From: Longimicrobiales bacterium
GTDB taxonomy: Bacteria > Gemmatimonadota > Gemmatimonadetes > Longimicrobiales > Gaopeijiaceae
Length of the DNA stretch: 64,000 nt
Reading direction: 5' to 3'
NCBI GenBank assembly: GCA_965249725.1
Contig: CBDFMQ010000002.1
Coordinates: 2,400,001 to 2,464,000, forward strand
The notes under the pieces were generated by a model. The model worked only from the letters and a program-made list of their open reading frames with translations, was not told the DNA's origin and did no database searches. Position 1 is the stretch's first letter. Every line of letters starts with the position of its first letter. Of the stretch, positions 1 through 64,000 are shown in pieces. The translations under genes were made by a program, and so were the position numbers.

Positions 1-1
1 A

Positions 2-469
2 GAGGCCACGGGCCTTCAGCGGGCGAGCCTCTACCACCGCTTTCCGGGTGGCAAGGCCGAGATGGCGGAGGCCGTCCTGCACCGCGCGGGTGAGTGGCTG
101 GCGTCGAACGCCCTCGCTCCCCTCGCGGAGTCCGGGCCGCCGGAGGACCGCCTCCGCCAAATGGCATCGAAGCTGGACGAGTTCTACGAGGGTGGGAAGC
201 GGTCCTGTCTGCTGGACGCCCTCTCGTTCGGTGTCGACGAGGGTGGAATCCGAGATTACCAGAAGGCTGGAATGGAGGCATGGATCGAGGCCATCGCCGC
301 AATGCTCCGGAAGTCGGGCCTCCCGGCGAAGACGGCGAGAGAGAGGGCGGAGGACGCGCTGATCCGCATCCAGGGTGGACTCGTGATGGCCCGAGCGAAG
401 GGCGACGTCCTCCCTTTCCAGCGGACCCTCAAGAACCTGCCTCAGGACCTCCTTCGGAAGCCGGAATAG
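2..469 (+). CDS. TetR/AcrR family transcriptional regulator (5' truncated by window edge)
   Basis: Frame upstream of ORF 62..469 reads EATGLQRASLYHRFPGGKAEM, the TetR HTH recognition helix. The C-terminal helical domain is LmrA/YxaF-like. Confidence 0.9.
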   Translation, partial: EATGLQRASLYHRFPGGKAEMAEAVLHRAGEWLASNALAPLAESGPPEDRLRQMASKLDEFYEGGKRSCLLDALSFGVDEGGIRDYQKAGMEAWIEAIAAMLRKSGLPAKTARERAEDALIRIQGGLVMARAKGDVLPFQRTLKNLPQDLLRKPE

Positions 470-525
470 ACATCATGCACCACTCACCCCGAGCGAAGCG
501 CTCTGTTCTATTTCCCAAGATCCTT

Positions 526-541
526 TACCGAACGTTCGGTA
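526..541. promoter_or_regulatory. Perfect 16-bp palindrome TACCGAACGTTCGGTA, candidate TetR operator
   Basis: Palindrome is seen directly, in the gap between tetR and the hydrolase gene. Confidence 0.7.
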
Positions 542-593
542 CATGGAATTCAAACCCAACACTACCACAACGATGACAAGGAGAGGCTGAACC

Positions 594-1250
594 ATGATGA
601 AGATCAACGCACAAGACACGGCACTCGTAGTCACCGATCCGCAGAACGACTTTCTCAGCCCAGACGGAGTGACCTGGGGAGTTGTCGGTGAAAGCGTCGT
701 CGAAAACGACACCGTCGAGCACATCGGCTCTCTCTTCAAGGCGGCGAAGGAGAACGGATTCCAGACCTTCATCTCGCCGCACTACTACTACCCCACGGAC
801 CACGGTTGGCAATTCGAGGGCACGCTCGAAAAGCTGATGCACGACATCAACATGTTCGACCGGAAAGGTGCCCTCGACCTCGACGGATTCGAAGGGTCGG
901 GCGCGGACTGGCTCGAGCGCTACAAGCCCTATATCGAAGCCGGCCAGACCGTCATCGTGAGTCCCCACAAGGTCTACGGTCCCGAAACCAACGACCTGGT
1001 TCTGCAGCTCCGCAAGCGAGGCATCGACAGGGTGATCCTGGCCGGGATGTCGGCCAACCTGTGCGTCGAATCCCACCTCAGGGAGCTCCTCGAGCAGGGC
1101 TTCGACGTCGGCGTCGTGAAAGACGCCACCGCCGCGGCCAAGACTCCCGACCTGGGAGACGGCTACGCCGCCGCACTCACCAACTACGGATTCATCGCCA
1201 ACGACGTCGTCACCACCGACGAGGCCGTGGCCGCGATGGAAGCAGCATGA
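594..1250 (+). CDS. Isochorismatase/cysteine hydrolase family protein
   Basis: ALVVTDPQNDF (catalytic Asp), HKVYGP (Lys) and GMSANLCVESH (Cys); RBS AGGAGAGG upstream. Confidence 0.9.
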   Translation: MMKINAQDTALVVTDPQNDFLSPDGVTWGVVGESVVENDTVEHIGSLFKAAKENGFQTFISPHYYYPTDHGWQFEGTLEKLMHDINMFDRKGALDLDGFEGSGADWLERYKPYIEAGQTVIVSPHKVYGPETNDLVLQLRKRGIDRVILAGMSANLCVESHLRELLEQGFDVGVVKDATAAAKTPDLGDGYAAALTNYGFIANDVVTTDEAVAAMEAA

Positions 1251-1291
1251 GCACCCGTCACCCTTCCCTACCACCCACTTGGAGACCTGTC

Positions 1292-1723
1292 ATGAACATC
1301 AAGCATCTCATCTTCGCAACGGCGATCGCCTCGGTACCGCTCCTTCCCGGCATCGCCTCGGCGCAGACCCCTGAACCCACGCTGTGGGGCATCTACGGCG
1401 CCCACAACCGGCACGACTGCCCGGTCAACAACCGTGAGACGGCCAAGGACGTCATCACGCTCAGCAAGACGGACCTGGGACCGTTGATGGAGAAGTACGG
1501 AGTTACCGCCGTCGTGGACCAGTATCACTCGGGTCTCGAGCACACGTTCCTCTGGGTCGTTGAGACCACGGCGCCCCACATGCTGGAGGAGTTCTCCATC
1601 GAGATGGGCGTTGCTCGCTGGAACGACCTGAAGTTCGTGCCCGAGCGCACGTTCGGCGACGTGATCACGGACATCACGGCGATACACGGACTCGAGGACT
1701 GGAAACCTGCCGCCAGTAACTGA
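1292..1723 (+). CDS. Secreted hypothetical protein (~143 aa)
   Basis: GGAG RBS, then ATG at 1292; signal peptide MNIKHLIFATAIASVPLLPGIASA-Q. The upstream part of ORF 806..1723 is an off-frame shadow. Confidence 0.75.
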   Translation: MNIKHLIFATAIASVPLLPGIASAQTPEPTLWGIYGAHNRHDCPVNNRETAKDVITLSKTDLGPLMEKYGVTAVVDQYHSGLEHTFLWVVETTAPHMLEEFSIEMGVARWNDLKFVPERTFGDVITDITAIHGLEDWKPAASN

Positions 1724-1739
1724 GGCCCCACCGCCCCGA

Positions 1740-1772
1740 CGGCCCCGGCTTCTGTGTCTCGAGGCCGGGGTC
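1740..1772 (+). terminator. GC-rich stem-loop after the secreted protein gene
   Basis: CGGCCCCGGCTTC...GAGGCCGGGGTCG can pair with G-U; there is no U-tract. Confidence 0.35.
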
Positions 1773-1839
1773 GCAGGGGTCGTCGGATCCCTCGGGACCG
1801 TCCCACGTATATCGCTCTCAGGGCTACAAGGAGCCGACC

Positions 1840-2280
1840 ATGGACTGGACCACCACGCTGCAGACCATTCGGAGTACTCGCAACGACCGCGCCGCGGCGG
1901 GCATACGAATCGCCGTAGGCGCCCTTTTCGTGATGACAGGCGTCATGAAGATCGCGGTGCCCGCGCTGGGAGCTGCGTTCGCAGGACAGCTCGCGGCTGC
2001 GGAGATCCCCTTCCAGGATATGAGTCGCTGGGTGGTGCCCTTCATGGAGATCGGAGTCGGGGCTGCGTTGATGATCGGCTTCTACACGAGGGTCGCTACT
2101 CTACTCGTGTTCAACATCATGATCGTTGCGACCTACGCGCACCTGGTCGTCAACGATCCCACACTATTCCCTCTCCAACCCGAGGAGCCGATCATACCCG
2201 CCGCGGTGATGGTGCTGTCAGCATACATCCTCCTGCGCGGTGGCGGCTCCGGCAGCTCAGATCTGAGGGCCTCGACATGA
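1840..2280 (+). CDS. DoxX family membrane protein
   Basis: RIAVGALFVMTGVMK...EIGVGAALMIGFYTR...GGGSGSSD; about four hydrophobic segments. Confidence 0.85.
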   Translation: MDWTTTLQTIRSTRNDRAAAGIRIAVGALFVMTGVMKIAVPALGAAFAGQLAAAEIPFQDMSRWVVPFMEIGVGAALMIGFYTRVATLLVFNIMIVATYAHLVVNDPTLFPLQPEEPIIPAAVMVLSAYILLRGGGSGSSDLRAST

Positions 2281-2942
2281 CCGACGAAACACGAATGGCG
2301 CTGGCGTCCGTGAACGTGGGTCTGCCCAGGACCGTTCCGTGGCGGGGCCAAGACGTCACCACCGGCATCTACAAGAGCCCGGTCGAGGGCCCGGTGGCCC
2401 TACGCGGACACAACCTGGCCGGGGACCGGCAGGCCGACCTCTCCGTGCACGGTGGGCCCACCAAAGCGGTCTACGTCTATCCGTCTCAACACTACGACTA
2501 TTGGCGGACCGAGCTACCGGATGTCGAGTTCGGGTGGGGCCATTTCGGCGAAAACTTCACCGTGGACGGCATGGACGAGGAGTCGGTGCACATCGGTGAC
2601 GAGTTCGGGATCGGAACGGCGCGTTTGGTGGTGACCGAGCCACGCATGCCGTGCTTCAAGCTGAATGTGCGCTTCGACCGCCCGGACATGGTAAAGCGGT
2701 TTCTCCACAGTCAGCGGAGCGGCTTCTATTTCGGTGTGCTGGAAGAGGGGGAGGTCGAGGCAGGCGATGCCATCGAGCTACTCTCGAGTCATCCCAACGA
2801 GCTGTCGGTTGCCGACGTCACGCGCCTGTATACGACTGAGAGGGATATCGTGGTGCTCTTGAAGAAGGCTGTGGCCACGACCACGCTACCCGACAGCTGG
2901 ACCGGGTTCTTCGAGCACCAGTTGGCAGGGTTGGAACCATAG
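2277..2942 (+). CDS. MOSC domain protein (YiiM-like, with C-terminal 3-alpha domain)
   Basis: GDRQADLSVHGGPTKAVY, FGENF, PRMPCFKL and SGFYFGVLEEG motifs; ATGA overlap with doxX. Confidence 0.9.
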   Translation: MTDETRMALASVNVGLPRTVPWRGQDVTTGIYKSPVEGPVALRGHNLAGDRQADLSVHGGPTKAVYVYPSQHYDYWRTELPDVEFGWGHFGENFTVDGMDEESVHIGDEFGIGTARLVVTEPRMPCFKLNVRFDRPDMVKRFLHSQRSGFYFGVLEEGEVEAGDAIELLSSHPNELSVADVTRLYTTERDIVVLLKKAVATTTLPDSWTGFFEHQLAGLEP

Positions 2943-2998
2943 GACGCGGGCCGAGCCAGAACAGGAGGGTGTGGGTCGGCTTGCTCATGTCGGCCCTC

Positions 2999-4399
2999 CT
3001 ACATGATCCTCCGGGTAGCCGCGAACCGCTGCAGAATCTCCAGCGTCATCGTCACTCCACGCCGCACGTTCTCCTCCGTGACCCGCTCGTCGTTCCCGTG
3101 CACCCCGCTCGCATCCGCCTGGGGCGTCGCCGTGGCCTCGTAGCCGTAGCTCACGATTCCGAGATCCCGGAAGAAGTGGCTGTCAGTGAACCCGCCCACT
3201 ACCTGAGGAACGAAGTTGGCCTCGGGAAAGACCTCGAGCGTCACGTCACGAATGGTGCGGTAGAGCTCGGTGTCGGTGGAAGAAACAGCGGGGCTGAATC
3301 CCATCATCACCTCGACCTCCACTTCGGGCCCGAGAACTCCGCGGAGCTCGGCGAGCCAGGCGTCGGGGTCCTGGTCGGGTAGGAGCCGACAGTCGATCTC
3401 CGCGGTCACCTCCGAGGATACGACGTTGATCTTCGGACTGCCCTCGAACCGAGTGATCGAGCACGTGTTGCGCGTGAGCGCGTGCAGCCCCGGATCATAC
3501 TCCTGGAGCTCGAGAAGGAGGCCGGGCTCGTCAAGGACCGACCCGAGGTCCGCGAAACGGGACCGCCACGGCTCGGGATGCCCCGCCGCCATGCCTTTCA
3601 GGTGCTCGTCCACCGACGGCACGATGCGTGCTTCGAAGCTGTGACGACGCAGCTGATCGAGTGCCTCGACCAGTTTGGTCGAGGCGTAGGAGACCAACGG
3701 TCTGGATCCGTGCCCCGGCTCACCAGAAGCGGTGACCTTGATCCAGTAGGGCACCTTCTGCGTGACCTCGAGGCCGAACTGAACGTTGCCGTCCACGTCC
3801 TCGCCGCCACCCCCCTCATTGAGAAGGAAGCCCACGCCTTCGAAGATCTCCGGCCTGTTCTCTGCGAGCCAACCCGCACCGAAGAATCCTCCGGCCTCCT
3901 CGTCCGCCGTGGCCATGAAGATCACGTCGCGCTGGAGTGGCGTGCCCGAACGATGGAGCGCCAGGAAGGAGGCGAGGTGCAAGATGCCGCTGGTCTTGGT
4001 GTCCAAGGCGCCGCGGCCGTAGATGTAGCCGTCCCTCAGGTCACCCGAGAGCGGGTCCGTGCTCCAGAAGCGTTCGTCAGCAGGCACGACGTCCATGTGA
4101 TGAAGCAGAACCATGGCGGGCTCGCTGCCCCCCTCGAGGCGGGCCCAGATGTTGCCTCGCCCCGGAGCGGACTCTGCGATCTCGTACGGAATCCCTTCCG
4201 CATCGAAGATCTCCGCGAAGAAGCGGGCCCCTCGGATCTCGTTCCCGGGCGGGTTGATCGTATTGATGCTGATGTAGTCCTGGAGCCACTGAACGGCCTC
4301 GTCCTGCAGGGAGGCCAGGTCTACCTGGGCGACAGCTCCGGTGGGCGCGAGCAGGGCGAGGGTCCCGAGTAGGGTCCACGTCGATAGGGGTGGGCGCAT
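2999..4399 (-). CDS. Secreted M20/M25/M40 family metallopeptidase/amidohydrolase
   Basis: Signal peptide; HHMDVVP, GRGALDTK, ADEEAGG, NEGG, GFTD and HGNDE motifs. Confidence 0.9.
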   Translation of the reverse strand: MRPPLSTWTLLGTLALLAPTGAVAQVDLASLQDEAVQWLQDYISINTINPPGNEIRGARFFAEIFDAEGIPYEIAESAPGRGNIWARLEGGSEPAMVLLHHMDVVPADERFWSTDPLSGDLRDGYIYGRGALDTKTSGILHLASFLALHRSGTPLQRDVIFMATADEEAGGFFGAGWLAENRPEIFEGVGFLLNEGGGGEDVDGNVQFGLEVTQKVPYWIKVTASGEPGHGSRPLVSYASTKLVEALDQLRRHSFEARIVPSVDEHLKGMAAGHPEPWRSRFADLGSVLDEPGLLLELQEYDPGLHALTRNTCSITRFEGSPKINVVSSEVTAEIDCRLLPDQDPDAWLAELRGVLGPEVEVEVMMGFSPAVSSTDTELYRTIRDVTLEVFPEANFVPQVVGGFTDSHFFRDLGIVSYGYEATATPQADASGVHGNDERVTEENVRRGVTMTLEILQRFAATRRIM

Positions 4400-4483
4400 C
4401 GTTTGGGTCCTGGTCTGATTGCGGGGGCCGCGGCGGTCACGGTGAGCATTCTAGCGAAGGCGACGAAGGCGAACCAACCCTCC

Positions 4484-4516
4484 ATAACGCCTGGCGTTAT
4501 TAACGCGTGGCGTTAA
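4484..4516. promoter_or_regulatory. Two tandem inverted repeats TAACGC-N3-GCGTTA, candidate HigA operators
   Basis: ATAACGCCTGGCGTTAT (4484-4500) and TTAACGCGTGGCGTTAA (4500-4516) lie directly upstream of higA. Confidence 0.75.
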
Positions 4517-4522
4517 GCTTCT

Positions 4523-4540
4523 CTTGTTGACTACCACTAG
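4523..4540 (+). pseudogene. 3' remnant of a deleted higB toxin gene (L-V-D-Y-H-stop)
   Basis: CTT GTT GAC TAC CAC TAG. HigB/RelE-type killer proteins typically end ...VDYH* immediately before higA. Confidence 0.6.
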
Positions 4541-4546
4541 GAGCCG

Positions 4547-4849
4547 GTGATGTCGAAAACGAAGATGGCACCCATACACCCGGGGGAGATCCTCCTGGAG
4601 GAGTTCCTCGAACCAATGGGGATCAGCCAATACAGGGTCGCGAAGGACACGAGCGTCCCGCCGCGCCGAATCAACGAGATCGTCCACGGGAAGCGGGCCA
4701 TCACCGCCGACACTGCCCTGCGACTCTCACGCTACTTCGGTACGTCCGAACGGTTCTGGCTCAATCTCCAGACCCGGTACGACCTGGAAGTCCAGAAGGA
4801 CCGACTGGGGGACCGCCTTGAACGGGAGGTGCTGGAACGCGTCGGTTAA
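4547..4849 (+). CDS. higA: HigA family addiction module antitoxin (HTH XRE)
   Basis: PIHPGEILLEEFL...RINEIVHGKRAITADTALRLSRYFGTSERFWLNLQTRYDL. Confidence 0.93.
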   Translation: MMSKTKMAPIHPGEILLEEFLEPMGISQYRVAKDTSVPPRRINEIVHGKRAITADTALRLSRYFGTSERFWLNLQTRYDLEVQKDRLGDRLEREVLERVG

Positions 4850-4882
4850 GCCTGCTCGGCAACCATGACGGCCGCCCCTCCC

Positions 4883-7591
4883 CTACTCTTCCCTCAGTGT
4901 GATCGCCGGATCCACACTCGCCGCCTTCCGTGCAGGCAGGAAGCTCGCCACGCCCGCAACCAGCATGGCCGCTAGAGGCATTCCGATGAATACGCCCATG
5001 TCCAGCGCGTTCACTCCATAGAGCAACGACTCCAGGAACCGCGTGACCCCTCCCGCGAGCAGCAGCCCCACGACCGAACCCACAACCGCCAGTCGGAGAC
5101 CCTGCCGCACCACCATTCGGACCACGTCGCGCTGGCTGGCCCCGAGCGCCATCCGCACGCCGATCTCGCCCGTGCGCTGGGCCACCAAGAACGTCATGAC
5201 CCCGTAGAGCCCCACGGAGGCCAGGAGCAGCCCGAGACCGCCGGCTATAGAGAGGAGCCATGAGGCGATCCGCTGCGGCAGTAGCGTCCCGGCCACGGCC
5301 TCGTTCACGGTCCGCAGCGAGGAGATCGGCAGCCTGGAGTTGATCGCCATGACCTCGGCCCGCATGGGACCCAGGAGATCTTCGGCGCGGTCCGGATCAG
5401 TGCGCGCGATGAGCGTCTGGGCGGCAGAAGGCGTTTGCGCCAGCGGAGTGAAGAACGCGATGCGCGGGTCCTCGTTGAGCGTGCGGTAAGCGGCGTCGGC
5501 CGCGACGCCTACCACCTGTGCATCGGCGTTGCCGCTCCAGTTGACCAGCTTGCCCAGAGGGTCTTCACCCGGCCAGAAGTACTCGGCGAACGCCGCGTTC
5601 ACGATCACCGCTTCGGCCCCTTCCGGCCCATCCTCGTCGGTGAACTCCCTGCCCGCACGGAGCGGTGTCCGCAGGGTGGCGAAGTAGCCAGGACTCACCG
5701 CGAAGAACTGGAACTCCATGTCCTCGCCTTCGAGCGGCTCGTAGCCGGGAACAGAGACGTCTCTCCGGCGACCCGCGGAGATGGTCAGAGGCAGCGCGTC
5801 CGTCAGGGCCGTGGACTCCACGCCCGGCAGCCCGGCTACACGTTCGTTCAGATCGTCGTAGAAGAGTCCTGCCTCCTCGACGCTGAACCCTTCACGCGCC
5901 AGGCTCAGGGATACGGTGGCCAGCCCCTCCGGCTCAAAGCCCGCGTCCAGCCGCATGGCGGACTGGAGGCTTTTCAAGAACAGTCCCGCGCCCACCAGAA
6001 GCACCAGGGAGGCCGAGACCTGGGCAACAACAAGGGCGTTCCTCAAGTTGAAGGAGCGGCGCGCCGCTCCGGATCCGTTGCCACCCTCCTTGAGGTCGGT
6101 CACCAGATCGGGCCGCGAGGCACGGAGTGCTGGAAGCAGCCCGACGGCAATGACCGTGAGCAGGGTCACGCCGATGCTGAAGATCAGCACCGTGCCGTCG
6201 ACTCCGAGGTCGAGCGAGATGGCGACCCCGGTGGCCGGGCGATACGACTCGGCGAACCGGATTCCCGCGAACGTCAGAGCAGCCCCGGCCAGACCGCCGA
6301 GCACTCCGACGATGCCGCTCTCGGCGAGCAACTGACGCACGATGCGGCCTCGACCGGCTCCCAGGGAAAGCCGCACCGCCAACTCGCGGTTGCGGCGCGA
6401 GGCCCGGGCGAGCGTCAGGTTGGCCATGTTCGCGCAGGCGATCAACAACACGATCCCCGTGACCGCCATCAGGAGGGCTGCGAACCCCTTTGCGGCGGTC
6501 TGAACCTGCGGCGGAAGGCGCGAGTCCTTGACCACGGAGATCCGACGCCCCTGCTCGCGGACGTCCGTCCAGGATCCCGGATCCTCTTCGAGGAGCTGCG
6601 AGGCCACGACATCGAGTTGAGCCTGGGCGGCTTCGATGCTCACGCCCTCATGCAAGCGGGCGCGAATCAAGGAGCCACGGGAACCCCTTCGCTGAAAGCC
6701 CCGGTCTCCCTGGATCAGCGCCTGGGTCGACACGGGGATCCAGAAGTCGGGGGTGACCAGCGGCAGCGACCCCGTGAAGCCGGCTGGCGCAACGCCCACG
6801 ATCGTGACCGTCTGCCCCGACAGGCGGGCCGTCCGCCCCAGAACCTGCGAATCCAGGCCGAAGGCGCGCTCCCACAGACCCTCGCTGATGACCGCGACGG
6901 ACACGGCCGACGTGGGGTCCCCCTCTTCTTCCGTGAACCAACGGCCGAGGCGGGGCGCCACGCCGAGCACGTCGAAGTAGTTGCCGCTCACGAACTCGGC
7001 GAGGCGGATCTGCGTGACCCCGTCCTCACCGGCCATGTTCACCACGCCCGGGCTCACCGCGAGGGCGTCTTCGATTCCGGGAGGCCGGTCCCGATAATCC
7101 ACGTAGTCCATGTAGGACGACGTTCCGAACGGGGGGCCAGAGAAGTCGGACGTCCAGATCGAGACGAGCTCGTCCGGGTTCACGATGTGTTCTGGCGCGC
7201 GTAGCAGCACGCCGTTGACCAGGCTGAAGATCGCCGTGTTCGCACCGATGCCGAGCGCCAACGTGAGCACACCGACAACCACGAACTCGCGAGCCTTCGA
7301 GAGTGAGCGCAGCGCAAAGCGCAGATCTTGTACCACTGCCTCCATCCTATTCCCCCTCGAGATCGTTCTGTCCCCATTCCGGCGTTTCGATCGAAGTCGA
7401 ATCGCCAGCTCCACCACGTCCGCCACGCCCCGGAACCAGGCGATGACCGCCAACGACACCGCCCGTCGCCAATGGACCCCGAGCGCTTCGAAGAACAGCT
7501 CCTCCATCTCGGCACCGTGCTTGGCCCGGAAGTCGGGCGGCAGAAGCCTCAGGAGGAGGCGGTAGGCCATGCGGCCCAACCTGTACTTCAT
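4883..7591 (-). CDS. ABC transporter permease, duplicated MacB/FtsX (ADOP-type)
   Basis: LTLALGIGANTAIFSLVN, VLLIACANMANL, ELAVRLSLGA and EIGVRMALGA motifs, giving two MacB_PCD+FtsX units. Confidence 0.92.
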   Translation of the reverse strand: MKYRLGRMAYRLLLRLLPPDFRAKHGAEMEELFFEALGVHWRRAVSLAVIAWFRGVADVVELAIRLRSKRRNGDRTISRGNRMEAVVQDLRFALRSLSKAREFVVVGVLTLALGIGANTAIFSLVNGVLLRAPEHIVNPDELVSIWTSDFSGPPFGTSSYMDYVDYRDRPPGIEDALAVSPGVVNMAGEDGVTQIRLAEFVSGNYFDVLGVAPRLGRWFTEEEGDPTSAVSVAVISEGLWERAFGLDSQVLGRTARLSGQTVTIVGVAPAGFTGSLPLVTPDFWIPVSTQALIQGDRGFQRRGSRGSLIRARLHEGVSIEAAQAQLDVVASQLLEEDPGSWTDVREQGRRISVVKDSRLPPQVQTAAKGFAALLMAVTGIVLLIACANMANLTLARASRRNRELAVRLSLGAGRGRIVRQLLAESGIVGVLGGLAGAALTFAGIRFAESYRPATGVAISLDLGVDGTVLIFSIGVTLLTVIAVGLLPALRASRPDLVTDLKEGGNGSGAARRSFNLRNALVVAQVSASLVLLVGAGLFLKSLQSAMRLDAGFEPEGLATVSLSLAREGFSVEEAGLFYDDLNERVAGLPGVESTALTDALPLTISAGRRRDVSVPGYEPLEGEDMEFQFFAVSPGYFATLRTPLRAGREFTDEDGPEGAEAVIVNAAFAEYFWPGEDPLGKLVNWSGNADAQVVGVAADAAYRTLNEDPRIAFFTPLAQTPSAAQTLIARTDPDRAEDLLGPMRAEVMAINSRLPISSLRTVNEAVAGTLLPQRIASWLLSIAGGLGLLLASVGLYGVMTFLVAQRTGEIGVRMALGASQRDVVRMVVRQGLRLAVVGSVVGLLLAGGVTRFLESLLYGVNALDMGVFIGMPLAAMLVAGVASFLPARKAASVDPAITLREE

Positions 7592-7968
7592 CCGGCAGCC
7601 TTGCCGGCGGCCACCCTCTCCAACGCCGCGCTCGCGAGCGACTGAAGTCGGTTGGCCTCTGCGGCGAGGATGCGGGCCCCCGACGGAGTGATTCGGTAGA
7701 TCCGCTTCCGTTCGCTCTCGCCCTTGGGTCGTCCAGCAGCCTCAGTGAGCTCCGCTATCCAATCCTTGCCCTCGAGATCCTCGAGCGAGCCGTACAGGGT
7801 AGCGGGCCACAGGCGCAGCTTGTCGTCTGTCTGATTGAGCACGGCGCGCACGATGCCAGAGCCGTGCTGCTCCTTCTCGGAAAGAGCGAGGAGGATGTGG
7901 AACCACTGAGGCTTCAGGGGCAGCGAGTCGGAGAGCTGTTCCCCATTGTGTCGGTGCTTACCGTCCAC
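7588..7968 (-). CDS. PadR family transcriptional regulator
   Basis: FHILLAL...HGSGI...PATLYGSL...RKRIYRITPSG; overlaps the start of the permease gene. Confidence 0.88.
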   Translation of the reverse strand: MDGKHRHNGEQLSDSLPLKPQWFHILLALSEKEQHGSGIVRAVLNQTDDKLRLWPATLYGSLEDLEGKDWIAELTEAAGRPKGESERKRIYRITPSGARILAAEANRLQSLASAALERVAAGKAAG

Positions 7969-7986
7969 GGTGTGTGTCTCCTGATG

Positions 7987-8019
7987 TTGTACTGTGCAGT
8001 ATTATATGAAACAGTACAA
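7987..8019 (-). promoter_or_regulatory. padR promoter: TATAAT -10 inside inverted repeat TTGTACTGT-N15-ACAGTACAA
   Basis: AT-rich island; repeat arms at 7987-7995 and 8011-8019; TATAAT on the minus strand at 8001-8006. Confidence 0.65.
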
Positions 8020-8074
8020 TAGAGAAACCCCGAGGACAAGTACCGAGGAACCTCCTGGGGATGCGCTGGCCGGA

Positions 8075-10021
8075 TCACCCCGGCTGCGGCGTCAGCAACT
8101 CCCCGGTAGACCGCGCCAACCCCAGCAGCTCGTCCACCTCACGATGACCGGCGAGCAAGTGGTCGATGTCATCGGACAACTCCTGAGCGGAGTTGAGGTC
8201 CATCGTCAGGCTCTCGACGCTACCGGCCCCGCCGTGCAACCGTAGCAGGCCGAGACGGATCTTCTCGAGCGCAGAGACGGCCTCGGTCATACGACTCTGG
8301 GCCACGTCGCGCGTCGCCTCCAGGTCGGTGCGCAGGCTGGCGCGCTCCTCGGTGCCCACCCTAACCGGGTCGTCACCGATCTCGGCGAGCACCCCGTTCA
8401 GCTCGTCGACCTGGCGGCGCATCTCCTGAGCATCCACCTCTAGCTTCTGGATTATCTCGGGCAGACCCTGGAGCTCCCGCTTCGTGGCCTTGGGTAGCTC
8501 CTCGAAGAGGCGATCGGCCGCGATCCCGATGGCCATCTCGGTCGGTCGGTGAGCACCTCCACGGGACAACAAGCGCTTCTCGAGGCCTAGGCCGCCCAGC
8601 TTGAACAGCCATTTGCCAACCTTCCGCTTGAGGAGGCCCAGCCACCATTCGCCTATGGCGTCTCGTCTACGCTTGTTGCGAGCCGCTTTGAAGATGCTCG
8701 ACCAGACGGCGATTTCGACGGAGAAGACTGGAATCAGGTCCAGAGACTGCGGCGCACCCAGGATGAGGGCCGGAATGGAAACCAAGCTCACCACGACCCC
8801 GGTCCAGGCGCTACGCGTCAGTACTCGGTCGACCCAGGTGATCTCCTTGCCGTACTCGAACCGGATCTCCTCGTTGCGCCGGGCGACGTCCTTCTCGAAC
8901 GCCCGTCGGACATCCTCGAAGGCGAAGCCCGCCCGAAGCAAGCGCCTGGTGTGGGTCGCGAACGAGCCCACGGGCCCGAAGGTCATGCCGAGCAGAACCA
9001 GGACGAACACCACTCCCGCCCCGATTCCCCAGGCTGCCGAGAATGCGCCACCCTCGACGCCTATCACGAGCGAAATCCAGGCGAGCGGTGCCGACAACCA
9101 CATGATGAGCATCATCGGCACGCCGGTCACCAACTCGCGGATCTGCTTCATGAAGACCCGCACGGGGATGGGTAGCTGGCGCTCCACATCGGTACCCTCC
9201 CCGATCGCCTCCGCCAGCATCGCGCCGTCGGCGTATCGGTCCTCGGGGCGCTTCCGCAGACACCGGTCGATGGCCTTTGCCACCTCGGTCGGCACCTCCT
9301 GCGCAACGGAGGCGACCGGAGGTGCGGGCTCGGTCAGGTGCCTGGTGAGCAAGGCCGTCGCGTCGGAGCCCTCGAACGGAAAACGACCAGTGAGGGCATA
9401 GAAGCCCACGATGCCAAGCGAATAGAGGTCGCTCCGGGCGTCCACCTCCTCGCCGCTCGCCTGCTCGGGACTGATGAACTCCGCCGTGCCGAGTATTCCG
9501 GTATCGGCTGCGGTGCCCGGCTCCTGACCTACGTGCGCGATCCCGAAGTCGGTCACAAGGGCGCGGCCGCTCCCCTTCTCCAGCAGGATGTTGTCCGGCT
9601 TGACGTCCCGGTGCACCACACCTTCGGCATGCGCATAAGCCAGCGCCCACGCCACTTCTTGGAGCACCGTCACCGCCTGATGGCTGGGCAACGGGCCCCG
9701 ACCGCGAATCCTCTCGCCCAGCGTGCCGCCGTCGATGTACGCCATGACGAAGAAAACGAAGTCGTCGACCTCGTCCACCGAGTAGATGGGCACGACGTTT
9801 GGGTGGGACAGCTTGGCCGCGGTCCGGGCCTCCCGCAGGAAGCGCTCCCGCAGCGCCGGCTGAGCGGCCATGGTTGGGGGTAGGAGCTTCAGCGCGACCG
9901 GTCGGTCCAGTGCGACCTCGTGCGCCAGGTAGACGATGCCCATCCCACCACGGCCGATCTCACTCTCGAGAGAGTAGCGACCTAACAGCGCCTCTTGCAG
10001 CGCAAGGAACTCAGAATCCAT
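8075..10021 (-). CDS. Hanks-type Ser/Thr protein kinase with membrane segments and a helical C-terminus
   Basis: GRGGMGIVY, VALK, HRDVKPDN, DFG and SPEQ motifs; start taken at MDSEFLALQEAL. Confidence 0.9.
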   Translation of the reverse strand: MDSEFLALQEALLGRYSLESEIGRGGMGIVYLAHEVALDRPVALKLLPPTMAAQPALRERFLREARTAAKLSHPNVVPIYSVDEVDDFVFFVMAYIDGGTLGERIRGRGPLPSHQAVTVLQEVAWALAYAHAEGVVHRDVKPDNILLEKGSGRALVTDFGIAHVGQEPGTAADTGILGTAEFISPEQASGEEVDARSDLYSLGIVGFYALTGRFPFEGSDATALLTRHLTEPAPPVASVAQEVPTEVAKAIDRCLRKRPEDRYADGAMLAEAIGEGTDVERQLPIPVRVFMKQIRELVTGVPMMLIMWLSAPLAWISLVIGVEGGAFSAAWGIGAGVVFVLVLLGMTFGPVGSFATHTRRLLRAGFAFEDVRRAFEKDVARRNEEIRFEYGKEITWVDRVLTRSAWTGVVVSLVSIPALILGAPQSLDLIPVFSVEIAVWSSIFKAARNKRRRDAIGEWWLGLLKRKVGKWLFKLGGLGLEKRLLSRGGAHRPTEMAIGIAADRLFEELPKATKRELQGLPEIIQKLEVDAQEMRRQVDELNGVLAEIGDDPVRVGTEERASLRTDLEATRDVAQSRMTEAVSALEKIRLGLLRLHGGAGSVESLTMDLNSAQELSDDIDHLLAGHREVDELLGLARSTGELLTPQPG

Positions 10022-10154
10022 CGGGCCAGGCATAGTCCACGATGCGTCGTGGTTGTGGGAGCGGCAAGCAGATCGCGTCCCGTGACCGGTTGTGGAATGG
10101 CAGGCCACCCCACCGCGCTCCGGCTGCGCCTGCGTACCGAACGCCTAATTGCGA

Positions 10155-10176
10155 CGGGCCCCCCGAAGGAGGCCCG
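10155..10176 (-). terminator. Stem-loop with UUCG tetraloop downstream of the PQQ-dehydrogenase gene
   Basis: Minus strand reads CGGGCCTCC-TTCG-GGGGGCCCG. Confidence 0.5.
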
Positions 10177-10204
10177 CGCTTGTCCTTGAATCCCTCTCTG
10201 ACCG

Positions 10205-12277
10205 CTAGGGCAACGCCATCGCGGCCAGCCCGTCCGAGAGCTGGACCATCACGTACTGTTTGCCTTCGTGCACCCAGCTCGACATGCCGTAGCGGGTCGC
10301 ACCTGGGATGTCGATCGCCCCGAGTCGCTCACCCGAGTGTTTGTCGATGGCATAAAGCTGCGGTGTCCCTTCGCTGCTCGTACCCGACAGCAGAAGCAGC
10401 GTGGGCGTTGCGACCATGACCGCATGTCCTCTCCGTCCCGGGTTCGTCGGAACTCCCTCGACGCCCTGAAGCAGCGGATGGTTCCGGATCATCTCCTGCT
10501 CGGACTCCGGCGCGTCGCCGTTGGGGATCACCCACAGATGCTCACCCGTGTTCATGTCAATCGCCGTGATCCGTCCCACGGGTCCCTTCCAGATGGAGAG
10601 GCCGTCGAGCTTGGCCAGGTCGGGGCGCGGCCCACGCAAATCCGGCTCATTCGCCCAGTCGGAGCGGGTCGTTCCAGTCTGCTTGTTGGCGTCCAGCGAG
10701 GACTCTCCTCCAGGCACCAGGCCCACCGTAGAACACCCGCTGCTCGATGCGATGAACAGAATGCCCTCCCCCGGATCGGCCACGGCCGGGCTGTAGATAT
10801 TCGCGCCGCCGCCACCACCCGGGCAGATGAGCGCGGGTGGGTCGCCGCCCCCCACGTGGGTGGGCGGATTGAAGAAGGGCACGAAGAAGTCATTCTCTTC
10901 CGCGTACTCGAACGCCGCCCGCTTGATCTCGGGTGTGTAGTCGATCAGGTCCCCTTCGGTCCTCCCTTGGAGGTCGAACGGGGCTGGCTTGGTCGGGAAC
11001 GGCTGTGTGGCGGCGAGCTTCTCGCCCGGCACCTTGGACTGCGGCACCGGCGTGTCGACGAAGGGCCAGATGGGTTCGCCCGTTTCACGGTTGTACGAAT
11101 ACACGAACGACTGCTTGGTAATCTGGAAGATCCCCGGGATCGTCTCGCCATTCACGTTCACGTCCATGAGGACAGGCGCGGTGGGGGTGTCGTAGTTCCA
11201 GATATCGTGTCGCACGAGCTGCTGGTGCCACGCCCGCTCACCCGTCTGAGCGTCCAGCGCGATCAGGCTGGTGCTGAAGAGGTTGTCGCCCGGATGGAAG
11301 CCACCGTAGTAGTCGATGGTGGCGCCGTTGGTCGGGATGTAGACCAGCCCACGTTCGAGGTCGGCGGAGATAGGGGCCCACGACGAGACGTCACCGGTGT
11401 ACTTCCACGCGTCGTTCTCCCAGGTCTCGTGACCGAACTCGCCGGGCTTCGGGATGATGTGGAACTTCCACTTCATGTTTCCGGTCCGGGCGTCGAAGGC
11501 GAGGATATCGCCCGGGACCATCTCGACACGGGACTGATAGTAGCCCTGCTCGGCGGAATTCCCCACCACGACAACGTCATCGACCACGATCGGCGGAGAC
11601 GATGACGTGATGTAGCCCAACTCGAGCGGGATTCCCTCGTCCGGATCGTACGGCTTGTTGTTCTCGAACCACGGGCCCCAGTCCTCGACCAAGGGCGGAA
11701 TCAAGTCGACGACGCCGGTCGTCGGGAATCCCTCGAGCGGCACGGGGGAGCCCCAGTTCTCGAGGGGCTGTCCGGTCTCCGCGTCCAATGCGTGTAGGAA
11801 GAACGCAGGGCTGATGATGAAGACCACGCCTCTCCCATCGATCTCCGCGTAGGAGATTCCCTTTCCGTAGCCCTTCCGCATGGAGTATTCGTAGCGTGCC
11901 GTCTTCGGCTCGGAGTAACTCCAGAGGAGCTCACCCGTCGCGGGATCGAGCGCCACCACGTGTCGCCGGTCGCCCGTGACCGTGATCAGCTTGCCGTCCA
12001 CGTAGGTCGGCGTCGCGCGCGGGGTGCTCGGACCGAAGCTCGATGCGTCCCACTGCCACGCCACCTCGAGGTCCTCGAAGTTCGAAGCGTTGATCTGATC
12101 CGACGGCTGGTAGCGTGTGTGACCGGCGTCCCCGCCGAGGTAGGTCCACTGGCCGTCTTCCACGCCGGGGCCTTGAGCCCGTAGGGACATCGGCGACGAG
12201 AACACGAACCCCAACGCGGTCAGCGTCAGGAGGGCGAAAGAGAGCCTAGAAGACCGGTGACGGGCTTCGTTCCCCAT
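10205..12277 (-). CDS. Secreted PQQ-binding beta-propeller protein, quinoprotein glucose dehydrogenase-like
   Basis: Signal peptide; WTYLGGD...TRY...QINASN, ALDPATGELLW, HPGDNLFSTSLIALD and HDIWNYD motifs; RBS AAGGAA before ATG 12277. Confidence 0.85.
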   Translation of the reverse strand: MGNEARHRSSRLSFALLTLTALGFVFSSPMSLRAQGPGVEDGQWTYLGGDAGHTRYQPSDQINASNFEDLEVAWQWDASSFGPSTPRATPTYVDGKLITVTGDRRHVVALDPATGELLWSYSEPKTARYEYSMRKGYGKGISYAEIDGRGVVFIISPAFFLHALDAETGQPLENWGSPVPLEGFPTTGVVDLIPPLVEDWGPWFENNKPYDPDEGIPLELGYITSSSPPIVVDDVVVVGNSAEQGYYQSRVEMVPGDILAFDARTGNMKWKFHIIPKPGEFGHETWENDAWKYTGDVSSWAPISADLERGLVYIPTNGATIDYYGGFHPGDNLFSTSLIALDAQTGERAWHQQLVRHDIWNYDTPTAPVLMDVNVNGETIPGIFQITKQSFVYSYNRETGEPIWPFVDTPVPQSKVPGEKLAATQPFPTKPAPFDLQGRTEGDLIDYTPEIKRAAFEYAEENDFFVPFFNPPTHVGGGDPPALICPGGGGGANIYSPAVADPGEGILFIASSSGCSTVGLVPGGESSLDANKQTGTTRSDWANEPDLRGPRPDLAKLDGLSIWKGPVGRITAIDMNTGEHLWVIPNGDAPESEQEMIRNHPLLQGVEGVPTNPGRRGHAVMVATPTLLLLSGTSSEGTPQLYAIDKHSGERLGAIDIPGATRYGMSSWVHEGKQYVMVQLSDGLAAMALP

Positions 12278-12428
12278 GATGGCATTCCTTCTCGAGTGCG
12301 AAAGGTCTTGCGAGATCCCAACGGCTGAGCGCGGCAGACGGATCCGGGCAGCAGAATACTGGGGGATGGCGAGTTTGGGCAACTCGGGGAGACGGATGAA
12401 GGGGAGCGGCACCGCACTGGGGGATGGT

Positions 12429-13505
12429 CTACCCCACCACCATCGCATCGCCGTACGAGTAGAACCGGTACCCCTCCTGGACCGCCGCTCCATACGCCTC
12501 CATCACCCGCTCGTAGCCGCCGAACGCGGCGACCAGCATCAGGAGCGTCGACCGCGGCAGGTGGAAGTTCGTCACGAGTCCGTCCACCACCTGAAACGCG
12601 AAGCCCGGGCGTACGAACAGGTCCGTCGCCCCCGCCCCTGCCTGCACGACCCCTGAGCGACCCGCACTCTCGAGCGTGCGAACCACGGTCGTGCCGACCG
12701 CCCAGATCCTACGGCCGTCCTCGCGCGCGGCGTTGATCGCCTCCGCAGCCTCGCCGGACACGAAGTAGGACTCGGCATGCATCTCGTGATCGGCCGGGTC
12801 GTCCACCTCGACGGGGCGAAACGTCCCCACCCCCACGTCCAAGGTGACCGCCACCCGATGCACTCCCTTCGCGGCGATCGCGTTGAGCAGCTCGGGGGTG
12901 AAGTGCAGCCCCGCCGTCGGGGCGGCGACCGACCCGGGCACCCGGGCGTACACGGTCTGATAGCGCTCGCGGTCCAGCGGTTCGTCCTCCCGCTCCAGAT
13001 AGGGCGGCAGCGGCACATGCCCGTGCTTCTCCAGCGCCTCCCGCACCGACCCCTCTACCACGAGCCGCACGATCCGCCCGCCTCCCGGCGCCCCGTCCAC
13101 GATCTCGACGTCGAAGCCCGGCGCAATGTTCACCACACGGCCCGGCTTGAGTTTGCCACCGGGGCGCACCAGCGCCTCCCAGATGGTGGTCTCGTCGGCC
13201 TGCGGATCCAGCGCGGAGGCGGGCCCGCCCCCACCCCACGGCCGCAGAAGCAGGATCTCGGACGGTGCTCCGGTGGGCTTTCGGCCAAGAAGCCGCGCGG
13301 GAGCCACGCGGCTCTCGTTCACCACAAGCACGTCGCCGGAATCGAGCAGATCGACCAAGTCGGAGAACACCTGGTGCCGAAACGGCCCGCCGTCCCGCGG
13401 CACCACCAACAGTCGGCTCAGGTCCCGCCGCTTAGCTGGATATCGGGCGATCTGCCCGGCGGGAAGGTCGTACTCATAGTCGGAGACGTGCGTCCCGTCC
13501 TTCAC
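12429..13505 (-). CDS. queA: S-adenosylmethionine:tRNA ribosyltransferase-isomerase
   Basis: YDLP...IARYP, VPLPPY, RYQTVYA, SVAAPTAGLHFT, NFHLPRSTLL and YRFYSYGDAM motifs; start codon approximate. Confidence 0.96.
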   Translation of the reverse strand: MKDGTHVSDYEYDLPAGQIARYPAKRRDLSRLLVVPRDGGPFRHQVFSDLVDLLDSGDVLVVNESRVAPARLLGRKPTGAPSEILLLRPWGGGGPASALDPQADETTIWEALVRPGGKLKPGRVVNIAPGFDVEIVDGAPGGGRIVRLVVEGSVREALEKHGHVPLPPYLEREDEPLDRERYQTVYARVPGSVAAPTAGLHFTPELLNAIAAKGVHRVAVTLDVGVGTFRPVEVDDPADHEMHAESYFVSGEAAEAINAAREDGRRIWAVGTTVVRTLESAGRSGVVQAGAGATDLFVRPGFAFQVVDGLVTNFHLPRSTLLMLVAAFGGYERVMEAYGAAVQEGYRFYSYGDAMVVG

Positions 13506-13616
13506 ACGATCCCCTATGCTCCACATCACCGGCCTCCGTCCCGTCCCGAAGCAGCATCGAAGCGCCCCCGCGTTTCCGCGGAAACGTGCGTCCACCCTTT
13601 CACCACTCCCCCAAAC

Positions 13617-14660
13617 CTATTCGAACAGAGAGGACTGCCCGCCCCCTGCTTCACCCTCCTTCGGCGCCTCGTACCCGAACCTCTTGTATGCCCGCAACGT
13701 GGCCACGCGCCCGCGTGGCGTCCGCTGGATGAACCCTTCCTGAATCAGGAACGGCTCGTAGACCTCCTCCAGCGTCGAGACGTCTTCGCCCAACGCGACC
13801 GCCAGCGTCTGCAGCCCTACCGGCCCGCCCTCGAATTTCTCGATGAGCGTCTTGAGCACCCGCCCGTCCATCTCGTCGAGCCCGTACTGATCCACCTCGA
13901 GCATCTCGAGGGCATCTTCGGCGACCTTTGCGTTGATGATCCCCTCGGCCCTCACCTGCGCGAAATCCCGCACGCGCCGGAGCAGCCGGTTGGCGACCCG
14001 CGGAGTGCCGCGCGCCCGACGCGCCAGGATCTCGGCGCCTTCCGTCGAACACTCGATTCCGAGGATCTCCGAGCTGCGGGCCACGATCACGGCCAGTTCC
14101 TCGGGCGGATAGAAGTTCAGGCGTTGGATGATGCCGAAGCGGGCCCGCATCGGGGCTGTGAGAAGGCCGAAGCGCGTGGTGGCCCCCACCAGCGTGAACT
14201 TCTCGATGTCCATCGTCATGGTCTGAGCCCGGGGGCCGTCGGCCAACCGGATCTCCACCCGGTAGTCTTCCATGGCGGGATACAGAAACTCCTCGATGAT
14301 GGGCCGGAGCCGATGGATCTCATCGATGAAGATGACGTCGCCTTCCTGCTGGTTCGTGAGCATGCCCACCAGGTCGGCGGGCTTCTCCAGAACGGGGCCG
14401 GACGTGCCCTTGAAGCTCACGCCCATCTCACGCGCGATGAGCGAAGCGAGCGTGGTCTTGCCCAACCCGGGCGGGCCATGGAAGAGCAGATGGTCCAGCG
14501 GTTCCCGGCGCTGCTTCGCGGCCTCGATGGCGATCGACAACGTCTCTCGCACCTTCTCCTGGCCGATGAACTCGTCCAGGCGGTGGGGCCGCAGGGACGG
14601 TTCGACCGTGGCGTCTTCCTGAAGCGCCTCGGGCGTCGTGATTTCGCGTCGCTCGGTCAT
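13617..14660 (-). CDS. ruvB: Holliday junction branch migration helicase RuvB
   Basis: [39 protein letters not shown] and [17 protein letters not shown] motifs. Confidence 0.98.
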
Positions 14661-14679
14661 CTTCGGTGCGTCATTGTCG

Positions 14680-15270
14680 TCACCCCTTCGCCAACGCCCG
14701 ACGGATCAGCTCATCGGTGTTCTCGACCTCGCCCTTGGTCAAAGCCTCCCGGACCGCCGCATCGGCATCGACGAACGCATACCCCAGAGCCACCAGGGCA
14801 GCCACGGCCTCCTGGGCCCCGGGCGCCGGCCCGCCCGGCTCGCCCTCTGACCCGATGGCCAGGTCCTCAACCTTGTCGGAGAGCTCGAGGATGATGCGTT
14901 CGGCGGTCTTCTTCCCCACCCCGCTCACCTGCGTGAGCGCGTGGATATCCTTCTCGGCCAGGGCCTTCGCGAGCCGGCGGGCCGAATAGGTCGAGAGCAT
15001 GGCCAACGCCATGCTCGGCCCCACACCCTTGGCACCGAGGAGCCGTGCGAACAGCTCGCGTTCATACGGCTCCAGGAAGCCGTACAGCGTCAGCGAGTCC
15101 TCCCGCACCACCTGCAGCGTTCGGATCTCGAAGTCGTCGGCCGGCGGCTTCGGCAGCCGCTCCAGGATCGAGAGTGGGATCTGCACCTCGTAGACCACGC
15201 CTCCGGGGGTCTCGAGCTCGATGTGGTCGAGCTCACGGGTCACGAGCGTTCCCTTGAGGCGGCTGATCAT
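14680..15270 (-). CDS. ruvA: Holliday junction branch migration protein RuvA
   Basis: [32 protein letters not shown] and ALVALGY motifs. Confidence 0.97.
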
Positions 15271-15280
15271 GAGCGCACCC

Positions 15281-15772
15281 TCAAACCCTCAGCGCTCCCA
15301 TCACACAGTAGCACAGCGCCGCGGCCACACCATCCGCCGCGTCGGACGGCGAAGGAGCCGTCTTGAGCCGGAGCTGCTGCTGCACCATGAAGCTCACCTG
15401 GTCCTTGGTTGCGTTCCCGTTTCCCACCACGGCCTTCTTGATCTCGCGGGGCGTGTACTCGGCGATCTGAATCTCTCGGAGTGCACCGGCCAGGAGAATA
15501 GCGCCACGGGCGTGTCCCAGCGTTAAGGCGCTCTTCACATTCTTCCCCTGAAAGACGTCCTCGACCACCATGACCCCGGGATGATGGCGGTCGATGAGGT
15601 CACAGACCTCGTTGAAGATCTCCATGATGCGGTATGCCAGCGGTTGCCCCGCCGAGGTCCTCACCACCCCGCACTCCACCAACGAGACGGCGCCGCCGCC
15701 CGTCTTGGCGACAACGCCGTAGCCGGTCACGGCGGTGCCCGGATCGATTCCCAGTATCAGCTCGGAGTCCAC
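15281..15772 (-). CDS. ruvC: Crossover junction endodeoxyribonuclease RuvC
   Basis: ILGIDPG...GYG, LGHARG, KKAVVGNGNATKDQV and DAADG motifs. Confidence 0.97.
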   Translation of the reverse strand: MDSELILGIDPGTAVTGYGVVAKTGGGAVSLVECGVVRTSAGQPLAYRIMEIFNEVCDLIDRHHPGVMVVEDVFQGKNVKSALTLGHARGAILLAGALREIQIAEYTPREIKKAVVGNGNATKDQVSFMVQQQLRLKTAPSPSDAADGVAAALCYCVMGALRV

Positions 15773-15783
15773 CTAGTGGCGTC

Positions 15784-16533
<750 letters not shown>

Positions 16534-16594
16534 CTGCACTCCTCCCGATGCGTTCCAGATGTTGGGTCGCTATAAAAGTAAACGCCTGTCCACC

Positions 16595-16735
16595 GGGCGG
16601 GGGCCCCTTCCCGCTGCAGCGACAGTTGGAATCGCCTACTCCGCCAGCTCGGCTAGCTATGCAGTACCCCGTCCCTCGCGCAGCAAACACCACCGCGGTG
16701 ATTCCTGTCGTCGCAGCGGGAACGGGGCCCCGCCC
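16595..16735. repeat. ~140-nt element with ~40-bp imperfect terminal inverted repeats
   Basis: Left arm (16595-16636) GGGCGGGGGCCCCTTCCCGCTGCAGCGACAGTTGGAATCGCC; reverse complement of the right arm (16697-16735) GGGCGGGGCCCCGTTCCCGCTGCGACGACAGGAATCACC. Confidence 0.75.
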
Positions 16736-16737
16736 GC

Positions 16738-18837
16738 CTAATGCGCCTCTTCCGCCTCTTTCGTCGCGGCGATCACCTTCGGTACCTCGTGCGCGGGCAC
16801 GGGCTCATAGCTGGAGAACGTCCGTGTGTGATGAGCCCTACCCTGCGTGATCGCACGCAGGGACGTGGCGTACTTGTACAGCTCCGACTCGGGCACCAGC
16901 GCCTTCACCGTAGTGCGGCCGTTCCCGGGATCCATCCCCAGGACCTTTCCGCGACGTTGGTTCATGTCGCTCATGATGTCGCCCACATAGTCGTCGGGCG
17001 TGGTCACGGCCACCTCGACGATGGGCTCGAGGATCACCGGCCCACACTCCGCGGCCACTTTCTTGAAGGCCGCGGATCCGGCCAGCTTGAAGGCGATGTC
17101 GCTGGAGTCCACGGAGTGGTAGGAGCCGTCGTAACACTCGGCCTCGAAGTCGACCAGCTTGAATCCGGCCAGGATCCCCCTCGCCGAGGCCTCCCTGATG
17201 CCACGGTCCACGCTGGGAATGAACTTGCCGGGAATGACGCCACCCTTGATGGAGTTCTTGAACTCATAGCCCTCGCCCGAAGCGCGGGGCTTGAGACGGA
17301 TGTGGCAATCACCGAACTGACCTCGGCCACCCGACTGCTTCTTGTGTCGTCCCCGGCCCTGGGCGCCCCTCGTGATCGTCTCACGGTAGGCGATCTTCGG
17401 CTGCTCGGTCTTCACGGACACGCCGTACTTACGCTTCATGCGCTCGAGTTGAACGTCGAGATGCAGTTCTCCGAGTCCCCGAGCGATCGTCTGATGCAAT
17501 TCTGCGTCGAACTCGGCCACGAAGGTCGGATCCTCTTCGTGCAGCTTCGGGAGCACCTCGCCGAGCTTGTCTTCGTCGTGCCGCGCCGTGCCCTTGATCG
17601 CGACCGCGATTTCGGGCGTGGGTAGAGCGATCTTCTCCAGTACCACGGGGCGATCCGCCGACGCCAACGTGTCGTTCGTATGGGAGTGCTTGAGCTTGGC
17701 CACCACCCCGATATCACCGGCATGGAGCTTCGAGACCTCGAAGCGGTCCTTGCCCATGGCGATCGAGAGATGGTTGAGCTTCTCGAGGGCTCCGCTCTCC
17801 GCGTTCTTCACCTCGGCGCCGTTGGCCACGGTACCGCTCACCACGCGGAAGAAGGACAGCTCGCCCACATGGGGCTCGGCCGCCGTTTTGAAGATCAGCG
17901 CCGAGAACGTCTCGTCGTCGGAGGGTGCGAGGTGCACTTCTTCGTCCATGCCGGCCCGCTTGGCGGTCTCGCCACCGGTCTCGGCAGGGCTGGGGCACAA
18001 CTCGATGATCTTCTTGAGCAATGCCTGCATGCCGTACGAGTGCTCGGCGGAGCCACAGAAGAGTGGAATCACGTCACCACGGGCCACACCGAGCGCCATG
18101 GCTTCGATGGCCTCTTCGCGCGTGATCTTCTCTCCCTCGAGGTAGCGCTCGAGGAGGTCTTCGTTGGTCGTGGCCAGCGTCTCCTGAAGCTCGGTCTCCC
18201 ACTGCTCGAACTTCTCCTGAAGCTCTTCGGGAATGTCGGCCTCCTCGTATTCGCCCTTCTCCGTGCCCTTCTTGTAGATGTGGGCGCGCTCACTGAAGAG
18301 GTTGATGATGCCGCGGAAGTCGGCCCCCTCACCGATCGGGATCTCGACGGGGATCACCTTCTCGGTCAAGCGCGACTTGATCTCCGCGTAAACCTGGTCG
18401 AAGGAAGCGTGATCCTTGTCCATCATCGAAACGAAAAAGAACCGGGGGATGCCCCGGTCCTCGACGTACTCCCAGACGGTCTCGGTGCCCACCTCAACGC
18501 CGGAGGTGGCTCCGACGACAATGACGGCGGAGTCCGCGACGCGGACGGCAGATAGGGTCTCGCCCACGAAGTCCATGAATCCGGGGGTATCGATGAAGTT
18601 GATCTTGGTGTCCAAGTGCTCGCAGTACGCCGGCGTGCACTGAAGGGACATCTCGTGTGCGGTCTCTTCAGGAGTGAACATGCTGAGGGCATGCCCTTCG
18701 TTCACGTTCCCCTTCCGCTTCGATGTACCCGCCGTCCAACACAGCGAGTCGATGAGGCTGGTCTTGCCTGATCCGCCGTGGCCCAGGACCACCACGTTCC
18801 TGATGTTGTCCGTTGTATACTCTTTGGCGGACGCCAT
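16738..18837 (-). CDS. Elongation factor G paralogue (EF-G2-like)
   Basis: GHGGSGKTS, DTPG, GLGELHL, KKQSGGRGQFG, DGSYHSVDSS and LRAITQGR motifs; not in an rpsL-rpsG operon; G2 and G4 are divergent. Confidence 0.92.
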   Translation of the reverse strand: MASAKEYTTDNIRNVVVLGHGGSGKTSLIDSLCWTAGTSKRKGNVNEGHALSMFTPEETAHEMSLQCTPAYCEHLDTKINFIDTPGFMDFVGETLSAVRVADSAVIVVGATSGVEVGTETVWEYVEDRGIPRFFFVSMMDKDHASFDQVYAEIKSRLTEKVIPVEIPIGEGADFRGIINLFSERAHIYKKGTEKGEYEEADIPEELQEKFEQWETELQETLATTNEDLLERYLEGEKITREEAIEAMALGVARGDVIPLFCGSAEHSYGMQALLKKIIELCPSPAETGGETAKRAGMDEEVHLAPSDDETFSALIFKTAAEPHVGELSFFRVVSGTVANGAEVKNAESGALEKLNHLSIAMGKDRFEVSKLHAGDIGVVAKLKHSHTNDTLASADRPVVLEKIALPTPEIAVAIKGTARHDEDKLGEVLPKLHEEDPTFVAEFDAELHQTIARGLGELHLDVQLERMKRKYGVSVKTEQPKIAYRETITRGAQGRGRHKKQSGGRGQFGDCHIRLKPRASGEGYEFKNSIKGGVIPGKFIPSVDRGIREASARGILAGFKLVDFEAECYDGSYHSVDSSDIAFKLAGSAAFKKVAAECGPVILEPIVEVAVTTPDDYVGDIMSDMNQRRGKVLGMDPGNGRTTVKALVPESELYKYATSLRAITQGRAHHTRTFSSYEPVPAHEVPKVIAATKEAEEAH

Positions 18838-19008
18838 GAACACCTCCTATTCTGTATCTTGTGCGTTCAGCTAGTCGTCTGTTTTAGCGGACGATGATTG
18901 TAGGCCGGAGGGCCTGACTCGTCCAGACTGAACTCGCCCGGCGGGGGTGGGACCGAATGGTGCAACCGGTCTCGGGGGACGAGACCTCAATGATCGGGCG
19001 GAGCCCGT

Positions 19009-19878
19009 TCAGTTCGTGCGGTGTTTCTTGGAGACCTCATCGAGAAGCCTCCTCTCGTCATCGGTGAGTGAACTCATCCCCTCGGCAGAGATCTTGTCCA
19101 AGACCCTGTCGACGGCGTCCAACATCGCGTTCTCCCTCTCCCCAGCCGCGGCGTTGCGACCTCTACGACCGCCGTCGGCCTCCTCCTCTGCGTCGTCCCG
19201 GGGGACGATGGCGAATCGTCTGGCGCGGGCGGCCCGGCCCATCTTCTGAATCTGCTCCGCCGCCTTCCAGTCGGTCTTCAGGTACAGGAATCCCGAAATG
19301 AAGCCGCCCAGGTGGGCGAAGTGCGCCACACCACCGCCTGCTCCGCCGAACGCGCTCGTGAACGTGATCAAGAAGAAGAACGCCACCAGCCACTTGGCCT
19401 TCACGGGGAAGATGCCCCACACGTAGATCGGAGCCTCGGGCCACGCCATGGCGAACGCCAGCATGATACCGTAGACCGCGGCCGACGCGCCGATGATGGC
19501 GTAGGAGACGAAGAAGAAGCTGAGAGCGACCCCTCCGAGTCCGCAGATCATGTAGTACTTGATGAACTCCTTGGATCCCCACTTGGACTCGAGGGGAGGG
19601 CCGAAGAAGAACAGCACCAACAGGTTCACGAAGAGATGCATGAAGTCGCCGTGCAAGAACATGTAGGTCACGGCGCCCCAGGGACGGAACAGCACCTCGG
19701 AGGGCTGGAAGGAGAACCAACTAAAGACGAAGTCGCGCCCGACGATCCAGGTGAGCAGGAATACGACCGTATTGGCGATCAGCAGCTTCTTGACCCACGG
19801 AGTGAGCTGATAGCTGAGATTCATACCGCCGCCGGCCACGTACCCCGTGCTTCTCACAGGCACTTCTCCAACGTACAC
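19009..19878 (-). CDS. Rhomboid family intramembrane serine protease
   Basis: TYMFLH...HLFVN, GASAA and AHFAHLGG motifs, plus C-terminal DRVLDKISAEG..SLT..E tail; start uncertain (19824-19878). Confidence 0.92.
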   Translation of the reverse strand: MYVGEVPVRSTGYVAGGGMNLSYQLTPWVKKLLIANTVVFLLTWIVGRDFVFSWFSFQPSEVLFRPWGAVTYMFLHGDFMHLFVNLLVLFFFGPPLESKWGSKEFIKYYMICGLGGVALSFFFVSYAIIGASAAVYGIMLAFAMAWPEAPIYVWGIFPVKAKWLVAFFFLITFTSAFGGAGGGVAHFAHLGGFISGFLYLKTDWKAAEQIQKMGRAARARRFAIVPRDDAEEEADGGRRGRNAAAGERENAMLDAVDRVLDKISAEGMSSLTDDERRLLDEVSKKHRTN

Positions 19879-19998
19879 CGAAAAAAAAGGTCCCTCCCCT
19901 GCATCCTGACTTCAAACCCCGGGCCAGGCAAGCAGGTTCCGCGGTGGAGATGGCGCGGAGCTTGTGGTCGCACGCCGGCAGGGCGCATGTTGACCGCC

Positions 19999-21033
19999 AT
20001 GATCAAGCCGATAAACATCGCCCGAAACCGCTCCATCACCGCCGGATTGGCGGTCACCCTGGTCGTGTCCGCGGCTCCACCCCTCCGCGCACAAGCCCGC
20101 TTCGAAGTCCCCAATACCACTGGCCTGTCCTGGTACCTGGGAAACACCCACACACACACCCTGGAGAGCGACGGCGATTCGCCTCCCGAGTACGTGGTTC
20201 GGTGGTACCGGGACCACGGGTACAACTTTCTCGTCCTGTCCGACCACAACACGCTCACCGACCCGGCCCCGTTGGCGCACCTGACCAACTCGGACTTCAT
20301 CCTCATTCCCGGTGAAGAGGTGACGTCCAGTTACGAGGGCCTCTCCGTGCACGTGAACGGGCTGAACCTCCCGGGTCTGGTGGATCCCAGGACCGGCTCG
20401 ACGCTGGTCGCGACGATCCAGAACAACGTGGATGCGATTCGTGAGGTGGAGGGGGTGCCGCACATCAACCATCCCAACTTCGAGTGGGCGTTCGGGGCCG
20501 AGGAGCTGGCCCAGGTGGAGAACGACCGCCTGCTAGAGATCTACAACGGCCACCCGACGGTGCATAACGAGGGTGGTGGAGGGTATCCCTCGCTCGAAGA
20601 GATCTGGGACATTCTCCTCAGCGGTGGAAAGCGGATCTACGGAATCGCGGTAGACGACGCACACCACTTTCAGGGCGAGTTCGCCGCGGACCGCGCCAAT
20701 CCCGGTAGGGGTTGGATCTCCGTGCGTGCCCGCTCGCTCGACGCCGCCGAGATTATGCAGCAGTTGGAGGCGGGACAGTTCTATGCGAGCACCGGAGTGG
20801 AGCTGGCCGACATCGTGACGGAGCGGGATCGTCTCGAGATCCACATCGCCCCGCGCGGCAACTTCCGCTACAGCACGACGTTCATAGGATCGGGCGGACG
20901 CGTGTTGGCCGTGTCGTCGGACAACCCCGCCGTGTACATCCTGCAGGGACGCGAGAGCTACGTGCGCGCCAAGGTGACGGATTCGCGGGGGGACGCGGCG
21001 TGGGTGCAACCCGTCTTCGTGGCTGTCCCCTGA
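19999..21033 (+). CDS. Secreted PHP-domain (CehA/McbA-like) metallohydrolase
   Basis: GNTHTHT..SDG, LSDHN, GEEVT, INHP, EIYNG and VDDAH motifs; signal peptide. Confidence 0.85.
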   Translation: MIKPINIARNRSITAGLAVTLVVSAAPPLRAQARFEVPNTTGLSWYLGNTHTHTLESDGDSPPEYVVRWYRDHGYNFLVLSDHNTLTDPAPLAHLTNSDFILIPGEEVTSSYEGLSVHVNGLNLPGLVDPRTGSTLVATIQNNVDAIREVEGVPHINHPNFEWAFGAEELAQVENDRLLEIYNGHPTVHNEGGGGYPSLEEIWDILLSGGKRIYGIAVDDAHHFQGEFAADRANPGRGWISVRARSLDAAEIMQQLEAGQFYASTGVELADIVTERDRLEIHIAPRGNFRYSTTFIGSGGRVLAVSSDNPAVYILQGRESYVRAKVTDSRGDAAWVQPVFVAVP

Positions 21034-21047
21034 CGGGCTCTCGATCC

Positions 21048-22541
21048 GTGCCGCACCGTCCACTGAACGCCGTGCTGTACCATCCGGCGATCGCTGTATG
21101 CCTTCTCGCCCTACATGCGTGCGGACCTGAGGCACCTCCTTCCCCGCCGAACATTATCTACATGCTCGCCGACGATCTGGGCTACGGAGAGCTCGGCTCG
21201 TACGGCCAGACGAAGATCCGGACTCCGCACCTCGACGCGTTGGCCGCCGAGGGCATGCGGTTCACGCAGCACTACTCGGGCAGTCCGGTGTGCGCCCCGT
21301 CTCGCGGGACCCTCATGACGGGACTGCACACGGGCCACAGCCAGGTCCGCGACAACTTCGAGGTCGGCGGCTACCCCGACCCCGACGAGTTCGGGCAGAT
21401 GCCGTTGGATTCCGGCACCTACACGATCGGGAGCCTTCTGCAGGACGCGGGCTACGTGACCGGCGCCATCGGAAAGTGGGGCCTCGGCGGGCGTGAAACG
21501 CTCGGCCAGCCGCACTATCAGGGTTTCGACTACTTCTTCGGCTATCTCGATCAGCAGCTCGCCCACAACTACTACCCCACCCACCTGTGGCGTAACGGCG
21601 AGCGGGTCGAGCTCGACAACGAGTACTTCAGCCCGCACCAACGGTTGGAGGGGGACGACCCCACGGATCCGGCCGAGTACGACCAGTACCAGGGAGGCGA
21701 GTACTCGCTCGATGTGATGGCGGACGACGCGCTGCGCTTCCTGGATCAGCACCAGGACGAGCCCTTCTTTCTGTACCTGCCGTTCACCGTCCCACACTTG
21801 GCTCTGCAGGTGCCTGACTCCTCGCTCGTCGAGTACGAGGGGGTGTTCGAGGAGGAGCCGTACCTAGGGGACCGGGGCTACCTGCCGCACTACCGGCCGT
21901 TCTCCGCCTATGCGGCGATGATCACACGCATGGACGCCCACATCGGCCGTATTCTGGCTCGCCTCGAGGAGTTGGGCCTCGCCGAAAACACCCTGGTCAT
22001 GTTCACCAGCGACAACGGTGCGACCTATACGGGAGGAGTCGACGCGGAGTACTTCGACAGCTCGGCGGGACTAAGAGGGCTGAAGGGTTCTGTGTACGAA
22101 GGCGGCGTCCGGGTACCGATGATCGCGCGTTGGCCGGGGCGTATTGCGGAGGGCTCCCAGAGCGACCACGTCTCCGCGTTCTGGGACATGATGCCGACGT
22201 TCGCGGATCTGGTTAGAGCCCCGACTCCGGAAGGACTCGATGGGGTGTCGTTCCTTCCGTCCCTATTGGGCGAGGCCGGACAGGCCGAGCATCCACCGTT
22301 GTATTGGGAGTACCACGGCCTCTGGAACGGGGCGCAAGCGGTGAGGATCGGTCAATGGAAGGGCGTGCGCTTGGGCGGGCACGACGATGCGGATGCCCCG
22401 ATCGAACTCTATGACCTGAATGTCGATCCGACTGAAACGACGGATCTCGCGGCTGATCACCCCGACATTGTGGCGCAGGTGCGGGCGGTCATGGAGAGCC
22501 GCACGGAGTCGGATGTGGCTCGTTGGAACTTCGCCCGGTAG
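21048..22541 (+). CDS. Arylsulfatase (Cys-type formylglycine sulfatase), probable lipoprotein
   Basis: PNIIYMLADDLGYG, CAPSRGTLMTG (CxPxR), GKWGLG, SDNG and KGSVYEGG motifs; LALHAC lipobox-like. Confidence 0.93.
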   Translation: MPHRPLNAVLYHPAIAVCLLALHACGPEAPPSPPNIIYMLADDLGYGELGSYGQTKIRTPHLDALAAEGMRFTQHYSGSPVCAPSRGTLMTGLHTGHSQVRDNFEVGGYPDPDEFGQMPLDSGTYTIGSLLQDAGYVTGAIGKWGLGGRETLGQPHYQGFDYFFGYLDQQLAHNYYPTHLWRNGERVELDNEYFSPHQRLEGDDPTDPAEYDQYQGGEYSLDVMADDALRFLDQHQDEPFFLYLPFTVPHLALQVPDSSLVEYEGVFEEEPYLGDRGYLPHYRPFSAYAAMITRMDAHIGRILARLEELGLAENTLVMFTSDNGATYTGGVDAEYFDSSAGLRGLKGSVYEGGVRVPMIARWPGRIAEGSQSDHVSAFWDMMPTFADLVRAPTPEGLDGVSFLPSLLGEAGQAEHPPLYWEYHGLWNGAQAVRIGQWKGVRLGGHDDADAPIELYDLNVDPTETTDLAADHPDIVAQVRAVMESRTESDVARWNFAR

Positions 22542-22576
22542 CGGCGAGCCCGCCGAGCCAGCGGCTGCGGCCACCC

Positions 22577-23008
22577 CTATTCCGCCAACGGATTCCGCCA
22601 GCTCAGCCCCGAGAACCGCGCGAAGTCAGCGTCTGTCGAACGGATCTCCGCCTGATGCTCGATGGCCAACGCCGCGAGGTGCGCGTCGGTGGTGAGATTC
22701 CCAGCCGTGCCGAGCCGCCGGAGAAGGTCGAAGAGGATCGATGCGTGCCGTTCCCCGGGATGCAGCAACGACACCTGCGGCTGGGCGAGCCAGGCCTCGA
22801 CGTGGTCGCATACCGAAGACGGCGGCAGCGGATTCTCCAAGATCCGCGTGTGCGTCGCAATGCGGATGTAGCCCAGCACGACAGACCACGCCAAGCCGAC
22901 CGGTTCGGGCGCCCCGAGCGTCTCCTCCCACCACCGCCTCGCGCGCTCGTGAACCTGAGACTCCGCATTGTACGCGTGCACGATCACGTTGACGTCGGGA
23001 ACGATCAT
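22577..23008 (-). CDS. vapC: VapC family PIN-domain ribonuclease toxin
   Basis: IVPDVNVIVHA...GNLTTDAHLAALAIEH...STDADFARF. Confidence 0.92.
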   Translation of the reverse strand: MIVPDVNVIVHAYNAESQVHERARRWWEETLGAPEPVGLAWSVVLGYIRIATHTRILENPLPPSSVCDHVEAWLAQPQVSLLHPGERHASILFDLLRRLGTAGNLTTDAHLAALAIEHQAEIRSTDADFARFSGLSWRNPLAE

Positions 23009-23265
23009 CCGCGCAGCATCTTCGCCGCCTCTTCCACCTCTAACTCGTCGGCGAGTTGGTTCAGCCGGTCCAGATCGGTACCCGGCTTGAAGCCGAAGGC
23101 GTGTGGCTCCACACAGAAGGGGGCCGGAGTGATCGGCTTGTCGGTCATCCCGAGTCCGACCCGGAGAGCCCGGTTGACGACGGCCTTCAGCCCGTCGTCC
23201 GAGCGCTTCATCTCCAACTCCAACCGGGCCGCCACATCGGGGTCGAGAGTGAGCGTGGTTCGCAT
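23005..23265 (-). CDS. VapB-like antitoxin (RHH/CopG)
   Basis: MRTTLTLDPDVAARL...VVNRALRVGL; ATGA overlap with vapC. Confidence 0.88.
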   Translation of the reverse strand: MRTTLTLDPDVAARLELEMKRSDDGLKAVVNRALRVGLGMTDKPITPAPFCVEPHAFGFKPGTDLDRLNQLADELEVEEAAKMLRG

Positions 23266-23270
23266 GTACG

Positions 23271-23300
23271 CATCATGATGTGCTCGACTAATGATGTCAA
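23271..23300 (-). promoter_or_regulatory. Sigma70-type promoter for a leaderless vapBC transcript, with overlapping palindrome
   Basis: Minus strand TTGACA-17nt-CATGAT-6nt-ATG; CATCATGATG palindrome at 23271-23280. Confidence 0.7.
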
Positions 23301-23331
23301 GATGTCCGACTCCGGGCGCACTGTGCACGAT

Positions 23332-26052
23332 TCATCGAAGGTCCACCTCGAGGGTGGCACCCTCGTCTCTAGTCGGAGTCACACCGGTAAGGGTCCGGAG
23401 CCGGTCGGTGCCGGGCTCGCCGATCACCAGGGTGTACGTGCCGCCGGCTGTGAAGACCCTCGGGCGGAATCGCTCCCCCTGCGCCCGGACGGTATACAGA
23501 ATCTCACCGGTACCTTCCTCCACCACTTGCACGACCGGATCGACCATACCGGTCACGACCACCTCGGGCAGGTACGCCACCGCGTCACGATCGTACTGAT
23601 CGGACTGAGATACCGTGACGGGCCAGCCCGGGTACTGCTCCGCATTCGGTGCGGCGGGGTCCACCCACCTGGGCCAGGCCTCGACCGAGATGTCCCGGTC
23701 CTCCCGATCGAAGCGCATGATCCCGTAGCCCGGCACGCGCTGGTAGAGTTCATGCGGCTCGAAGTCGACCTGCGTGGGATTGGCCACGGCCAGCACGGTC
23801 ATCCAATTGCCGAACCCGTCCCTGAAGTCGCCGGTGTTCCTAGGCGAGTGCGGGAGCGGATTCCGGCCCGGCTCGGGGGGGAACCACCGACGCGGCCACA
23901 GGTTGGCGATCGACGGAACGGTGAAGACGTGCCCGGCGTCGTTCCACTCGTCCACCCCGTACCGGACGAAGTGTCCCAGATGTTGATCCCCCACCACGTG
24001 GAACGCGAAGCCCTTTCGCATGGCGCGCACCGCACGGTCACGCCCCGACCTCGGCCAGCCGTTCGAGTCCATGTCTTGAGCGATCTTCTCGCCTTCCAGG
24101 TACTCCCCGGGTTCGACGATGTACGATCCGGGAAGCACGGCGCCGCTCATGGCATCCTCAGGTAGGGTCGCCACGTCGACGAAGGGGGTCTGCGAGAGAA
24201 CGACCTTCATCCAGGCCCCGTCCGACCAGTCGTTGGCCCACTCCTCGAGGAAGCGCTCCTGCCCCTCTCCGAGCAGCGACACGCCGGGCAGATCCTCCTC
24301 CTCGGCCGAATCGTACCCCGGCCGCTGGGGCCATCCGTTCAGGACGTCCCCTCCAGGCACCATGACGGACGGCGGCGACTTCCACATGCGATCGGCGAGC
24401 ACGGCAAAGCTGATCCCACCGTATTCGAGGCGCGTGTGGTAGGTCGTGATGTCATGCGCGATGGGCTCGGGATCCACCGGATCGGGCAGATGCGCAACCT
24501 GGGTGCGGTGCATCGCGTTCACCCACTCCCCGGCCATGCGGTACCCACCACGGTCCTGCTCCGTGTAGTCACCCGGCTCCCGCACGCCACCGTTGCCCCA
24601 AATGTTGCCGTGGTAGGCGTCGTGGTCGTCGGGAATCGTAACCGTGGGCCGATCTCGTGTGATATCGCGAAACGCCCACACAAAGCGGAACCAGTGGCCG
24701 AGGTAGTCGATCGCCGCGATGTCGGCTGGATCCCTGACCACACCCTCCAGCCCGCTCTCGTAGATCTGGTCTCCCGCGAAGAAGACCATGTCCGGGTCGT
24801 GGTACGCCACTCCCTCGACCGTCTCGGCGTGCGGATACCAGAAGTGGCTCGAGTTCCACTGTCCGTCCCCGCCGGAGATGTGGTGACAGTTGAGGCCGGC
24901 CAGCACGAACTCTTCTTGATCGTCGGGGATGCGTCGGATCGTTCCCCCGAAGTAGTGGCGACCCGTCCCTCCACGGCCCGCCGTCAGATCGTACGCCACT
25001 CGGTACGGCACATCGTCGTCGCCCAGCCATGATTCGACCCGGAAGTGTGCGGTCGCGCTGAGCGGCTGGATGTCCGCCGTGGCCACCTCCGTCCACTGAC
25101 CGTCGCGGCGAACCTCCAGGTGAGCCAGAGGATCGTCACTTGCACCCAGAGGCCCGAGCTGCGCGGTCATCTTGAGCGTGCCACGGCTCAGCGTGTACAT
25201 CGCCCCCATCACCGGGCCGAACGCCCGGTCGTCGTGACGTTCGACCTTGGAGCCCTCTACCGTCCAATTGCGGAACCAGTAGCCCGGACCTTCCAGGAGC
25301 GGGCTCCGGTGCGAGACGAGGGCCACGTTGCCGGAAAGCTGCTCGGCGGGGATTCCCGAGTAGGTCGAACGGGCCAAGCGCCCTCCGTTCTCAGGATCGG
25401 TGAGCGTCACGATCAGCTGGTAACGCGCAACTCCCGATGGGGCTTCAGGATCGGGTGTGGCCTCGACCATGAGCAGCACGTCGGGGCCAGGCACGCCGGA
25501 CTGCTCGGCCTCGTCCGGCTCGACGAGCGGCCAGTGCTCGAGCGGAATGTTCGGGTTGGGCCCCGTGTAGCCCTCGTTGATCGAATTGTCCCGCACGATG
25601 ATGCGGCCCGTGCCGTCCACGGCGACGATCAGTCCGCCATCCGTCGAGGGCCAGTGATGGCTCAACACGCTGATTCGGAAGTCGACGTGCGCGCCGCCAA
25701 CACCCACCAGGAAGCCGGACCAGGTGTCCTCGTGCGCCGGGCCTGCCTCGATGGCTCCCGTCCGTACGGACAGTCGAACCATACCGGACTCCTCACCCAG
25801 GGCCCGGGTGAGCAGGTGGAGCGTCCGCATCGGCTTGGCCGCGCTACCCTCCACGCTCTCGATCCGTCCCTCCCGCACCCGCCAGTCTTGCAGACGGTTG
25901 GCATAGAAGTCGGGGCCGATCCAGATGCGGTCGGCGTCGGTAGGGACGCTTGCAATGAACCCGGTGTCCGGCGAGGTGCAGCCGCTCAGCATTGTCGCCG
26001 AGCAGGCAAGCACCCGGGCGATTGTGCCGAGATGGACCCGCACACTGCTCAT
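23332..26052 (-). CDS. PhoD-like metallophosphatase lipoprotein
   Basis: FAGDQIYE, IPDDHD and GDQH motifs; lipobox MLSGC; GGAGG RBS before ATG 26052. Confidence 0.82.
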   Translation of the reverse strand: MSSVRVHLGTIARVLACSATMLSGCTSPDTGFIASVPTDADRIWIGPDFYANRLQDWRVREGRIESVEGSAAKPMRTLHLLTRALGEESGMVRLSVRTGAIEAGPAHEDTWSGFLVGVGGAHVDFRISVLSHHWPSTDGGLIVAVDGTGRIIVRDNSINEGYTGPNPNIPLEHWPLVEPDEAEQSGVPGPDVLLMVEATPDPEAPSGVARYQLIVTLTDPENGGRLARSTYSGIPAEQLSGNVALVSHRSPLLEGPGYWFRNWTVEGSKVERHDDRAFGPVMGAMYTLSRGTLKMTAQLGPLGASDDPLAHLEVRRDGQWTEVATADIQPLSATAHFRVESWLGDDDVPYRVAYDLTAGRGGTGRHYFGGTIRRIPDDQEEFVLAGLNCHHISGGDGQWNSSHFWYPHAETVEGVAYHDPDMVFFAGDQIYESGLEGVVRDPADIAAIDYLGHWFRFVWAFRDITRDRPTVTIPDDHDAYHGNIWGNGGVREPGDYTEQDRGGYRMAGEWVNAMHRTQVAHLPDPVDPEPIAHDITTYHTRLEYGGISFAVLADRMWKSPPSVMVPGGDVLNGWPQRPGYDSAEEEDLPGVSLLGEGQERFLEEWANDWSDGAWMKVVLSQTPFVDVATLPEDAMSGAVLPGSYIVEPGEYLEGEKIAQDMDSNGWPRSGRDRAVRAMRKGFAFHVVGDQHLGHFVRYGVDEWNDAGHVFTVPSIANLWPRRWFPPEPGRNPLPHSPRNTGDFRDGFGNWMTVLAVANPTQVDFEPHELYQRVPGYGIMRFDREDRDISVEAWPRWVDPAAPNAEQYPGWPVTVSQSDQYDRDAVAYLPEVVVTGMVDPVVQVVEEGTGEILYTVRAQGERFRPRVFTAGGTYTLVIGEPGTDRLRTLTGVTPTRDEGATLEVDLR

Positions 26053-26251
26053 GATGCCTCCAGACTCAGACGCCTCCGGAACCGGTTCGGCTCCCAATAG
26101 AACGGTCGGTCCGCGGATCGGCCACGACGCGTCGCTCACTGCTTGCCCCTGCCAAGTCCCCACCTCAGTTTAGCGCACATCTTATGCGCATGCCGCCGAG
26201 CCGACCGACCTGAGTCGACCGATGAGTGCGTAATGCCCTCAAGGAGGACCC

Positions 26252-27005
26252 ATGCGAACCCGCACTCTCCCCTCGTTCGCCGTCCCGGTCGCCCTGGCTC
26301 TCGCCCTCGTCGGGACGATCACCTCACACGCCGCTGCCCAAGACTACGTTCAGTATGAAGTCGAAAGGCTGAAGCAGCTCCCGGGTTCCACGGTCGACCT
26401 CGGCCAGCGCATGGTCGAGCACAATCAACGCTTCCACTACGGAGGCCCCACACACGGCCGTGGCGTTCTACATGGTTACCGGCCCCTGGAGTGGCCAGTA
26501 CACCTGGGCGATGGGACCGACGACGATGGCCCAGTTGGATGATCGGCCCGCAGACCCGGCTCACGTATCGGATTGGTCCGACCTGGTCATGTCTGAAGCC
26601 GAGCTGCAGGCAACCGAGTTTTGGGTCCGCGTAGACGAACTATCCTATACGCCGGAGTCACTGGCCGAAGGCAGCCGCCCGCTCTCCCGGGTACGCCGAT
26701 TCAAGGTCGCGAACGACGAGCTCTTCCAGAAGGTACAGGGTCAGATCGTGGAGGCCTGGGCGGCAGCAGGCTTAGCGACGCCGCGGCTGATGTACCGCCG
26801 ACGTGGCGCACACGAGGATCTGGAGAATTGGGTCACCGTGGTCACGTACCGGAATTGGGCGGAGATAGACGAGCCCGTCCCTAACTTCGAAGAGGCGTTC
26901 AGAGCGCGTCACGGAGACGGGGCATGGGCCACGTTCGAGCAGGAGGCCGATGAGGCGGTCATCAGTCGCCAAGACGCCTACCGACAGTTGGTCACGGGCA
27001 ACTAG
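26252..27005 (+). pseudogene. Secreted hypothetical protein split by an apparent +1 frameshift near 26446-26450
   Basis: ORF 26252 (AGGAGG RBS, signal peptide) joins ORF 26460..27005 if one C of the CCCC run is removed (…FHYGGPHTAVAFYMVTGPWSG…). This may be an assembly error. Confidence 0.65.
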
Positions 27006-27053
27006 AGCGAACATCCGACGATAGGGCCCGGTGGTGTCCGCCCCGCCGCCGGG

Positions 27054-27545
27054 TCAGTTCGTCTTGGTCGAGTCCGGTAGGAGCTGCCGGAGGCTGTCCT
27101 CCAGCTTCATGAACCAGGGATCGTTGACGCTGTCGCGCTCGAAGTAGAGGATCAGCTCCCGCTCGTCGATCAGCTCGTTGAGGAGGAGCTTCGCTTTCAC
27201 TCGCGCCTTCACACGGGCCCGCAATCCACTCGAGTCCATCTCGGCGAAGACGATGTCGAAGCCCATGATGTCGAGAGCCTCGGGCTTCACCGTGAACAAC
27301 CGCTGGATCAGGAAGGGGATGTCCACGCTGTCCCGGATGTCGGGCGCGTGATAGCTCGCCGCGCTCACGAAGTCCTTGAACTGGACGTCCTCCAAGAACT
27401 CGAGCGCGATGCGCCGTAGCGCGCCGCGATCCCCCCCGAGAGCAAGGCCGAGCGTCGAGAACGCGCCCCCCGAGACGTGCGCCACGGTCAGGTAGCCGCC
27501 CGTGAGGACGATGAGCACCGTCAGAGTCGTCAGGACCTTCTTCAT
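27054..27545 (-). CDS. Hypothetical membrane-anchored protein
   Basis: N-terminal hydrophobic segment; coupled to the upstream permease by an ATGA overlap. Confidence 0.75.
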   Translation of the reverse strand: MKKVLTTLTVLIVLTGGYLTVAHVSGGAFSTLGLALGGDRGALRRIALEFLEDVQFKDFVSAASYHAPDIRDSVDIPFLIQRLFTVKPEALDIMGFDIVFAEMDSSGLRARVKARVKAKLLLNELIDERELILYFERDSVNDPWFMKLEDSLRQLLPDSTKTN

Positions 27546-28278
27546 GTCACGATCTCACGCCGGGGAATCAAGGCCACCGTGGCTGCGGCGACGAGCGCCA
27601 CGCCCATGGCCAGCAGGATCAACAGAAACAGAGCCACCATGTGCCAACGCGGCTCGAGGGCGGCGCTTCCTCGAAGACGCGGAAGGCCCAATGGACCGGC
27701 ATCGCCGTTTCCACCGTGGCGACGACGTCACTGTACAGATTATCGGGGATGGCCAGCTCGGAGAACAGTATTTGTGGAAGCAGCAGGAGCGGCACGGCGA
27801 ACACGGCTCGCTCCTGGGTCGTCGCGACCGCACTGACGAGCAGCCCCAGACCCGTACCGGCCAACGACGCGCCGAACAGCGCCAGCAGCTCGACGCCCAT
27901 GGGGCCCCTGAGTTGCAGATGCCATTCCACCGTCCCCTGCAACAGCACCACCTGCACCGCTCCGAGCGAGGCCAACACCCACACCTTGGAGGCGATGTAG
28001 GCGCGGGGGCGGACGCCGAAAAGGCGCTCCCGCTCGAGGATGGCGCGCTCCTTCACGATCTCCCTGCTGGCGTTGACGCACCCGAACCAGATGGCGGCCA
28101 AACAAAGCACGAAGTAGAGAGCCGGCGTATCGCTCTCGATCGACCCCCACACCACGGCGCAAAGCCATCCGATGAGCGGCGCCTGGGCGAGCAGCAGCAG
28201 GAGGCCGCCCTTGTCTCCAAAGAATCCGTCCCGGTATCGGGCTGCCAGGACGTGTGACTGCGAACGCGCCGTACTCAT
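27542..28278 (-). pseudogene. ABC-2 type transporter permease with an apparent frameshift near 27665
   Basis: LLLLAQAPLIG...AIWFGCVNASREIVKERAILERER. The final hydrophobic helix (EPRWHMVALFLLILLAMG...REIVT*) is in another frame and ends in the ATGA overlap at 27542. Confidence 0.75.
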
Positions 28279-29096
28279 GTTGATCGCGGCGCCGGCGCCG
28301 GCCGGCGAAGGAACGAGCGCTGATCGGAATCGGCGCTCGCCGTCAGGTGCCATGCCGACGGCTGTTGCTTCTCGAGCTGCCGGAAGAGCTGTGCGTAGCG
28401 GTCGACCCGGAAGTACGAGAGTGCCTCGCGAGGAGGCCCGAAGAACGCGAGGTGCCCACCCACCAACACGCACAGGGCTTCGGCGAGCTCGATGCTCTCC
28501 ATGGCGTGCGTGGCTACCATGACGATGCGGCCGGTGTGCGCCACGTCGGACAGAAGCTGCATCGTCCGCGCCTTGAGTCCGGGGTCCAGGCCCGAGGTCG
28601 GCTCGTCCAGGATGAGCAGGGGCGGGCCGGTCAGAAGCTCGAGCGCCACGGATACCCTCTTCCGCTGTCCACCCGAGAGTCGTCGGATCCGGAAGTCGGA
28701 GCGATCGACGAGGTCCACCTGCTCGATCACCTCGGCGACCCGCGCGTCGCGCTCCCCTTCGCTCGATCCCGGCATGCGCAACTCGGCGGCGTAGGCCAGC
28801 TCTCGCCGTACCGTGAGTCCCCGATGAAGCGCGTCGTCCTGGGGCACATAGCCGACCGGTCCCAGCTCGGCGACCGGGACCGATCCCAAGGTCACGCGCC
28901 CATCCTCGGGCTCCCGAAGGCCGAGCAGCGCCCTGATGAGCGTGCTCTTCCCCGCCCCCGACGGACCGATGAGCGCGCATAACTCACCAGGGTGAAGCGT
29001 GAGGTCGATACCGTGGAGGATGCGGTGCCCGCCGATCGAGACGCCCACGTTGTCCACACGTAAGGGACCGGAGGAGAGGCTCGTCGTCAGCGTCAC
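28275..29096 (-). CDS. ABC transporter ATP-binding protein (ABCG-like)
   Basis: GPSGAGKST, LSGGQRKRVSVALEL, LDEPTSGLD and ATH motifs; start approximate. Confidence 0.9.
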   Translation of the reverse strand: MTLTTSLSSGPLRVDNVGVSIGGHRILHGIDLTLHPGELCALIGPSGAGKSTLIRALLGLREPEDGRVTLGSVPVAELGPVGYVPQDDALHRGLTVRRELAYAAELRMPGSSEGERDARVAEVIEQVDLVDRSDFRIRRLSGGQRKRVSVALELLTGPPLLILDEPTSGLDPGLKARTMQLLSDVAHTGRIVMVATHAMESIELAEALCVLVGGHLAFFGPPREALSYFRVDRYAQLFRQLEKQQPSAWHLTASADSDQRSFLRRPAPAPRST

Positions 29097-29327
29097 GTGG
29101 GGTGGTTCGCCTACGATCTGACCGGCGAGGTCGTCAACGCGATGTCCCCGTCGAAGGAAGCGGATTGGATCTCGATCCCACGATGGGCCAGGACGCAGCG
29201 CATTGGCAAGCGTACGATCGCCCGTGGCTCCGAACCCATCGACCTCGCATGTTGCGGACTGGGGCCCTGCCGACCCTCGTATGATGGGGATGAGACCTTC
29301 CCGCCTTGATCGAGGCGGCGCGTTGTC

Positions 29328-29361
29328 TTGACACGAGAAACGTGCTACACGATTTTCGTGT
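29328..29361 (+). promoter_or_regulatory. TA promoter with two CACG-N5-CGTG inverted repeats
   Basis: TTGACA at 29328; CACGAGAAACGTG (29332-29344); ACACGATTTTCGTGT (29347-29361) abuts the ATG; no Shine-Dalgarno. Confidence 0.6.
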
Positions 29362-29604
29362 ATGACACGAAAGCTCAGGAATGTCACCGTAACGCTGGAC
29401 GAAGAGACCGCCCGATGGGCCCGAGTCCAAGCGGCTCAAAGGGATACTTCGGTGTCGAAGCTTCTCGGTGAAGTGCTCCGGAGGGAGATGCGCCAGGAGT
29501 CCCGGTACGAAGCTGCGAAACGGATCTACATGGCACAGGAGCCCGACGTCTACCGCAAAGAGGGCAGGCCACTGCCCACGCGGGCCGCGTTGCACGATCG
29601 GTGA
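29362..29604 (+). CDS. RHH/CopG-type antitoxin
   Basis: RNVTVTLDEETARWARVQAA...SVSKLLGE...LHDR; overlaps the PIN gene. Confidence 0.82.
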   Translation: MTRKLRNVTVTLDEETARWARVQAAQRDTSVSKLLGEVLRREMRQESRYEAAKRIYMAQEPDVYRKEGRPLPTRAALHDR

Positions 29605-30044
29605 CCGTCTTCGTCGACACGAATGTCCTCGTCTACGTTCGCGATCAGACGGAGCCCGACAAACAGCGCAAGGCGGCAGAGTGGATCGCCGCGCTTTGGG
29701 ACACCGGCCTGGGTAGGCTCAGCTATCAAGTGCTCCAGGAGTACTACGTCACTCTGACAGCCAAGCTCGACCTCAAGCGCCCCGTCACAGGGGTCCGAGA
29801 GGACGTCGCCGCGCTGCGGGCCTGGAACCCTGTCGGTGTTGACCACGCAACGATCGAGCGGGCCTGGGACGTTCAGGATCGTTACGGCTATTCGTGGTGG
29901 GATGCATTAATCGTGGCCGCTGCGCTCCAAGCCGGATGCCGCTATCTGCTGACCGAGGATCTCCAGCCTGGCCAGGCGATCGAAACCGCGACCGTGATCA
30001 GTCCCTTCGAACGTGATCCCGACGAGATCTTGTCGTCCCTCTGA
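29601..30044 (+). CDS. PIN domain (VapC-like) toxin
   Basis: VFVDTNVLVY, QVLQEYY, SWWDALIVAAA and LLTEDLQ motifs. Confidence 0.92.
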   Translation: MTVFVDTNVLVYVRDQTEPDKQRKAAEWIAALWDTGLGRLSYQVLQEYYVTLTAKLDLKRPVTGVREDVAALRAWNPVGVDHATIERAWDVQDRYGYSWWDALIVAAALQAGCRYLLTEDLQPGQAIETATVISPFERDPDEILSSL

Positions 30045-30076
30045 TCGTCAGGAGAGTGCCGGGGGCCCCATGTTCG

Positions 30077-32203
30077 TCACGACACCGGCACCTTCTTCCG
30101 GTACTTCTCGAACCACGCCTGCAGGTAGAGCTGATTCAAGATCCGGTGCGACGGCCGTCGCCACCCATGGAACTCCTCCGGCATGCGAATCAACAGCGTC
30201 TCCTTGCCCTGCATCTTCAGCGCCCGGAAGAACTCCTCGCTCTGACCCATGGGGGTGCGTAAGTCCCGCTCGCCGGTCATGAGCAGCACCGGCGTCTCCA
30301 CATTGCCCACCGAGGCGATCGGTGAGCGCTCGTACCAGTCCAGCGGGTCCTCCCAGTGCGGCTTCATGAACCAGCTGTACTTGTCCGTAGGATCGTCGGC
30401 GGTGCCCGCCGCGGAGATGTAGTTGACGATGGGCCGCATGGCCGCGGCGGCCTGGAAGCGGTGCGTCTGCCCCACGATGTAAGACGTCAGGATCCCTCCC
30501 CCACTGCCTCCCAGCACGAACAGGTTGTCGGTGTCGATGAAGCCCTCGGCAATGGCGGCGTCCACCCCCGCCATCAGGTCGTCGTAGTCCTTCCCGCGAT
30601 AGGAGTGCTTGATGCCGTCTACGAAGGCCTTCCCGTATCCGGTGCTGCCCCGCGGGTTCATGAAGAACACGGCGTATCCTTGTGCGGCGAAGTTCTGCCA
30701 GGCCCAGTTCCACTGAACGGAATACATCGAGTACGGTCCGCCGTGGATCCAAAGGAGGAGCGGGTACTTCCGAGTGGGATCGAACTCGGCGGGCTTCATG
30801 AGCCAGCCCTGTAGATCCAGGCCGTCGGGCGACTCGAACAGCAACTCGTCGACCTGGCCGAGGCGCACCCCGTCCAGCACGTCCGCGTTGACGTCGGCCA
30901 ACGCGCTCATCGCAGAGGCGGTCGTCGTCGCGGACACCCCCATCGGGAACGTCACCAGATAGCCTGGCCGATCGGAAGTGGATCGCACCGCCGCGGCCTG
31001 TCCGTTCGCAGCCAGTGTGAGCTGCGAGAGCACGTGGTTCCCCGTTGTGACAGGACGACGCTCACCGTCGCGCGACACGAAGTAGACGTTCGCCACGCCA
31101 CGCTCGGACATCAGGTAGTAGACTCCCGAGTTGTCCGGGGCCCAAACCACGCTCCGCACCGAGTTCGGAAGGTCGCCCGCCAGCAGGCGCTTCCTCCCGC
31201 CACTGCTGTCCATCAGATAGAGACTCGAGATGTTGCCGTCGGCATAGTCCTGGTCGTCGAACCCGGTGTAGGCGATCCATTCCCCGTCGGGGGAGAGCTG
31301 CATGCCCCGATCGGGGCCCTGGCGGTCGGTGAGCTGCTCGATGTCCCCAGAGCGTAGGTCCATCGAGTAGATCTCCGACTCGTTGATCTCCAGCTCGACC
31401 TCGGACCACGGCTCCAGCCAGGCGACGAAGTAGAGCCTCTCACCATCCCGGGACCAATGGACCTCGGCCGCAAACCCGCGCGGATCGTTGTAGCTGTGGC
31501 CCTCGGTAGTGACCTGGCGGGGAGTACCTCCCGCCACCGCGTCCAATGTGAACAGATGGATCTCGCCACGGGGCAGATCCCCCCTGCCGTCGTATCCGAA
31601 GATGATCCGGTCGATCACCTTGGCGGGCGGAGCGAGCTTGGCCCCTCGGGGGAACTCCGGAAGCTCGACCGGCAGGATCGGGGTCGTCTCAGGCACCCTC
31701 ATGCCGAACACCAGCGTCTTGCCGTCGGGCGACCAGTGCAGGGCGTGCGGCGTCTGCTCCAGGTGCGTGAGCTGCGTCGTCTCGCCCGTATCCAACCAGA
31801 GCACGTGGATCTGGCTCGAACCGTCGCGGTCCGACAGGAACACGATGCGCTGCCCGTCGGGAGACCAGACCGGCGACGAGTCGCTCCACGTGCCTCGGGT
31901 CAACTGACGCACACGCGATCCGTCGGCTTCGGCGATCCAGAGGTTGCTGCGGGTGCGGTCCTCCATCTTGTCGACCCACCCGCGCGTGAAGATCACGTGG
32001 CGTCCGTCGGGCGAGATCTGCGGGCCGCTGACGCTCTCCATCTCCAGATAGGTGTCGGTGTCCAGGAGACGGTAGCTCGCCCCGGCCTGCCCGGCGGCGG
32101 CCGTAGGACCGAAGACCGTGACACCCAGCGCGGTCGCCAAAGCCAACAGGAAAGTCGGCGGCGCCACCGTACTGCGTATCGGCCACATCGCTCTGTTTCG
32201 CAT
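30077..32203 (-). CDS. Secreted S9 family peptidase (prolyl oligopeptidase/acylaminoacyl peptidase)
   Basis: PD40-like propeller (SPDG repeats); IHGGP, NPRGSTGYG, GGSGGG (nucleophile), GERDLRTP and H motifs. Confidence 0.92.
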   Translation of the reverse strand: MRNRAMWPIRSTVAPPTFLLALATALGVTVFGPTAAAGQAGASYRLLDTDTYLEMESVSGPQISPDGRHVIFTRGWVDKMEDRTRSNLWIAEADGSRVRQLTRGTWSDSSPVWSPDGQRIVFLSDRDGSSQIHVLWLDTGETTQLTHLEQTPHALHWSPDGKTLVFGMRVPETTPILPVELPEFPRGAKLAPPAKVIDRIIFGYDGRGDLPRGEIHLFTLDAVAGGTPRQVTTEGHSYNDPRGFAAEVHWSRDGERLYFVAWLEPWSEVELEINESEIYSMDLRSGDIEQLTDRQGPDRGMQLSPDGEWIAYTGFDDQDYADGNISSLYLMDSSGGRKRLLAGDLPNSVRSVVWAPDNSGVYYLMSERGVANVYFVSRDGERRPVTTGNHVLSQLTLAANGQAAAVRSTSDRPGYLVTFPMGVSATTTASAMSALADVNADVLDGVRLGQVDELLFESPDGLDLQGWLMKPAEFDPTRKYPLLLWIHGGPYSMYSVQWNWAWQNFAAQGYAVFFMNPRGSTGYGKAFVDGIKHSYRGKDYDDLMAGVDAAIAEGFIDTDNLFVLGGSGGGILTSYIVGQTHRFQAAAAMRPIVNYISAAGTADDPTDKYSWFMKPHWEDPLDWYERSPIASVGNVETPVLLMTGERDLRTPMGQSEEFFRALKMQGKETLLIRMPEEFHGWRRPSHRILNQLYLQAWFEKYRKKVPVS

Positions 32204-32263
32204 CGAAATCCCCCTCATTCGGGTCGTTCTGAGACTCGCGCCGACGATCATCAAGCGGCCCGC

Positions 32264-33898
32264 CTACCGGCCGAATCGATACGTCGGTCCGAAGTAGTAT
32301 GGCTCCCCCGGCCTCCCCCGCTCCCGGTATACCGGATGCTCGTCGTCGAGCGACGGCATGCCGTCCAACTCCGAGAGGTGCCAGGCCAACCGCACCGCCC
32401 GCTTCGCCATCTCGGCCGGCGACTCCATGGTGAACGTTCGTTCGTCGAAGTTGTCGGCGGGCCGATGGCGCCACTCGTCGTAGTACTTGAGGCGATCGGC
32501 CAGACCGACCTGCCAATCCCCGTCGACCGTATGCCCGGGCTTGAGGTCGATCGCCGGTACGCCCGCCAGAAGGAAGGGGTAGTGATCAGACGAGAAGCCG
32601 ACGAGGCTCGTGAGCGCACGATCCCGCTCCATGACGCCAACGCCCGTCTCGGCCATGACGTCTCGTACGATGCGCCGCAGATCCGAGAGGTCCGCGGCGT
32701 TGTCGATCACGTCCTCGGTGGCCACACCCTCCCTTCCGCCGTCCTGGTTGATGTTGGCGACCATCCGTTCGACCGGAAACGCCGGGTTGCGGACGTAGTA
32801 CCACGATCCCAGGAGCCCCCGCTCCTCCGCCCCCACTGCGGCGAACACCACGGACCGGCGGGCTCGTAGGCGCACCATCGCCTCAGCTGCGGCCAAGAGC
32901 TTCGCGCTGCCGATCGCATTGTCGTGCGCACCGTTGTTGATGGAGTCTCCTGATGCGTTCGGGGATCCGATCCCCACGTGGTCCAGGTGCGACGTAAAGA
33001 CGATGGACTCGTCCCGGTGCGCCGGATCCGTTCCCGGCACGATGCCGACGACGTTCCAGCTCCGCACGGGCTCGAGTCGGTGCGTTCGAGTCAGGCCGAC
33101 CGACTCGACAGAGGCGGCACGACTCTCGCCCAAGTCCGCGAGCGCGGTCGCCTCACCGGGGTCGATGCCCCACGCCTCGAGTAGCCGCCAGCTCCCTTCC
33201 GCCGTGACGGTCGCGTGGGCCCGGACTCTCGGTGCGGTCCCGTCCGCGAGGGCCAGGACACGGCGTGGATTGCCGGGTGGCTGCGAAGGTCGAGAGACGG
33301 CGGGATCTCGAGGCGTGCTCAACTGGACGACCACGGCCGCACCTCGCCGGATCGCGATCTCGACTGCCGCGTTGGCGGCGCGAGCCCGATTCCGGTCGGC
33401 GGCCCACTCCTCGGGCTGGCCCCTGAGCAGGAAGACCGCCTTGCCGGACACGTCGGCGCCCATGTAGTCGTCGCGTCCGTGGGTCGCGAGCCCGTAGCCG
33501 ACGTAGACCCCCTCGCCCGTCCAGCTCGCCGAGCCGTCGAGCCACGACGGCTCGAACCTCGCGTCGGGCTCCTGCAGGCGAAGGTCCCCCGCCCGAAGCT
33601 CACTCCCGAGATCCTCCACGGCCTCCAACAGATCGAACGGCTGTAGGTACGAATCTCCGTCGAGGGGGGTCAGACCGATGCGGCCGAACTGCGTAGCCAC
33701 GTATTCCTTGGCGATCTCGAATCCGCGGTCATTGGTGTCGCGACCGCGGAGCATGTCGTGCGAGAGAAACCTCACATGGCTTTTCACGAGCGCGGGGGTG
33801 ACCACGTCCAGGGCCTCGGCGACCGGATCGTGCTCCTGGCAGGCGCTAGCCCCCGTCAGGGACACCCCAAGCGTCACGTAGACCCAAGTCGTCCGCAT
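32264..33898 (-). CDS. M28 family metallopeptidase lipoprotein with PA domain
   Basis: SHLDHVG, NGAHDNA, AEERGLLGS, NINQD, SDHYPF and HRPAD motifs; GASAC lipobox. Confidence 0.9.
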   Translation of the reverse strand: MRTTWVYVTLGVSLTGASACQEHDPVAEALDVVTPALVKSHVRFLSHDMLRGRDTNDRGFEIAKEYVATQFGRIGLTPLDGDSYLQPFDLLEAVEDLGSELRAGDLRLQEPDARFEPSWLDGSASWTGEGVYVGYGLATHGRDDYMGADVSGKAVFLLRGQPEEWAADRNRARAANAAVEIAIRRGAAVVVQLSTPRDPAVSRPSQPPGNPRRVLALADGTAPRVRAHATVTAEGSWRLLEAWGIDPGEATALADLGESRAASVESVGLTRTHRLEPVRSWNVVGIVPGTDPAHRDESIVFTSHLDHVGIGSPNASGDSINNGAHDNAIGSAKLLAAAEAMVRLRARRSVVFAAVGAEERGLLGSWYYVRNPAFPVERMVANINQDGGREGVATEDVIDNAADLSDLRRIVRDVMAETGVGVMERDRALTSLVGFSSDHYPFLLAGVPAIDLKPGHTVDGDWQVGLADRLKYYDEWRHRPADNFDERTFTMESPAEMAKRAVRLAWHLSELDGMPSLDDEHPVYRERGRPGEPYYFGPTYRFGR

Positions 33899-33905
33899 CA
33901 AGCGC

Positions 33906-35639
33906 TCAGCCTCCCCCGGTATTCGGAAGCGCAAAGTGGAAGGCTGCCCCCCCGTCGGGATTCTGCTCCGCCCACAGCCGACCGGAGTGGGCCTCGATTA
34001 TCGACCGACTGATCGAGAGACCCATCCCCAGGCCGTTCGGCTTTGTCGTAAAGAAAGGATCAAACATGTTCTCGGCGATGGAAGGCTCGAGTCCGACCCC
34101 TTCGTCGAGCACGACCACCTCGGCCTCCTCGGCACCCCTGTTGCACGTCCGGATGGTCACCCTGCGCGGGGCGGCACTATCGTCTTGGGTCGCGTCGATG
34201 CTGTTCAGAAGGAGGTTCATCAGAACCTGCTGTAGCTGAATCCGATCGCCTTCCACGAGGGAAAGATCGGGGTCGAGATCCATCTCGAACAAGGTGTTGC
34301 TCAGGATCGCTTCTTTCCGCAGGAGGACCACCACTTCCTCCACGAGGCCATTCATGTGCAGCGGGGAGCGCTCCTGCTCGCCCTTTTCGAGCAAGGCCCG
34401 CATTCGCCGAATCACCTGTCCCGCTCGCCGAGCCTCATCAGAGATGTCGACCAACGCCGCGCGGGCCTCGTCACTGTTCGGCCGCTCGCCGTCCAGAAAG
34501 TACCCAACGGCTACCGCATTGGCTGCGATCGCCTTGAGCGGCTGATTCAACTCATGGGCCAACGATGCCGTGAGTTCTCCCATGGTGGCCACCCGTGAGA
34601 CGTGGGTGAGCTCTTCAGCGAGCCTTCCGGCGCCGGCCTCCCACTCCAGATCACCCAATACATTGGCAAACAACTGGCCCACGATGTTGTCTCGCTCCAT
34701 CAAGACGCTCGGCCAATCGGGCGAATCTCGATGAGTGAACGCAGCCACCGAGCCGAGTAGTCTTTCACCCTGAAGCAGGGGCATGGTAAGGCCCGCCTTC
34801 ACATGGTTCTCTTCGACGACTTCTCTGAAGGTCTCCCATCGACTGGGAATCTCCTCGACGTGTGCGAAGAAGTGCGCGTCCCCACCCTCTAAAAGGGTGA
34901 CCACGTCCGAGAACCCTCTCAGCCCCTCTCGCCGAACGGCTCGGAGCCTGGGTGTCTGTTCACCGCGGGTCCACTCATAGGCTCCGGCACTCACAGAGTC
35001 GTCGTCGGACATATGTATGAGAACACAACGGTCCGCGCCGAGGAACTTCCCCAAGTGCTCCAGTGCACGAACGATGGCCCCACGCAGCTGGGCGTGGGGC
35101 GCTTTGGCAAAGGCCGTCGACACATCCGAGACCATTTGCTGAAAGGCGAGGCGTTCCTCGAGTTTAGCGTTCGCAGCCTCAAGCTCCTCGGCCTTCTCAC
35201 GGAGCTTTGCCTCGGCCTCCTTCAGTTTCGTAATGTCGGTGTGCGCCCCAAGCAACCGGATCGGATTCCCCTCGGCATCTCGGATCGCGACGCCCCTGCA
35301 CCGCACCCACACCGTAGATCCATCGCGATGACGGTAGCGGACGACTTGATCGTATGGGTGTGTCGCATCGGAACAATGACTCTCAAAGTTCGCGATCACC
35401 CCCGGGAGATCCTCCTCGAAGATTAGGTCCTTCCACTCGGAAGTCAGGTGCTCGCGCTGACTAGGATCTTGTCCGAAAACCGTCCAAAAGCGGGGACTCA
35501 TCCACTCATGATTCGGGTTCTCAAGGTCCCAATACCAGATACCGTCCAGTGACCCCATTTGGATGAACTCGAATATGCTGCTATCGGACTTGATCAGTGT
35601 ATAGAGTTCATCTTTGAGATAGTGGTCGGCTTCGCTCAT
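33906..35639 (-). CDS. PAS-GAF sensor histidine kinase (FixL/TodS-like)
   Basis: PAS (DGIWYWD...HRDGSTVWVRCRG), AHELNQPL, QLQQVLMNLLLN, PFFTTK and GMGLSISRSIIEAH motifs. Confidence 0.93.
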   Translation of the reverse strand: MSEADHYLKDELYTLIKSDSSIFEFIQMGSLDGIWYWDLENPNHEWMSPRFWTVFGQDPSQREHLTSEWKDLIFEEDLPGVIANFESHCSDATHPYDQVVRYRHRDGSTVWVRCRGVAIRDAEGNPIRLLGAHTDITKLKEAEAKLREKAEELEAANAKLEERLAFQQMVSDVSTAFAKAPHAQLRGAIVRALEHLGKFLGADRCVLIHMSDDDSVSAGAYEWTRGEQTPRLRAVRREGLRGFSDVVTLLEGGDAHFFAHVEEIPSRWETFREVVEENHVKAGLTMPLLQGERLLGSVAAFTHRDSPDWPSVLMERDNIVGQLFANVLGDLEWEAGAGRLAEELTHVSRVATMGELTASLAHELNQPLKAIAANAVAVGYFLDGERPNSDEARAALVDISDEARRAGQVIRRMRALLEKGEQERSPLHMNGLVEEVVVLLRKEAILSNTLFEMDLDPDLSLVEGDRIQLQQVLMNLLLNSIDATQDDSAAPRRVTIRTCNRGAEEAEVVVLDEGVGLEPSIAENMFDPFFTTKPNGLGMGLSISRSIIEAHSGRLWAEQNPDGGAAFHFALPNTGGG

Positions 35640-35915
35640 CGTTCATCATCCTTTGGAGGGGGCTTCGGCTTCTGGGTCACCAAAGTCTTCAGTCGCTCGA
35701 TCTTGCTCGGGTACCAGCGGGCAGCGCCTGTCTTTCACGCGTCTCCCCCGGGGGGGGAAATACTTCCGTGCCGTTCGCGCCGCGACATTTCCTCGCCGCG
35801 AGATCGTTCCGGCTTCACATCGAACACCGGCAAATCCGATAGACGACCCGCCCGAATGTTGGGCCTGGTACGACAAAGGAGTTAGTCTTGGGCGGTTATC
35901 CGCAGTCATGTAACG

Positions 35916-36608
35916 ATGTCAGATATGAGTGCAAGTATGACGCAGAGTCCGAGGACCGACGGGTTTCAGCGTGTGGGAACCGTCTTCCTGGTGGACGACA
36001 ACACCGCGGTCCGAACCGCACTCGCCAGGGTCTTCCAGTCCGTGGGGTACGAGGTTCATCGGTTCGACTCCGCCAAAGCGTATCTCGAAGAGGTGTCCCC
36101 GGAAGATTCGGGATGTCTCGTGCTGGACATCAAAATGCCTGGCATGACCGGGCTCGACCTGCAAGAGCGGTTGTCCACCCTCGGATTCACAAACCCCATC
36201 ATCTTCATAACCGGCTATGGCAACGTTCCGGCCAGCGTTCGCGCCATGAAATGGGGCGCAGTGGACTTTCTCGAAAAGCCACTCGACCACCAGGAGTTGC
36301 TGGATGCGGTGGAACGGGCCGTGAAGCAGGATGCCGACGACAGGGAACGGCAAAGCGATCGGGCCGACGCCCGGCTCACGTTCGAACTCCTAACCCCGCG
36401 AGAGTTCGAGGTCATAACGTGCATGGTTGGCGGCATGCCGAACAGAGAAATCGCGCAGGAACTCGAGATCAGTGAGAAGACCGTTAAGATCCACCGTGGA
36501 CGTGTCATGAAGAAGATGGGGGCGCGGTCGCTGGCGGACCTCATGCGTATGGCTCGGGGCGCCGGCATCGAACATCGCCGGACGGACGCACCTCCGATTT
36601 CCACCTGA
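35916..36608 (+). CDS. FixJ-like response regulator (REC + LuxR HTH)
   Basis: FLVDD, LDIKMPGMTG, FITGYG, DFLEKP and LTPRE...TVKIHRGRVMKK motifs; start uncertain. Confidence 0.93.
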   Translation: MSDMSASMTQSPRTDGFQRVGTVFLVDDNTAVRTALARVFQSVGYEVHRFDSAKAYLEEVSPEDSGCLVLDIKMPGMTGLDLQERLSTLGFTNPIIFITGYGNVPASVRAMKWGAVDFLEKPLDHQELLDAVERAVKQDADDRERQSDRADARLTFELLTPREFEVITCMVGGMPNREIAQELEISEKTVKIHRGRVMKKMGARSLADLMRMARGAGIEHRRTDAPPIST

Positions 36609-36618
36609 TCGGCCGCGC

Positions 36619-38040
36619 CTACCGGATCACCTGCGGCTGGTCGGGGCTCTGATCCCACATCTGCGCGCTCGAGATGTTGGGCATGTTCCAGTCGTTCCCG
36701 TTCCAGCCCTGGAAGCCCTCCATCCTGAACGCCCAGAACCCGGTGTTGAAGTCGCTCACCACGATCAGACCGTCGGCATTGCGGACGTCCACACCCCAGG
36801 CCCCGTCGTAGATGTTGCCGGTAGTGGCGAAGGCAGAAAACAAAGCTTCGCCGTGGAGGCTGGGGCCCTGCCGCGTGTGGTAATACGCCTCGGTGAAGGG
36901 CCGCGTGGGATCCGTCATGTTGACGATCTGGAGTCCGTCGTCCTGGGCGGAGATGAAGACGTACGGCCACCGGACCTCATGGTTGTGGGTCGCACCCCCG
37001 AACTTTGCCATCCAAGCTCCGATCCCGGATCCCCTGACGATGTTGGGCGTCTGTCCCTCGGAGCCGGGAGGCTGCAGATCGAAGAAACGGATCGGGGAGT
37101 GCTGATAGGTGGGCCCGGACATGCCGAGCCCGTACCGTCCGTCCGGCGTGGGCGTGAAGGTGTGCCCGTTCGCGACTCCCGGGATGCCGGTGACCGAGGT
37201 GAGGAGCCGCGGGTTCTCGACGTCCGTGAAGTCGAAGACGTGGTAGCCCCCGGTCCCGGCGCCGTAGAAGCGATCCTGCCCGACGTCAGGCAGGAAGCCC
37301 AGGTACATGTCGTGCCACTCACGGGCGCGGGTGGCCGAGGGTTGGGGCACGCTGACCGCGGAGACCGGGTCGGTGTTGCCCGCCGCGACCTGCGCGATGT
37401 CGTACACGAAGGCGTCCTCCGACGTGGTCGTTGCGACCAGGAGTGAGCGGCCGTTTGAGTGCTTGTAGGTGAAGATGTTGTGAAAGCCCCCGGGCAGTCC
37501 TGGGACCCGCAGGTCCGCCACCTTGCGCACCGTCGACGCATCGGGTAACCCGGTCACGTCGAAGACCATCGCCCCTAGGTCGGCGTCGGGCCCGCCCTGC
37601 CCGAACTCGCACGAAACAATGAGGTAGTAGCGGCCCTCGGCCTTGGCGTACCTCGGATCGAGACATCCGGAGCCGAGGTGAAGATCGGGGTCGTCCACGA
37701 TGTAACGGTAGAGGACCTTCGGACGTTTCTCGTCCTCGAGGCTGATGGCGTAGAAGCCGGCCGCGCCCCCGCGTTGCGCGATGTAGACGAAAGGCCGATC
37801 GAGCTCCTGTTCGATCTCGATGTCGGCGTGGCTAAAGCGCTCGCCCGGGAGAGGAATGTGCGAGACGACCTCGATATTGGGGGTGCCGCGCAGACCCACC
37901 GTGTAGCCCGTCTCGGGCTGCAGGCAGGTGGGGTCGCCGAAGCAGGTCACCTGGGCTAGCGCACTCGAAGCCGAAAGGCCGACGGCGAGGGCTACCATGA
38001 TGAGCGCATACGGAACCGGCATCGCTATTCGCTGGTGCAT
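36619..38040 (-). CDS. Secreted LVIVD-repeat beta-propeller protein, paralogue P1
   Basis: Signal peptide then QVTCFGDPTC; LVIVD-like units (HVFDFTDVENPRLL, GLQIVNMTDPTRP, LIVVSDFNTG). Confidence 0.85.
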   Translation of the reverse strand: MHQRIAMPVPYALIMVALAVGLSASSALAQVTCFGDPTCLQPETGYTVGLRGTPNIEVVSHIPLPGERFSHADIEIEQELDRPFVYIAQRGGAAGFYAISLEDEKRPKVLYRYIVDDPDLHLGSGCLDPRYAKAEGRYYLIVSCEFGQGGPDADLGAMVFDVTGLPDASTVRKVADLRVPGLPGGFHNIFTYKHSNGRSLLVATTTSEDAFVYDIAQVAAGNTDPVSAVSVPQPSATRAREWHDMYLGFLPDVGQDRFYGAGTGGYHVFDFTDVENPRLLTSVTGIPGVANGHTFTPTPDGRYGLGMSGPTYQHSPIRFFDLQPPGSEGQTPNIVRGSGIGAWMAKFGGATHNHEVRWPYVFISAQDDGLQIVNMTDPTRPFTEAYYHTRQGPSLHGEALFSAFATTGNIYDGAWGVDVRNADGLIVVSDFNTGFWAFRMEGFQGWNGNDWNMPNISSAQMWDQSPDQPQVIR

Positions 38041-38076
38041 GGATCTCTCCCTGATATCAGGGCCCCCAAGGGGACA

Positions 38077-39501
38077 CTAGTTCCTCTGTTGTTGTGCAAC
38101 GTCGGGCTCTTCGTCCCAGAACTGAGCGCTCGAGATGTTGGGCATCGCCCAGTCGTTCCCGTTCCAGCCGTTGAAGCCTTCGAGTCTGAACGCCCAAAAG
38201 CCGGTGTTGAAATCGCTCACCACAATGAGTCCATCCGCGTTGCGGATGTCGACGCCCCAAGCGCCATCGTAGATGTTTCCCGTCGTGCCGTATGCTCCCC
38301 CGAACATGGCGTCACCGTGAAGGCTGGGGCCCTGCCGCGTGTGATAGTAACCTTCGGTGAAAGGGTGCGATGGATCGGTCATGTTGACGATTTGCAGTCC
38401 GTCGTCTTGGGCGGAGATGAACACGTACGGCCACCGCATCTCGTGGTTGTGGGTCACGCCGCCGAACTTTGCCATCCAGGCTCCGATCCCCGACCCCCTG
38501 ACGATATTGGGCGTCTGTCCCTCCGACCCGGGCGGCTGCAGATCGAAAAAGCGAATCGGCGCATGCTGATAGGTCGGCTCGGACATCCCGAGGCCATATC
38601 GCCCGTCGGGCGTGGGCGTGAACGTGTGGCCGTTCACGGTCCCAGGGATGCCTGTGACCGATGTGAGAAGCCGAGGGTTCTCTACGTCCGTGACGTCGAA
38701 GACGTGATATCCCCCCGTGCCGGCCCCGTAGAAGCGGTCCTGAGCGGCGTCGGGGAGGAACCCGAGGTACACGTCGTGCCATTGTCGGGCGCGGTCGGCC
38801 GAGGGTTGGGGCACGCTGACCGCCGAGACCGGATCCGTGCTGCCCGCCGCGACCTGCGCGATGTCGTATATGAATGAGTCCTTCGACTGGGTGGTTGCGA
38901 CCAGGAGCGAGCGTCCGTTCGAGTGCTTGTACGTGAAGATGTTGTGGAAGCCCCCAGGCAGGCCCGGGACTCGTAGGTCTGCCACCTTGCGCACCGTCGA
39001 CGCATCGGGTAACCCGGTCACGTCGAAGACCATCGCCCCCAGGTCGGCGTCGGGCCCGCCCTGCGCGAACTGGCAGGACACGATCAGGTAGTACCGCCCC
39101 TCCGCCTTGGCGTACTTCGGATCGAGACATCCGGAGCCGAGGTGGAGATCGGGGTCGTCTACGATGTAACGGTAGAGGACCTTCGGAGTCTGCTCGTCTT
39201 CGAGGCTGATCGCGTAGAAGCCGGCCGCGCCGAAACGCTGTGCGATGTAAACGAAGGGCCGATCCAGCTCCTGCTCGATCTCGATGTCGGCGTGGCTAAA
39301 GCGCTCGCCGGGCAGCGGAATGTGCGAGACGACCTCGACGTTCGGCGTACCGCGGTGCCCCACAGGGTAGCCCGTCTCGGGCTGCACGCAGGTTGGGTCC
39401 CCGAAGCACGTCACCTGCGCCGGTGTGCGGGAGGCCGTGAGGCTCATGGCGATCGCCGCCAAGGCGAGCACATTCAATACGGGCGAGGTTCGCTGGTGCA
39501 T
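38077..39501 (-). CDS. Secreted LVIVD-repeat beta-propeller protein, paralogue P2
   Basis: Full-length colinear paralogue of P1. Confidence 0.85.
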   Translation of the reverse strand: MHQRTSPVLNVLALAAIAMSLTASRTPAQVTCFGDPTCVQPETGYPVGHRGTPNVEVVSHIPLPGERFSHADIEIEQELDRPFVYIAQRFGAAGFYAISLEDEQTPKVLYRYIVDDPDLHLGSGCLDPKYAKAEGRYYLIVSCQFAQGGPDADLGAMVFDVTGLPDASTVRKVADLRVPGLPGGFHNIFTYKHSNGRSLLVATTQSKDSFIYDIAQVAAGSTDPVSAVSVPQPSADRARQWHDVYLGFLPDAAQDRFYGAGTGGYHVFDVTDVENPRLLTSVTGIPGTVNGHTFTPTPDGRYGLGMSEPTYQHAPIRFFDLQPPGSEGQTPNIVRGSGIGAWMAKFGGVTHNHEMRWPYVFISAQDDGLQIVNMTDPSHPFTEGYYHTRQGPSLHGDAMFGGAYGTTGNIYDGAWGVDIRNADGLIVVSDFNTGFWAFRLEGFNGWNGNDWAMPNISSAQFWDEEPDVAQQQRN

Positions 39502-39533
39502 GGATCACTCCTGAGTGTTCGTCAACCAGGTTT

Positions 39534-40946
39534 CTAGTTCATCGGTGGCGCATCGTTGGGCCCGTCGTCCCAAAACTGAGCGCTCGAGACGTTGGGCATC
39601 GCCCAGTCGTCCCCGTTCCAACCGTTGAAGCCGTCGAGCCGGAAGGCCCAGAATCCAGTGTTGAGGTCACTCACCACGATGAGCCCGTCCGCGTTGCGGA
39701 TGTCCACGCCCCAGGCGCCGTCGTAGATGTTGCCTGTGGTCGCGTTGCCCGTCGGGTCGCCAAAGAGCGCGGGGCCTTGCCGGGTGTGGTAGTAGGCTTC
39801 GGTGAAGGGGTGAGTGGGATCGGTCATGTTGACGATCTGGAGTCCGTCGTCCTGGGCGGAGATGAAGACGTACGGCCAACGCATCTCATGGTTGTGGGTC
39901 GCCCCCCCGAACTTGGCGATCCAGGCTCCCACCCCCGACCCCCTGACGATGTTGGGCGTCTGTCCCTCGGAGCCGGGAGGCTGCAGATCGAAGAAGCGGA
40001 TCGGCGAGTGCTGGTAGGTGGGCTCGGGCATGCCGAGCGCGTAGCGCCCGTCCGGGGTGGGCGTGAAGGTGTGGCCGTTCTCGACCCCCGGTACGCCGGT
40101 AACGGAGGTGAGGAGCCGCGGGTTTTCCACGTCGGTGATGTCGAAGACGTGGAATCCCCCCGTTCCGGCGCCGTAGAAGCGATCCTGCTCGGCGTCGGGC
40201 AGGTAGCCCAGGTACATGTCGTGCCACTGGCGGGTGCGAGTGGCCGACGGTGAGGGGACGGCGATCGCCGACACTGGATCCGTGTTGCCCGCCCCGACCT
40301 GCGCCATGTCGTATACGAAGGCGTCCTTCGACTGTGTGGTCGCGACCAGCAGAGACCGGCCGTTGGTGTGTCTGTAGGTGAAGATGTTGTGAAAGCCTCC
40401 GGGTAGACCCGGCGGTCGGAGGTCGGCGACCTTCCGCACGCTGGAACCGTCCGGTAACCCGGTCACGTCGAAGACCATCGCTCCCAGGTCGAAGTCGGGC
40501 CCGCCCTGCCCGAACTGGCAGGACACGATCACGTAGTAGCGGCCCTCCGCCTTGGCGTACTTGATGTCCACGCATCCCGTGCCGAGGTGCAGGTCGGGGT
40601 CGTCCACGATGTAGCGGTACAGGACCTCAGGATGCTCCTCGTCCTCAAGGCTGATGGCATAGAAACCCGACCCGTTGAGCCGCTGCGAGATGTACACGAA
40701 CGGCCGATCCATCTCCTGCTCGATCTCGATGTCGGCGTGGCTGAAGCGCTGCCCGGGTAGCGGGATGTGTGAGACGACATCGATGTTGGGCGTACCTCGT
40801 TGGCCCACTGCGTAGCCCGTCTCCGGTTGAATGCAGGTAGGGTCGCCGAAGCACGTCACCTGGGCGTGGGCACTGGCAGCCATGAGGCCGACAGCGAGGG
40901 CCGACACCGCGAGCGTAACCGGAGTCGGTATTGTTCGCTTTCGCAT
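39534..40946 (-). CDS. Secreted LVIVD-repeat beta-propeller protein, paralogue P3
   Basis: Full-length colinear paralogue of P1. Confidence 0.85.
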   Translation of the reverse strand: MRKRTIPTPVTLAVSALAVGLMAASAHAQVTCFGDPTCIQPETGYAVGQRGTPNIDVVSHIPLPGQRFSHADIEIEQEMDRPFVYISQRLNGSGFYAISLEDEEHPEVLYRYIVDDPDLHLGTGCVDIKYAKAEGRYYVIVSCQFGQGGPDFDLGAMVFDVTGLPDGSSVRKVADLRPPGLPGGFHNIFTYRHTNGRSLLVATTQSKDAFVYDMAQVGAGNTDPVSAIAVPSPSATRTRQWHDMYLGYLPDAEQDRFYGAGTGGFHVFDITDVENPRLLTSVTGVPGVENGHTFTPTPDGRYALGMPEPTYQHSPIRFFDLQPPGSEGQTPNIVRGSGVGAWIAKFGGATHNHEMRWPYVFISAQDDGLQIVNMTDPTHPFTEAYYHTRQGPALFGDPTGNATTGNIYDGAWGVDIRNADGLIVVSDLNTGFWAFRLDGFNGWNGDDWAMPNVSSAQFWDDGPNDAPPMN

Positions 40947-41128
40947 GGATCACTCCTAACGTACTTGAAGCCTTGATAGAATACGTTCAGGTGGTGACGG
41001 GCTGGACATGGTCCGTCTGTTGGGCCGCTCGACGGTACTGCCCACCACCGACATTTGGGCGCGCACCGCCTTCTACGCCGACGGAGCCAGGGACGCAGCA
41101 GCAGCTATCAACCCGCGCATGATCCCCC

Positions 41129-42547
41129 TCAGCGGATCTGCTGTGGCTGATCCGGGCTCTGGTCCCAGTTCTGCGCGCTCGAGATGTTCGGCATGTTCCA
41201 GTCGTTTCCGTTCCAACCCTCGAATCCGTCGAGCCTGAACGCCCAGAAGCCGGTGTTGAGATCGCTCACCACGATGAGTCCATCCGCGTCCCGAATGTCG
41301 ATCCCCCAAGCGCCGTCGTAGATGTTGCCAGTGGTGGCCTGGCTCGGCCGTTGGCCGTTCCCATAGAGCATGGGACCGATGCGTGTGTTGTAGTACCCGA
41401 CCGTGTAGGGGTGCGAGGGGTCGGCCATGTTGACGATCTGCAGCCCGTCGTCCTGGGCCGAGATGAACACGTAGGGCCACCGGATCTCATGGTTGTGGGT
41501 CGAGCCCCCGAACTTGGCGATCCAGGCTCCGATGCCGGACCCCCTCACGATGTTCGGAGTCTGCCCCTCCGATCCCTCGGGCCGTAGGTCGAAGAAGCGG
41601 ACCGGTGAGTGCTGGTAGGTGGGCTCGGGCATACCGAGTCCGTAGCGCCCGTCCGGCGTGGGCGTGAACGTGTGCCCGTTCTCCACGCCGGGTACGCCCG
41701 TGACGGAGGTTAGGAGACGAGGATTCTCCACGTCCGTCATGTCGTAGACGTGGAAGCCTCCCGTGCCGGCACCGTAGAAGCGGTCCTGTCCGGCGTCGGG
41801 CAGGAACCCGACGTACATGTCGTGCCACTGGCGGGTGCGCGACCCGGAGGGCTGAGGAACGGAGATCGCCGAAACGGGGTCGAGATTACCTGATGCGAGT
41901 TGGGCGATATCGTAGATAAAGGCATCCTCCGACTGGGTCGTCGCCAACAACAGAGACCTTCCGTTGGAATGCCGGTACGTGTAGACGTTGTGGAAGCCCC
42001 CCGGAAGATCGGGCAGCCTGAGCTCCGCGACCTTCCGAACTGTCGACGCGTCCGGCAGTCCGGTCACGTCGAAGATCATCGCACCGAGATCGAAGTCCGG
42101 ACCGCCCTGGCCGAACTGGCAAGAGACGATCACGTAGTAACGGCCCTCGGCCTTGGCGTACTTGATGTCCACGCATCCGGTGCCGAGGTGGAGGTCCGGG
42201 TCGTCCACGGTATACCGATAGAGGACCTCGGGGTGAGCCTCATCCTCGAGGCTGATCGCGTAGAACCCCGACGCTCCGAACCGCTGAGAGATGTAGGCAA
42301 ACGGGCGATCCATCTCCTGCTCGATCTCGATGTCGGCGTGGCTGAAGATCACCCCCGGTAAGGGTTGGTGTGAGACGACCTCGATGTTCGGCGTGCCCGG
42401 CCTGCCCACGGGATAGCCCGTCTCCGGCTGGACGCAGGTCGGATCGCCGAAGCAAGTCACTTGCGCCGACGTGCCGGACGGCGACCAGCCGACAACGATC
42501 GCCGCCAACGCGAGTGTGAACCACAAAGGTGGTGTTCGGTGGTGCAT
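41129..42547 (-). CDS. Secreted LVIVD-repeat beta-propeller protein, paralogue P4
   Basis: Full-length paralogue; start MHHRTPP with GGAGCAATCC-ATG, matching the other three. Confidence 0.85.
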   Translation of the reverse strand: MHHRTPPLWFTLALAAIVVGWSPSGTSAQVTCFGDPTCVQPETGYPVGRPGTPNIEVVSHQPLPGVIFSHADIEIEQEMDRPFAYISQRFGASGFYAISLEDEAHPEVLYRYTVDDPDLHLGTGCVDIKYAKAEGRYYVIVSCQFGQGGPDFDLGAMIFDVTGLPDASTVRKVAELRLPDLPGGFHNVYTYRHSNGRSLLLATTQSEDAFIYDIAQLASGNLDPVSAISVPQPSGSRTRQWHDMYVGFLPDAGQDRFYGAGTGGFHVYDMTDVENPRLLTSVTGVPGVENGHTFTPTPDGRYGLGMPEPTYQHSPVRFFDLRPEGSEGQTPNIVRGSGIGAWIAKFGGSTHNHEIRWPYVFISAQDDGLQIVNMADPSHPYTVGYYNTRIGPMLYGNGQRPSQATTGNIYDGAWGIDIRDADGLIVVSDLNTGFWAFRLDGFEGWNGNDWNMPNISSAQNWDQSPDQPQQIR

Positions 42548-42595
42548 GGATTGCTCCAAGAAAAACAAGCGAGAGGTCTTCGAAGTTGCCGTCCT

Positions 42596-42688
42596 TACAG
42601 AGACGGCTGAACACGAAACACATGTTCGCACGTGTCCGCCCGTTCAGCCGTCTCTCTGTACCCTAGGAAGTGCCTGGCGAGCAGGCAC
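42596..42688 (-). other. Two intergenic stem-loops between the OMP gene and the LVIVD array
   Basis: 14-bp perfect stem AGAGACGGCTGAAC/GTTCAGCCGTCTCT with an inner hairpin; second hairpin GTGCCTG-N5-CAGGCAC. Confidence 0.6.
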
Positions 42689-42709
42689 CAACCCTACGCG
42701 TCCGGTGAC

Positions 42710-43312
42710 CTATAGATTCGGAACGAAAGTAAGCCCTACGCTCAGGCTCGTGTCGTACTGCGTTCCCTCGCCGGTGCTGGTTCGTCCGTAGAACCACTTC
42801 GAGCCCTCGACGAAACCCTCGAAGGATGAATCCGAAAGCGGAAGCGCGAGGCCGCCGCCCACACGACCGGCAACCTCGGAGAACTTGTAGTTCCTGCTGG
42901 GAGCCGTCCGATCGACCGTCACCATGCCACCACCCGCGATGAGGTAGGGGATTACCCCCGACACAGGAAAGCGGGCCTCCACCGCCGCGCCGTAGTAGAT
43001 GCGGTTAAAGTCCACCCCCTCGCCCGCCAAGACAGTGGTTTCTTGACCGCTACTCCACGCTTTCGACACGTCGCCGCGGACCGCCACGTTCGGGCTCATC
43101 CGGAACCTCAGCGTCGCGCCGATGTGGTACGCTGCGTCGAACTCGGTATCTCGAAACACGTCGAAGCCTCCGGGATCGGTCGTAAAGCCCCCGAAGCCGC
43201 TGAACCCAACCACGGTGCCGGGGGTCTGAGCCATCAGGGGCGACACGGAGGCACCAAACGCGACCACCACGAGGGCTGCGAAGCCCGCCCTGGTTCTGCA
43301 TGTAAAGTTCAT
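42710..43312 (-). CDS. Outer membrane beta-barrel protein (OmpA/OmpW-like 8-strand type)
   Basis: Signal peptide, alternating amphipathic strands, PYLIAGGG and terminal SVGLTF. Confidence 0.75.
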   Translation of the reverse strand: MNFTCRTRAGFAALVVVAFGASVSPLMAQTPGTVVGFSGFGGFTTDPGGFDVFRDTEFDAAYHIGATLRFRMSPNVAVRGDVSKAWSSGQETTVLAGEGVDFNRIYYGAAVEARFPVSGVIPYLIAGGGMVTVDRTAPSRNYKFSEVAGRVGGGLALPLSDSSFEGFVEGSKWFYGRTSTGEGTQYDTSLSVGLTFVPNL

Positions 43313-43367
43313 TTCGTCTACTCTCGTTTCACGGGAGCCTAAGGGGAGTCGGCGACTTCTCACTTTC

Positions 43368-44813
43368 TCAGTTGACGTCCCACCATACCGGCGTGGTGGG
43401 GCTGTCCCCCCCCTGCCGGGCTATCGCCTCAGCCAAGTTGGACTTGTTCAGATCTTCCTCGTTCGACGGATAAGGCGCCCGTAACGGGACCATGGGCTCG
43501 ACCGCTGCCGGTCCCGGCACCAAAGCGGGAATGCCCGTCCGACGGTAGTTCGCCCACGCTTCCATCCCGTTGTCGAACAGCGCGATCCACTTCTGGAACG
43601 CGATTTGCTCACTCCACGACGCAGGATCGTACTGGATGCGTGGCTGCGCCAAGTAATCGTCGATCTGTGCCTCCGGCACCTCGATTCGGGTCATCGCGGC
43701 ACGGATCCCGTCATGGTAGAACTCGGCCGGGTCTCCGGCGATCCACCCTCGGGCGGCCGCCTCGGCCTTGAGGAAGAGGACCTCTTCCAGTGTCATGAGC
43801 CACGTCGGCCGATCCGCCTCCTGGAACCACAAGCCCATGCGGGAAAGGCTTTCGAACGCAAGTCCGTGGGTGTCCGGCGTACCGTTGTCCTTCCCGACGT
43901 AGGTGTCGGTCTCGAAGGCCGCCTGGTACAACACGGCGATTCGGGGATCGTTTGTGCTCTTGAGCGAATCCGTCAGTGTGAGGCTGGCCCGGTAATCGTT
44001 GGGCCGGTTCCGGAAATACTCGGACCAGGGCTGCTCGTTGGGTGGCGCCCCGGGGTACTTCAGCGAGGCCGCTTGACCGGCATCGGTAATCGTCCCGTCC
44101 AGCACCGCCGACGCCACTACGGACTGAGCCCGCCCTGGATCGACTTCCGTCAGGCGCATGCCTGCCCGGAGGCGCACAGAGTTGGCAAAGCGTCGCCACG
44201 CCTCCATGTCCCCCTCATACAGGATGTCGAAGGCCGGGGCGGAGAAGAGGCTCTGCGAGGTCGTGATCATGTCCTGCGCCGACTTCAGGTCGCCGAGAAT
44301 GGCGTCGTAGATGGCGGCCTGGGCATCGTACACCGGGGATATGGGTCCGTCGGTACCCTGGGCCGACTGGGAGAAGGGGATGTCGCCCCAGATATCGGTC
44401 ATCACCTGGAACATCCACGACCTGTATATGAGCCCCACCGCCTCCACGTTGGGCCGCTGTTGCTCCCGACCCTGCTCGACCACTGCTTGAATGTCGACCA
44501 CTGGTCCGAGCCAGAACGCCTCCCAGCGGCCGTCGGAGAAGGTGGCCGGCATCTCATACCGGTCGTCATATCCGTAGTCGAGCGAAGCGTAGTGCTGCAC
44601 CCAAGGGCTAGCCCAGTCCATGCTGACCGATCTCTGGCCCAGCACCGTGTTCACGCTCTCCTGAATCAGTGCCGGCATCAGGAACTGCGCGTCCACCACC
44701 TCGGGGGCGTTGGGGTTCCGATTGACCTCGGTCAGGCTGTCCGTATCACATCCCGCCGAGAGCCCGACCACGAGGGCAAGGCCCAAAGCCGTGACTCCTC
44801 TTGTTGTATTCAT
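43368..44813 (-). CDS. SusD/RagB family nutrient-binding outer membrane lipoprotein
   Basis: LSAGC lipobox; NRNPN, TDIWGDIPFS, PVYDAQ, WRRFANSVRLR, QKWIALF and VWWD motifs. An alternative start at 44897 is possible. Confidence 0.92.
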   Translation of the reverse strand: MNTTRGVTALGLALVVGLSAGCDTDSLTEVNRNPNAPEVVDAQFLMPALIQESVNTVLGQRSVSMDWASPWVQHYASLDYGYDDRYEMPATFSDGRWEAFWLGPVVDIQAVVEQGREQQRPNVEAVGLIYRSWMFQVMTDIWGDIPFSQSAQGTDGPISPVYDAQAAIYDAILGDLKSAQDMITTSQSLFSAPAFDILYEGDMEAWRRFANSVRLRAGMRLTEVDPGRAQSVVASAVLDGTITDAGQAASLKYPGAPPNEQPWSEYFRNRPNDYRASLTLTDSLKSTNDPRIAVLYQAAFETDTYVGKDNGTPDTHGLAFESLSRMGLWFQEADRPTWLMTLEEVLFLKAEAAARGWIAGDPAEFYHDGIRAAMTRIEVPEAQIDDYLAQPRIQYDPASWSEQIAFQKWIALFDNGMEAWANYRRTGIPALVPGPAAVEPMVPLRAPYPSNEEDLNKSNLAEAIARQGGDSPTTPVWWDVN

Positions 44814-44893
44814 CCGTCTGCTCCGATTTTCAGGCGATCTCGGCTCGTTCGTTGAGGCACTGGTGCCTCTCGTTTCCCTCCGTTCGCCGCAGC

Positions 44894-47800
44894 TCATCGG
44901 AAGCTCACCGTGAACCCGATGCTCCGGGGAGTCGGGTTCAGGAACAGCTCCATCCCCTGGGCGTTCCCGCTGCTCGAGGTGAGCTCGGGGTCGATGTGCG
45001 GCACGTCGCTGAAGGCCAGGAGGTCCCGCCCCACGATCGCGATGCGGCCGCTCGAGACGGGCATCCTCCGGATGAGGGCCTCGGGGAAGGCGAAGCTCAA
45101 GGCTACCTCACGGAGCTTGACGAAGCTCGCGTCGTGCATGACGCGTTCATAGGCGTCGCTGTAGAGGTTCCGCCAGTACACCGTCAAGGGCAGGCCAACG
45201 TCGTTCGGCGTGCCGTCGGGCTTCACCCCTTCGTGCACGAGCGAGAAGGTCTCGCGTCCTGCCAGGGTCTCGATGAGCTGGCCGGTCCGCCGCTGGATCG
45301 CACAGGTCTGGCAGAAGATGTCCCCGCCTTTACGGACATCCAGCAGAACGGTGAGGTTCAGCCCGTGATAGCTGAAGGTGTTCCGGATGCCGGCCATCCA
45401 GTCCGCCTGGAAGTTCCCCAAGACCTGCTTCGTGTCCGTAGGGATCACGCGTCCGTCAAAGCCCACCATGACCCGGCCCTGGGCGTCCCTTTGGGACACC
45501 TGCCCCATCATGGTGCCGTAGGGCTCGCCGACCCGCGCCTCGACCGTTGCGCCGCGGCCCCCGCCGAGCACGATGGTCTCCAAACCTTCGGTGAGAGAGA
45601 TCACCTTGCTTTTGTTCGTCGACCAGTTCGTCTGGGTCGTCCAGGTCAGCCCGTTCACGTTGCGAAGGATGTCGAGGCCGAGCACCAGCTCGACGCCCTT
45701 GTTCTGCACCTCGCCCGCGTTCAGTAGGCGCTGGGCATATCCCGTGGTGTGGGAGATGTCCACGGGGAGGATCTGGTCGCTCGTGTTCGTCTTGTAGTAC
45801 GTCAGATCTATCATTCCGCGATCGTTGGCGAAGCGCAGCTCGGTGCCGACCTCGAAAGAGATGGTCTCCTCCGGCCGGAGTTCGCTGTTCGCGAGCTGGT
45901 TCGGGTGGGTAAAGCTGGGCGTGGACTCCCAGAACGGGCCTTGGCTGAAGACCGAGAGGAGCTGGAACGGTGCGGCTGCCGCGCCCACCTTCGCCCAACT
46001 TCCCCTGAGCTTGGCATAGGAGATAAGCTCGGGAAGCTCCAACACGTCACTCAGAACCAGGCTGCTCGACACCGAGGGGTAGAAGTACGAGTTGTTGTCC
46101 GCAGGGAGGGTCGACGACCAGTCTTTTCGGCCGGTTACATCGATGAAGGCCCAGCTCCGGTAGGAGAGCGTGGCCAGGCCATATAGGGAGTTCACGTGCT
46201 CCTCACCGAGGTACTGGTTCACGATCGGTGGTCCCGCGGAGTTCCCGACGTTGTATAGGCCCGGTACGTTCAGGCGCTCAACGTGCGTCAAGTTTTCGTC
46301 AACCAGGTTCCGCCGGATGTTGCCTCCAGCCCGGGCCGTGATCTGCACGTCGTCGGTCGGGTTGACATCCGCGGTGATCAGAAACTCGGCATTCGTTTCC
46401 TGCCGGTAGACCTTGTTGTTGATGAACTCACCCTCGGGATGTATCAGGCTGGCTGCCGGATGCTGCTCGAACCGCCGATGCGCCGACCAGTCCGTGCCGG
46501 CCCGGCCCATGGCGCTCAACCACCCGTTGAACTGGTACTCCCCCCTGATATGGCCGATGAATCGGTCCCGCGTGTCGTTGGTGGTCCGCTCCGAGGTGGT
46601 GTAATAAGGGCTGTCGAAGAAGTTGTGGTTCCAGTTCGGAATCCGGTCTTCCGGATGTCCGCTACGGGGGGTTTCACCCGTTTCCTTCCAAGCCTCGTAT
46701 GCACGCTTCAGCCGGTCGGTATCGTTCTGACGCTGCCAGTAGCTCAGGTTGATCGCAATGCTCTCAGGGAATCCCCGGAAGCGGGGGCGGTTCGACCCCT
46801 CGGTCTTGATGTAGCTGCCGGCACCGGTGACGCTCAGCCTATCCGTGAGGTCCAGACCACCGGCCAGGTTGAAGGTCTGACGCTTGAGCCCCGAGGTATG
46901 AACGAGCCCCGCCGCGTCCATCACAGTCGCGGAGAAACGGACGTGTCTGCCCTCTCCGGCCGCGGAAACGGCCAGGTTGGTGGTGGAGTTGTGTCCCGTC
47001 TCGAACATCTTGCGGGGACTGTAGGGACTGGGCAGGAACGCCTGTGGGTTCTCGTCCCACCACTGCGAGTACAACGTGCCGTCCATCGCCGGACCCCAAC
47101 TCTCGTCGGTGGCGTCGTTGAAGCCCGCCCCGGCGCCGTTCACCCAGTTGTAGCCGGCGGGCGTCTGGCCGCCGCCGTACAGGTTCTGCAACGTCGGCAT
47201 CTTGGCAGGAGTGCTAAAGGTGATTCCGGTGCTTCCCTCGACCTGGAAGCCGCTGGCCCTGGACCCGTTCTTGGTCGTGATGAGAATCACGCCGTTGGCC
47301 GCCCGGGAGCCGTACAGTGCTGCCGCGTTGGCGCCCTTGAGAATGGTGACGTCCTGGACGTCCGCGGGATTCAAGTCTTGAATCCCGTTTCCGTAGTCGA
47401 CTCCGCCGGCGCCCAGGTAGGTCACGCCGAAGTTCCCCGTACAGCCGGTGTTGCACTCGGCGTTGGAGCTGTTATCCACCGGGACCCCGTCCACGATGAA
47501 GAGGACCTGGTTGCCCCCGGAGATGGAGTTGAAGCCCCGGAGCACGACGCTCGAGGAGCCGCCAACGGGCCCCAGGTTCTTCACCACCAGACCCGCCGCC
47601 TTTCCCGCCAAGGTCGCAGAAATGTTATCCGTTGGCACCTCGCTGATAGTCGATCCGCGGATGTTGTCCACCGCATAACCGAGGCCCCGCTCATCCCGGC
47701 TGATGCCGAGAGCCGTGACGACCACGCCCTCGATTTCGATGGCCGAGAGGTCGAGGACGAAGTTGACAGGGACCGTCTGGCCAGCCTGAACCGTCACCTC

Positions 47801-48076
47801 TTGGCTTACGGTGGCGTACCCGATCAACTGAGCTGTGATCGTGTGAGTTCCGGCCGGCACACTCTGGATGACGTACCGACCGGTCCTGTTGGTCAGGGCC
47901 CCCATTTGCACGTCTGCGATCGATACCTGGCCACCCTCCAGCCCGATACCATCCGAGCCGGTGACGCTACCACTGATGATGCCCGTCTGTTGTGCCTCTA
48001 TGCCCTGGGGCAAACAGAAGACAAGAGTCGCCACCACTACTGCCAATGCTGTCAGCTGACCAATGTTCGAACGCAT
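44894..48076 (-). CDS. SusC/RagA family TonB-dependent transporter
   Basis: Carboxypeptidase-regulatory-like N-domain; VVVTALG, LFIVDGVP, ILKGANAAALYGSRAANGVILITTK and LRPEET motifs; AAGGAGG RBS. Confidence 0.95.
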   Translation of the reverse strand: MRSNIGQLTALAVVVATLVFCLPQGIEAQQTGIISGSVTGSDGIGLEGGQVSIADVQMGALTNRTGRYVIQSVPAGTHTITAQLIGYATVSQEVTVQAGQTVPVNFVLDLSAIEIEGVVVTALGISRDERGLGYAVDNIRGSTISEVPTDNISATLAGKAAGLVVKNLGPVGGSSSVVLRGFNSISGGNQVLFIVDGVPVDNSSNAECNTGCTGNFGVTYLGAGGVDYGNGIQDLNPADVQDVTILKGANAAALYGSRAANGVILITTKNGSRASGFQVEGSTGITFSTPAKMPTLQNLYGGGQTPAGYNWVNGAGAGFNDATDESWGPAMDGTLYSQWWDENPQAFLPSPYSPRKMFETGHNSTTNLAVSAAGEGRHVRFSATVMDAAGLVHTSGLKRQTFNLAGGLDLTDRLSVTGAGSYIKTEGSNRPRFRGFPESIAINLSYWQRQNDTDRLKRAYEAWKETGETPRSGHPEDRIPNWNHNFFDSPYYTTSERTTNDTRDRFIGHIRGEYQFNGWLSAMGRAGTDWSAHRRFEQHPAASLIHPEGEFINNKVYRQETNAEFLITADVNPTDDVQITARAGGNIRRNLVDENLTHVERLNVPGLYNVGNSAGPPIVNQYLGEEHVNSLYGLATLSYRSWAFIDVTGRKDWSSTLPADNNSYFYPSVSSSLVLSDVLELPELISYAKLRGSWAKVGAAAAPFQLLSVFSQGPFWESTPSFTHPNQLANSELRPEETISFEVGTELRFANDRGMIDLTYYKTNTSDQILPVDISHTTGYAQRLLNAGEVQNKGVELVLGLDILRNVNGLTWTTQTNWSTNKSKVISLTEGLETIVLGGGRGATVEARVGEPYGTMMGQVSQRDAQGRVMVGFDGRVIPTDTKQVLGNFQADWMAGIRNTFSYHGLNLTVLLDVRKGGDIFCQTCAIQRRTGQLIETLAGRETFSLVHEGVKPDGTPNDVGLPLTVYWRNLYSDAYERVMHDASFVKLREVALSFAFPEALIRRMPVSSGRIAIVGRDLLAFSDVPHIDPELTSSSGNAQGMELFLNPTPRSIGFTVSFR

Positions 48077-48087
48077 CTGAACCTCCT

Positions 48088-48113
48088 TGAACGATTCGCC
48101 CTGAACGATTCGC
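48088..48113. repeat. 12-bp direct repeat TGAACGATTCGC x2 next to the susC RBS
   Basis: Copies at 48088-48099 and 48102-48113. Confidence 0.6.
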
Positions 48114-48192
48114 GTGTGGCGCCCCCTGGCGCCTTGATACAGTCGTTGAGAATGCCAAGGCCCCGGATACGACCAAGATCCTACATGCATAC

Positions 48193-48229
48193 ACTACAAA
48201 CGACGTATCACATACTACAAACGACGTAT
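48193..48229. promoter_or_regulatory. 16-bp perfect direct repeat ACTACAAACGACGTAT x2 (21-bp period) in the susC promoter region
   Basis: Copies at 48193-48208 and 48214-48229; TTGACA on the minus strand at 48246-48251. Confidence 0.7.
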
Positions 48230-48380
48230 ACGGTCGGGGCGAGGTTGTCAAGGACGGCGGAGGCCTGGCCGGGGCTGCGGAGCAACATCGTCCGGAAGGA
48301 GCCGGCCGTTGCCAGGCCTGCTTTAGAGGAGGTGCGCCGCCTGGCAGCGCGGGAGAAACGGCCAGTCGCGGTAGCCCTCG

Positions 48381-48848
48381 CTACTGATCCGGTAGTCCCT
48401 TGCTGTTGATCTCGATCACCCCTCTCGGGTATCCCATCCCGAATCTGACGCCCGCCGGCCCGGGGCCCCAGAACCGAAGCCCACCGATTTGCATCGCGCT
48501 CACGGTCCAAAGGTAGTCGATCCCGCCCACGAACTGACCGTCCACGAAGACGTCTGCGTACCTCGACGTTCGATCGGTGATGGAGTTGACCCCGCGGGTC
48601 CGCAACCACTGGGGCCGGAGCACCTCGATGATCTCGTAGGCAGAGTGGAACTCGATCTGGTCGATTTCGTACTCCGAGATCCAGTTGGGGTCTGGGGGGT
48701 CTTTCGCCGAGCCGGTTTCCTCGGTCCGACTCGTAGGTGAGGCGCCCGGATGGAGAGGGGCGCAACCCATCAAAAAGGGGAGAGATGCAAGAAGGACGGT
48801 CGCAATCACCGCGGTCCGAAAAACTCCACTGCTGGTGCGATTGTCCAT
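48381..48848 (-). CDS. Small lipoprotein resembling a stand-alone TonB-receptor plug domain
   Basis: FLMGC lipobox; ISEYEI...SAYEIIEVLRPQWL...VFVDG...RFG...GVIEINSK follows the plug pattern. Confidence 0.7.
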   Translation of the reverse strand: MDNRTSSGVFRTAVIATVLLASLPFLMGCAPLHPGASPTSRTEETGSAKDPPDPNWISEYEIDQIEFHSAYEIIEVLRPQWLRTRGVNSITDRTSRYADVFVDGQFVGGIDYLWTVSAMQIGGLRFWGPGPAGVRFGMGYPRGVIEINSKGLPDQ

Positions 48849-49347
48849 TGGAGAGGGCGACGGGAAGCATACGCATGCCAACACGAATGATATATAGCCG
48901 TGGCACACCCGTCCGTCCAGCAAGCTGTCCGCCGAGAAAAGCCTTTGCGCACCGCAATACCGGCGAGAGCACGCATCCACGGGTATCTCGTGGCCGTCCA
49001 TCCCCGGCGTGTTAGTAGGTTGTCCAGATGGTACCTGCCCGCGCAGGCAGAAACGCCTGCGTACTCCACACTGCCCTCTGGCGCTCGGCCGACGGCCCCC
49101 ATAGGCTTGGCAAAAGCCCGTCGTACGACAAAAGAACTATCGGTCACCAGGAGCTTGCCAGGCGTCGTCGCTCAGGGGTTGTGAGGAGCGTGCGGCAACG
49201 CCGATTGCCTATGCGGCGGGTCGGGTCGCAAGATGGCTCGACTCTTAGCCCAGCCGACCCCACCCGTCGAGATCCAAGTGTCGGTAAACTCTACATCCAT
49301 AGCTAGCCCTCCACGTCGCCGCCTGGCGCATCAGGCGGGACCGACCG

Positions 49348-50312
49348 TGATCGCCGCACTGCTGTCCGTCTTGGCCACTGCGGCATGTAACGACGCCCAG
49401 TCCCCCAGCCCCCCCCGCATGAACCTCATCACCGGGAGCACGGGGAGCAGTTGGTATCGGATCGGGGCGGCCATCGCGGAACGCGCCAACCAGGGGTTCG
49501 ACGGCCATCCCATCTCGACGCTCCCGGGAGCCGGGGGCGTCTCGAATCCGGCCAGGGTCGGGCTCGTGCCGGGCGACCTCGGCATGGCGTTTCTCCCCTT
49601 CATGCGAGCGGCCCACCGGGGCGATCCTCCGTTTCAGAGGGCGTTTCCCGACCTCCGCCACGTCGCCACACTCACGCAGAACAAGTTCCACGTGATCGTC
49701 TCCGAGGGGTCGCCCCTCACGAGCCTCGACGACATTCGGACGGGGCGTCTCTCCGTCCGCATCGGGACCGGACCGCCTGGCTCGGGCGAGGAGTTCCTCC
49801 TCCGGGAGAGCCTTCGTGGGTACGGCATGAGCTACGACGATATCCGCGACTGGGGCGGACGCCTGGACCTGATGGGATCGGTGGAGCGGACCGATCAGTT
49901 CAGGGACCATCACATGGACCTGATCATCTTCAACATCAACGAACCCGCCTCGATCGTCACCCAGCTCATGCTGACGCGCCCCACCCGGTTCCTGTCGATC
50001 TCGGACGAGGTCCGCCGGGAGTTGGAGCGCGGGTGGCGAGTGAAGGTGCTGGACATCCCGGCCAACACGTATCCCGGTCAGACCGAGGCGGTAGGCACCG
50101 TGGGGCTCGTCTTCGGGATCTTCACGACGGCAGAGGTCAGTGAGGACATCGTTTACCATCTGACCCGGACCATCGCCGAGGACAAGGACTATCTGGAGAC
50201 GGTCCACCCCGGGTTCCGGAGCTGGGAACCCCGGGACATGGTCGAGAACGCAGATGTCCCGACGCACCCCGGGGCGCTGCGCTACTACGCGGAACGCGGT
50301 TGGATCGACTAG
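49348..50312 (+). CDS. TAXI family TRAP transporter solute-binding subunit
   Basis: ITGSTGSSWYRIG, GGVSN, GPPGSG, IPANTYPGQ and PTHPGALRYY motifs; ATAAC lipobox; start approximate. Confidence 0.9.
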
Positions 50313-52345
50313 CGTCTCCGGGCGAAAGCCCGTCGGGGGCTCCTGAGGGCGCCCTGATCCCGGGGCAGAGATCGCTCTCCGGGGGCCTCGCAACAGCGGC
50401 GAGGTGGGCCGCATGGGTGCTGCCCACGCTCACGATCCTGGTCGCCTTTACCGGGTGGTTCGATTCCGTCACGCGGCGAGCCGGCCACCTGGCCATCGCC
50501 ATCCCGCTGGTGTTCCTCTTCTATCCGGCGAGGAAGAACCGGGGCGACGGGACGGCGCGCAGAGCCGGCAAGGACGGCGTGAGCTGGTTCGACGTCGTCC
50601 TGGCGCTCGCTGCCTTCGCCTCCTTCGCGTGGATGCTGGCCGATCGCGAGCGCATCATGTGGCGGCTCGTCTACATCGATCCGCTCACGACTCCCGATCT
50701 GGTCTTCTCGGCACTGGCCGTAGCGCTCGTCCTCGAGGCGACCCGCCGTACGCTCGGGATGACGCTCGTCGTCGTGGCGTTGGCGTTCATCGCCTACGCG
50801 CTGGCCGGGCCGATCATGCCCGGGATACTCGAACACAAGGGCGTGAGCCTACCGCTGCTGCTCGAGCACCTTTACATGGTCCCCGAGGGCCTGTTCAACC
50901 AGGTCACCGGTGTGATGGCGACCTATCTGCTGGTCTTCCTCACGTTCGGATCCCTACTCCGCGTGGCGGGCGGCGACAAGATCTTCATGGACCTGACGCT
51001 CGCGGCGTCCGGACGTTGGGTCGGCGGACCCGCGAAGGCCGCGGTGGTCGGAAGCACCATGATGGGCTCCGTGTCGGGGAGCACCATCGCCAACGTGGTG
51101 ACCACGGGAACCATCACGATTCCGCTGATGAAGCGCACCGGCTTCGCGCCGCACGAGGCCGCGGCGATCGAGACGGCGGCGGGAACCGGGGGCGCTCTGA
51201 TGCCACCCGTGATGGGGGCGGGGGCGTTCATCATGGCAGAGATCACCGGAATCCCGTTGCTGACGATCTTGAAGTACTCGTTGATCCCGGCGTTGCTCTT
51301 CTTTGGGAGCCTCTACGGTTACGTGCACGTGAAGGCCCGTAAGCGGGGTCTCGGCGCCCTCCAACTCGACGGCGCCGACGCTCCGGGGCAGGTGCCGCCC
51401 ATCTGGCGAACGCTGGTCAGCGGAGTCCACCTCATGGCTCCCCTGGCTCTGCTCATCTATCTGCTGATCCGGGATTACAGCCCGTTTCTGTCGGCGTCGG
51501 CGTGCGTAGTGGGGCTGGTCCTGGTCAGCTACCTGCGTCCCCACACGCGCATGAGCTTCGGGACGCTGCTGCGCGGTCTCGAGGCCACCACACACGGCGC
51601 GATCGGGCTGTCCGCCACGATGGCCACGGCCGCCATGATCGTGGGGGTCATCAGCCTGACGGGGATCATGCTCAAGACCACATCCGTCATGGTCACCCTC
51701 GCCGGAGGATCGGTCCTGCTCGGCATCGTGATCGTCGCGCTCATCGCGTCGGTGCTGGGCATGGGGCTGCAGATCACCAGCGCGTACATCATCGTCTCCA
51801 CATTAGGCGCTCCGGCACTGATCGAGCTCGGCATCCCCCTGCTCACCGCCCACCTCGTCATCTTCTGGTTCGCCCAGAGCGCCACCATTACGCCGCCCAT
51901 CTGCCTGACCGCCTTCGTGGCCGCGCAAATCGCCGAGGCCGAGCCGATGCGGACGGGGTTCGAGGCGCTCCGTGTAGGCAAGGCGCTCTACATCGTGCCC
52001 GTCATGTTCGGATTCACAGGCCTGTTGTCGGGGAGCTGGCCCGCGATGTTGTTCGCGGGTGTGGGCGGCATGCTCTTTCTCCTCATGTTCCCGGTGGTGA
52101 CGACGGGCTTCTATCAGGGCCCGCTCGGTGTCGGGGGCAGGACGGTCGGCGCGCTGGCCGGCGTCGCGTTCATCAGCTCGACGCTCGCGGCCGGTCCTGG
52201 AGCCGGGTTCACGTTCCTGGGCCCCGGCTCGCTGCTTTTGGGTGCGGGTGCCCTGCTCGTCGTCGCGCTCCACGTCCATCAGAAGACGCGAGCGAGTCCC
52301 GTACAGCCGGCCTTCGGAAGCAACTCACGGGGGGGAGAGTCCTAG
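50300..52345 (+). CDS. TRAP transporter fused 4TM/12TM permease
   Basis: LEATRR, GGPAKAAVV, SGSTIANVVTTG, MPPVMGAGAFIMAE and ITPPIC motifs. Confidence 0.93.
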   Translation: MDRLASPGESPSGAPEGALIPGQRSLSGGLATAARWAAWVLPTLTILVAFTGWFDSVTRRAGHLAIAIPLVFLFYPARKNRGDGTARRAGKDGVSWFDVVLALAAFASFAWMLADRERIMWRLVYIDPLTTPDLVFSALAVALVLEATRRTLGMTLVVVALAFIAYALAGPIMPGILEHKGVSLPLLLEHLYMVPEGLFNQVTGVMATYLLVFLTFGSLLRVAGGDKIFMDLTLAASGRWVGGPAKAAVVGSTMMGSVSGSTIANVVTTGTITIPLMKRTGFAPHEAAAIETAAGTGGALMPPVMGAGAFIMAEITGIPLLTILKYSLIPALLFFGSLYGYVHVKARKRGLGALQLDGADAPGQVPPIWRTLVSGVHLMAPLALLIYLLIRDYSPFLSASACVVGLVLVSYLRPHTRMSFGTLLRGLEATTHGAIGLSATMATAAMIVGVISLTGIMLKTTSVMVTLAGGSVLLGIVIVALIASVLGMGLQITSAYIIVSTLGAPALIELGIPLLTAHLVIFWFAQSATITPPICLTAFVAAQIAEAEPMRTGFEALRVGKALYIVPVMFGFTGLLSGSWPAMLFAGVGGMLFLLMFPVVTTGFYQGPLGVGGRTVGALAGVAFISSTLAAGPGAGFTFLGPGSLLLGAGALLVVALHVHQKTRASPVQPAFGSNSRGGES

Positions 52346-53514
52346 TGGGGGGCATCAGGGCCGCCGAGACCGACGTATGCGTGATCGGCGCCGGTATCAT
52401 GGGTCTGTCCGCGGCGTGGGAGCTGTCGAAGCGCGGAGTTCGAGTGCTCTGTGTCGATCGCGCCCGCCCGGGCGGCGAAGCGTCGGGATCGACCGCCGGT
52501 ACCCTGGCGATCCAGAACAAGCGTCTCGGATCGATCCCTCTGGCTCTGGAGAGCATTCGAGCTTGGACAAGCCTGTCGGAGGAATTGGAGGGCGACGTCG
52601 AGTACGAACGGCGGGGCGGTTTTCGGGTCGCACACTCCGACGATGAAGTCCGCGTGCTCGAGGAAGCGGTGGCCGCACAGAGCGCCCTGGGCGTCAACGT
52701 GGAGATGGTCCATGCTCCGGAGCTCTTCCAGCGGGCGCCGTATCTCTCCCGGGAGGTCCGGGCCGCGAGCTACTGCGCCGACGACGGAATGGCCAACCCC
52801 TTCGTGGCGATCCGGGCCTACCTCGCGGCCTGCAAGCGGGCCGGCGTCGCCTTCGAGTTCGACCGCGACGTCGAGGCGCTCGAGTCACGCTCGGACGGCA
52901 CGTTCAGAGTCCGGGCCGGCGATCTCGAGGTCATGTGTGAGACGACGATCATCGCGGCAGGCGCATGGATCACGCACTTGTGTCGCCCCCTCGGAATCGA
53001 GCTCCCCCTCTACCCGAAGATCCAACAGGTGATGATCACGGCGCCGGCGCCCCCGCTGTTCCCGGAGATCGTGACGCACATCGGAGGACGGCTCACCCTG
53101 AAGCAGCAGTCGGGGGTAGGCAAAGTGCTGGTGGGCGGCGGCTGGCTCGGCGACGGATCCGAGCACGACGGGGACCCGCACCGGCTCCGGCTCGAAAGCC
53201 TCTCGGGGAATCTGGATCTCGCCATTCGGACGATTCCGGGCTTGGCGCAGACCCACCTGCTCCGCGGGTGGACGGGGGTCGAGGGGCGCAGCCCGGACCG
53301 GCTCCCGCTGATCGGCAGTGTGGGCGAGCCGGCCGGACTGCACTTGCTGGGATGCGCGGGGGGGGGATTCACGCTCGCCCCGATCTGCGGGGCGCTGGCC
53401 GCCAAGCAGGTTGTCGGTGAACAATCCACCTTATCTTCAGAGAAGTTCAGCCCGCGTCGATTCGTCGATGCGGCGCGATCCGGTCAGACACAGAAGACGG
53501 AAGCGAACCAATGA
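52345..53514 (+). CDS. FAD-dependent oxidoreductase, glycine/D-amino acid oxidase (DAO) family
   Basis: DVCVIGAGIMG, EASGSTAG, IAAGAW, SPDRLPLIG and GFTLAP motifs; GTG overlaps the permease stop. Confidence 0.88.
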   Translation: MGGIRAAETDVCVIGAGIMGLSAAWELSKRGVRVLCVDRARPGGEASGSTAGTLAIQNKRLGSIPLALESIRAWTSLSEELEGDVEYERRGGFRVAHSDDEVRVLEEAVAAQSALGVNVEMVHAPELFQRAPYLSREVRAASYCADDGMANPFVAIRAYLAACKRAGVAFEFDRDVEALESRSDGTFRVRAGDLEVMCETTIIAAGAWITHLCRPLGIELPLYPKIQQVMITAPAPPLFPEIVTHIGGRLTLKQQSGVGKVLVGGGWLGDGSEHDGDPHRLRLESLSGNLDLAIRTIPGLAQTHLLRGWTGVEGRSPDRLPLIGSVGEPAGLHLLGCAGGGFTLAPICGALAAKQVVGEQSTLSSEKFSPRRFVDAARSGQTQKTEANQ

Positions 53515-54434
53515 ACAACGGAAAGATCCAGTGGGAGGGAAACTTCGTCGCTATCGTGACGCCGTTCCACAAGTCCGGTGAGATCGACGAAGCGGCGTTC
53601 CAGCAGAACATCGCCTTGCTCCTGGATGAAGGCGCGGAGGGATTCGTCGTGTCCGGGTGTACCGGTGAAGCCTGGGCGCTCAGCCCCGAGGAGCGCCTGC
53701 GTCTCTTCAAGCTCAGCGTCGACGTAGCGGACGGCGCCGTGCCGGTCGTCGCCGGCACGGGAAGCATCTCGACCCAAGACGTGATCGAGCTGAGCGCAAA
53801 GGCCCGCGACTTGGGCTGCGACGGGATCATGGTCCTTCCCCCGTACTACTGCCGACCCGGAAGCGCAGAGGTGGTGGCGCATTACAAGGCGATCTCCGAC
53901 GCGGTGGGCGTGCCCATCCTGCTCTATAACATTCCGAAGCGGACCGGGGTCGATCTGACGCCCGAGCTCCTGGAGCAGCTGGTCGCCCTGGAGTACGTCG
54001 CGGCGATCAAGGAGAGTTCGGACAGCTTCATCCGCGTCGAGACGCTCGTGAACCGGTTCGGCGGCGACATTCAGGTCTTCACCGGCCACTCGGCGGAGCG
54101 TGGCGTGGCGGCCATCGTCATGGGAGCCAAGGGATGGGTGAGTTCGCTCGAGTCCCAGATCATGGGACGAGAGGCGGTACAGATGTACGACCTGGTCAAG
54201 GACGGGGACTTGGAGGGAGCGAGGAGGGTGCAGCTTCGGACGTTAGCCCTGGATCAGGCCGCTCGCGGGCTGGGCACGTTCCCGGCCAACGTGAAGGCCG
54301 CCATGAACCTGTTGGGACGCCCGGGAGGCTACCCGCGCCCGCCGTTGCTTCCGCTCACACAGGCCCAGATCGACGGTGTCGCCGCGCTGCTGGAGCGGTT
54401 GGAGATCCCGGGGGCGCTCGCTACGGCGGGTTAG
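53511..54434 (+). CDS. Dihydrodipicolinate synthase (DapA/NanA) family protein
   Basis: AIVTPF, SGCTGE, PPYY, LYNIP and AIKESS (Schiff-base Lys) motifs. Confidence 0.9.
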   Translation: MNNGKIQWEGNFVAIVTPFHKSGEIDEAAFQQNIALLLDEGAEGFVVSGCTGEAWALSPEERLRLFKLSVDVADGAVPVVAGTGSISTQDVIELSAKARDLGCDGIMVLPPYYCRPGSAEVVAHYKAISDAVGVPILLYNIPKRTGVDLTPELLEQLVALEYVAAIKESSDSFIRVETLVNRFGGDIQVFTGHSAERGVAAIVMGAKGWVSSLESQIMGREAVQMYDLVKDGDLEGARRVQLRTLALDQAARGLGTFPANVKAAMNLLGRPGGYPRPPLLPLTQAQIDGVAALLERLEIPGALATAG

Positions 54435-54481
54435 CGGAGGTAGCGGACGCGCCGGACTGGACCCGGTGGTGGACCCCGAAG

Positions 54482-55633
54482 TCACGAGTATTCGGCGACC
54501 ACGTCCCCGTCGATCTCGATGCCCCAGCCGGGCCGATCGGTCGGGCTGACGAACCCGTCCCGCAAAGCCGGCACCCCCGCCACCAGGTCCCTCCGTAGAG
54601 GCGACTCTCCCATCGGATACTCCACGAGGTCGCCCCCCGCGGCCGCCATCCAGTGGATCGCGGCGGTCGTATTGATGCCCGTGCCGAAACAGTGCGGCAC
54701 GCAGCGCCGGCCCCGTTCGCGAGCCACGCGGCTCAGCTCCATTCCGGCGGCCGGTCCGCATCGGCCCAGGTCGGGCTGGATGACATCGAGGCCGGCGTCC
54801 AGATACCGGACGAACTGCTCCACGGTCTCTTCGGTCTCGGCTCCCGCGATCGGCACCGGGGACGACTCGCACAGGCGCCGATACCCTTCGAGATCGTCGG
54901 GGTGGAGCGGCTCCTCGATCCAGATCAGCCCGAAGTCACGCAGGGCCGCACACTCTTCGATGGCGCGCGGGGCCTCCCACTTCCGACCCACATCGACCAT
55001 CAGTTGGACCCCGTCGCCCAACTCACCGCGCAGGGTCGTCAGGGTGTCGACATCCTCCTGGATCGTCCCGAGGCCGAAGGGCCCGAAGCCGAATTTGAGC
55101 GCCGTGAAGCCCTTTTTGAGCAATCTCCGTGCGTTTTCGACCGTTTCGGGGAGCGTGTCGCCCCACAGAACGCTGGCATAGGCCCGAATCGGCGGGCCTA
55201 TCAACGCCCCGTCCGCCTTAAGGGAGGCGGACGTCGGGGCCGAGGGTCCGATCCTGGGCAAAAGCCGGTGCGTGGGCATAGAGGCGGCCTTCCCCTTGAT
55301 GTCCCAGAGGGCCATCTCGACGCCGCTGATCGCATGGATCGCGACGCCCCGACGCCCGAACCAGGCGGTCTCCTCGTACATCCGTCCGCACACGGCGTCG
55401 ATGTCCGTGGCGTCCATCCCCAGGACGACCTCCGCTAGTCCGTGCCGCCCCGCACCCGAACGAGGTGCCTCGATGATCGCCTTCGCGACATACGACGACG
55501 AGACGACCTCACCGAGGCCCGTCAGGCCCGACTCGGTGGTGACCTCCACAACGAGCACATCCTGGGTCCCGTCGAAGACGTCCGCGATCTGGGGAATGCG
55601 GAGCTGGTGCGCCGTCACGCTCGCGATCTTCAA
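54482..55633 (-). CDS. Mandelate racemase/muconate lactonizing enzyme family (enolase superfamily)
   Basis: GLTGLGE, AISGVEMALWDIKGK, MVD, WIEEP, GAE, QPD and PH motifs; TTG start with AAGGAAG RBS. Confidence 0.9.
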   Translation of the reverse strand: MKIASVTAHQLRIPQIADVFDGTQDVLVVEVTTESGLTGLGEVVSSSYVAKAIIEAPRSGAGRHGLAEVVLGMDATDIDAVCGRMYEETAWFGRRGVAIHAISGVEMALWDIKGKAASMPTHRLLPRIGPSAPTSASLKADGALIGPPIRAYASVLWGDTLPETVENARRLLKKGFTALKFGFGPFGLGTIQEDVDTLTTLRGELGDGVQLMVDVGRKWEAPRAIEECAALRDFGLIWIEEPLHPDDLEGYRRLCESSPVPIAGAETEETVEQFVRYLDAGLDVIQPDLGRCGPAAGMELSRVARERGRRCVPHCFGTGINTTAAIHWMAAAGGDLVEYPMGESPLRRDLVAGVPALRDGFVSPTDRPGWGIEIDGDVVAEYS

Positions 55634-55825
55634 GACCGACTTCCTTTCGCCAATGCCGACGTCCTTTCGCCTGTGCCTCGTCCCGATAGTCTCGGATTCT
55701 GGACCATGCGGAGCCCGAGTAGCACCCGCAAGACGAGGACTCAGCTTGTGGCCCTGCACAGGTTAGGTGCATTTTGGCAGCCATGTCCGTCCTGCCCCCC
55801 CGTTGGCGACCGCCGAGCACCAACC

Positions 55826-58504
55826 ATGAGCACCATCCCCGTCGATCGCCTGAACGCCGCCCTCGAGGGCCGCTACGCCATCGAGCGTGAGCTGGGCGAG
55901 GGGGGCATGGCCACCGTCTTCCTGGCCGACGACCTCAAGCACGAGCGTAAGGTCGGCCTGAAGGTGCTGAAGCCCGAGTTGGCCGCAGTGGTCGGAGCCG
56001 AGCGCTTCCTCTCCGAGATCAAGACGACCGCCAACCTGCAACACCCGCACATCCTGCCGCTCTTCGATTCGGGCGAGGCCGACAGCTTTCTGTTCTACGT
56101 GATGCCTTATGTGGACGGGGAGACGCTACGGGAGCGCATCGACCGAGAGAAGCAGCTTCCGGTCGATGAGGCGCTGGGAATCGCAACGGCGGTCGCCAGC
56201 GCACTCCAGACCGCTCACGAGGCGGGGATCGTCCACCGCGACATCAAGCCGGCGAACATCCTCCTGAGCAGAGGGGAGCCCCTGGTCGCGGATTTCGGAA
56301 TCGCCCTGGCGGTGGGTGCCGCTGGTGGCAACCGCTTGACCGAAACCGGACTTTCGATCGGGACACCGTTCTACATGTCGCCCGAACAGGCGACAGGGGA
56401 TCAGGTCGTGGGGCCCGCGAGCGACACCTACGCGCTCGCATGCGTCCTGTACGAGATGCTGGTCGGCGAGCCTCCGTATATCGGCAACACGGCCCAGGCG
56501 GTGCTGGGCAAGATCATTCAGGGTCTACCAGTGTCGGCGACGTCCGTGCGAAAGTCGATCCCGCCCAACGTCGATGCCGCCCTGAGGAAGGCGCTCGAGA
56601 AGCTGCCCGCCGATCGGTTCACCGGTGCACAGGAGTTCGCGAGGGCACTCGCTGACCCGGGGTTCACTCACGGTGACGTTGCCGGAGTGGGGACAGCCGG
56701 CGCTGGATCGGGACGATGGCGCCTGGGAACCCAGGTCTTCGCCGCGACGACCTTGGTATTCGCGCTCCTCTCGACGTGGGCCCTTACGCGACCGGCTCCG
56801 CTCGCGCAGACGCACCGTGCATCGGTGGTCCTTTCGGAGCCGCTGGAAGGCTTCGGAACGATGGCCCTTTCGCCGGATGGCTCCGTCATGGTCTACGAAG
56901 GACCGAGGGATGACGGAGGCAACCTGTTGTGGGTCCGGAGGTGGGACGAGCTCGCTTCTTCGCCCTTGGCCGGAACGGCCAACGGCTTAGTGCCATCCAT
57001 CTCCCCCGACGGCCGGGAAGTCGTCTTTTCGGTCCCGAGCGCCATCCCTCGCCCGCTGGTGATCGTGCCGCTGTCGGGCGGGGTCGCTCGGGTGCTCACG
57101 GAAACGGCGATCCTCTCACCTCACTGGGGGAGCGACGGTTTCATCTACTTCACATCAGCGGAGACGCGCGGTATCAGCCGGATGCCGGCCCAGGGAGGCG
57201 CGCCGGAGGTGATCACCCGATCGCCGACGGAGTCGGGAGAGGGCATCCACCTCCCGTCCCAGTTCGTCGAGGACGGCGAGGCGGTGCTCTTCCACGTCTT
57301 CGTCCCCGGGGGCCCCCAGATTCGGGCCGCCCGTGTCGACTCCGGCGAGGTGATCAACCTGGGGCTGATCGGCGTCCAGGCCCACTTCATGACCACCGGA
57401 TATCTCGTCTTTCTGGCGCCAACGGGCGACTTCATGGCTGCCCCATTCGACCCGAAAGGACTGCAGGTGACGGGTCCACCCATTCCGGTGGTCAGTGGAG
57501 CCGACTATAGCGTGGGCAACGTTCAATCGATGGCTCTTTCGGAGAATGGAACGCTCGCTTACTCGACTGGATTGTCCAACGCCAGATACCAGCCGGCCTG
57601 GGTCAGCCGCGACGGTTCGACGAGCGTTATCGATCCGGAGTGGAGGTTCGATCCGGGCAACAACAACCGCGGGCTGGCCCTTTCCCCCGACGGGAACCGC
57701 CTGGCCGTCTCGATCCTGGGCGATCTCCGGGAAGACGTCTGGATCAAACAACTTCCCACGGGTCCGCTCACCCGGCTCACGGCCGATAGCGCCCAGGACG
57801 TACGGCCCCGGTGGACAGACGACGGGCGAGTGACGTTCATCTCGGATCGGGACGGGACGGCCGACGTCTTCGTGACGAGAGCGGACGGCACCGGGCGGGC
57901 CGAACTGCTTCTGGATCATGAGTTGTCGCTGTGGGAGGGGATCTTCTCGCGCGACGGCGAGTGGCTGGTGGCCCGGACGGGTGGAGTGTTGGGAGCCGTG
58001 GGAGGCCGGGACGTAATAGGGCTTCGACCGGCGACGGACAGCCTACCCGTTCCATTGGTGACAAGCGAGTTCGACGAGAAGGCGATCATGCTGTCTCCGG
58101 ATGGACGGTGGCTCGTGTACGAATCCGACGAGACGGGCAACAACGAGATCTACGTGCGACCGTTTCCGGACGTCGAGACTGGCAAGTGGCCCGTGTCCGT
58201 GGACGGCGGCGTCATGCCCCTCTGGGCCCACAGCGGGACCGAGATCTTCTATGTGAACGGTCGCAACGAAATGATCGCCGCTCAGGTCCGGACCGCAGGC
58301 TCGACCTTCGAGGTCACGGGACGCGAGATCCTCTTCTCGATCGATCCCGCGTTCCTGATCGGACAGGCCGAGCAGTACACCCTCTACGACGTCACACCCG
58401 ACGATCGGCGGTTCGTGATGCTGCGGCGGGTCCAAACGGAGGCTCCCGAGTTGATCCTCGTGCAGAATTGGCTCGAGGAGATCGAGCAGAGGGTAGGAAA
58501 CTGA
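55826..58504 (+). CDS. Ser/Thr protein kinase with TM helix and TolB-like (PD40) beta-propeller
   Basis: GEGGMATV, HRDIKPAN, DFG and YMSPEQ motifs; hydrophobic helix; many SPDG repeats. Confidence 0.93.
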   Translation: MSTIPVDRLNAALEGRYAIERELGEGGMATVFLADDLKHERKVGLKVLKPELAAVVGAERFLSEIKTTANLQHPHILPLFDSGEADSFLFYVMPYVDGETLRERIDREKQLPVDEALGIATAVASALQTAHEAGIVHRDIKPANILLSRGEPLVADFGIALAVGAAGGNRLTETGLSIGTPFYMSPEQATGDQVVGPASDTYALACVLYEMLVGEPPYIGNTAQAVLGKIIQGLPVSATSVRKSIPPNVDAALRKALEKLPADRFTGAQEFARALADPGFTHGDVAGVGTAGAGSGRWRLGTQVFAATTLVFALLSTWALTRPAPLAQTHRASVVLSEPLEGFGTMALSPDGSVMVYEGPRDDGGNLLWVRRWDELASSPLAGTANGLVPSISPDGREVVFSVPSAIPRPLVIVPLSGGVARVLTETAILSPHWGSDGFIYFTSAETRGISRMPAQGGAPEVITRSPTESGEGIHLPSQFVEDGEAVLFHVFVPGGPQIRAARVDSGEVINLGLIGVQAHFMTTGYLVFLAPTGDFMAAPFDPKGLQVTGPPIPVVSGADYSVGNVQSMALSENGTLAYSTGLSNARYQPAWVSRDGSTSVIDPEWRFDPGNNNRGLALSPDGNRLAVSILGDLREDVWIKQLPTGPLTRLTADSAQDVRPRWTDDGRVTFISDRDGTADVFVTRADGTGRAELLLDHELSLWEGIFSRDGEWLVARTGGVLGAVGGRDVIGLRPATDSLPVPLVTSEFDEKAIMLSPDGRWLVYESDETGNNEIYVRPFPDVETGKWPVSVDGGVMPLWAHSGTEIFYVNGRNEMIAAQVRTAGSTFEVTGREILFSIDPAFLIGQAEQYTLYDVTPDDRRFVMLRRVQTEAPELILVQNWLEEIEQRVGN

Positions 58505-58505
58505 T

Positions 58506-61190
58506 ATGAGCACAATCCCCATCGAACGCCTCAACTCCGCCCTCGAAGGCCGCTACACCGTCGAGCGTGAGATCGGCGAGGGCGGCATGGCAACGGTCTT
58601 CTTGGCCGACGACCTGAAGCACGAGCGGAAGGTCGCCCTCAAGGTCCTGAAGCCCGAGCTGGCCGCAGTCGTGGGCGCCGAGCGCTTCCTCTCCGAGATC
58701 AAAGTCACCGCGAATCTGCAGCACCCGAACATTCTGCCGCTCTTCGATTCGGGCGAAGCCGACAGTTTCCTTTTCTATGTGATGCCCTACGTGGAGGGCG
58801 AGACCCTAGGCGACCGTCTGGGACGGGAGCAGCAGCTCCACGTGGACGAGGCCGTGAAGATCGCCACGGATCTCGCCGAGGCCCTTGACCATGCCCACCG
58901 CCAGAAAGTGGTGCACCGAGACATCAAGCCGGCGAACGTGCTGCTTCGGGACGGCCGACCGCTCATCGCGGACTTCGGGATCGCGTTAGCGGTCGGAGCC
59001 GCAGGCGGGACTCGCCTCACCGAGACCGTCCTGAGCGTCGGAACCCCGTACTACATGAGCCCCGAGCAGGCGACCGGCGACCAGTTCGTCGGCCCGGCGA
59101 GCGATATCTACGCGCTGGCGTGTGTGCTCTACGAGATGCTCGTGGGCGAGCCGCCCTTCCCGGGTGCGACCGCGCAGGCCGTGTTGGGCAAGATCATCGC
59201 CGGAGACCTGGTCTCCGCCACCAAGCAGCGCCCTTCGATTCCGGCCAACATCGACGCGGCCCTCCGGTGCGCGCTCGAGAAGCTGCCTGCGGACCGGTTC
59301 ACATCAGCGCAGAACTTCGCCCGTGCGCTGGGGGATCCGCACTTCCGGCATGGCGGTGCGTTGGCTGGCGCTGCTGGAGTGGGCGGAAGCCCCTGGAACC
59401 GCCTCACCCTTGCCTTGGCGGGTCTCGCGGCGTTGTTCGCAGCGGGCTTCGGGTGGGCGCTGACACGCTCCGATCCTTCTTCGCCTGTCTCCCGGTTCTC
59501 AGTCTCGATCCCAGAGGATCAAGCGTTCCGTGCCGGCGTGGAGACCTTCGACCTGTCTCGGGACGGATCGTTCATGGTCTATCGGGGAAATGCCGACACC
59601 GGATTGCCTCAGCTGTGGCTGAGGCGATGGGACGCGCTGGACGCCGCCCCGATCCCGGATGCGAGCCCGGCGACTGACCCCGCGATCTCCCCGGACGGTC
59701 GAGAGGTGGCGTTCCGTGTCGGGGGAGCACTTAGAGTGGTTCCGCTCGAGGGCGGTGTATCCCGTACGCTCACGGACGATGCCTTTTGTTGCTTACGATG
59801 GAGTCCTGAAGGGGCATGGGTCTACTACGCGAACGGCGAGGGATTGAGTCGCGTACCCGCAGGCGGCGGTCAGGCTGAAGTGCTCACGCAGCCCGCCGGG
59901 GGGTTGCACTTCATGCCCGACCCCTTGCCGGGTGGGCGGTTCGCCCTCTACACGGCCACTACAGAGGAGGGGGCCGAGGCCGACAGAATCGAGGCGGTGG
60001 ACCTCGAGTCCGGCGAAGTCAAAGTGCTCACGCGCGGTACCTATCCGCGCTACAGCTCCACTGGCCACCTACTCTTCGTAGAAGCCGGAGGGAGCACTTT
60101 GTTGGCTGCCCCCTTCGACGCAGACGAAGTGGAGCTCACGGGCCCCGCGGTCCCCGTGGTCGAAGGGCTGCTTCAGCACCCGCAGGGATATCAGTTCGTC
60201 GCTCTTTCGGAGACAGGCAGGCTGGCATACAGAACCGGCACCACCACCGCTGGGGGTGTCACTCCAGTGTGGGCAGACCGTAGCGGGGCCTCACGGCCGA
60301 TCGATCCTGAATGGAGAATACCGTTCGGGACCAACAGCAGCAGCCTCGCGCTCTCCCCCGACGGCACCCGGCTCGTCGTCTCGGCGCGGGGTCAGGAGGG
60401 CACTGTGGACCTGTACGTGAAGGAGTTGGAAGACGGTCCACTGACCCGGCTTACCTTCGAGGGCACGGTCAATCGGTGGCCAACCTGGTCACCGGACGGT
60501 CAGTCCTTGACGTTCGTGTCCAATCGATCCGGTCAGGACGATCTCTGGAGGCGACGGGCCGACGGTAGTGGCCGGGCAGAGCTGGTGCTGGACTTGGACA
60601 ACCCCATCAAGGAGGCTCTGTACTCACCTGACGGCGAGTGGCTGCTCTTCGTCTTGGGAGAGGGAAATTTCGGCGGCGGCATCTACGGGATTCGTCTTGG
60701 GACGGACAGCGTGCCGACCCAACTGATCGCTTCGGAGGACTGGGGCGCGCTCGAGATGTCGCTTTCTCCCGACGGTCGCTGGCTGGCGTATGCCTCGAAC
60801 CGGCTGGGCGACTCGCCTATCGACCCAGATTCCTGGCAGGTCTGGGTGCAGCCGTTCCCAGACGTGGATGCCGGCCTGTGGCAGGTATCCACGACCCGTG
60901 GCGACGAGCCCATTTGGGCCCACAGCGGTCGCGAGTTGTTCTACAATGCCGGCCCCATCGGCAACCAGGATCTCACGTCCGCGCAGATCAGTCTGGAGCC
61001 CACTTTCGCGGTTGGGCAGAGAACGATTCTCTTCGCCGTGCAGCCCGCGTATGCGACCCCGAACGGTCACGAGCAGAAGGTGAGCCTCGACGACCAACGA
61101 TTCATCATGCTTCAGAACCAGATCTCGGCGGGCAACCAACTGATCGTGGTCGACAATTTCTTCGAAGAGCTGAAGCGGGTGGGGAACTAG
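58506..61190 (+). CDS. Ser/Thr protein kinase with TM helix and TolB-like (PD40) beta-propeller, tandem paralogue
   Basis: Same architecture; kinase domain closely similar to the upstream gene. Confidence 0.93.
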   Translation: MSTIPIERLNSALEGRYTVEREIGEGGMATVFLADDLKHERKVALKVLKPELAAVVGAERFLSEIKVTANLQHPNILPLFDSGEADSFLFYVMPYVEGETLGDRLGREQQLHVDEAVKIATDLAEALDHAHRQKVVHRDIKPANVLLRDGRPLIADFGIALAVGAAGGTRLTETVLSVGTPYYMSPEQATGDQFVGPASDIYALACVLYEMLVGEPPFPGATAQAVLGKIIAGDLVSATKQRPSIPANIDAALRCALEKLPADRFTSAQNFARALGDPHFRHGGALAGAAGVGGSPWNRLTLALAGLAALFAAGFGWALTRSDPSSPVSRFSVSIPEDQAFRAGVETFDLSRDGSFMVYRGNADTGLPQLWLRRWDALDAAPIPDASPATDPAISPDGREVAFRVGGALRVVPLEGGVSRTLTDDAFCCLRWSPEGAWVYYANGEGLSRVPAGGGQAEVLTQPAGGLHFMPDPLPGGRFALYTATTEEGAEADRIEAVDLESGEVKVLTRGTYPRYSSTGHLLFVEAGGSTLLAAPFDADEVELTGPAVPVVEGLLQHPQGYQFVALSETGRLAYRTGTTTAGGVTPVWADRSGASRPIDPEWRIPFGTNSSSLALSPDGTRLVVSARGQEGTVDLYVKELEDGPLTRLTFEGTVNRWPTWSPDGQSLTFVSNRSGQDDLWRRRADGSGRAELVLDLDNPIKEALYSPDGEWLLFVLGEGNFGGGIYGIRLGTDSVPTQLIASEDWGALEMSLSPDGRWLAYASNRLGDSPIDPDSWQVWVQPFPDVDAGLWQVSTTRGDEPIWAHSGRELFYNAGPIGNQDLTSAQISLEPTFAVGQRTILFAVQPAYATPNGHEQKVSLDDQRFIMLQNQISAGNQLIVVDNFFEELKRVGN

Positions 61191-61213
61191 GCGGGTGGAG
61201 ATCTAGGCGGACG

Positions 61214-62029
61214 ATGGGCTACCGAAAGTGCCGCACGTGGCGTTGCAGCTTCAATATCGCGGCGGACAAGAAACACTGCCCCGGCTGCGGGTTCCCGACC
61301 GGCCTGGCCGGTCGCCTGTTCGTGCACCTCAGGCTCGCTCGAAAAGGCCCATCCCTCAGCCCCTTGGAGGCCGACCTCTGGAAGGTCATCGACAAGGCGA
61401 AGGACGAATGGCAGAAGCTCGCCACCCTGGAGGGTGATCTGACCGGCTACCACAAGCCGAAGATGCCGCCAGAGCAGAAGGCCGCGATCGCCAAGGGTAA
61501 GGCGCAGATCACGCGAAAGGTCCAGCCCGCGCTCCAACAGCTCAAGGAGATCGAAGTCGCGCGCTGGCAAAACGGGTGGACCCCGGTCGCCCTTAGACTA
61601 GCCTCCGGCGACCACAGTGACGCCGAGTTGGCCAAGATCGACCAGGAACTCTACGTGCACACCAGGGCCGGCTCGGCGCTGAACAAGCGCTGGAAGAACG
61701 GCATTCCGGAGTACGAAGGGCTCTTCACCTCGAAGACCAAGTCGATGGAGCCGTCGGTATTCCGCCTGGCCGTGACGATCATCCGGATCCGCGAGTGGAT
61801 CAGCGCGAGGCGGACCGTGCTGGCCCTCGGTGACATCTCCGCGTTCGCGGATGACAGCGGGCACCCTCAGGAACTCCCGACCGACGATGTCTCCGAGTGG
61901 CTGGGGATGATCTACGATCGCGAGGAGCAGCTCCAGCAGCTCACGAACGAGGCACTACGTCTGGACGTGGAGGAGGACGTGGACCGGTTGCTGGAGTCGG
62001 GGTCGCACGAGCGGCCGGAGACCCCATAG
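61214..62029 (+). CDS. Hypothetical protein with N-terminal Cys-rich (zinc-ribbon-like) motif
   Basis: MGYRKCRTWRC...CPGCG, then a helical region; GC3-rich codon usage. Confidence 0.65.
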   Translation: MGYRKCRTWRCSFNIAADKKHCPGCGFPTGLAGRLFVHLRLARKGPSLSPLEADLWKVIDKAKDEWQKLATLEGDLTGYHKPKMPPEQKAAIAKGKAQITRKVQPALQQLKEIEVARWQNGWTPVALRLASGDHSDAELAKIDQELYVHTRAGSALNKRWKNGIPEYEGLFTSKTKSMEPSVFRLAVTIIRIREWISARRTVLALGDISAFADDSGHPQELPTDDVSEWLGMIYDREEQLQQLTNEALRLDVEEDVDRLLESGSHERPETP

Positions 62030-62149
62030 CGGCTACCCTTCACTCCGGTTCGGCACTACTGTTGCCGCCTCACGACCCATACCCAGACCCCAAGGCCCTC
62101 GTCGATGACGTGTGACGCTCGCTCCTCCAACCCGCCCACTCACTAGCCC

Positions 62150-64000
62150 GTGCGGCCCATTCAACGAACGAAATCCGGCAGCCGGGTGGTGGCTTAGTAT
62201 CCCTGACCCTCCTCGCCCTCCTCACCGTCTCCGACAATGCCACCGCACAAGAAGGCGCAGGAGTCAGCCAGGACGCGAGGCCATCGGTATCGGCCGGAGC
62301 ATTGGATAGCGAGCTGAGCATCGACGGAGTCCTCGCCGAGTCCGTCTGGCGTGGGGCCCCCGCCATCGAGGCCCTCACCATGATCGCGCCGGTGGAGGGC
62401 GGAGATCTCGTCGGCCTCACGCGGGTCCAGATCCTGGCCAATGCCGAGTACCTGGTCGTCGGCATCGAGGCCCGCGATCCGGACCCGTCGGGCATTGTCA
62501 GCACGTCGAAGGCTCGAGACCCCCACCTCAGATCAGAGGACTACATCAAGATCGTGCTCGATCCGTTCCTCGATGGCCGGACGGGATACATCTTCGCCCT
62601 CAACCCGGGTGGCGCTCGCTATGACGCTTTGGTCGCCCGCCGTGGTGAAGGAGAGGACTCGGAGTGGGACGCCGTGTGGGAAGCGGCAACCTCGAGAGAC
62701 TCCCAGGGATGGTCGGCGGAGATCCGCATCCCCCTCCAGAGCTTGACCTTCGATGGTTCGCTCGATCGATGGGGCTTCAACGTGGAGCGGAGAATCGAAC
62801 GGCTTCAGGAAGTAAGCCGTTGGGCCAGTCCCTTCCGTGACGCCAAGATCGCCCAGACCGTGCGGGCGGGATACGTGACCGGCCTTCCTACCTTCGACAC
62901 CGGCTTGGGCCTCACCGTTCGCCCCGCCCTGGTCGTCGGAACCGACAAGTCCGGAGAGAACGAGCCTTGGAACGAGACCTTCGAACCCAGCCTGGACGTG
63001 TTCAAGCGGCTCGGCAACAACACGACGGCGATGGTCACTGCCAACACCGATTTCGCTGAGACCGAAGTCGATACTCGCCGCACGAACCTCACCCGATTCC
63101 CCCTCTTCTTCCCAGAGAAAAGAACGTTCTTCCTGGAGGGCTCCGACGTCTTCGACTTCGGCGTGGGGCTCTCGAACTTCCGTAGTTCAGACATCGTGCC
63201 TTTCTTCTCGCGGCGCATCGGCTTGTACGAGGGAGAGGCCGTGCCGCTCGACGTGGGGACCAAGATCAGCGGCAAGGCCGGCAACACGAACTTCGGGGGA
63301 CTGGTCACCCGGACCGGTGATGTGCGCGGTCTGGTTCCTGCCACGACAATGGGGGCGTTCAGGGTCAGGCAGAACGTCTTGGACGAGTCCAACGTCGGCG
63401 TCCTGGCCACGTTCGGCGATCCGTCCGGGGCCGATCGGAGCTACCTGGTGGGAGCCGATGCCACCTACCAGACCTCTCGGTTCCGGGGCAGTAAGAACTT
63501 CATCACCGGAGCCTGGGCGATGGTGACCGATCGGGAGGGTCTGTCTGGAAACCAGACGGCTTTCGGTGCCAAGATCGACTACCCGAACGACGACTGGGAC
63601 GTCGCGCTCACCTATCTCCGGATCGGATCAGGCTTCGATCCGGCCATGGGCTTCGTCCCGCGGGCAGGCATCCACAAGCTGAGCGGCGGCATGAACTACC
63701 GCCGCTACCCCGAGTCCCTGTCGTGGATGCGGACGATGTTCTACGAGTTCAGGCCCACGCTGTTCTGGAACCTGGCCGGGGAGTGGGAGAGCTATCGGTT
63801 CTTCACGGCTCCCATCAACTGGCGCCTCGAGAGCGGTGACCGCATCGAGATCAACGTGAACCCGGAGGGCGAGCAGTTACTGGAGCCGTTCGAAATCTCG
63901 GACGGAGTCGTCATCGACCCGGGATCCTACCACCACATCCGGTACCGCATCGAATGGGCCATGGCGACCAAGCGCCTCGTCAGCGGGCAGTTGACCTGGT
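62150..64000 (+). CDS. Secreted CBM9-like/DUF5916 domain protein (3' truncated; apparent frameshift in the signal peptide)
   Basis: Long open frame: IDGVLAESVW, FALNPGG, WSAEIRIP, NTDFAETEVD and FPLFFPEKRTFFLEG. The likely GTG start at 62150 is out of frame with it. Confidence 0.8.

Follow-up and report, generated by a model that had tools for sequence, protein, structure and literature searches.

A SusC/SusD locus with an array of predicted metal-binding propellers in a Longimicrobiales bacterium

In a Longimicrobiales bacterium (Gaopeijiaceae), a SusC/SusD pair is encoded together with four secreted paralogues of a propeller family that occurs 45 times in the same genome. Our preferred reading, held tentatively and at somewhat less than even confidence, is that peptide import feeds periplasmic, probably copper-type, metalloenzymes, which would be served in trans by a pair made up of a small secreted protein (X) and a multicopper oxidase. 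Jointly with this and just as tentatively, we take the array behind susCD to be an accordion in which family members are interchangeable, rather than a pathway of four fixed steps. A literature search found no description of the propeller family or of its SusCD loci.

Gene layout and the four paralogues

The stretch analysed, hereafter the window, comprises 64,000 nucleotides (GCA_965249725.1, contig CBDFMQ010000002.1, positions 2,400,001-2,464,000, forward-strand numbering). As the preliminary description had stated, genes for a plug-like lipoprotein, SusC, SusD, a barrel protein and four secreted paralogues form a co-oriented run, with all eight genes on the minus strand (Table 1). susC and susD share their strand with a gap of 80 bp, the adjacency by which a SusC/SusD utilisation locus is recognised. 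The lipoprotein gene lies 304 bp upstream of susC, and its product had no Pfam match. Its paralogues adjoin other SusCD loci of the genome, two of them with weak matches to Pfam Plug, and at other loci the orientation relative to SusCD varies and is not always the same. The barrel protein scored 28.4 bits against PF13505, just under the cut-off of 28.7, and all four members of its family in the genome adjoin a SusCD-propeller locus. Scanning for promoters and terminators gave 0 promoter-like and 7 terminator-like sites, not above shuffled sequences.

Table 1. Genes of the locus and its surroundings (positions within the window)
Feature	Position	Strand	Evidence or remark
Plug-like small lipoprotein, resembles free TonB-receptor plug domain	48381..48848	-	ORF and lipobox LMGC, start 48848
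SusC/RagA TonB-dependent transporter	44894..48076	-	TIGR04056, 517 bits (cut-off 368); BT2264 closest in PDB
SusD lipoprotein lid, SusD-like_2 type	43368..44813	-	PF12771, E 2e-96
Small outer-membrane beta-barrel protein	42710..43312	-	PF13505, E 2e-6
Propeller paralogue g4, 472 aa	41129..42547	-	Sequence comparison; also follows barrel gene in related genomes
Propeller paralogue g3, 470 aa	39534..40946	-	Sequence comparison
Propeller paralogue g2, 474 aa	38077..39501	-	AlphaFold2 model, conservation, fold searches
Propeller paralogue g1, 473 aa	36619..38040	-	Ends 10 bp from convergent response regulator
Context: LuxR-type response regulator	35916..36608	+	Pfam; block colinear in L041
Context: PAS/GAF histidine kinase, divergent from LuxR-type regulator	33906..35639	-	Pfam; block colinear in L041
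Context: M28 and S9 peptidase genes, downstream of kinase	30077..33934	-	Pfam; block colinear in L041

By eye, each paralogue has its own signal-peptide-like N-terminus ending in Ala, followed by QVTCFGDPTC. Each gene opens with the GGAGnnATCC-ATG start, which is found at only 6 of the 3,651 called starts genome-wide. Both features had been described before and hold in all four copies. At the protein level, the other three copies match the first at 87, 81 and 79% of residues; overall the four paralogues are 79-87% identical with dN/dS of 0.10-0.16, and selection is shown to act on all four. Histidine makes up 3.0-3.4% of their residues versus 2.0% in the genome.

The suspicion that the copies might be assembly duplicates was answered in the negative, because the g1/g2, g2/g3 and g3/g4 junctions are bridged in contigs from other runs (4 runs of 4 studies, one run being perhaps the source sample); the divergence between the copies likewise rules duplication out. 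Junction support is piecewise, with no single contig covering the whole locus; one contig reaches from within g4 across the barrel gene, susD and susC to the plug gene.

Propeller fold and putative metal site

The AlphaFold2 model of g2 (pLDDT 93.2, pTM 0.92) displays seven four-stranded blades, and the window paralogues are accordingly predicted to be seven-bladed propellers. In this model His158, His214, His264 and His323 (mature numbering) sit where the inner strand begins, in blades 3-6. Across the family, the four histidines are conserved in blade register, one on each successive blade, and ring geometry was read from that register. Of 296 family sequences, 270 retain the whole ring, as do 43 of the 44 full-length copies of this genome. 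Of the 26 ring-less sequences, 24 are the first gene of Rhodothermales-type arrays, which argues that some members work without the histidine site. Among the 270 ring-intact sequences, 226 have Met at one of three rim positions; 217 of 270 family members conserve a Glu located 14 residues beyond His264, and position 278 is Met in all four window copies. Loops on the histidine face were more variable than the opposite loops (1.63 versus 1.08 bits, 44 copies; loop-level P=0.005); diagnostic residues among the four window copies were only slightly enriched on that face (22/106 versus 14/93 and 27/187). We infer that the four histidines may bind a metal at the propeller mouth together with the nearby Met and acidic residues.

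The earlier view that the propellers have no characterised relative had to be abandoned, since Sb-PTE (haloalkylphosphorus hydrolase of Sphingobium sp. TCM1; PDB 5hrm, 5ioj) is a remote one. Among solved structures it alone gave a significant sequence match (profile E 1.5e-5 and 1.3e-5, about 15% identity). It is likewise a seven-bladed propeller, and its histidines on successive blades appear to be shared. With Foldseek, 5hrm was the top match among those listed (E 4.3e-10), a negligible lead over WD40 proteins (4.8e-10). In a wide structural search, the g2 model scored Z of about 31 against seven-bladed propellers, with rmsd 2.7 over 305 residues; its best 50 matches listed included generic WD40-type propellers with tied scores and neither Sb-PTE nor a copper propeller.

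We take the ligand set of Sb-PTE to be His258, His317, His389 and His475 on successive blades, with Glu201 as bridging ligand and Glu407 as second carboxylate. In the sequence alignment, His323 sits 16-17 residues before the stretch aligned from 5ioj residue 493, which fits His475. Glu201 aligns to family position 98 through a weak 3.6-bit segment backed by blade register; here the window copies have Leu/Val, most family members carry Met, Leu or Val, and an acidic residue occurs in 2 of 270. The second Glu is replaced by the Met at position 278 in the window copies. Both carboxylate ligands thus appear to be replaced there, and the neighbouring Asp99 or Asp338 could substitute. Unlike Sb-PTE, the family is linked to a multicopper oxidase and to SusCD, and reaches 45 copies.

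Copper propeller enzymes such as thiocyanate dehydrogenase (TcDH), methanethiol oxidase (MTO) and nitrous oxide reductase (NosZ) have seven blades with histidine ligands at the axis, and they have dedicated copper-handling or electron-accepting partners. Their likeness to the family is a functional analogy only: PDB searches gave no sequence match to them, and they are absent from the best 50 matches listed by each of the two fold searches. Iodide oxidase IoxA/IoxC was also considered as a model and set aside.

The preliminary description had labelled the paralogues LVIVD or choice-of-anchor B propellers. They share the broad blade type, but the label itself falls short of both curated cut-offs: PF08309 matches one of the four copies only (19.3 bits, cut-off 20.2), and TIGR04312 reaches 24-27 bits over about 100 residues (cut-off 100). 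The family is set apart as single-domain secreted proteins with the conserved histidine ring and a C-terminal tail, although relatives are named 'LVIVD repeat-containing protein' in the Atlas and in a few database records. A literature search retrieved no function for LVIVD or choice-of-anchor B propellers. The accessible text on a Tenderiales LVIVD protein proposes it as an attachment protein, gives no test of this, and is uninformative for the present family.

Linkage, partners and substrate of the importer

Recurrent linkage of the homologues to SusCD was borne out. In this genome 4 of 5 SusCD pairs lie within one gene of a propeller, against a chance of 2.3% of positions, or 20% in the most propeller-dense zone (P=0.007 even at the dense-zone rate). 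Of 95 other loci, 11 also have SusCD next to propellers; they represent 10 distinct stretches in 7 genomes and involve two SusCD subfamilies and two gene orders. L033 reads susC-susD-X-oxidase-propeller in one orientation, and L064 has susC-susD followed by eight propellers. With home-made profiles and several short contigs, none of 24 Rhodothermota/Bacteroidota and none of 8 Acidobacteriota propeller loci had SusCD. Outside this genus, 1 of 13 loci of this SusD type carries a propeller. Kin are non-independent in all family and neighbourhood counts.

SusCD is not the defining partner that it had been taken for. Counting X or oxidase within 2.5 kb of a propeller, the commonest partner is the X/multicopper-oxidase pair, about four times as common as SusCD (42 versus 11 of 95 loci). 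The window itself contains neither gene; X is encoded at four and the oxidase at three places elsewhere in the genome, and none of the 11 window-type copies belongs to a cluster within 2.5 kb of either. X is present in 19 of 21 related genomes with a full propeller match, in 12 of 12 further propeller genomes, and in 7 of 20 genomes lacking a full match (6 of these 7 in long fused frames). It ends in a conserved tail, MHT-x-AGH-x(7)-C. Foldseek returned no match for X at E 0.001 or better, and its likeness to Cu/Zn-SOD, CCS and Tp34/P19/FetP folds is weak (E >0.01). The oxidase has a Met-rich N-terminus, which we presume to resemble that of copper-handling oxidases; since all three oxidases of the genome lack three oxygen-site histidines, they are not ordinary oxidases.

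The family accounts for 20,899 of 1,244,416 residues, or 1.7% of coding capacity, and its 45 copies fall into 22 clusters, many in one 250-kb zone. Thirteen copies are in clusters beside SusCD and 32 are not. Behind the same susCD the array differs, with four propellers here, three plus an inserted reverse-strand gene in L045 and one in L046, and orthologues of g3-g2-g1 lie elsewhere in L041, with a SusD fragment, a small lipoprotein and two S9 peptidases upstream of them. In a midpoint-rooted FastTree tree (sequences below 370 profile positions and exact duplicates excluded), SusCD-adjacent copies stem from several clades. A fixed quartet conserved by synteny in sister species was rejected. 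Of the processing set of periplasmic metallo-propellers envisaged at the outset, the metal part finds support in the conserved histidine ring, while the dedicated quartet fails on copy number and on the different members in a related genome.

The locus had been read as one for non-polysaccharide utilisation, and this finds support. Among 124 window and neighbouring proteins scanned with Pfam there was no glycoside hydrolase, and sugar-related matches were confined to a glycosyltransferase, partial CBM9/DUF5916 proteins and generic esterase folds; the glycan hydrolases, lyases and esterases of a polysaccharide utilisation locus were thus not found among the window genes scanned. Elsewhere the genome (96% complete) has two GH3 and, of the three families searched, no GH2 or GH43. 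SusC was closest to BT2264 (E 1.6e-110, residues 105-1057; next 4e-28; RagA E 1e-23). BT2263/64 is described as solved as a peptide complex in the part of the source available (PMC7782687), and the available text of another assigns BT2262-64 no clearly defined substrate (PMC8121099). SusD matched mixed SusD proteins (best 5j5u, E 6e-48; BT2263, E 4e-19), and its nearest solved relatives include glycan binders. G015 is a genome in which no propeller was matched; at its locus L117, peptidases of the M24, M28 and S9 families flank the same barrel-susC-susD module. Of 157 near neighbours of propellers, 15 encode a peptidase or amidohydrolase, versus 78 of 3,449 other genes, an enrichment inflated because queries were chosen from neighbours. 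The SusCD pair probably imports oligopeptides or peptide-like nitrogen compounds.

BT2261-BT2264 (PUL27, Bacteroides thetaiotaomicron) and RagAB (Porphyromonas gingivalis) are peptide-associated SusCD importers that, as here, have small accessory proteins nearby and no adjacent glycoside hydrolase. The window locus differs in its Gemmatimonadota host, the extra small barrel protein, the free plug-like lipoprotein and the array of signal-peptide propellers behind SusCD; we know of no propeller arrays at the BT2261-BT2264 or RagAB loci.

Alternative readings and significance

In the preferred reading, SusC/SusD would bring in oligopeptides or peptide-like nitrogen compounds, on which the secreted propellers, as periplasmic and probably copper-type metalloenzymes, would act. 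The variable loops round the propeller mouth may set substrate choice, and X and the oxidase, as one maturation system serving many enzymes, may load or re-oxidise the propeller metal for all 45 copies. A more specific version, which we consider unlikely, is an undescribed periplasmic system in which imported peptides would be oxidised by His4/Met copper propellers, present as 20-45 substrate-diversified copies in some Gemmatimonadota, with X as copper chaperone. Electrons would be handed to the multicopper-oxidase relative, which in this version would have kept its type-1 copper, lost the oxygen site and so become a relay. Somewhat unlikely is that the propellers are Sb-PTE-like Mn/Zn/Fe hydrolases acting on amide, ester or phosphoester bonds of imported compounds, the oxidase link reflecting metal supply only. 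The standing of Sb-PTE in the sequence and Foldseek searches, the apparent match of the four histidines to its ligand set, the Glu after His264 and the frequent hydrolase neighbours speak for it; the nearly always non-acidic Glu201 position, the Met in place of the second Glu, the negligible Foldseek lead and the absence of Sb-PTE from the best 50 wide-search matches speak against it.

Quite unlikely, in our view, is that the propellers are non-catalytic binders of metal ions or metal-peptide complexes supplied by the transporter, similar to BtuG or XusB, or a copper store beside a cuprous oxidase. The Met-rich oxidase N-terminus, the weak likenesses of X and the ring-less first genes of arrays would suit such a role, but a near-invariant site with variable loops in 45 copies better fits enzymes with differing substrates. 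Propeller genes beside TonB-dependent transporters are known from BtuG and XusB, as far as the source excerpts go (PMC10404256, PMC13142918). However, these are surface lipoproteins of non-SusC transporters, whereas the mature window propellers begin with Gln instead of a lipobox Cys, behind a signal that ends in Ala (by eye), and sit behind a SusC/SusD pair whose SusC is of BT2264 type, not of BtuB or siderophore-receptor type. It is improbable that the family simply grows through duplication and recombination and lodges in uptake-rich islands, with the array functionally uncoupled from this SusCD. The clustering in one zone, the changing members behind the same susCD, the displaced block in L041 and the several clades are consistent with this; yet the link recurs with two subfamilies in two orders, the L041 block again follows a SusD fragment and peptidases, and 4 of 5 pairs exceed even the dense-zone expectation.

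SusCD loci are mostly interpreted through their sugar enzymes, and those without such enzymes are largely unexplained. That 1.7% of coding capacity is invested in one unannotated family, beside 4 of 5 SusCD pairs, points to a major feeding route, which would be that of an uncultured Gemmatimonadota lineage. LVIVD-like propellers gain a concrete predicted metal site and partners, and the family may reveal the natural background against which Sb-PTE originated as a flame-retardant hydrolase.

Organization and age of the propeller locus

A preliminary description had proposed a co-oriented run of eight genes, and all eight indeed lie on the minus strand in the proposed order, with the propeller paralogues arranged as g4, g3, g2 and g1. 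From the barrel gene onwards, the intergenic gaps are 162, 182, 32 and 36 bp. As described, the mature start QVTCFGDPTC is common to all four paralogues, after a signal region ending in Ala, and GGAGnnATCC precedes the ATG of each. This motif is rare, occurring before 6 of the 3,651 called starts of the genome. The copies are genuine and not assembly duplicates, since every junction between them is bridged by contigs of four runs from four studies; one such contig extends from g4 past the plug gene.

Coordinates of the locus genes and of multicopper oxidases encoded beside propellers
Feature	Location	Strand	Remark
Plug-like lipoprotein	48848-48381	-	
susC	48076-44894	-	curated cut-off passed
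susD	44813-43368	-	curated cut-off passed
Small barrel protein	43312-42710	-	
Propeller genes g4, g3, g2, g1	42547-36619	-	
Multicopper oxidase	L004:7702-9453		
Multicopper oxidase	L009:8601-10751		
Multicopper oxidase	L014:3899-5707		

The mature parts of g1-g4 share 77-85% DNA identity, dN/dS is 0.10-0.16, and purifying selection acts on all four copies. Because dS among the copies is 0.64-1.26, versus 0.13-0.69 for orthologues in a related genome (loci L041 and L045), their duplication predates that species split.

Upstream of susC, a short direct repeat (TATACGTCGTTTGTAGT / GATACGTCGTTTGTAGT) occupies 48168-48231, and 21 bases at 48193 are absent in one sequencing run; the repeat is possibly a regulatory site or a slippage point. 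A PAS/GAF histidine kinase and a LuxR-type regulator are encoded divergently at 33906-36608, where GC is lower (0.59 in 34001-36000). In L041 as well as in L045, the LuxR-type regulator comes after a g1-like gene, and it could control the propeller array. On the far side of the plug gene, 49233-55759 holds a compact catabolic cluster (TAXI-type TRAP transporter, FAD oxidoreductase, DHDPS-family aldolase and mandelate-racemase-family enzyme). Three Ser/Thr kinases of an expanded Gemmatimonadota type, two with PD40 propeller repeats, are located at 8075-10108, 55442-58504 and 58506-61190.

Association with SusC/SusD pairs, protein X and multicopper oxidases

At four of the five SusC/SusD pairs of the genome, a propeller gene lies at most one intervening gene away; at the fifth, the nearest is eight genes off. 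Given a chance of adjacency per site of 0.023 (0.20 in the densest zone), this corresponds to P=1e-6 for the genome and P=0.007 for the densest zone, with sites that are not independent. All four barrel genes of the genome belong to SusCD-propeller loci. Taking in all 21 matches outside this genome, propellers were found at three of five window-type SusD loci in G002 and one of three in G001, both of the same genus, and at only 1 of 13 outside the genus. A second SusC/SusD subfamily (SusD_RagB type) also adjoins propellers (L033, L041, L043, L061, L064, L093 and L113). One SusC of this subfamily is split over two frames at G000:C3:43852-46601 in the window's genome, and no SusD of the same type was detected beside it.

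Recurrent linkage to SusCD, one of the proposed checks of the locus, was found for both subfamilies: among 95 propeller loci, which are biased to close relatives because 20 were selected and 75 kept from at least 558 matches, 11 carry SusCD within 3.5 kb. These represent 10 distinct stretches from seven genomes, all Gemmatimonadota or unlabelled; none of the 24 Rhodothermota/Bacteroidota and none of the 8 Acidobacteriota loci has SusCD within this distance. The orthologous susC-susD-barrel module is followed by one propeller in L046 and three in L045, and the g3-g2-g1 block of L041 stands separately, with a SusD fragment and two S9 peptidase genes upstream of it. Thus, the propeller cargo behind the module is not fixed.

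Clustering of neighbouring genes revealed one dominant pair, a secreted protein of 170-200 residues without Pfam match (X) and a multicopper oxidase. In most cases the propeller gene or genes come first, then X, then the oxidase. At 42 of the 95 loci, at least one member of the pair is encoded within 2.5 kb. Of the 21 related genomes that gave a full propeller match, 19 have X; it was also present in all 12 additional propeller genomes and, mostly in fused form, in 7 of 20 genomes without a full match. X is of the beta-sandwich type, its His/Met/Cys tail is conserved, and fold searches indicated only a weak resemblance to copper proteins. Both kinds of link are united in L033 (susC-susD-X-oxidase-propeller, in one orientation). 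The window's genome holds four X matches and three oxidases versus 45 propellers, and none of these four or three lies in the window.

The oxygen site of multicopper oxidases requires HWHG and HCH. All three tabulated oxidases keep the type-1 copper ligands and read RWHG and NCQ at this site (His to Arg, His to Asn, His to Gln), an alteration shared by 6 of 41 oxidases of other loci. In L009, X is fused to the oxidase.

The propeller family and its histidine ring

The earlier LVIVD/choice-of-anchor B label proved weaker than proposed: the Pfam and NCBIfam matches to both are sub-threshold. Scoring of 8,000 candidates yielded 2,216 homologues, nearly all without a name; in the Atlas, the closest clusters consist of Gemmatimonadota proteins that are labelled 'LVIVD repeat' or hypothetical. 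The proposed beta-propeller was recovered as a seven-bladed AlphaFold2 model (pLDDT 93), and the fold search agreed on a generic seven-bladed fold. In the model, His158, His214, His264 and His323 (mature g2 numbering) occupy the inner-strand start of blades 3-6. Each is kept in 130-131 of 131 aligned sequences, and 270 members of a non-redundant family set of 296 retain the complete ring. Since these conserved histidines share one blade register, we infer that they would form a metal site.

The only significant solved relative (profile E=1.5e-5), and by the slightest margin the top Foldseek row, is the phosphotriesterase of Sphingobium sp. TCM1 (Sb-PTE; PDB 5hrm, 5ioj), which has been described as a seven-bladed propeller with a binuclear centre. 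Residue 201 of 5ioj was confirmed as Glu and aligns to propeller position 98. We take the metal ligands of Sb-PTE to be Glu201, His258, His317, His389, Glu407 and His475. Among the 270 ring-intact sequences, position 98 holds Met 147 times, Leu 64 times and an acidic residue only twice; position 278, the likely Glu407 equivalent, is Glu in 217 and Met in all four window copies. Met98 and Met278 occur jointly once and singly 176 times, among relatives that are not independent. Further gains of the window copies are Asp338, His42 and two pairs of Cys. The family thus appears to share the propeller scaffold of Sb-PTE but not its binuclear site.

The 45 copies of the window's genome fall into 22 clusters and make up 1.7% of its coding residues. 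Eleven are of the window subtype: four in the window, four in a second array and three single. Two other genomes of the genus have at least 40 and at least 20 matches, fragments counted, and the remaining genera of the order one to four strong matches or none. Arrays of 3-8 propellers also occur in one Gemmatimonadales genome and many Rhodothermales.

Several copies and arrays deviate. L018:7488-8450 is interrupted by a stop codon, which makes it a probable pseudogene, and L017:6750-8198 lacks His158. A ten-gene array with X and oxidase at its end (L003:10961-19330 and L004:1-9453) is broken by a reverse-strand kinase-like gene, and after the array an FG-GAP/LVIVD protein is encoded convergently. 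Of the 26 ring-less sequences, 24 are divergent propellers encoded by the first gene of Rhodothermales-type arrays (L060, L063, L067-L069, most of L074-L089, L091, L092 and L100), which suggests a conserved non-catalytic subunit. The closest relatives of the window subtype outside the genus (65-73% identity) are single Acidobacteriota genes (L047-L051) with neither SusCD nor oxidase in their vicinity, possibly reflecting transfer.

Substrate class and possible function

The window's SusC matches BT2264 of Bacteroides thetaiotaomicron with E=1.6e-110, more than 80 orders better than the next solved SusC. The crystal of the BT2263/64 SusD/SusC pair contained peptide (PMC7782687), but no substrate is clearly defined for the locus (PMC8121099); RagAB is an oligopeptide importer (bioRxiv 10.1101/755678). 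In G015, a genome where no propeller was matched, the susC-susD-barrel module has M24, M28 and S9 peptidases around it, and the window carries M28 and S9 peptidases beyond the array. Peptidase/amidohydrolase genes are about fourfold enriched close to propellers, with biased queries. In line with the preliminary description, no glycoside hydrolase was seen at SusCD-propeller loci, and the genome encodes two GH3 genes and no detectable GH2 or GH43. The BT2264-like SusC, the peptidase neighbours and this absence support the proposed non-polysaccharide substrate; as to the cargo itself, peptides or peptide-like compounds would be likeliest.

The most economical reading, which we hold tentatively, is an import-and-process system, in which SusCD would carry peptides into the periplasm, diversified His-ring metalloenzymes would act on them and a single X/oxidase set would serve all propellers in trans. 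Judged from sequence, the His/Met ligand set leans towards copper; that the propellers are Mn/Zn hydrolases we consider rather unlikely. Loops of the 44 full-length copies in the window's genome vary more on the histidine face than on the opposite face (1.63 versus 1.08 bits), as expected for enzymes or binders of differing substrates, and within the four window copies only, this enrichment is slight. A purely binding role is unlikely in our view. Mere co-location of the array with SusCD seems improbable.

No published description of the propeller family or locus was found in the literature searched, where the only works relevant to LVIVD were a survey of repeats from 2004 and one preprint; subscription papers and supplements, which lay outside the search, could hold a mention. 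The locus is a non-glycan SusCD locus, a known type, with an uncharacterised cargo family.
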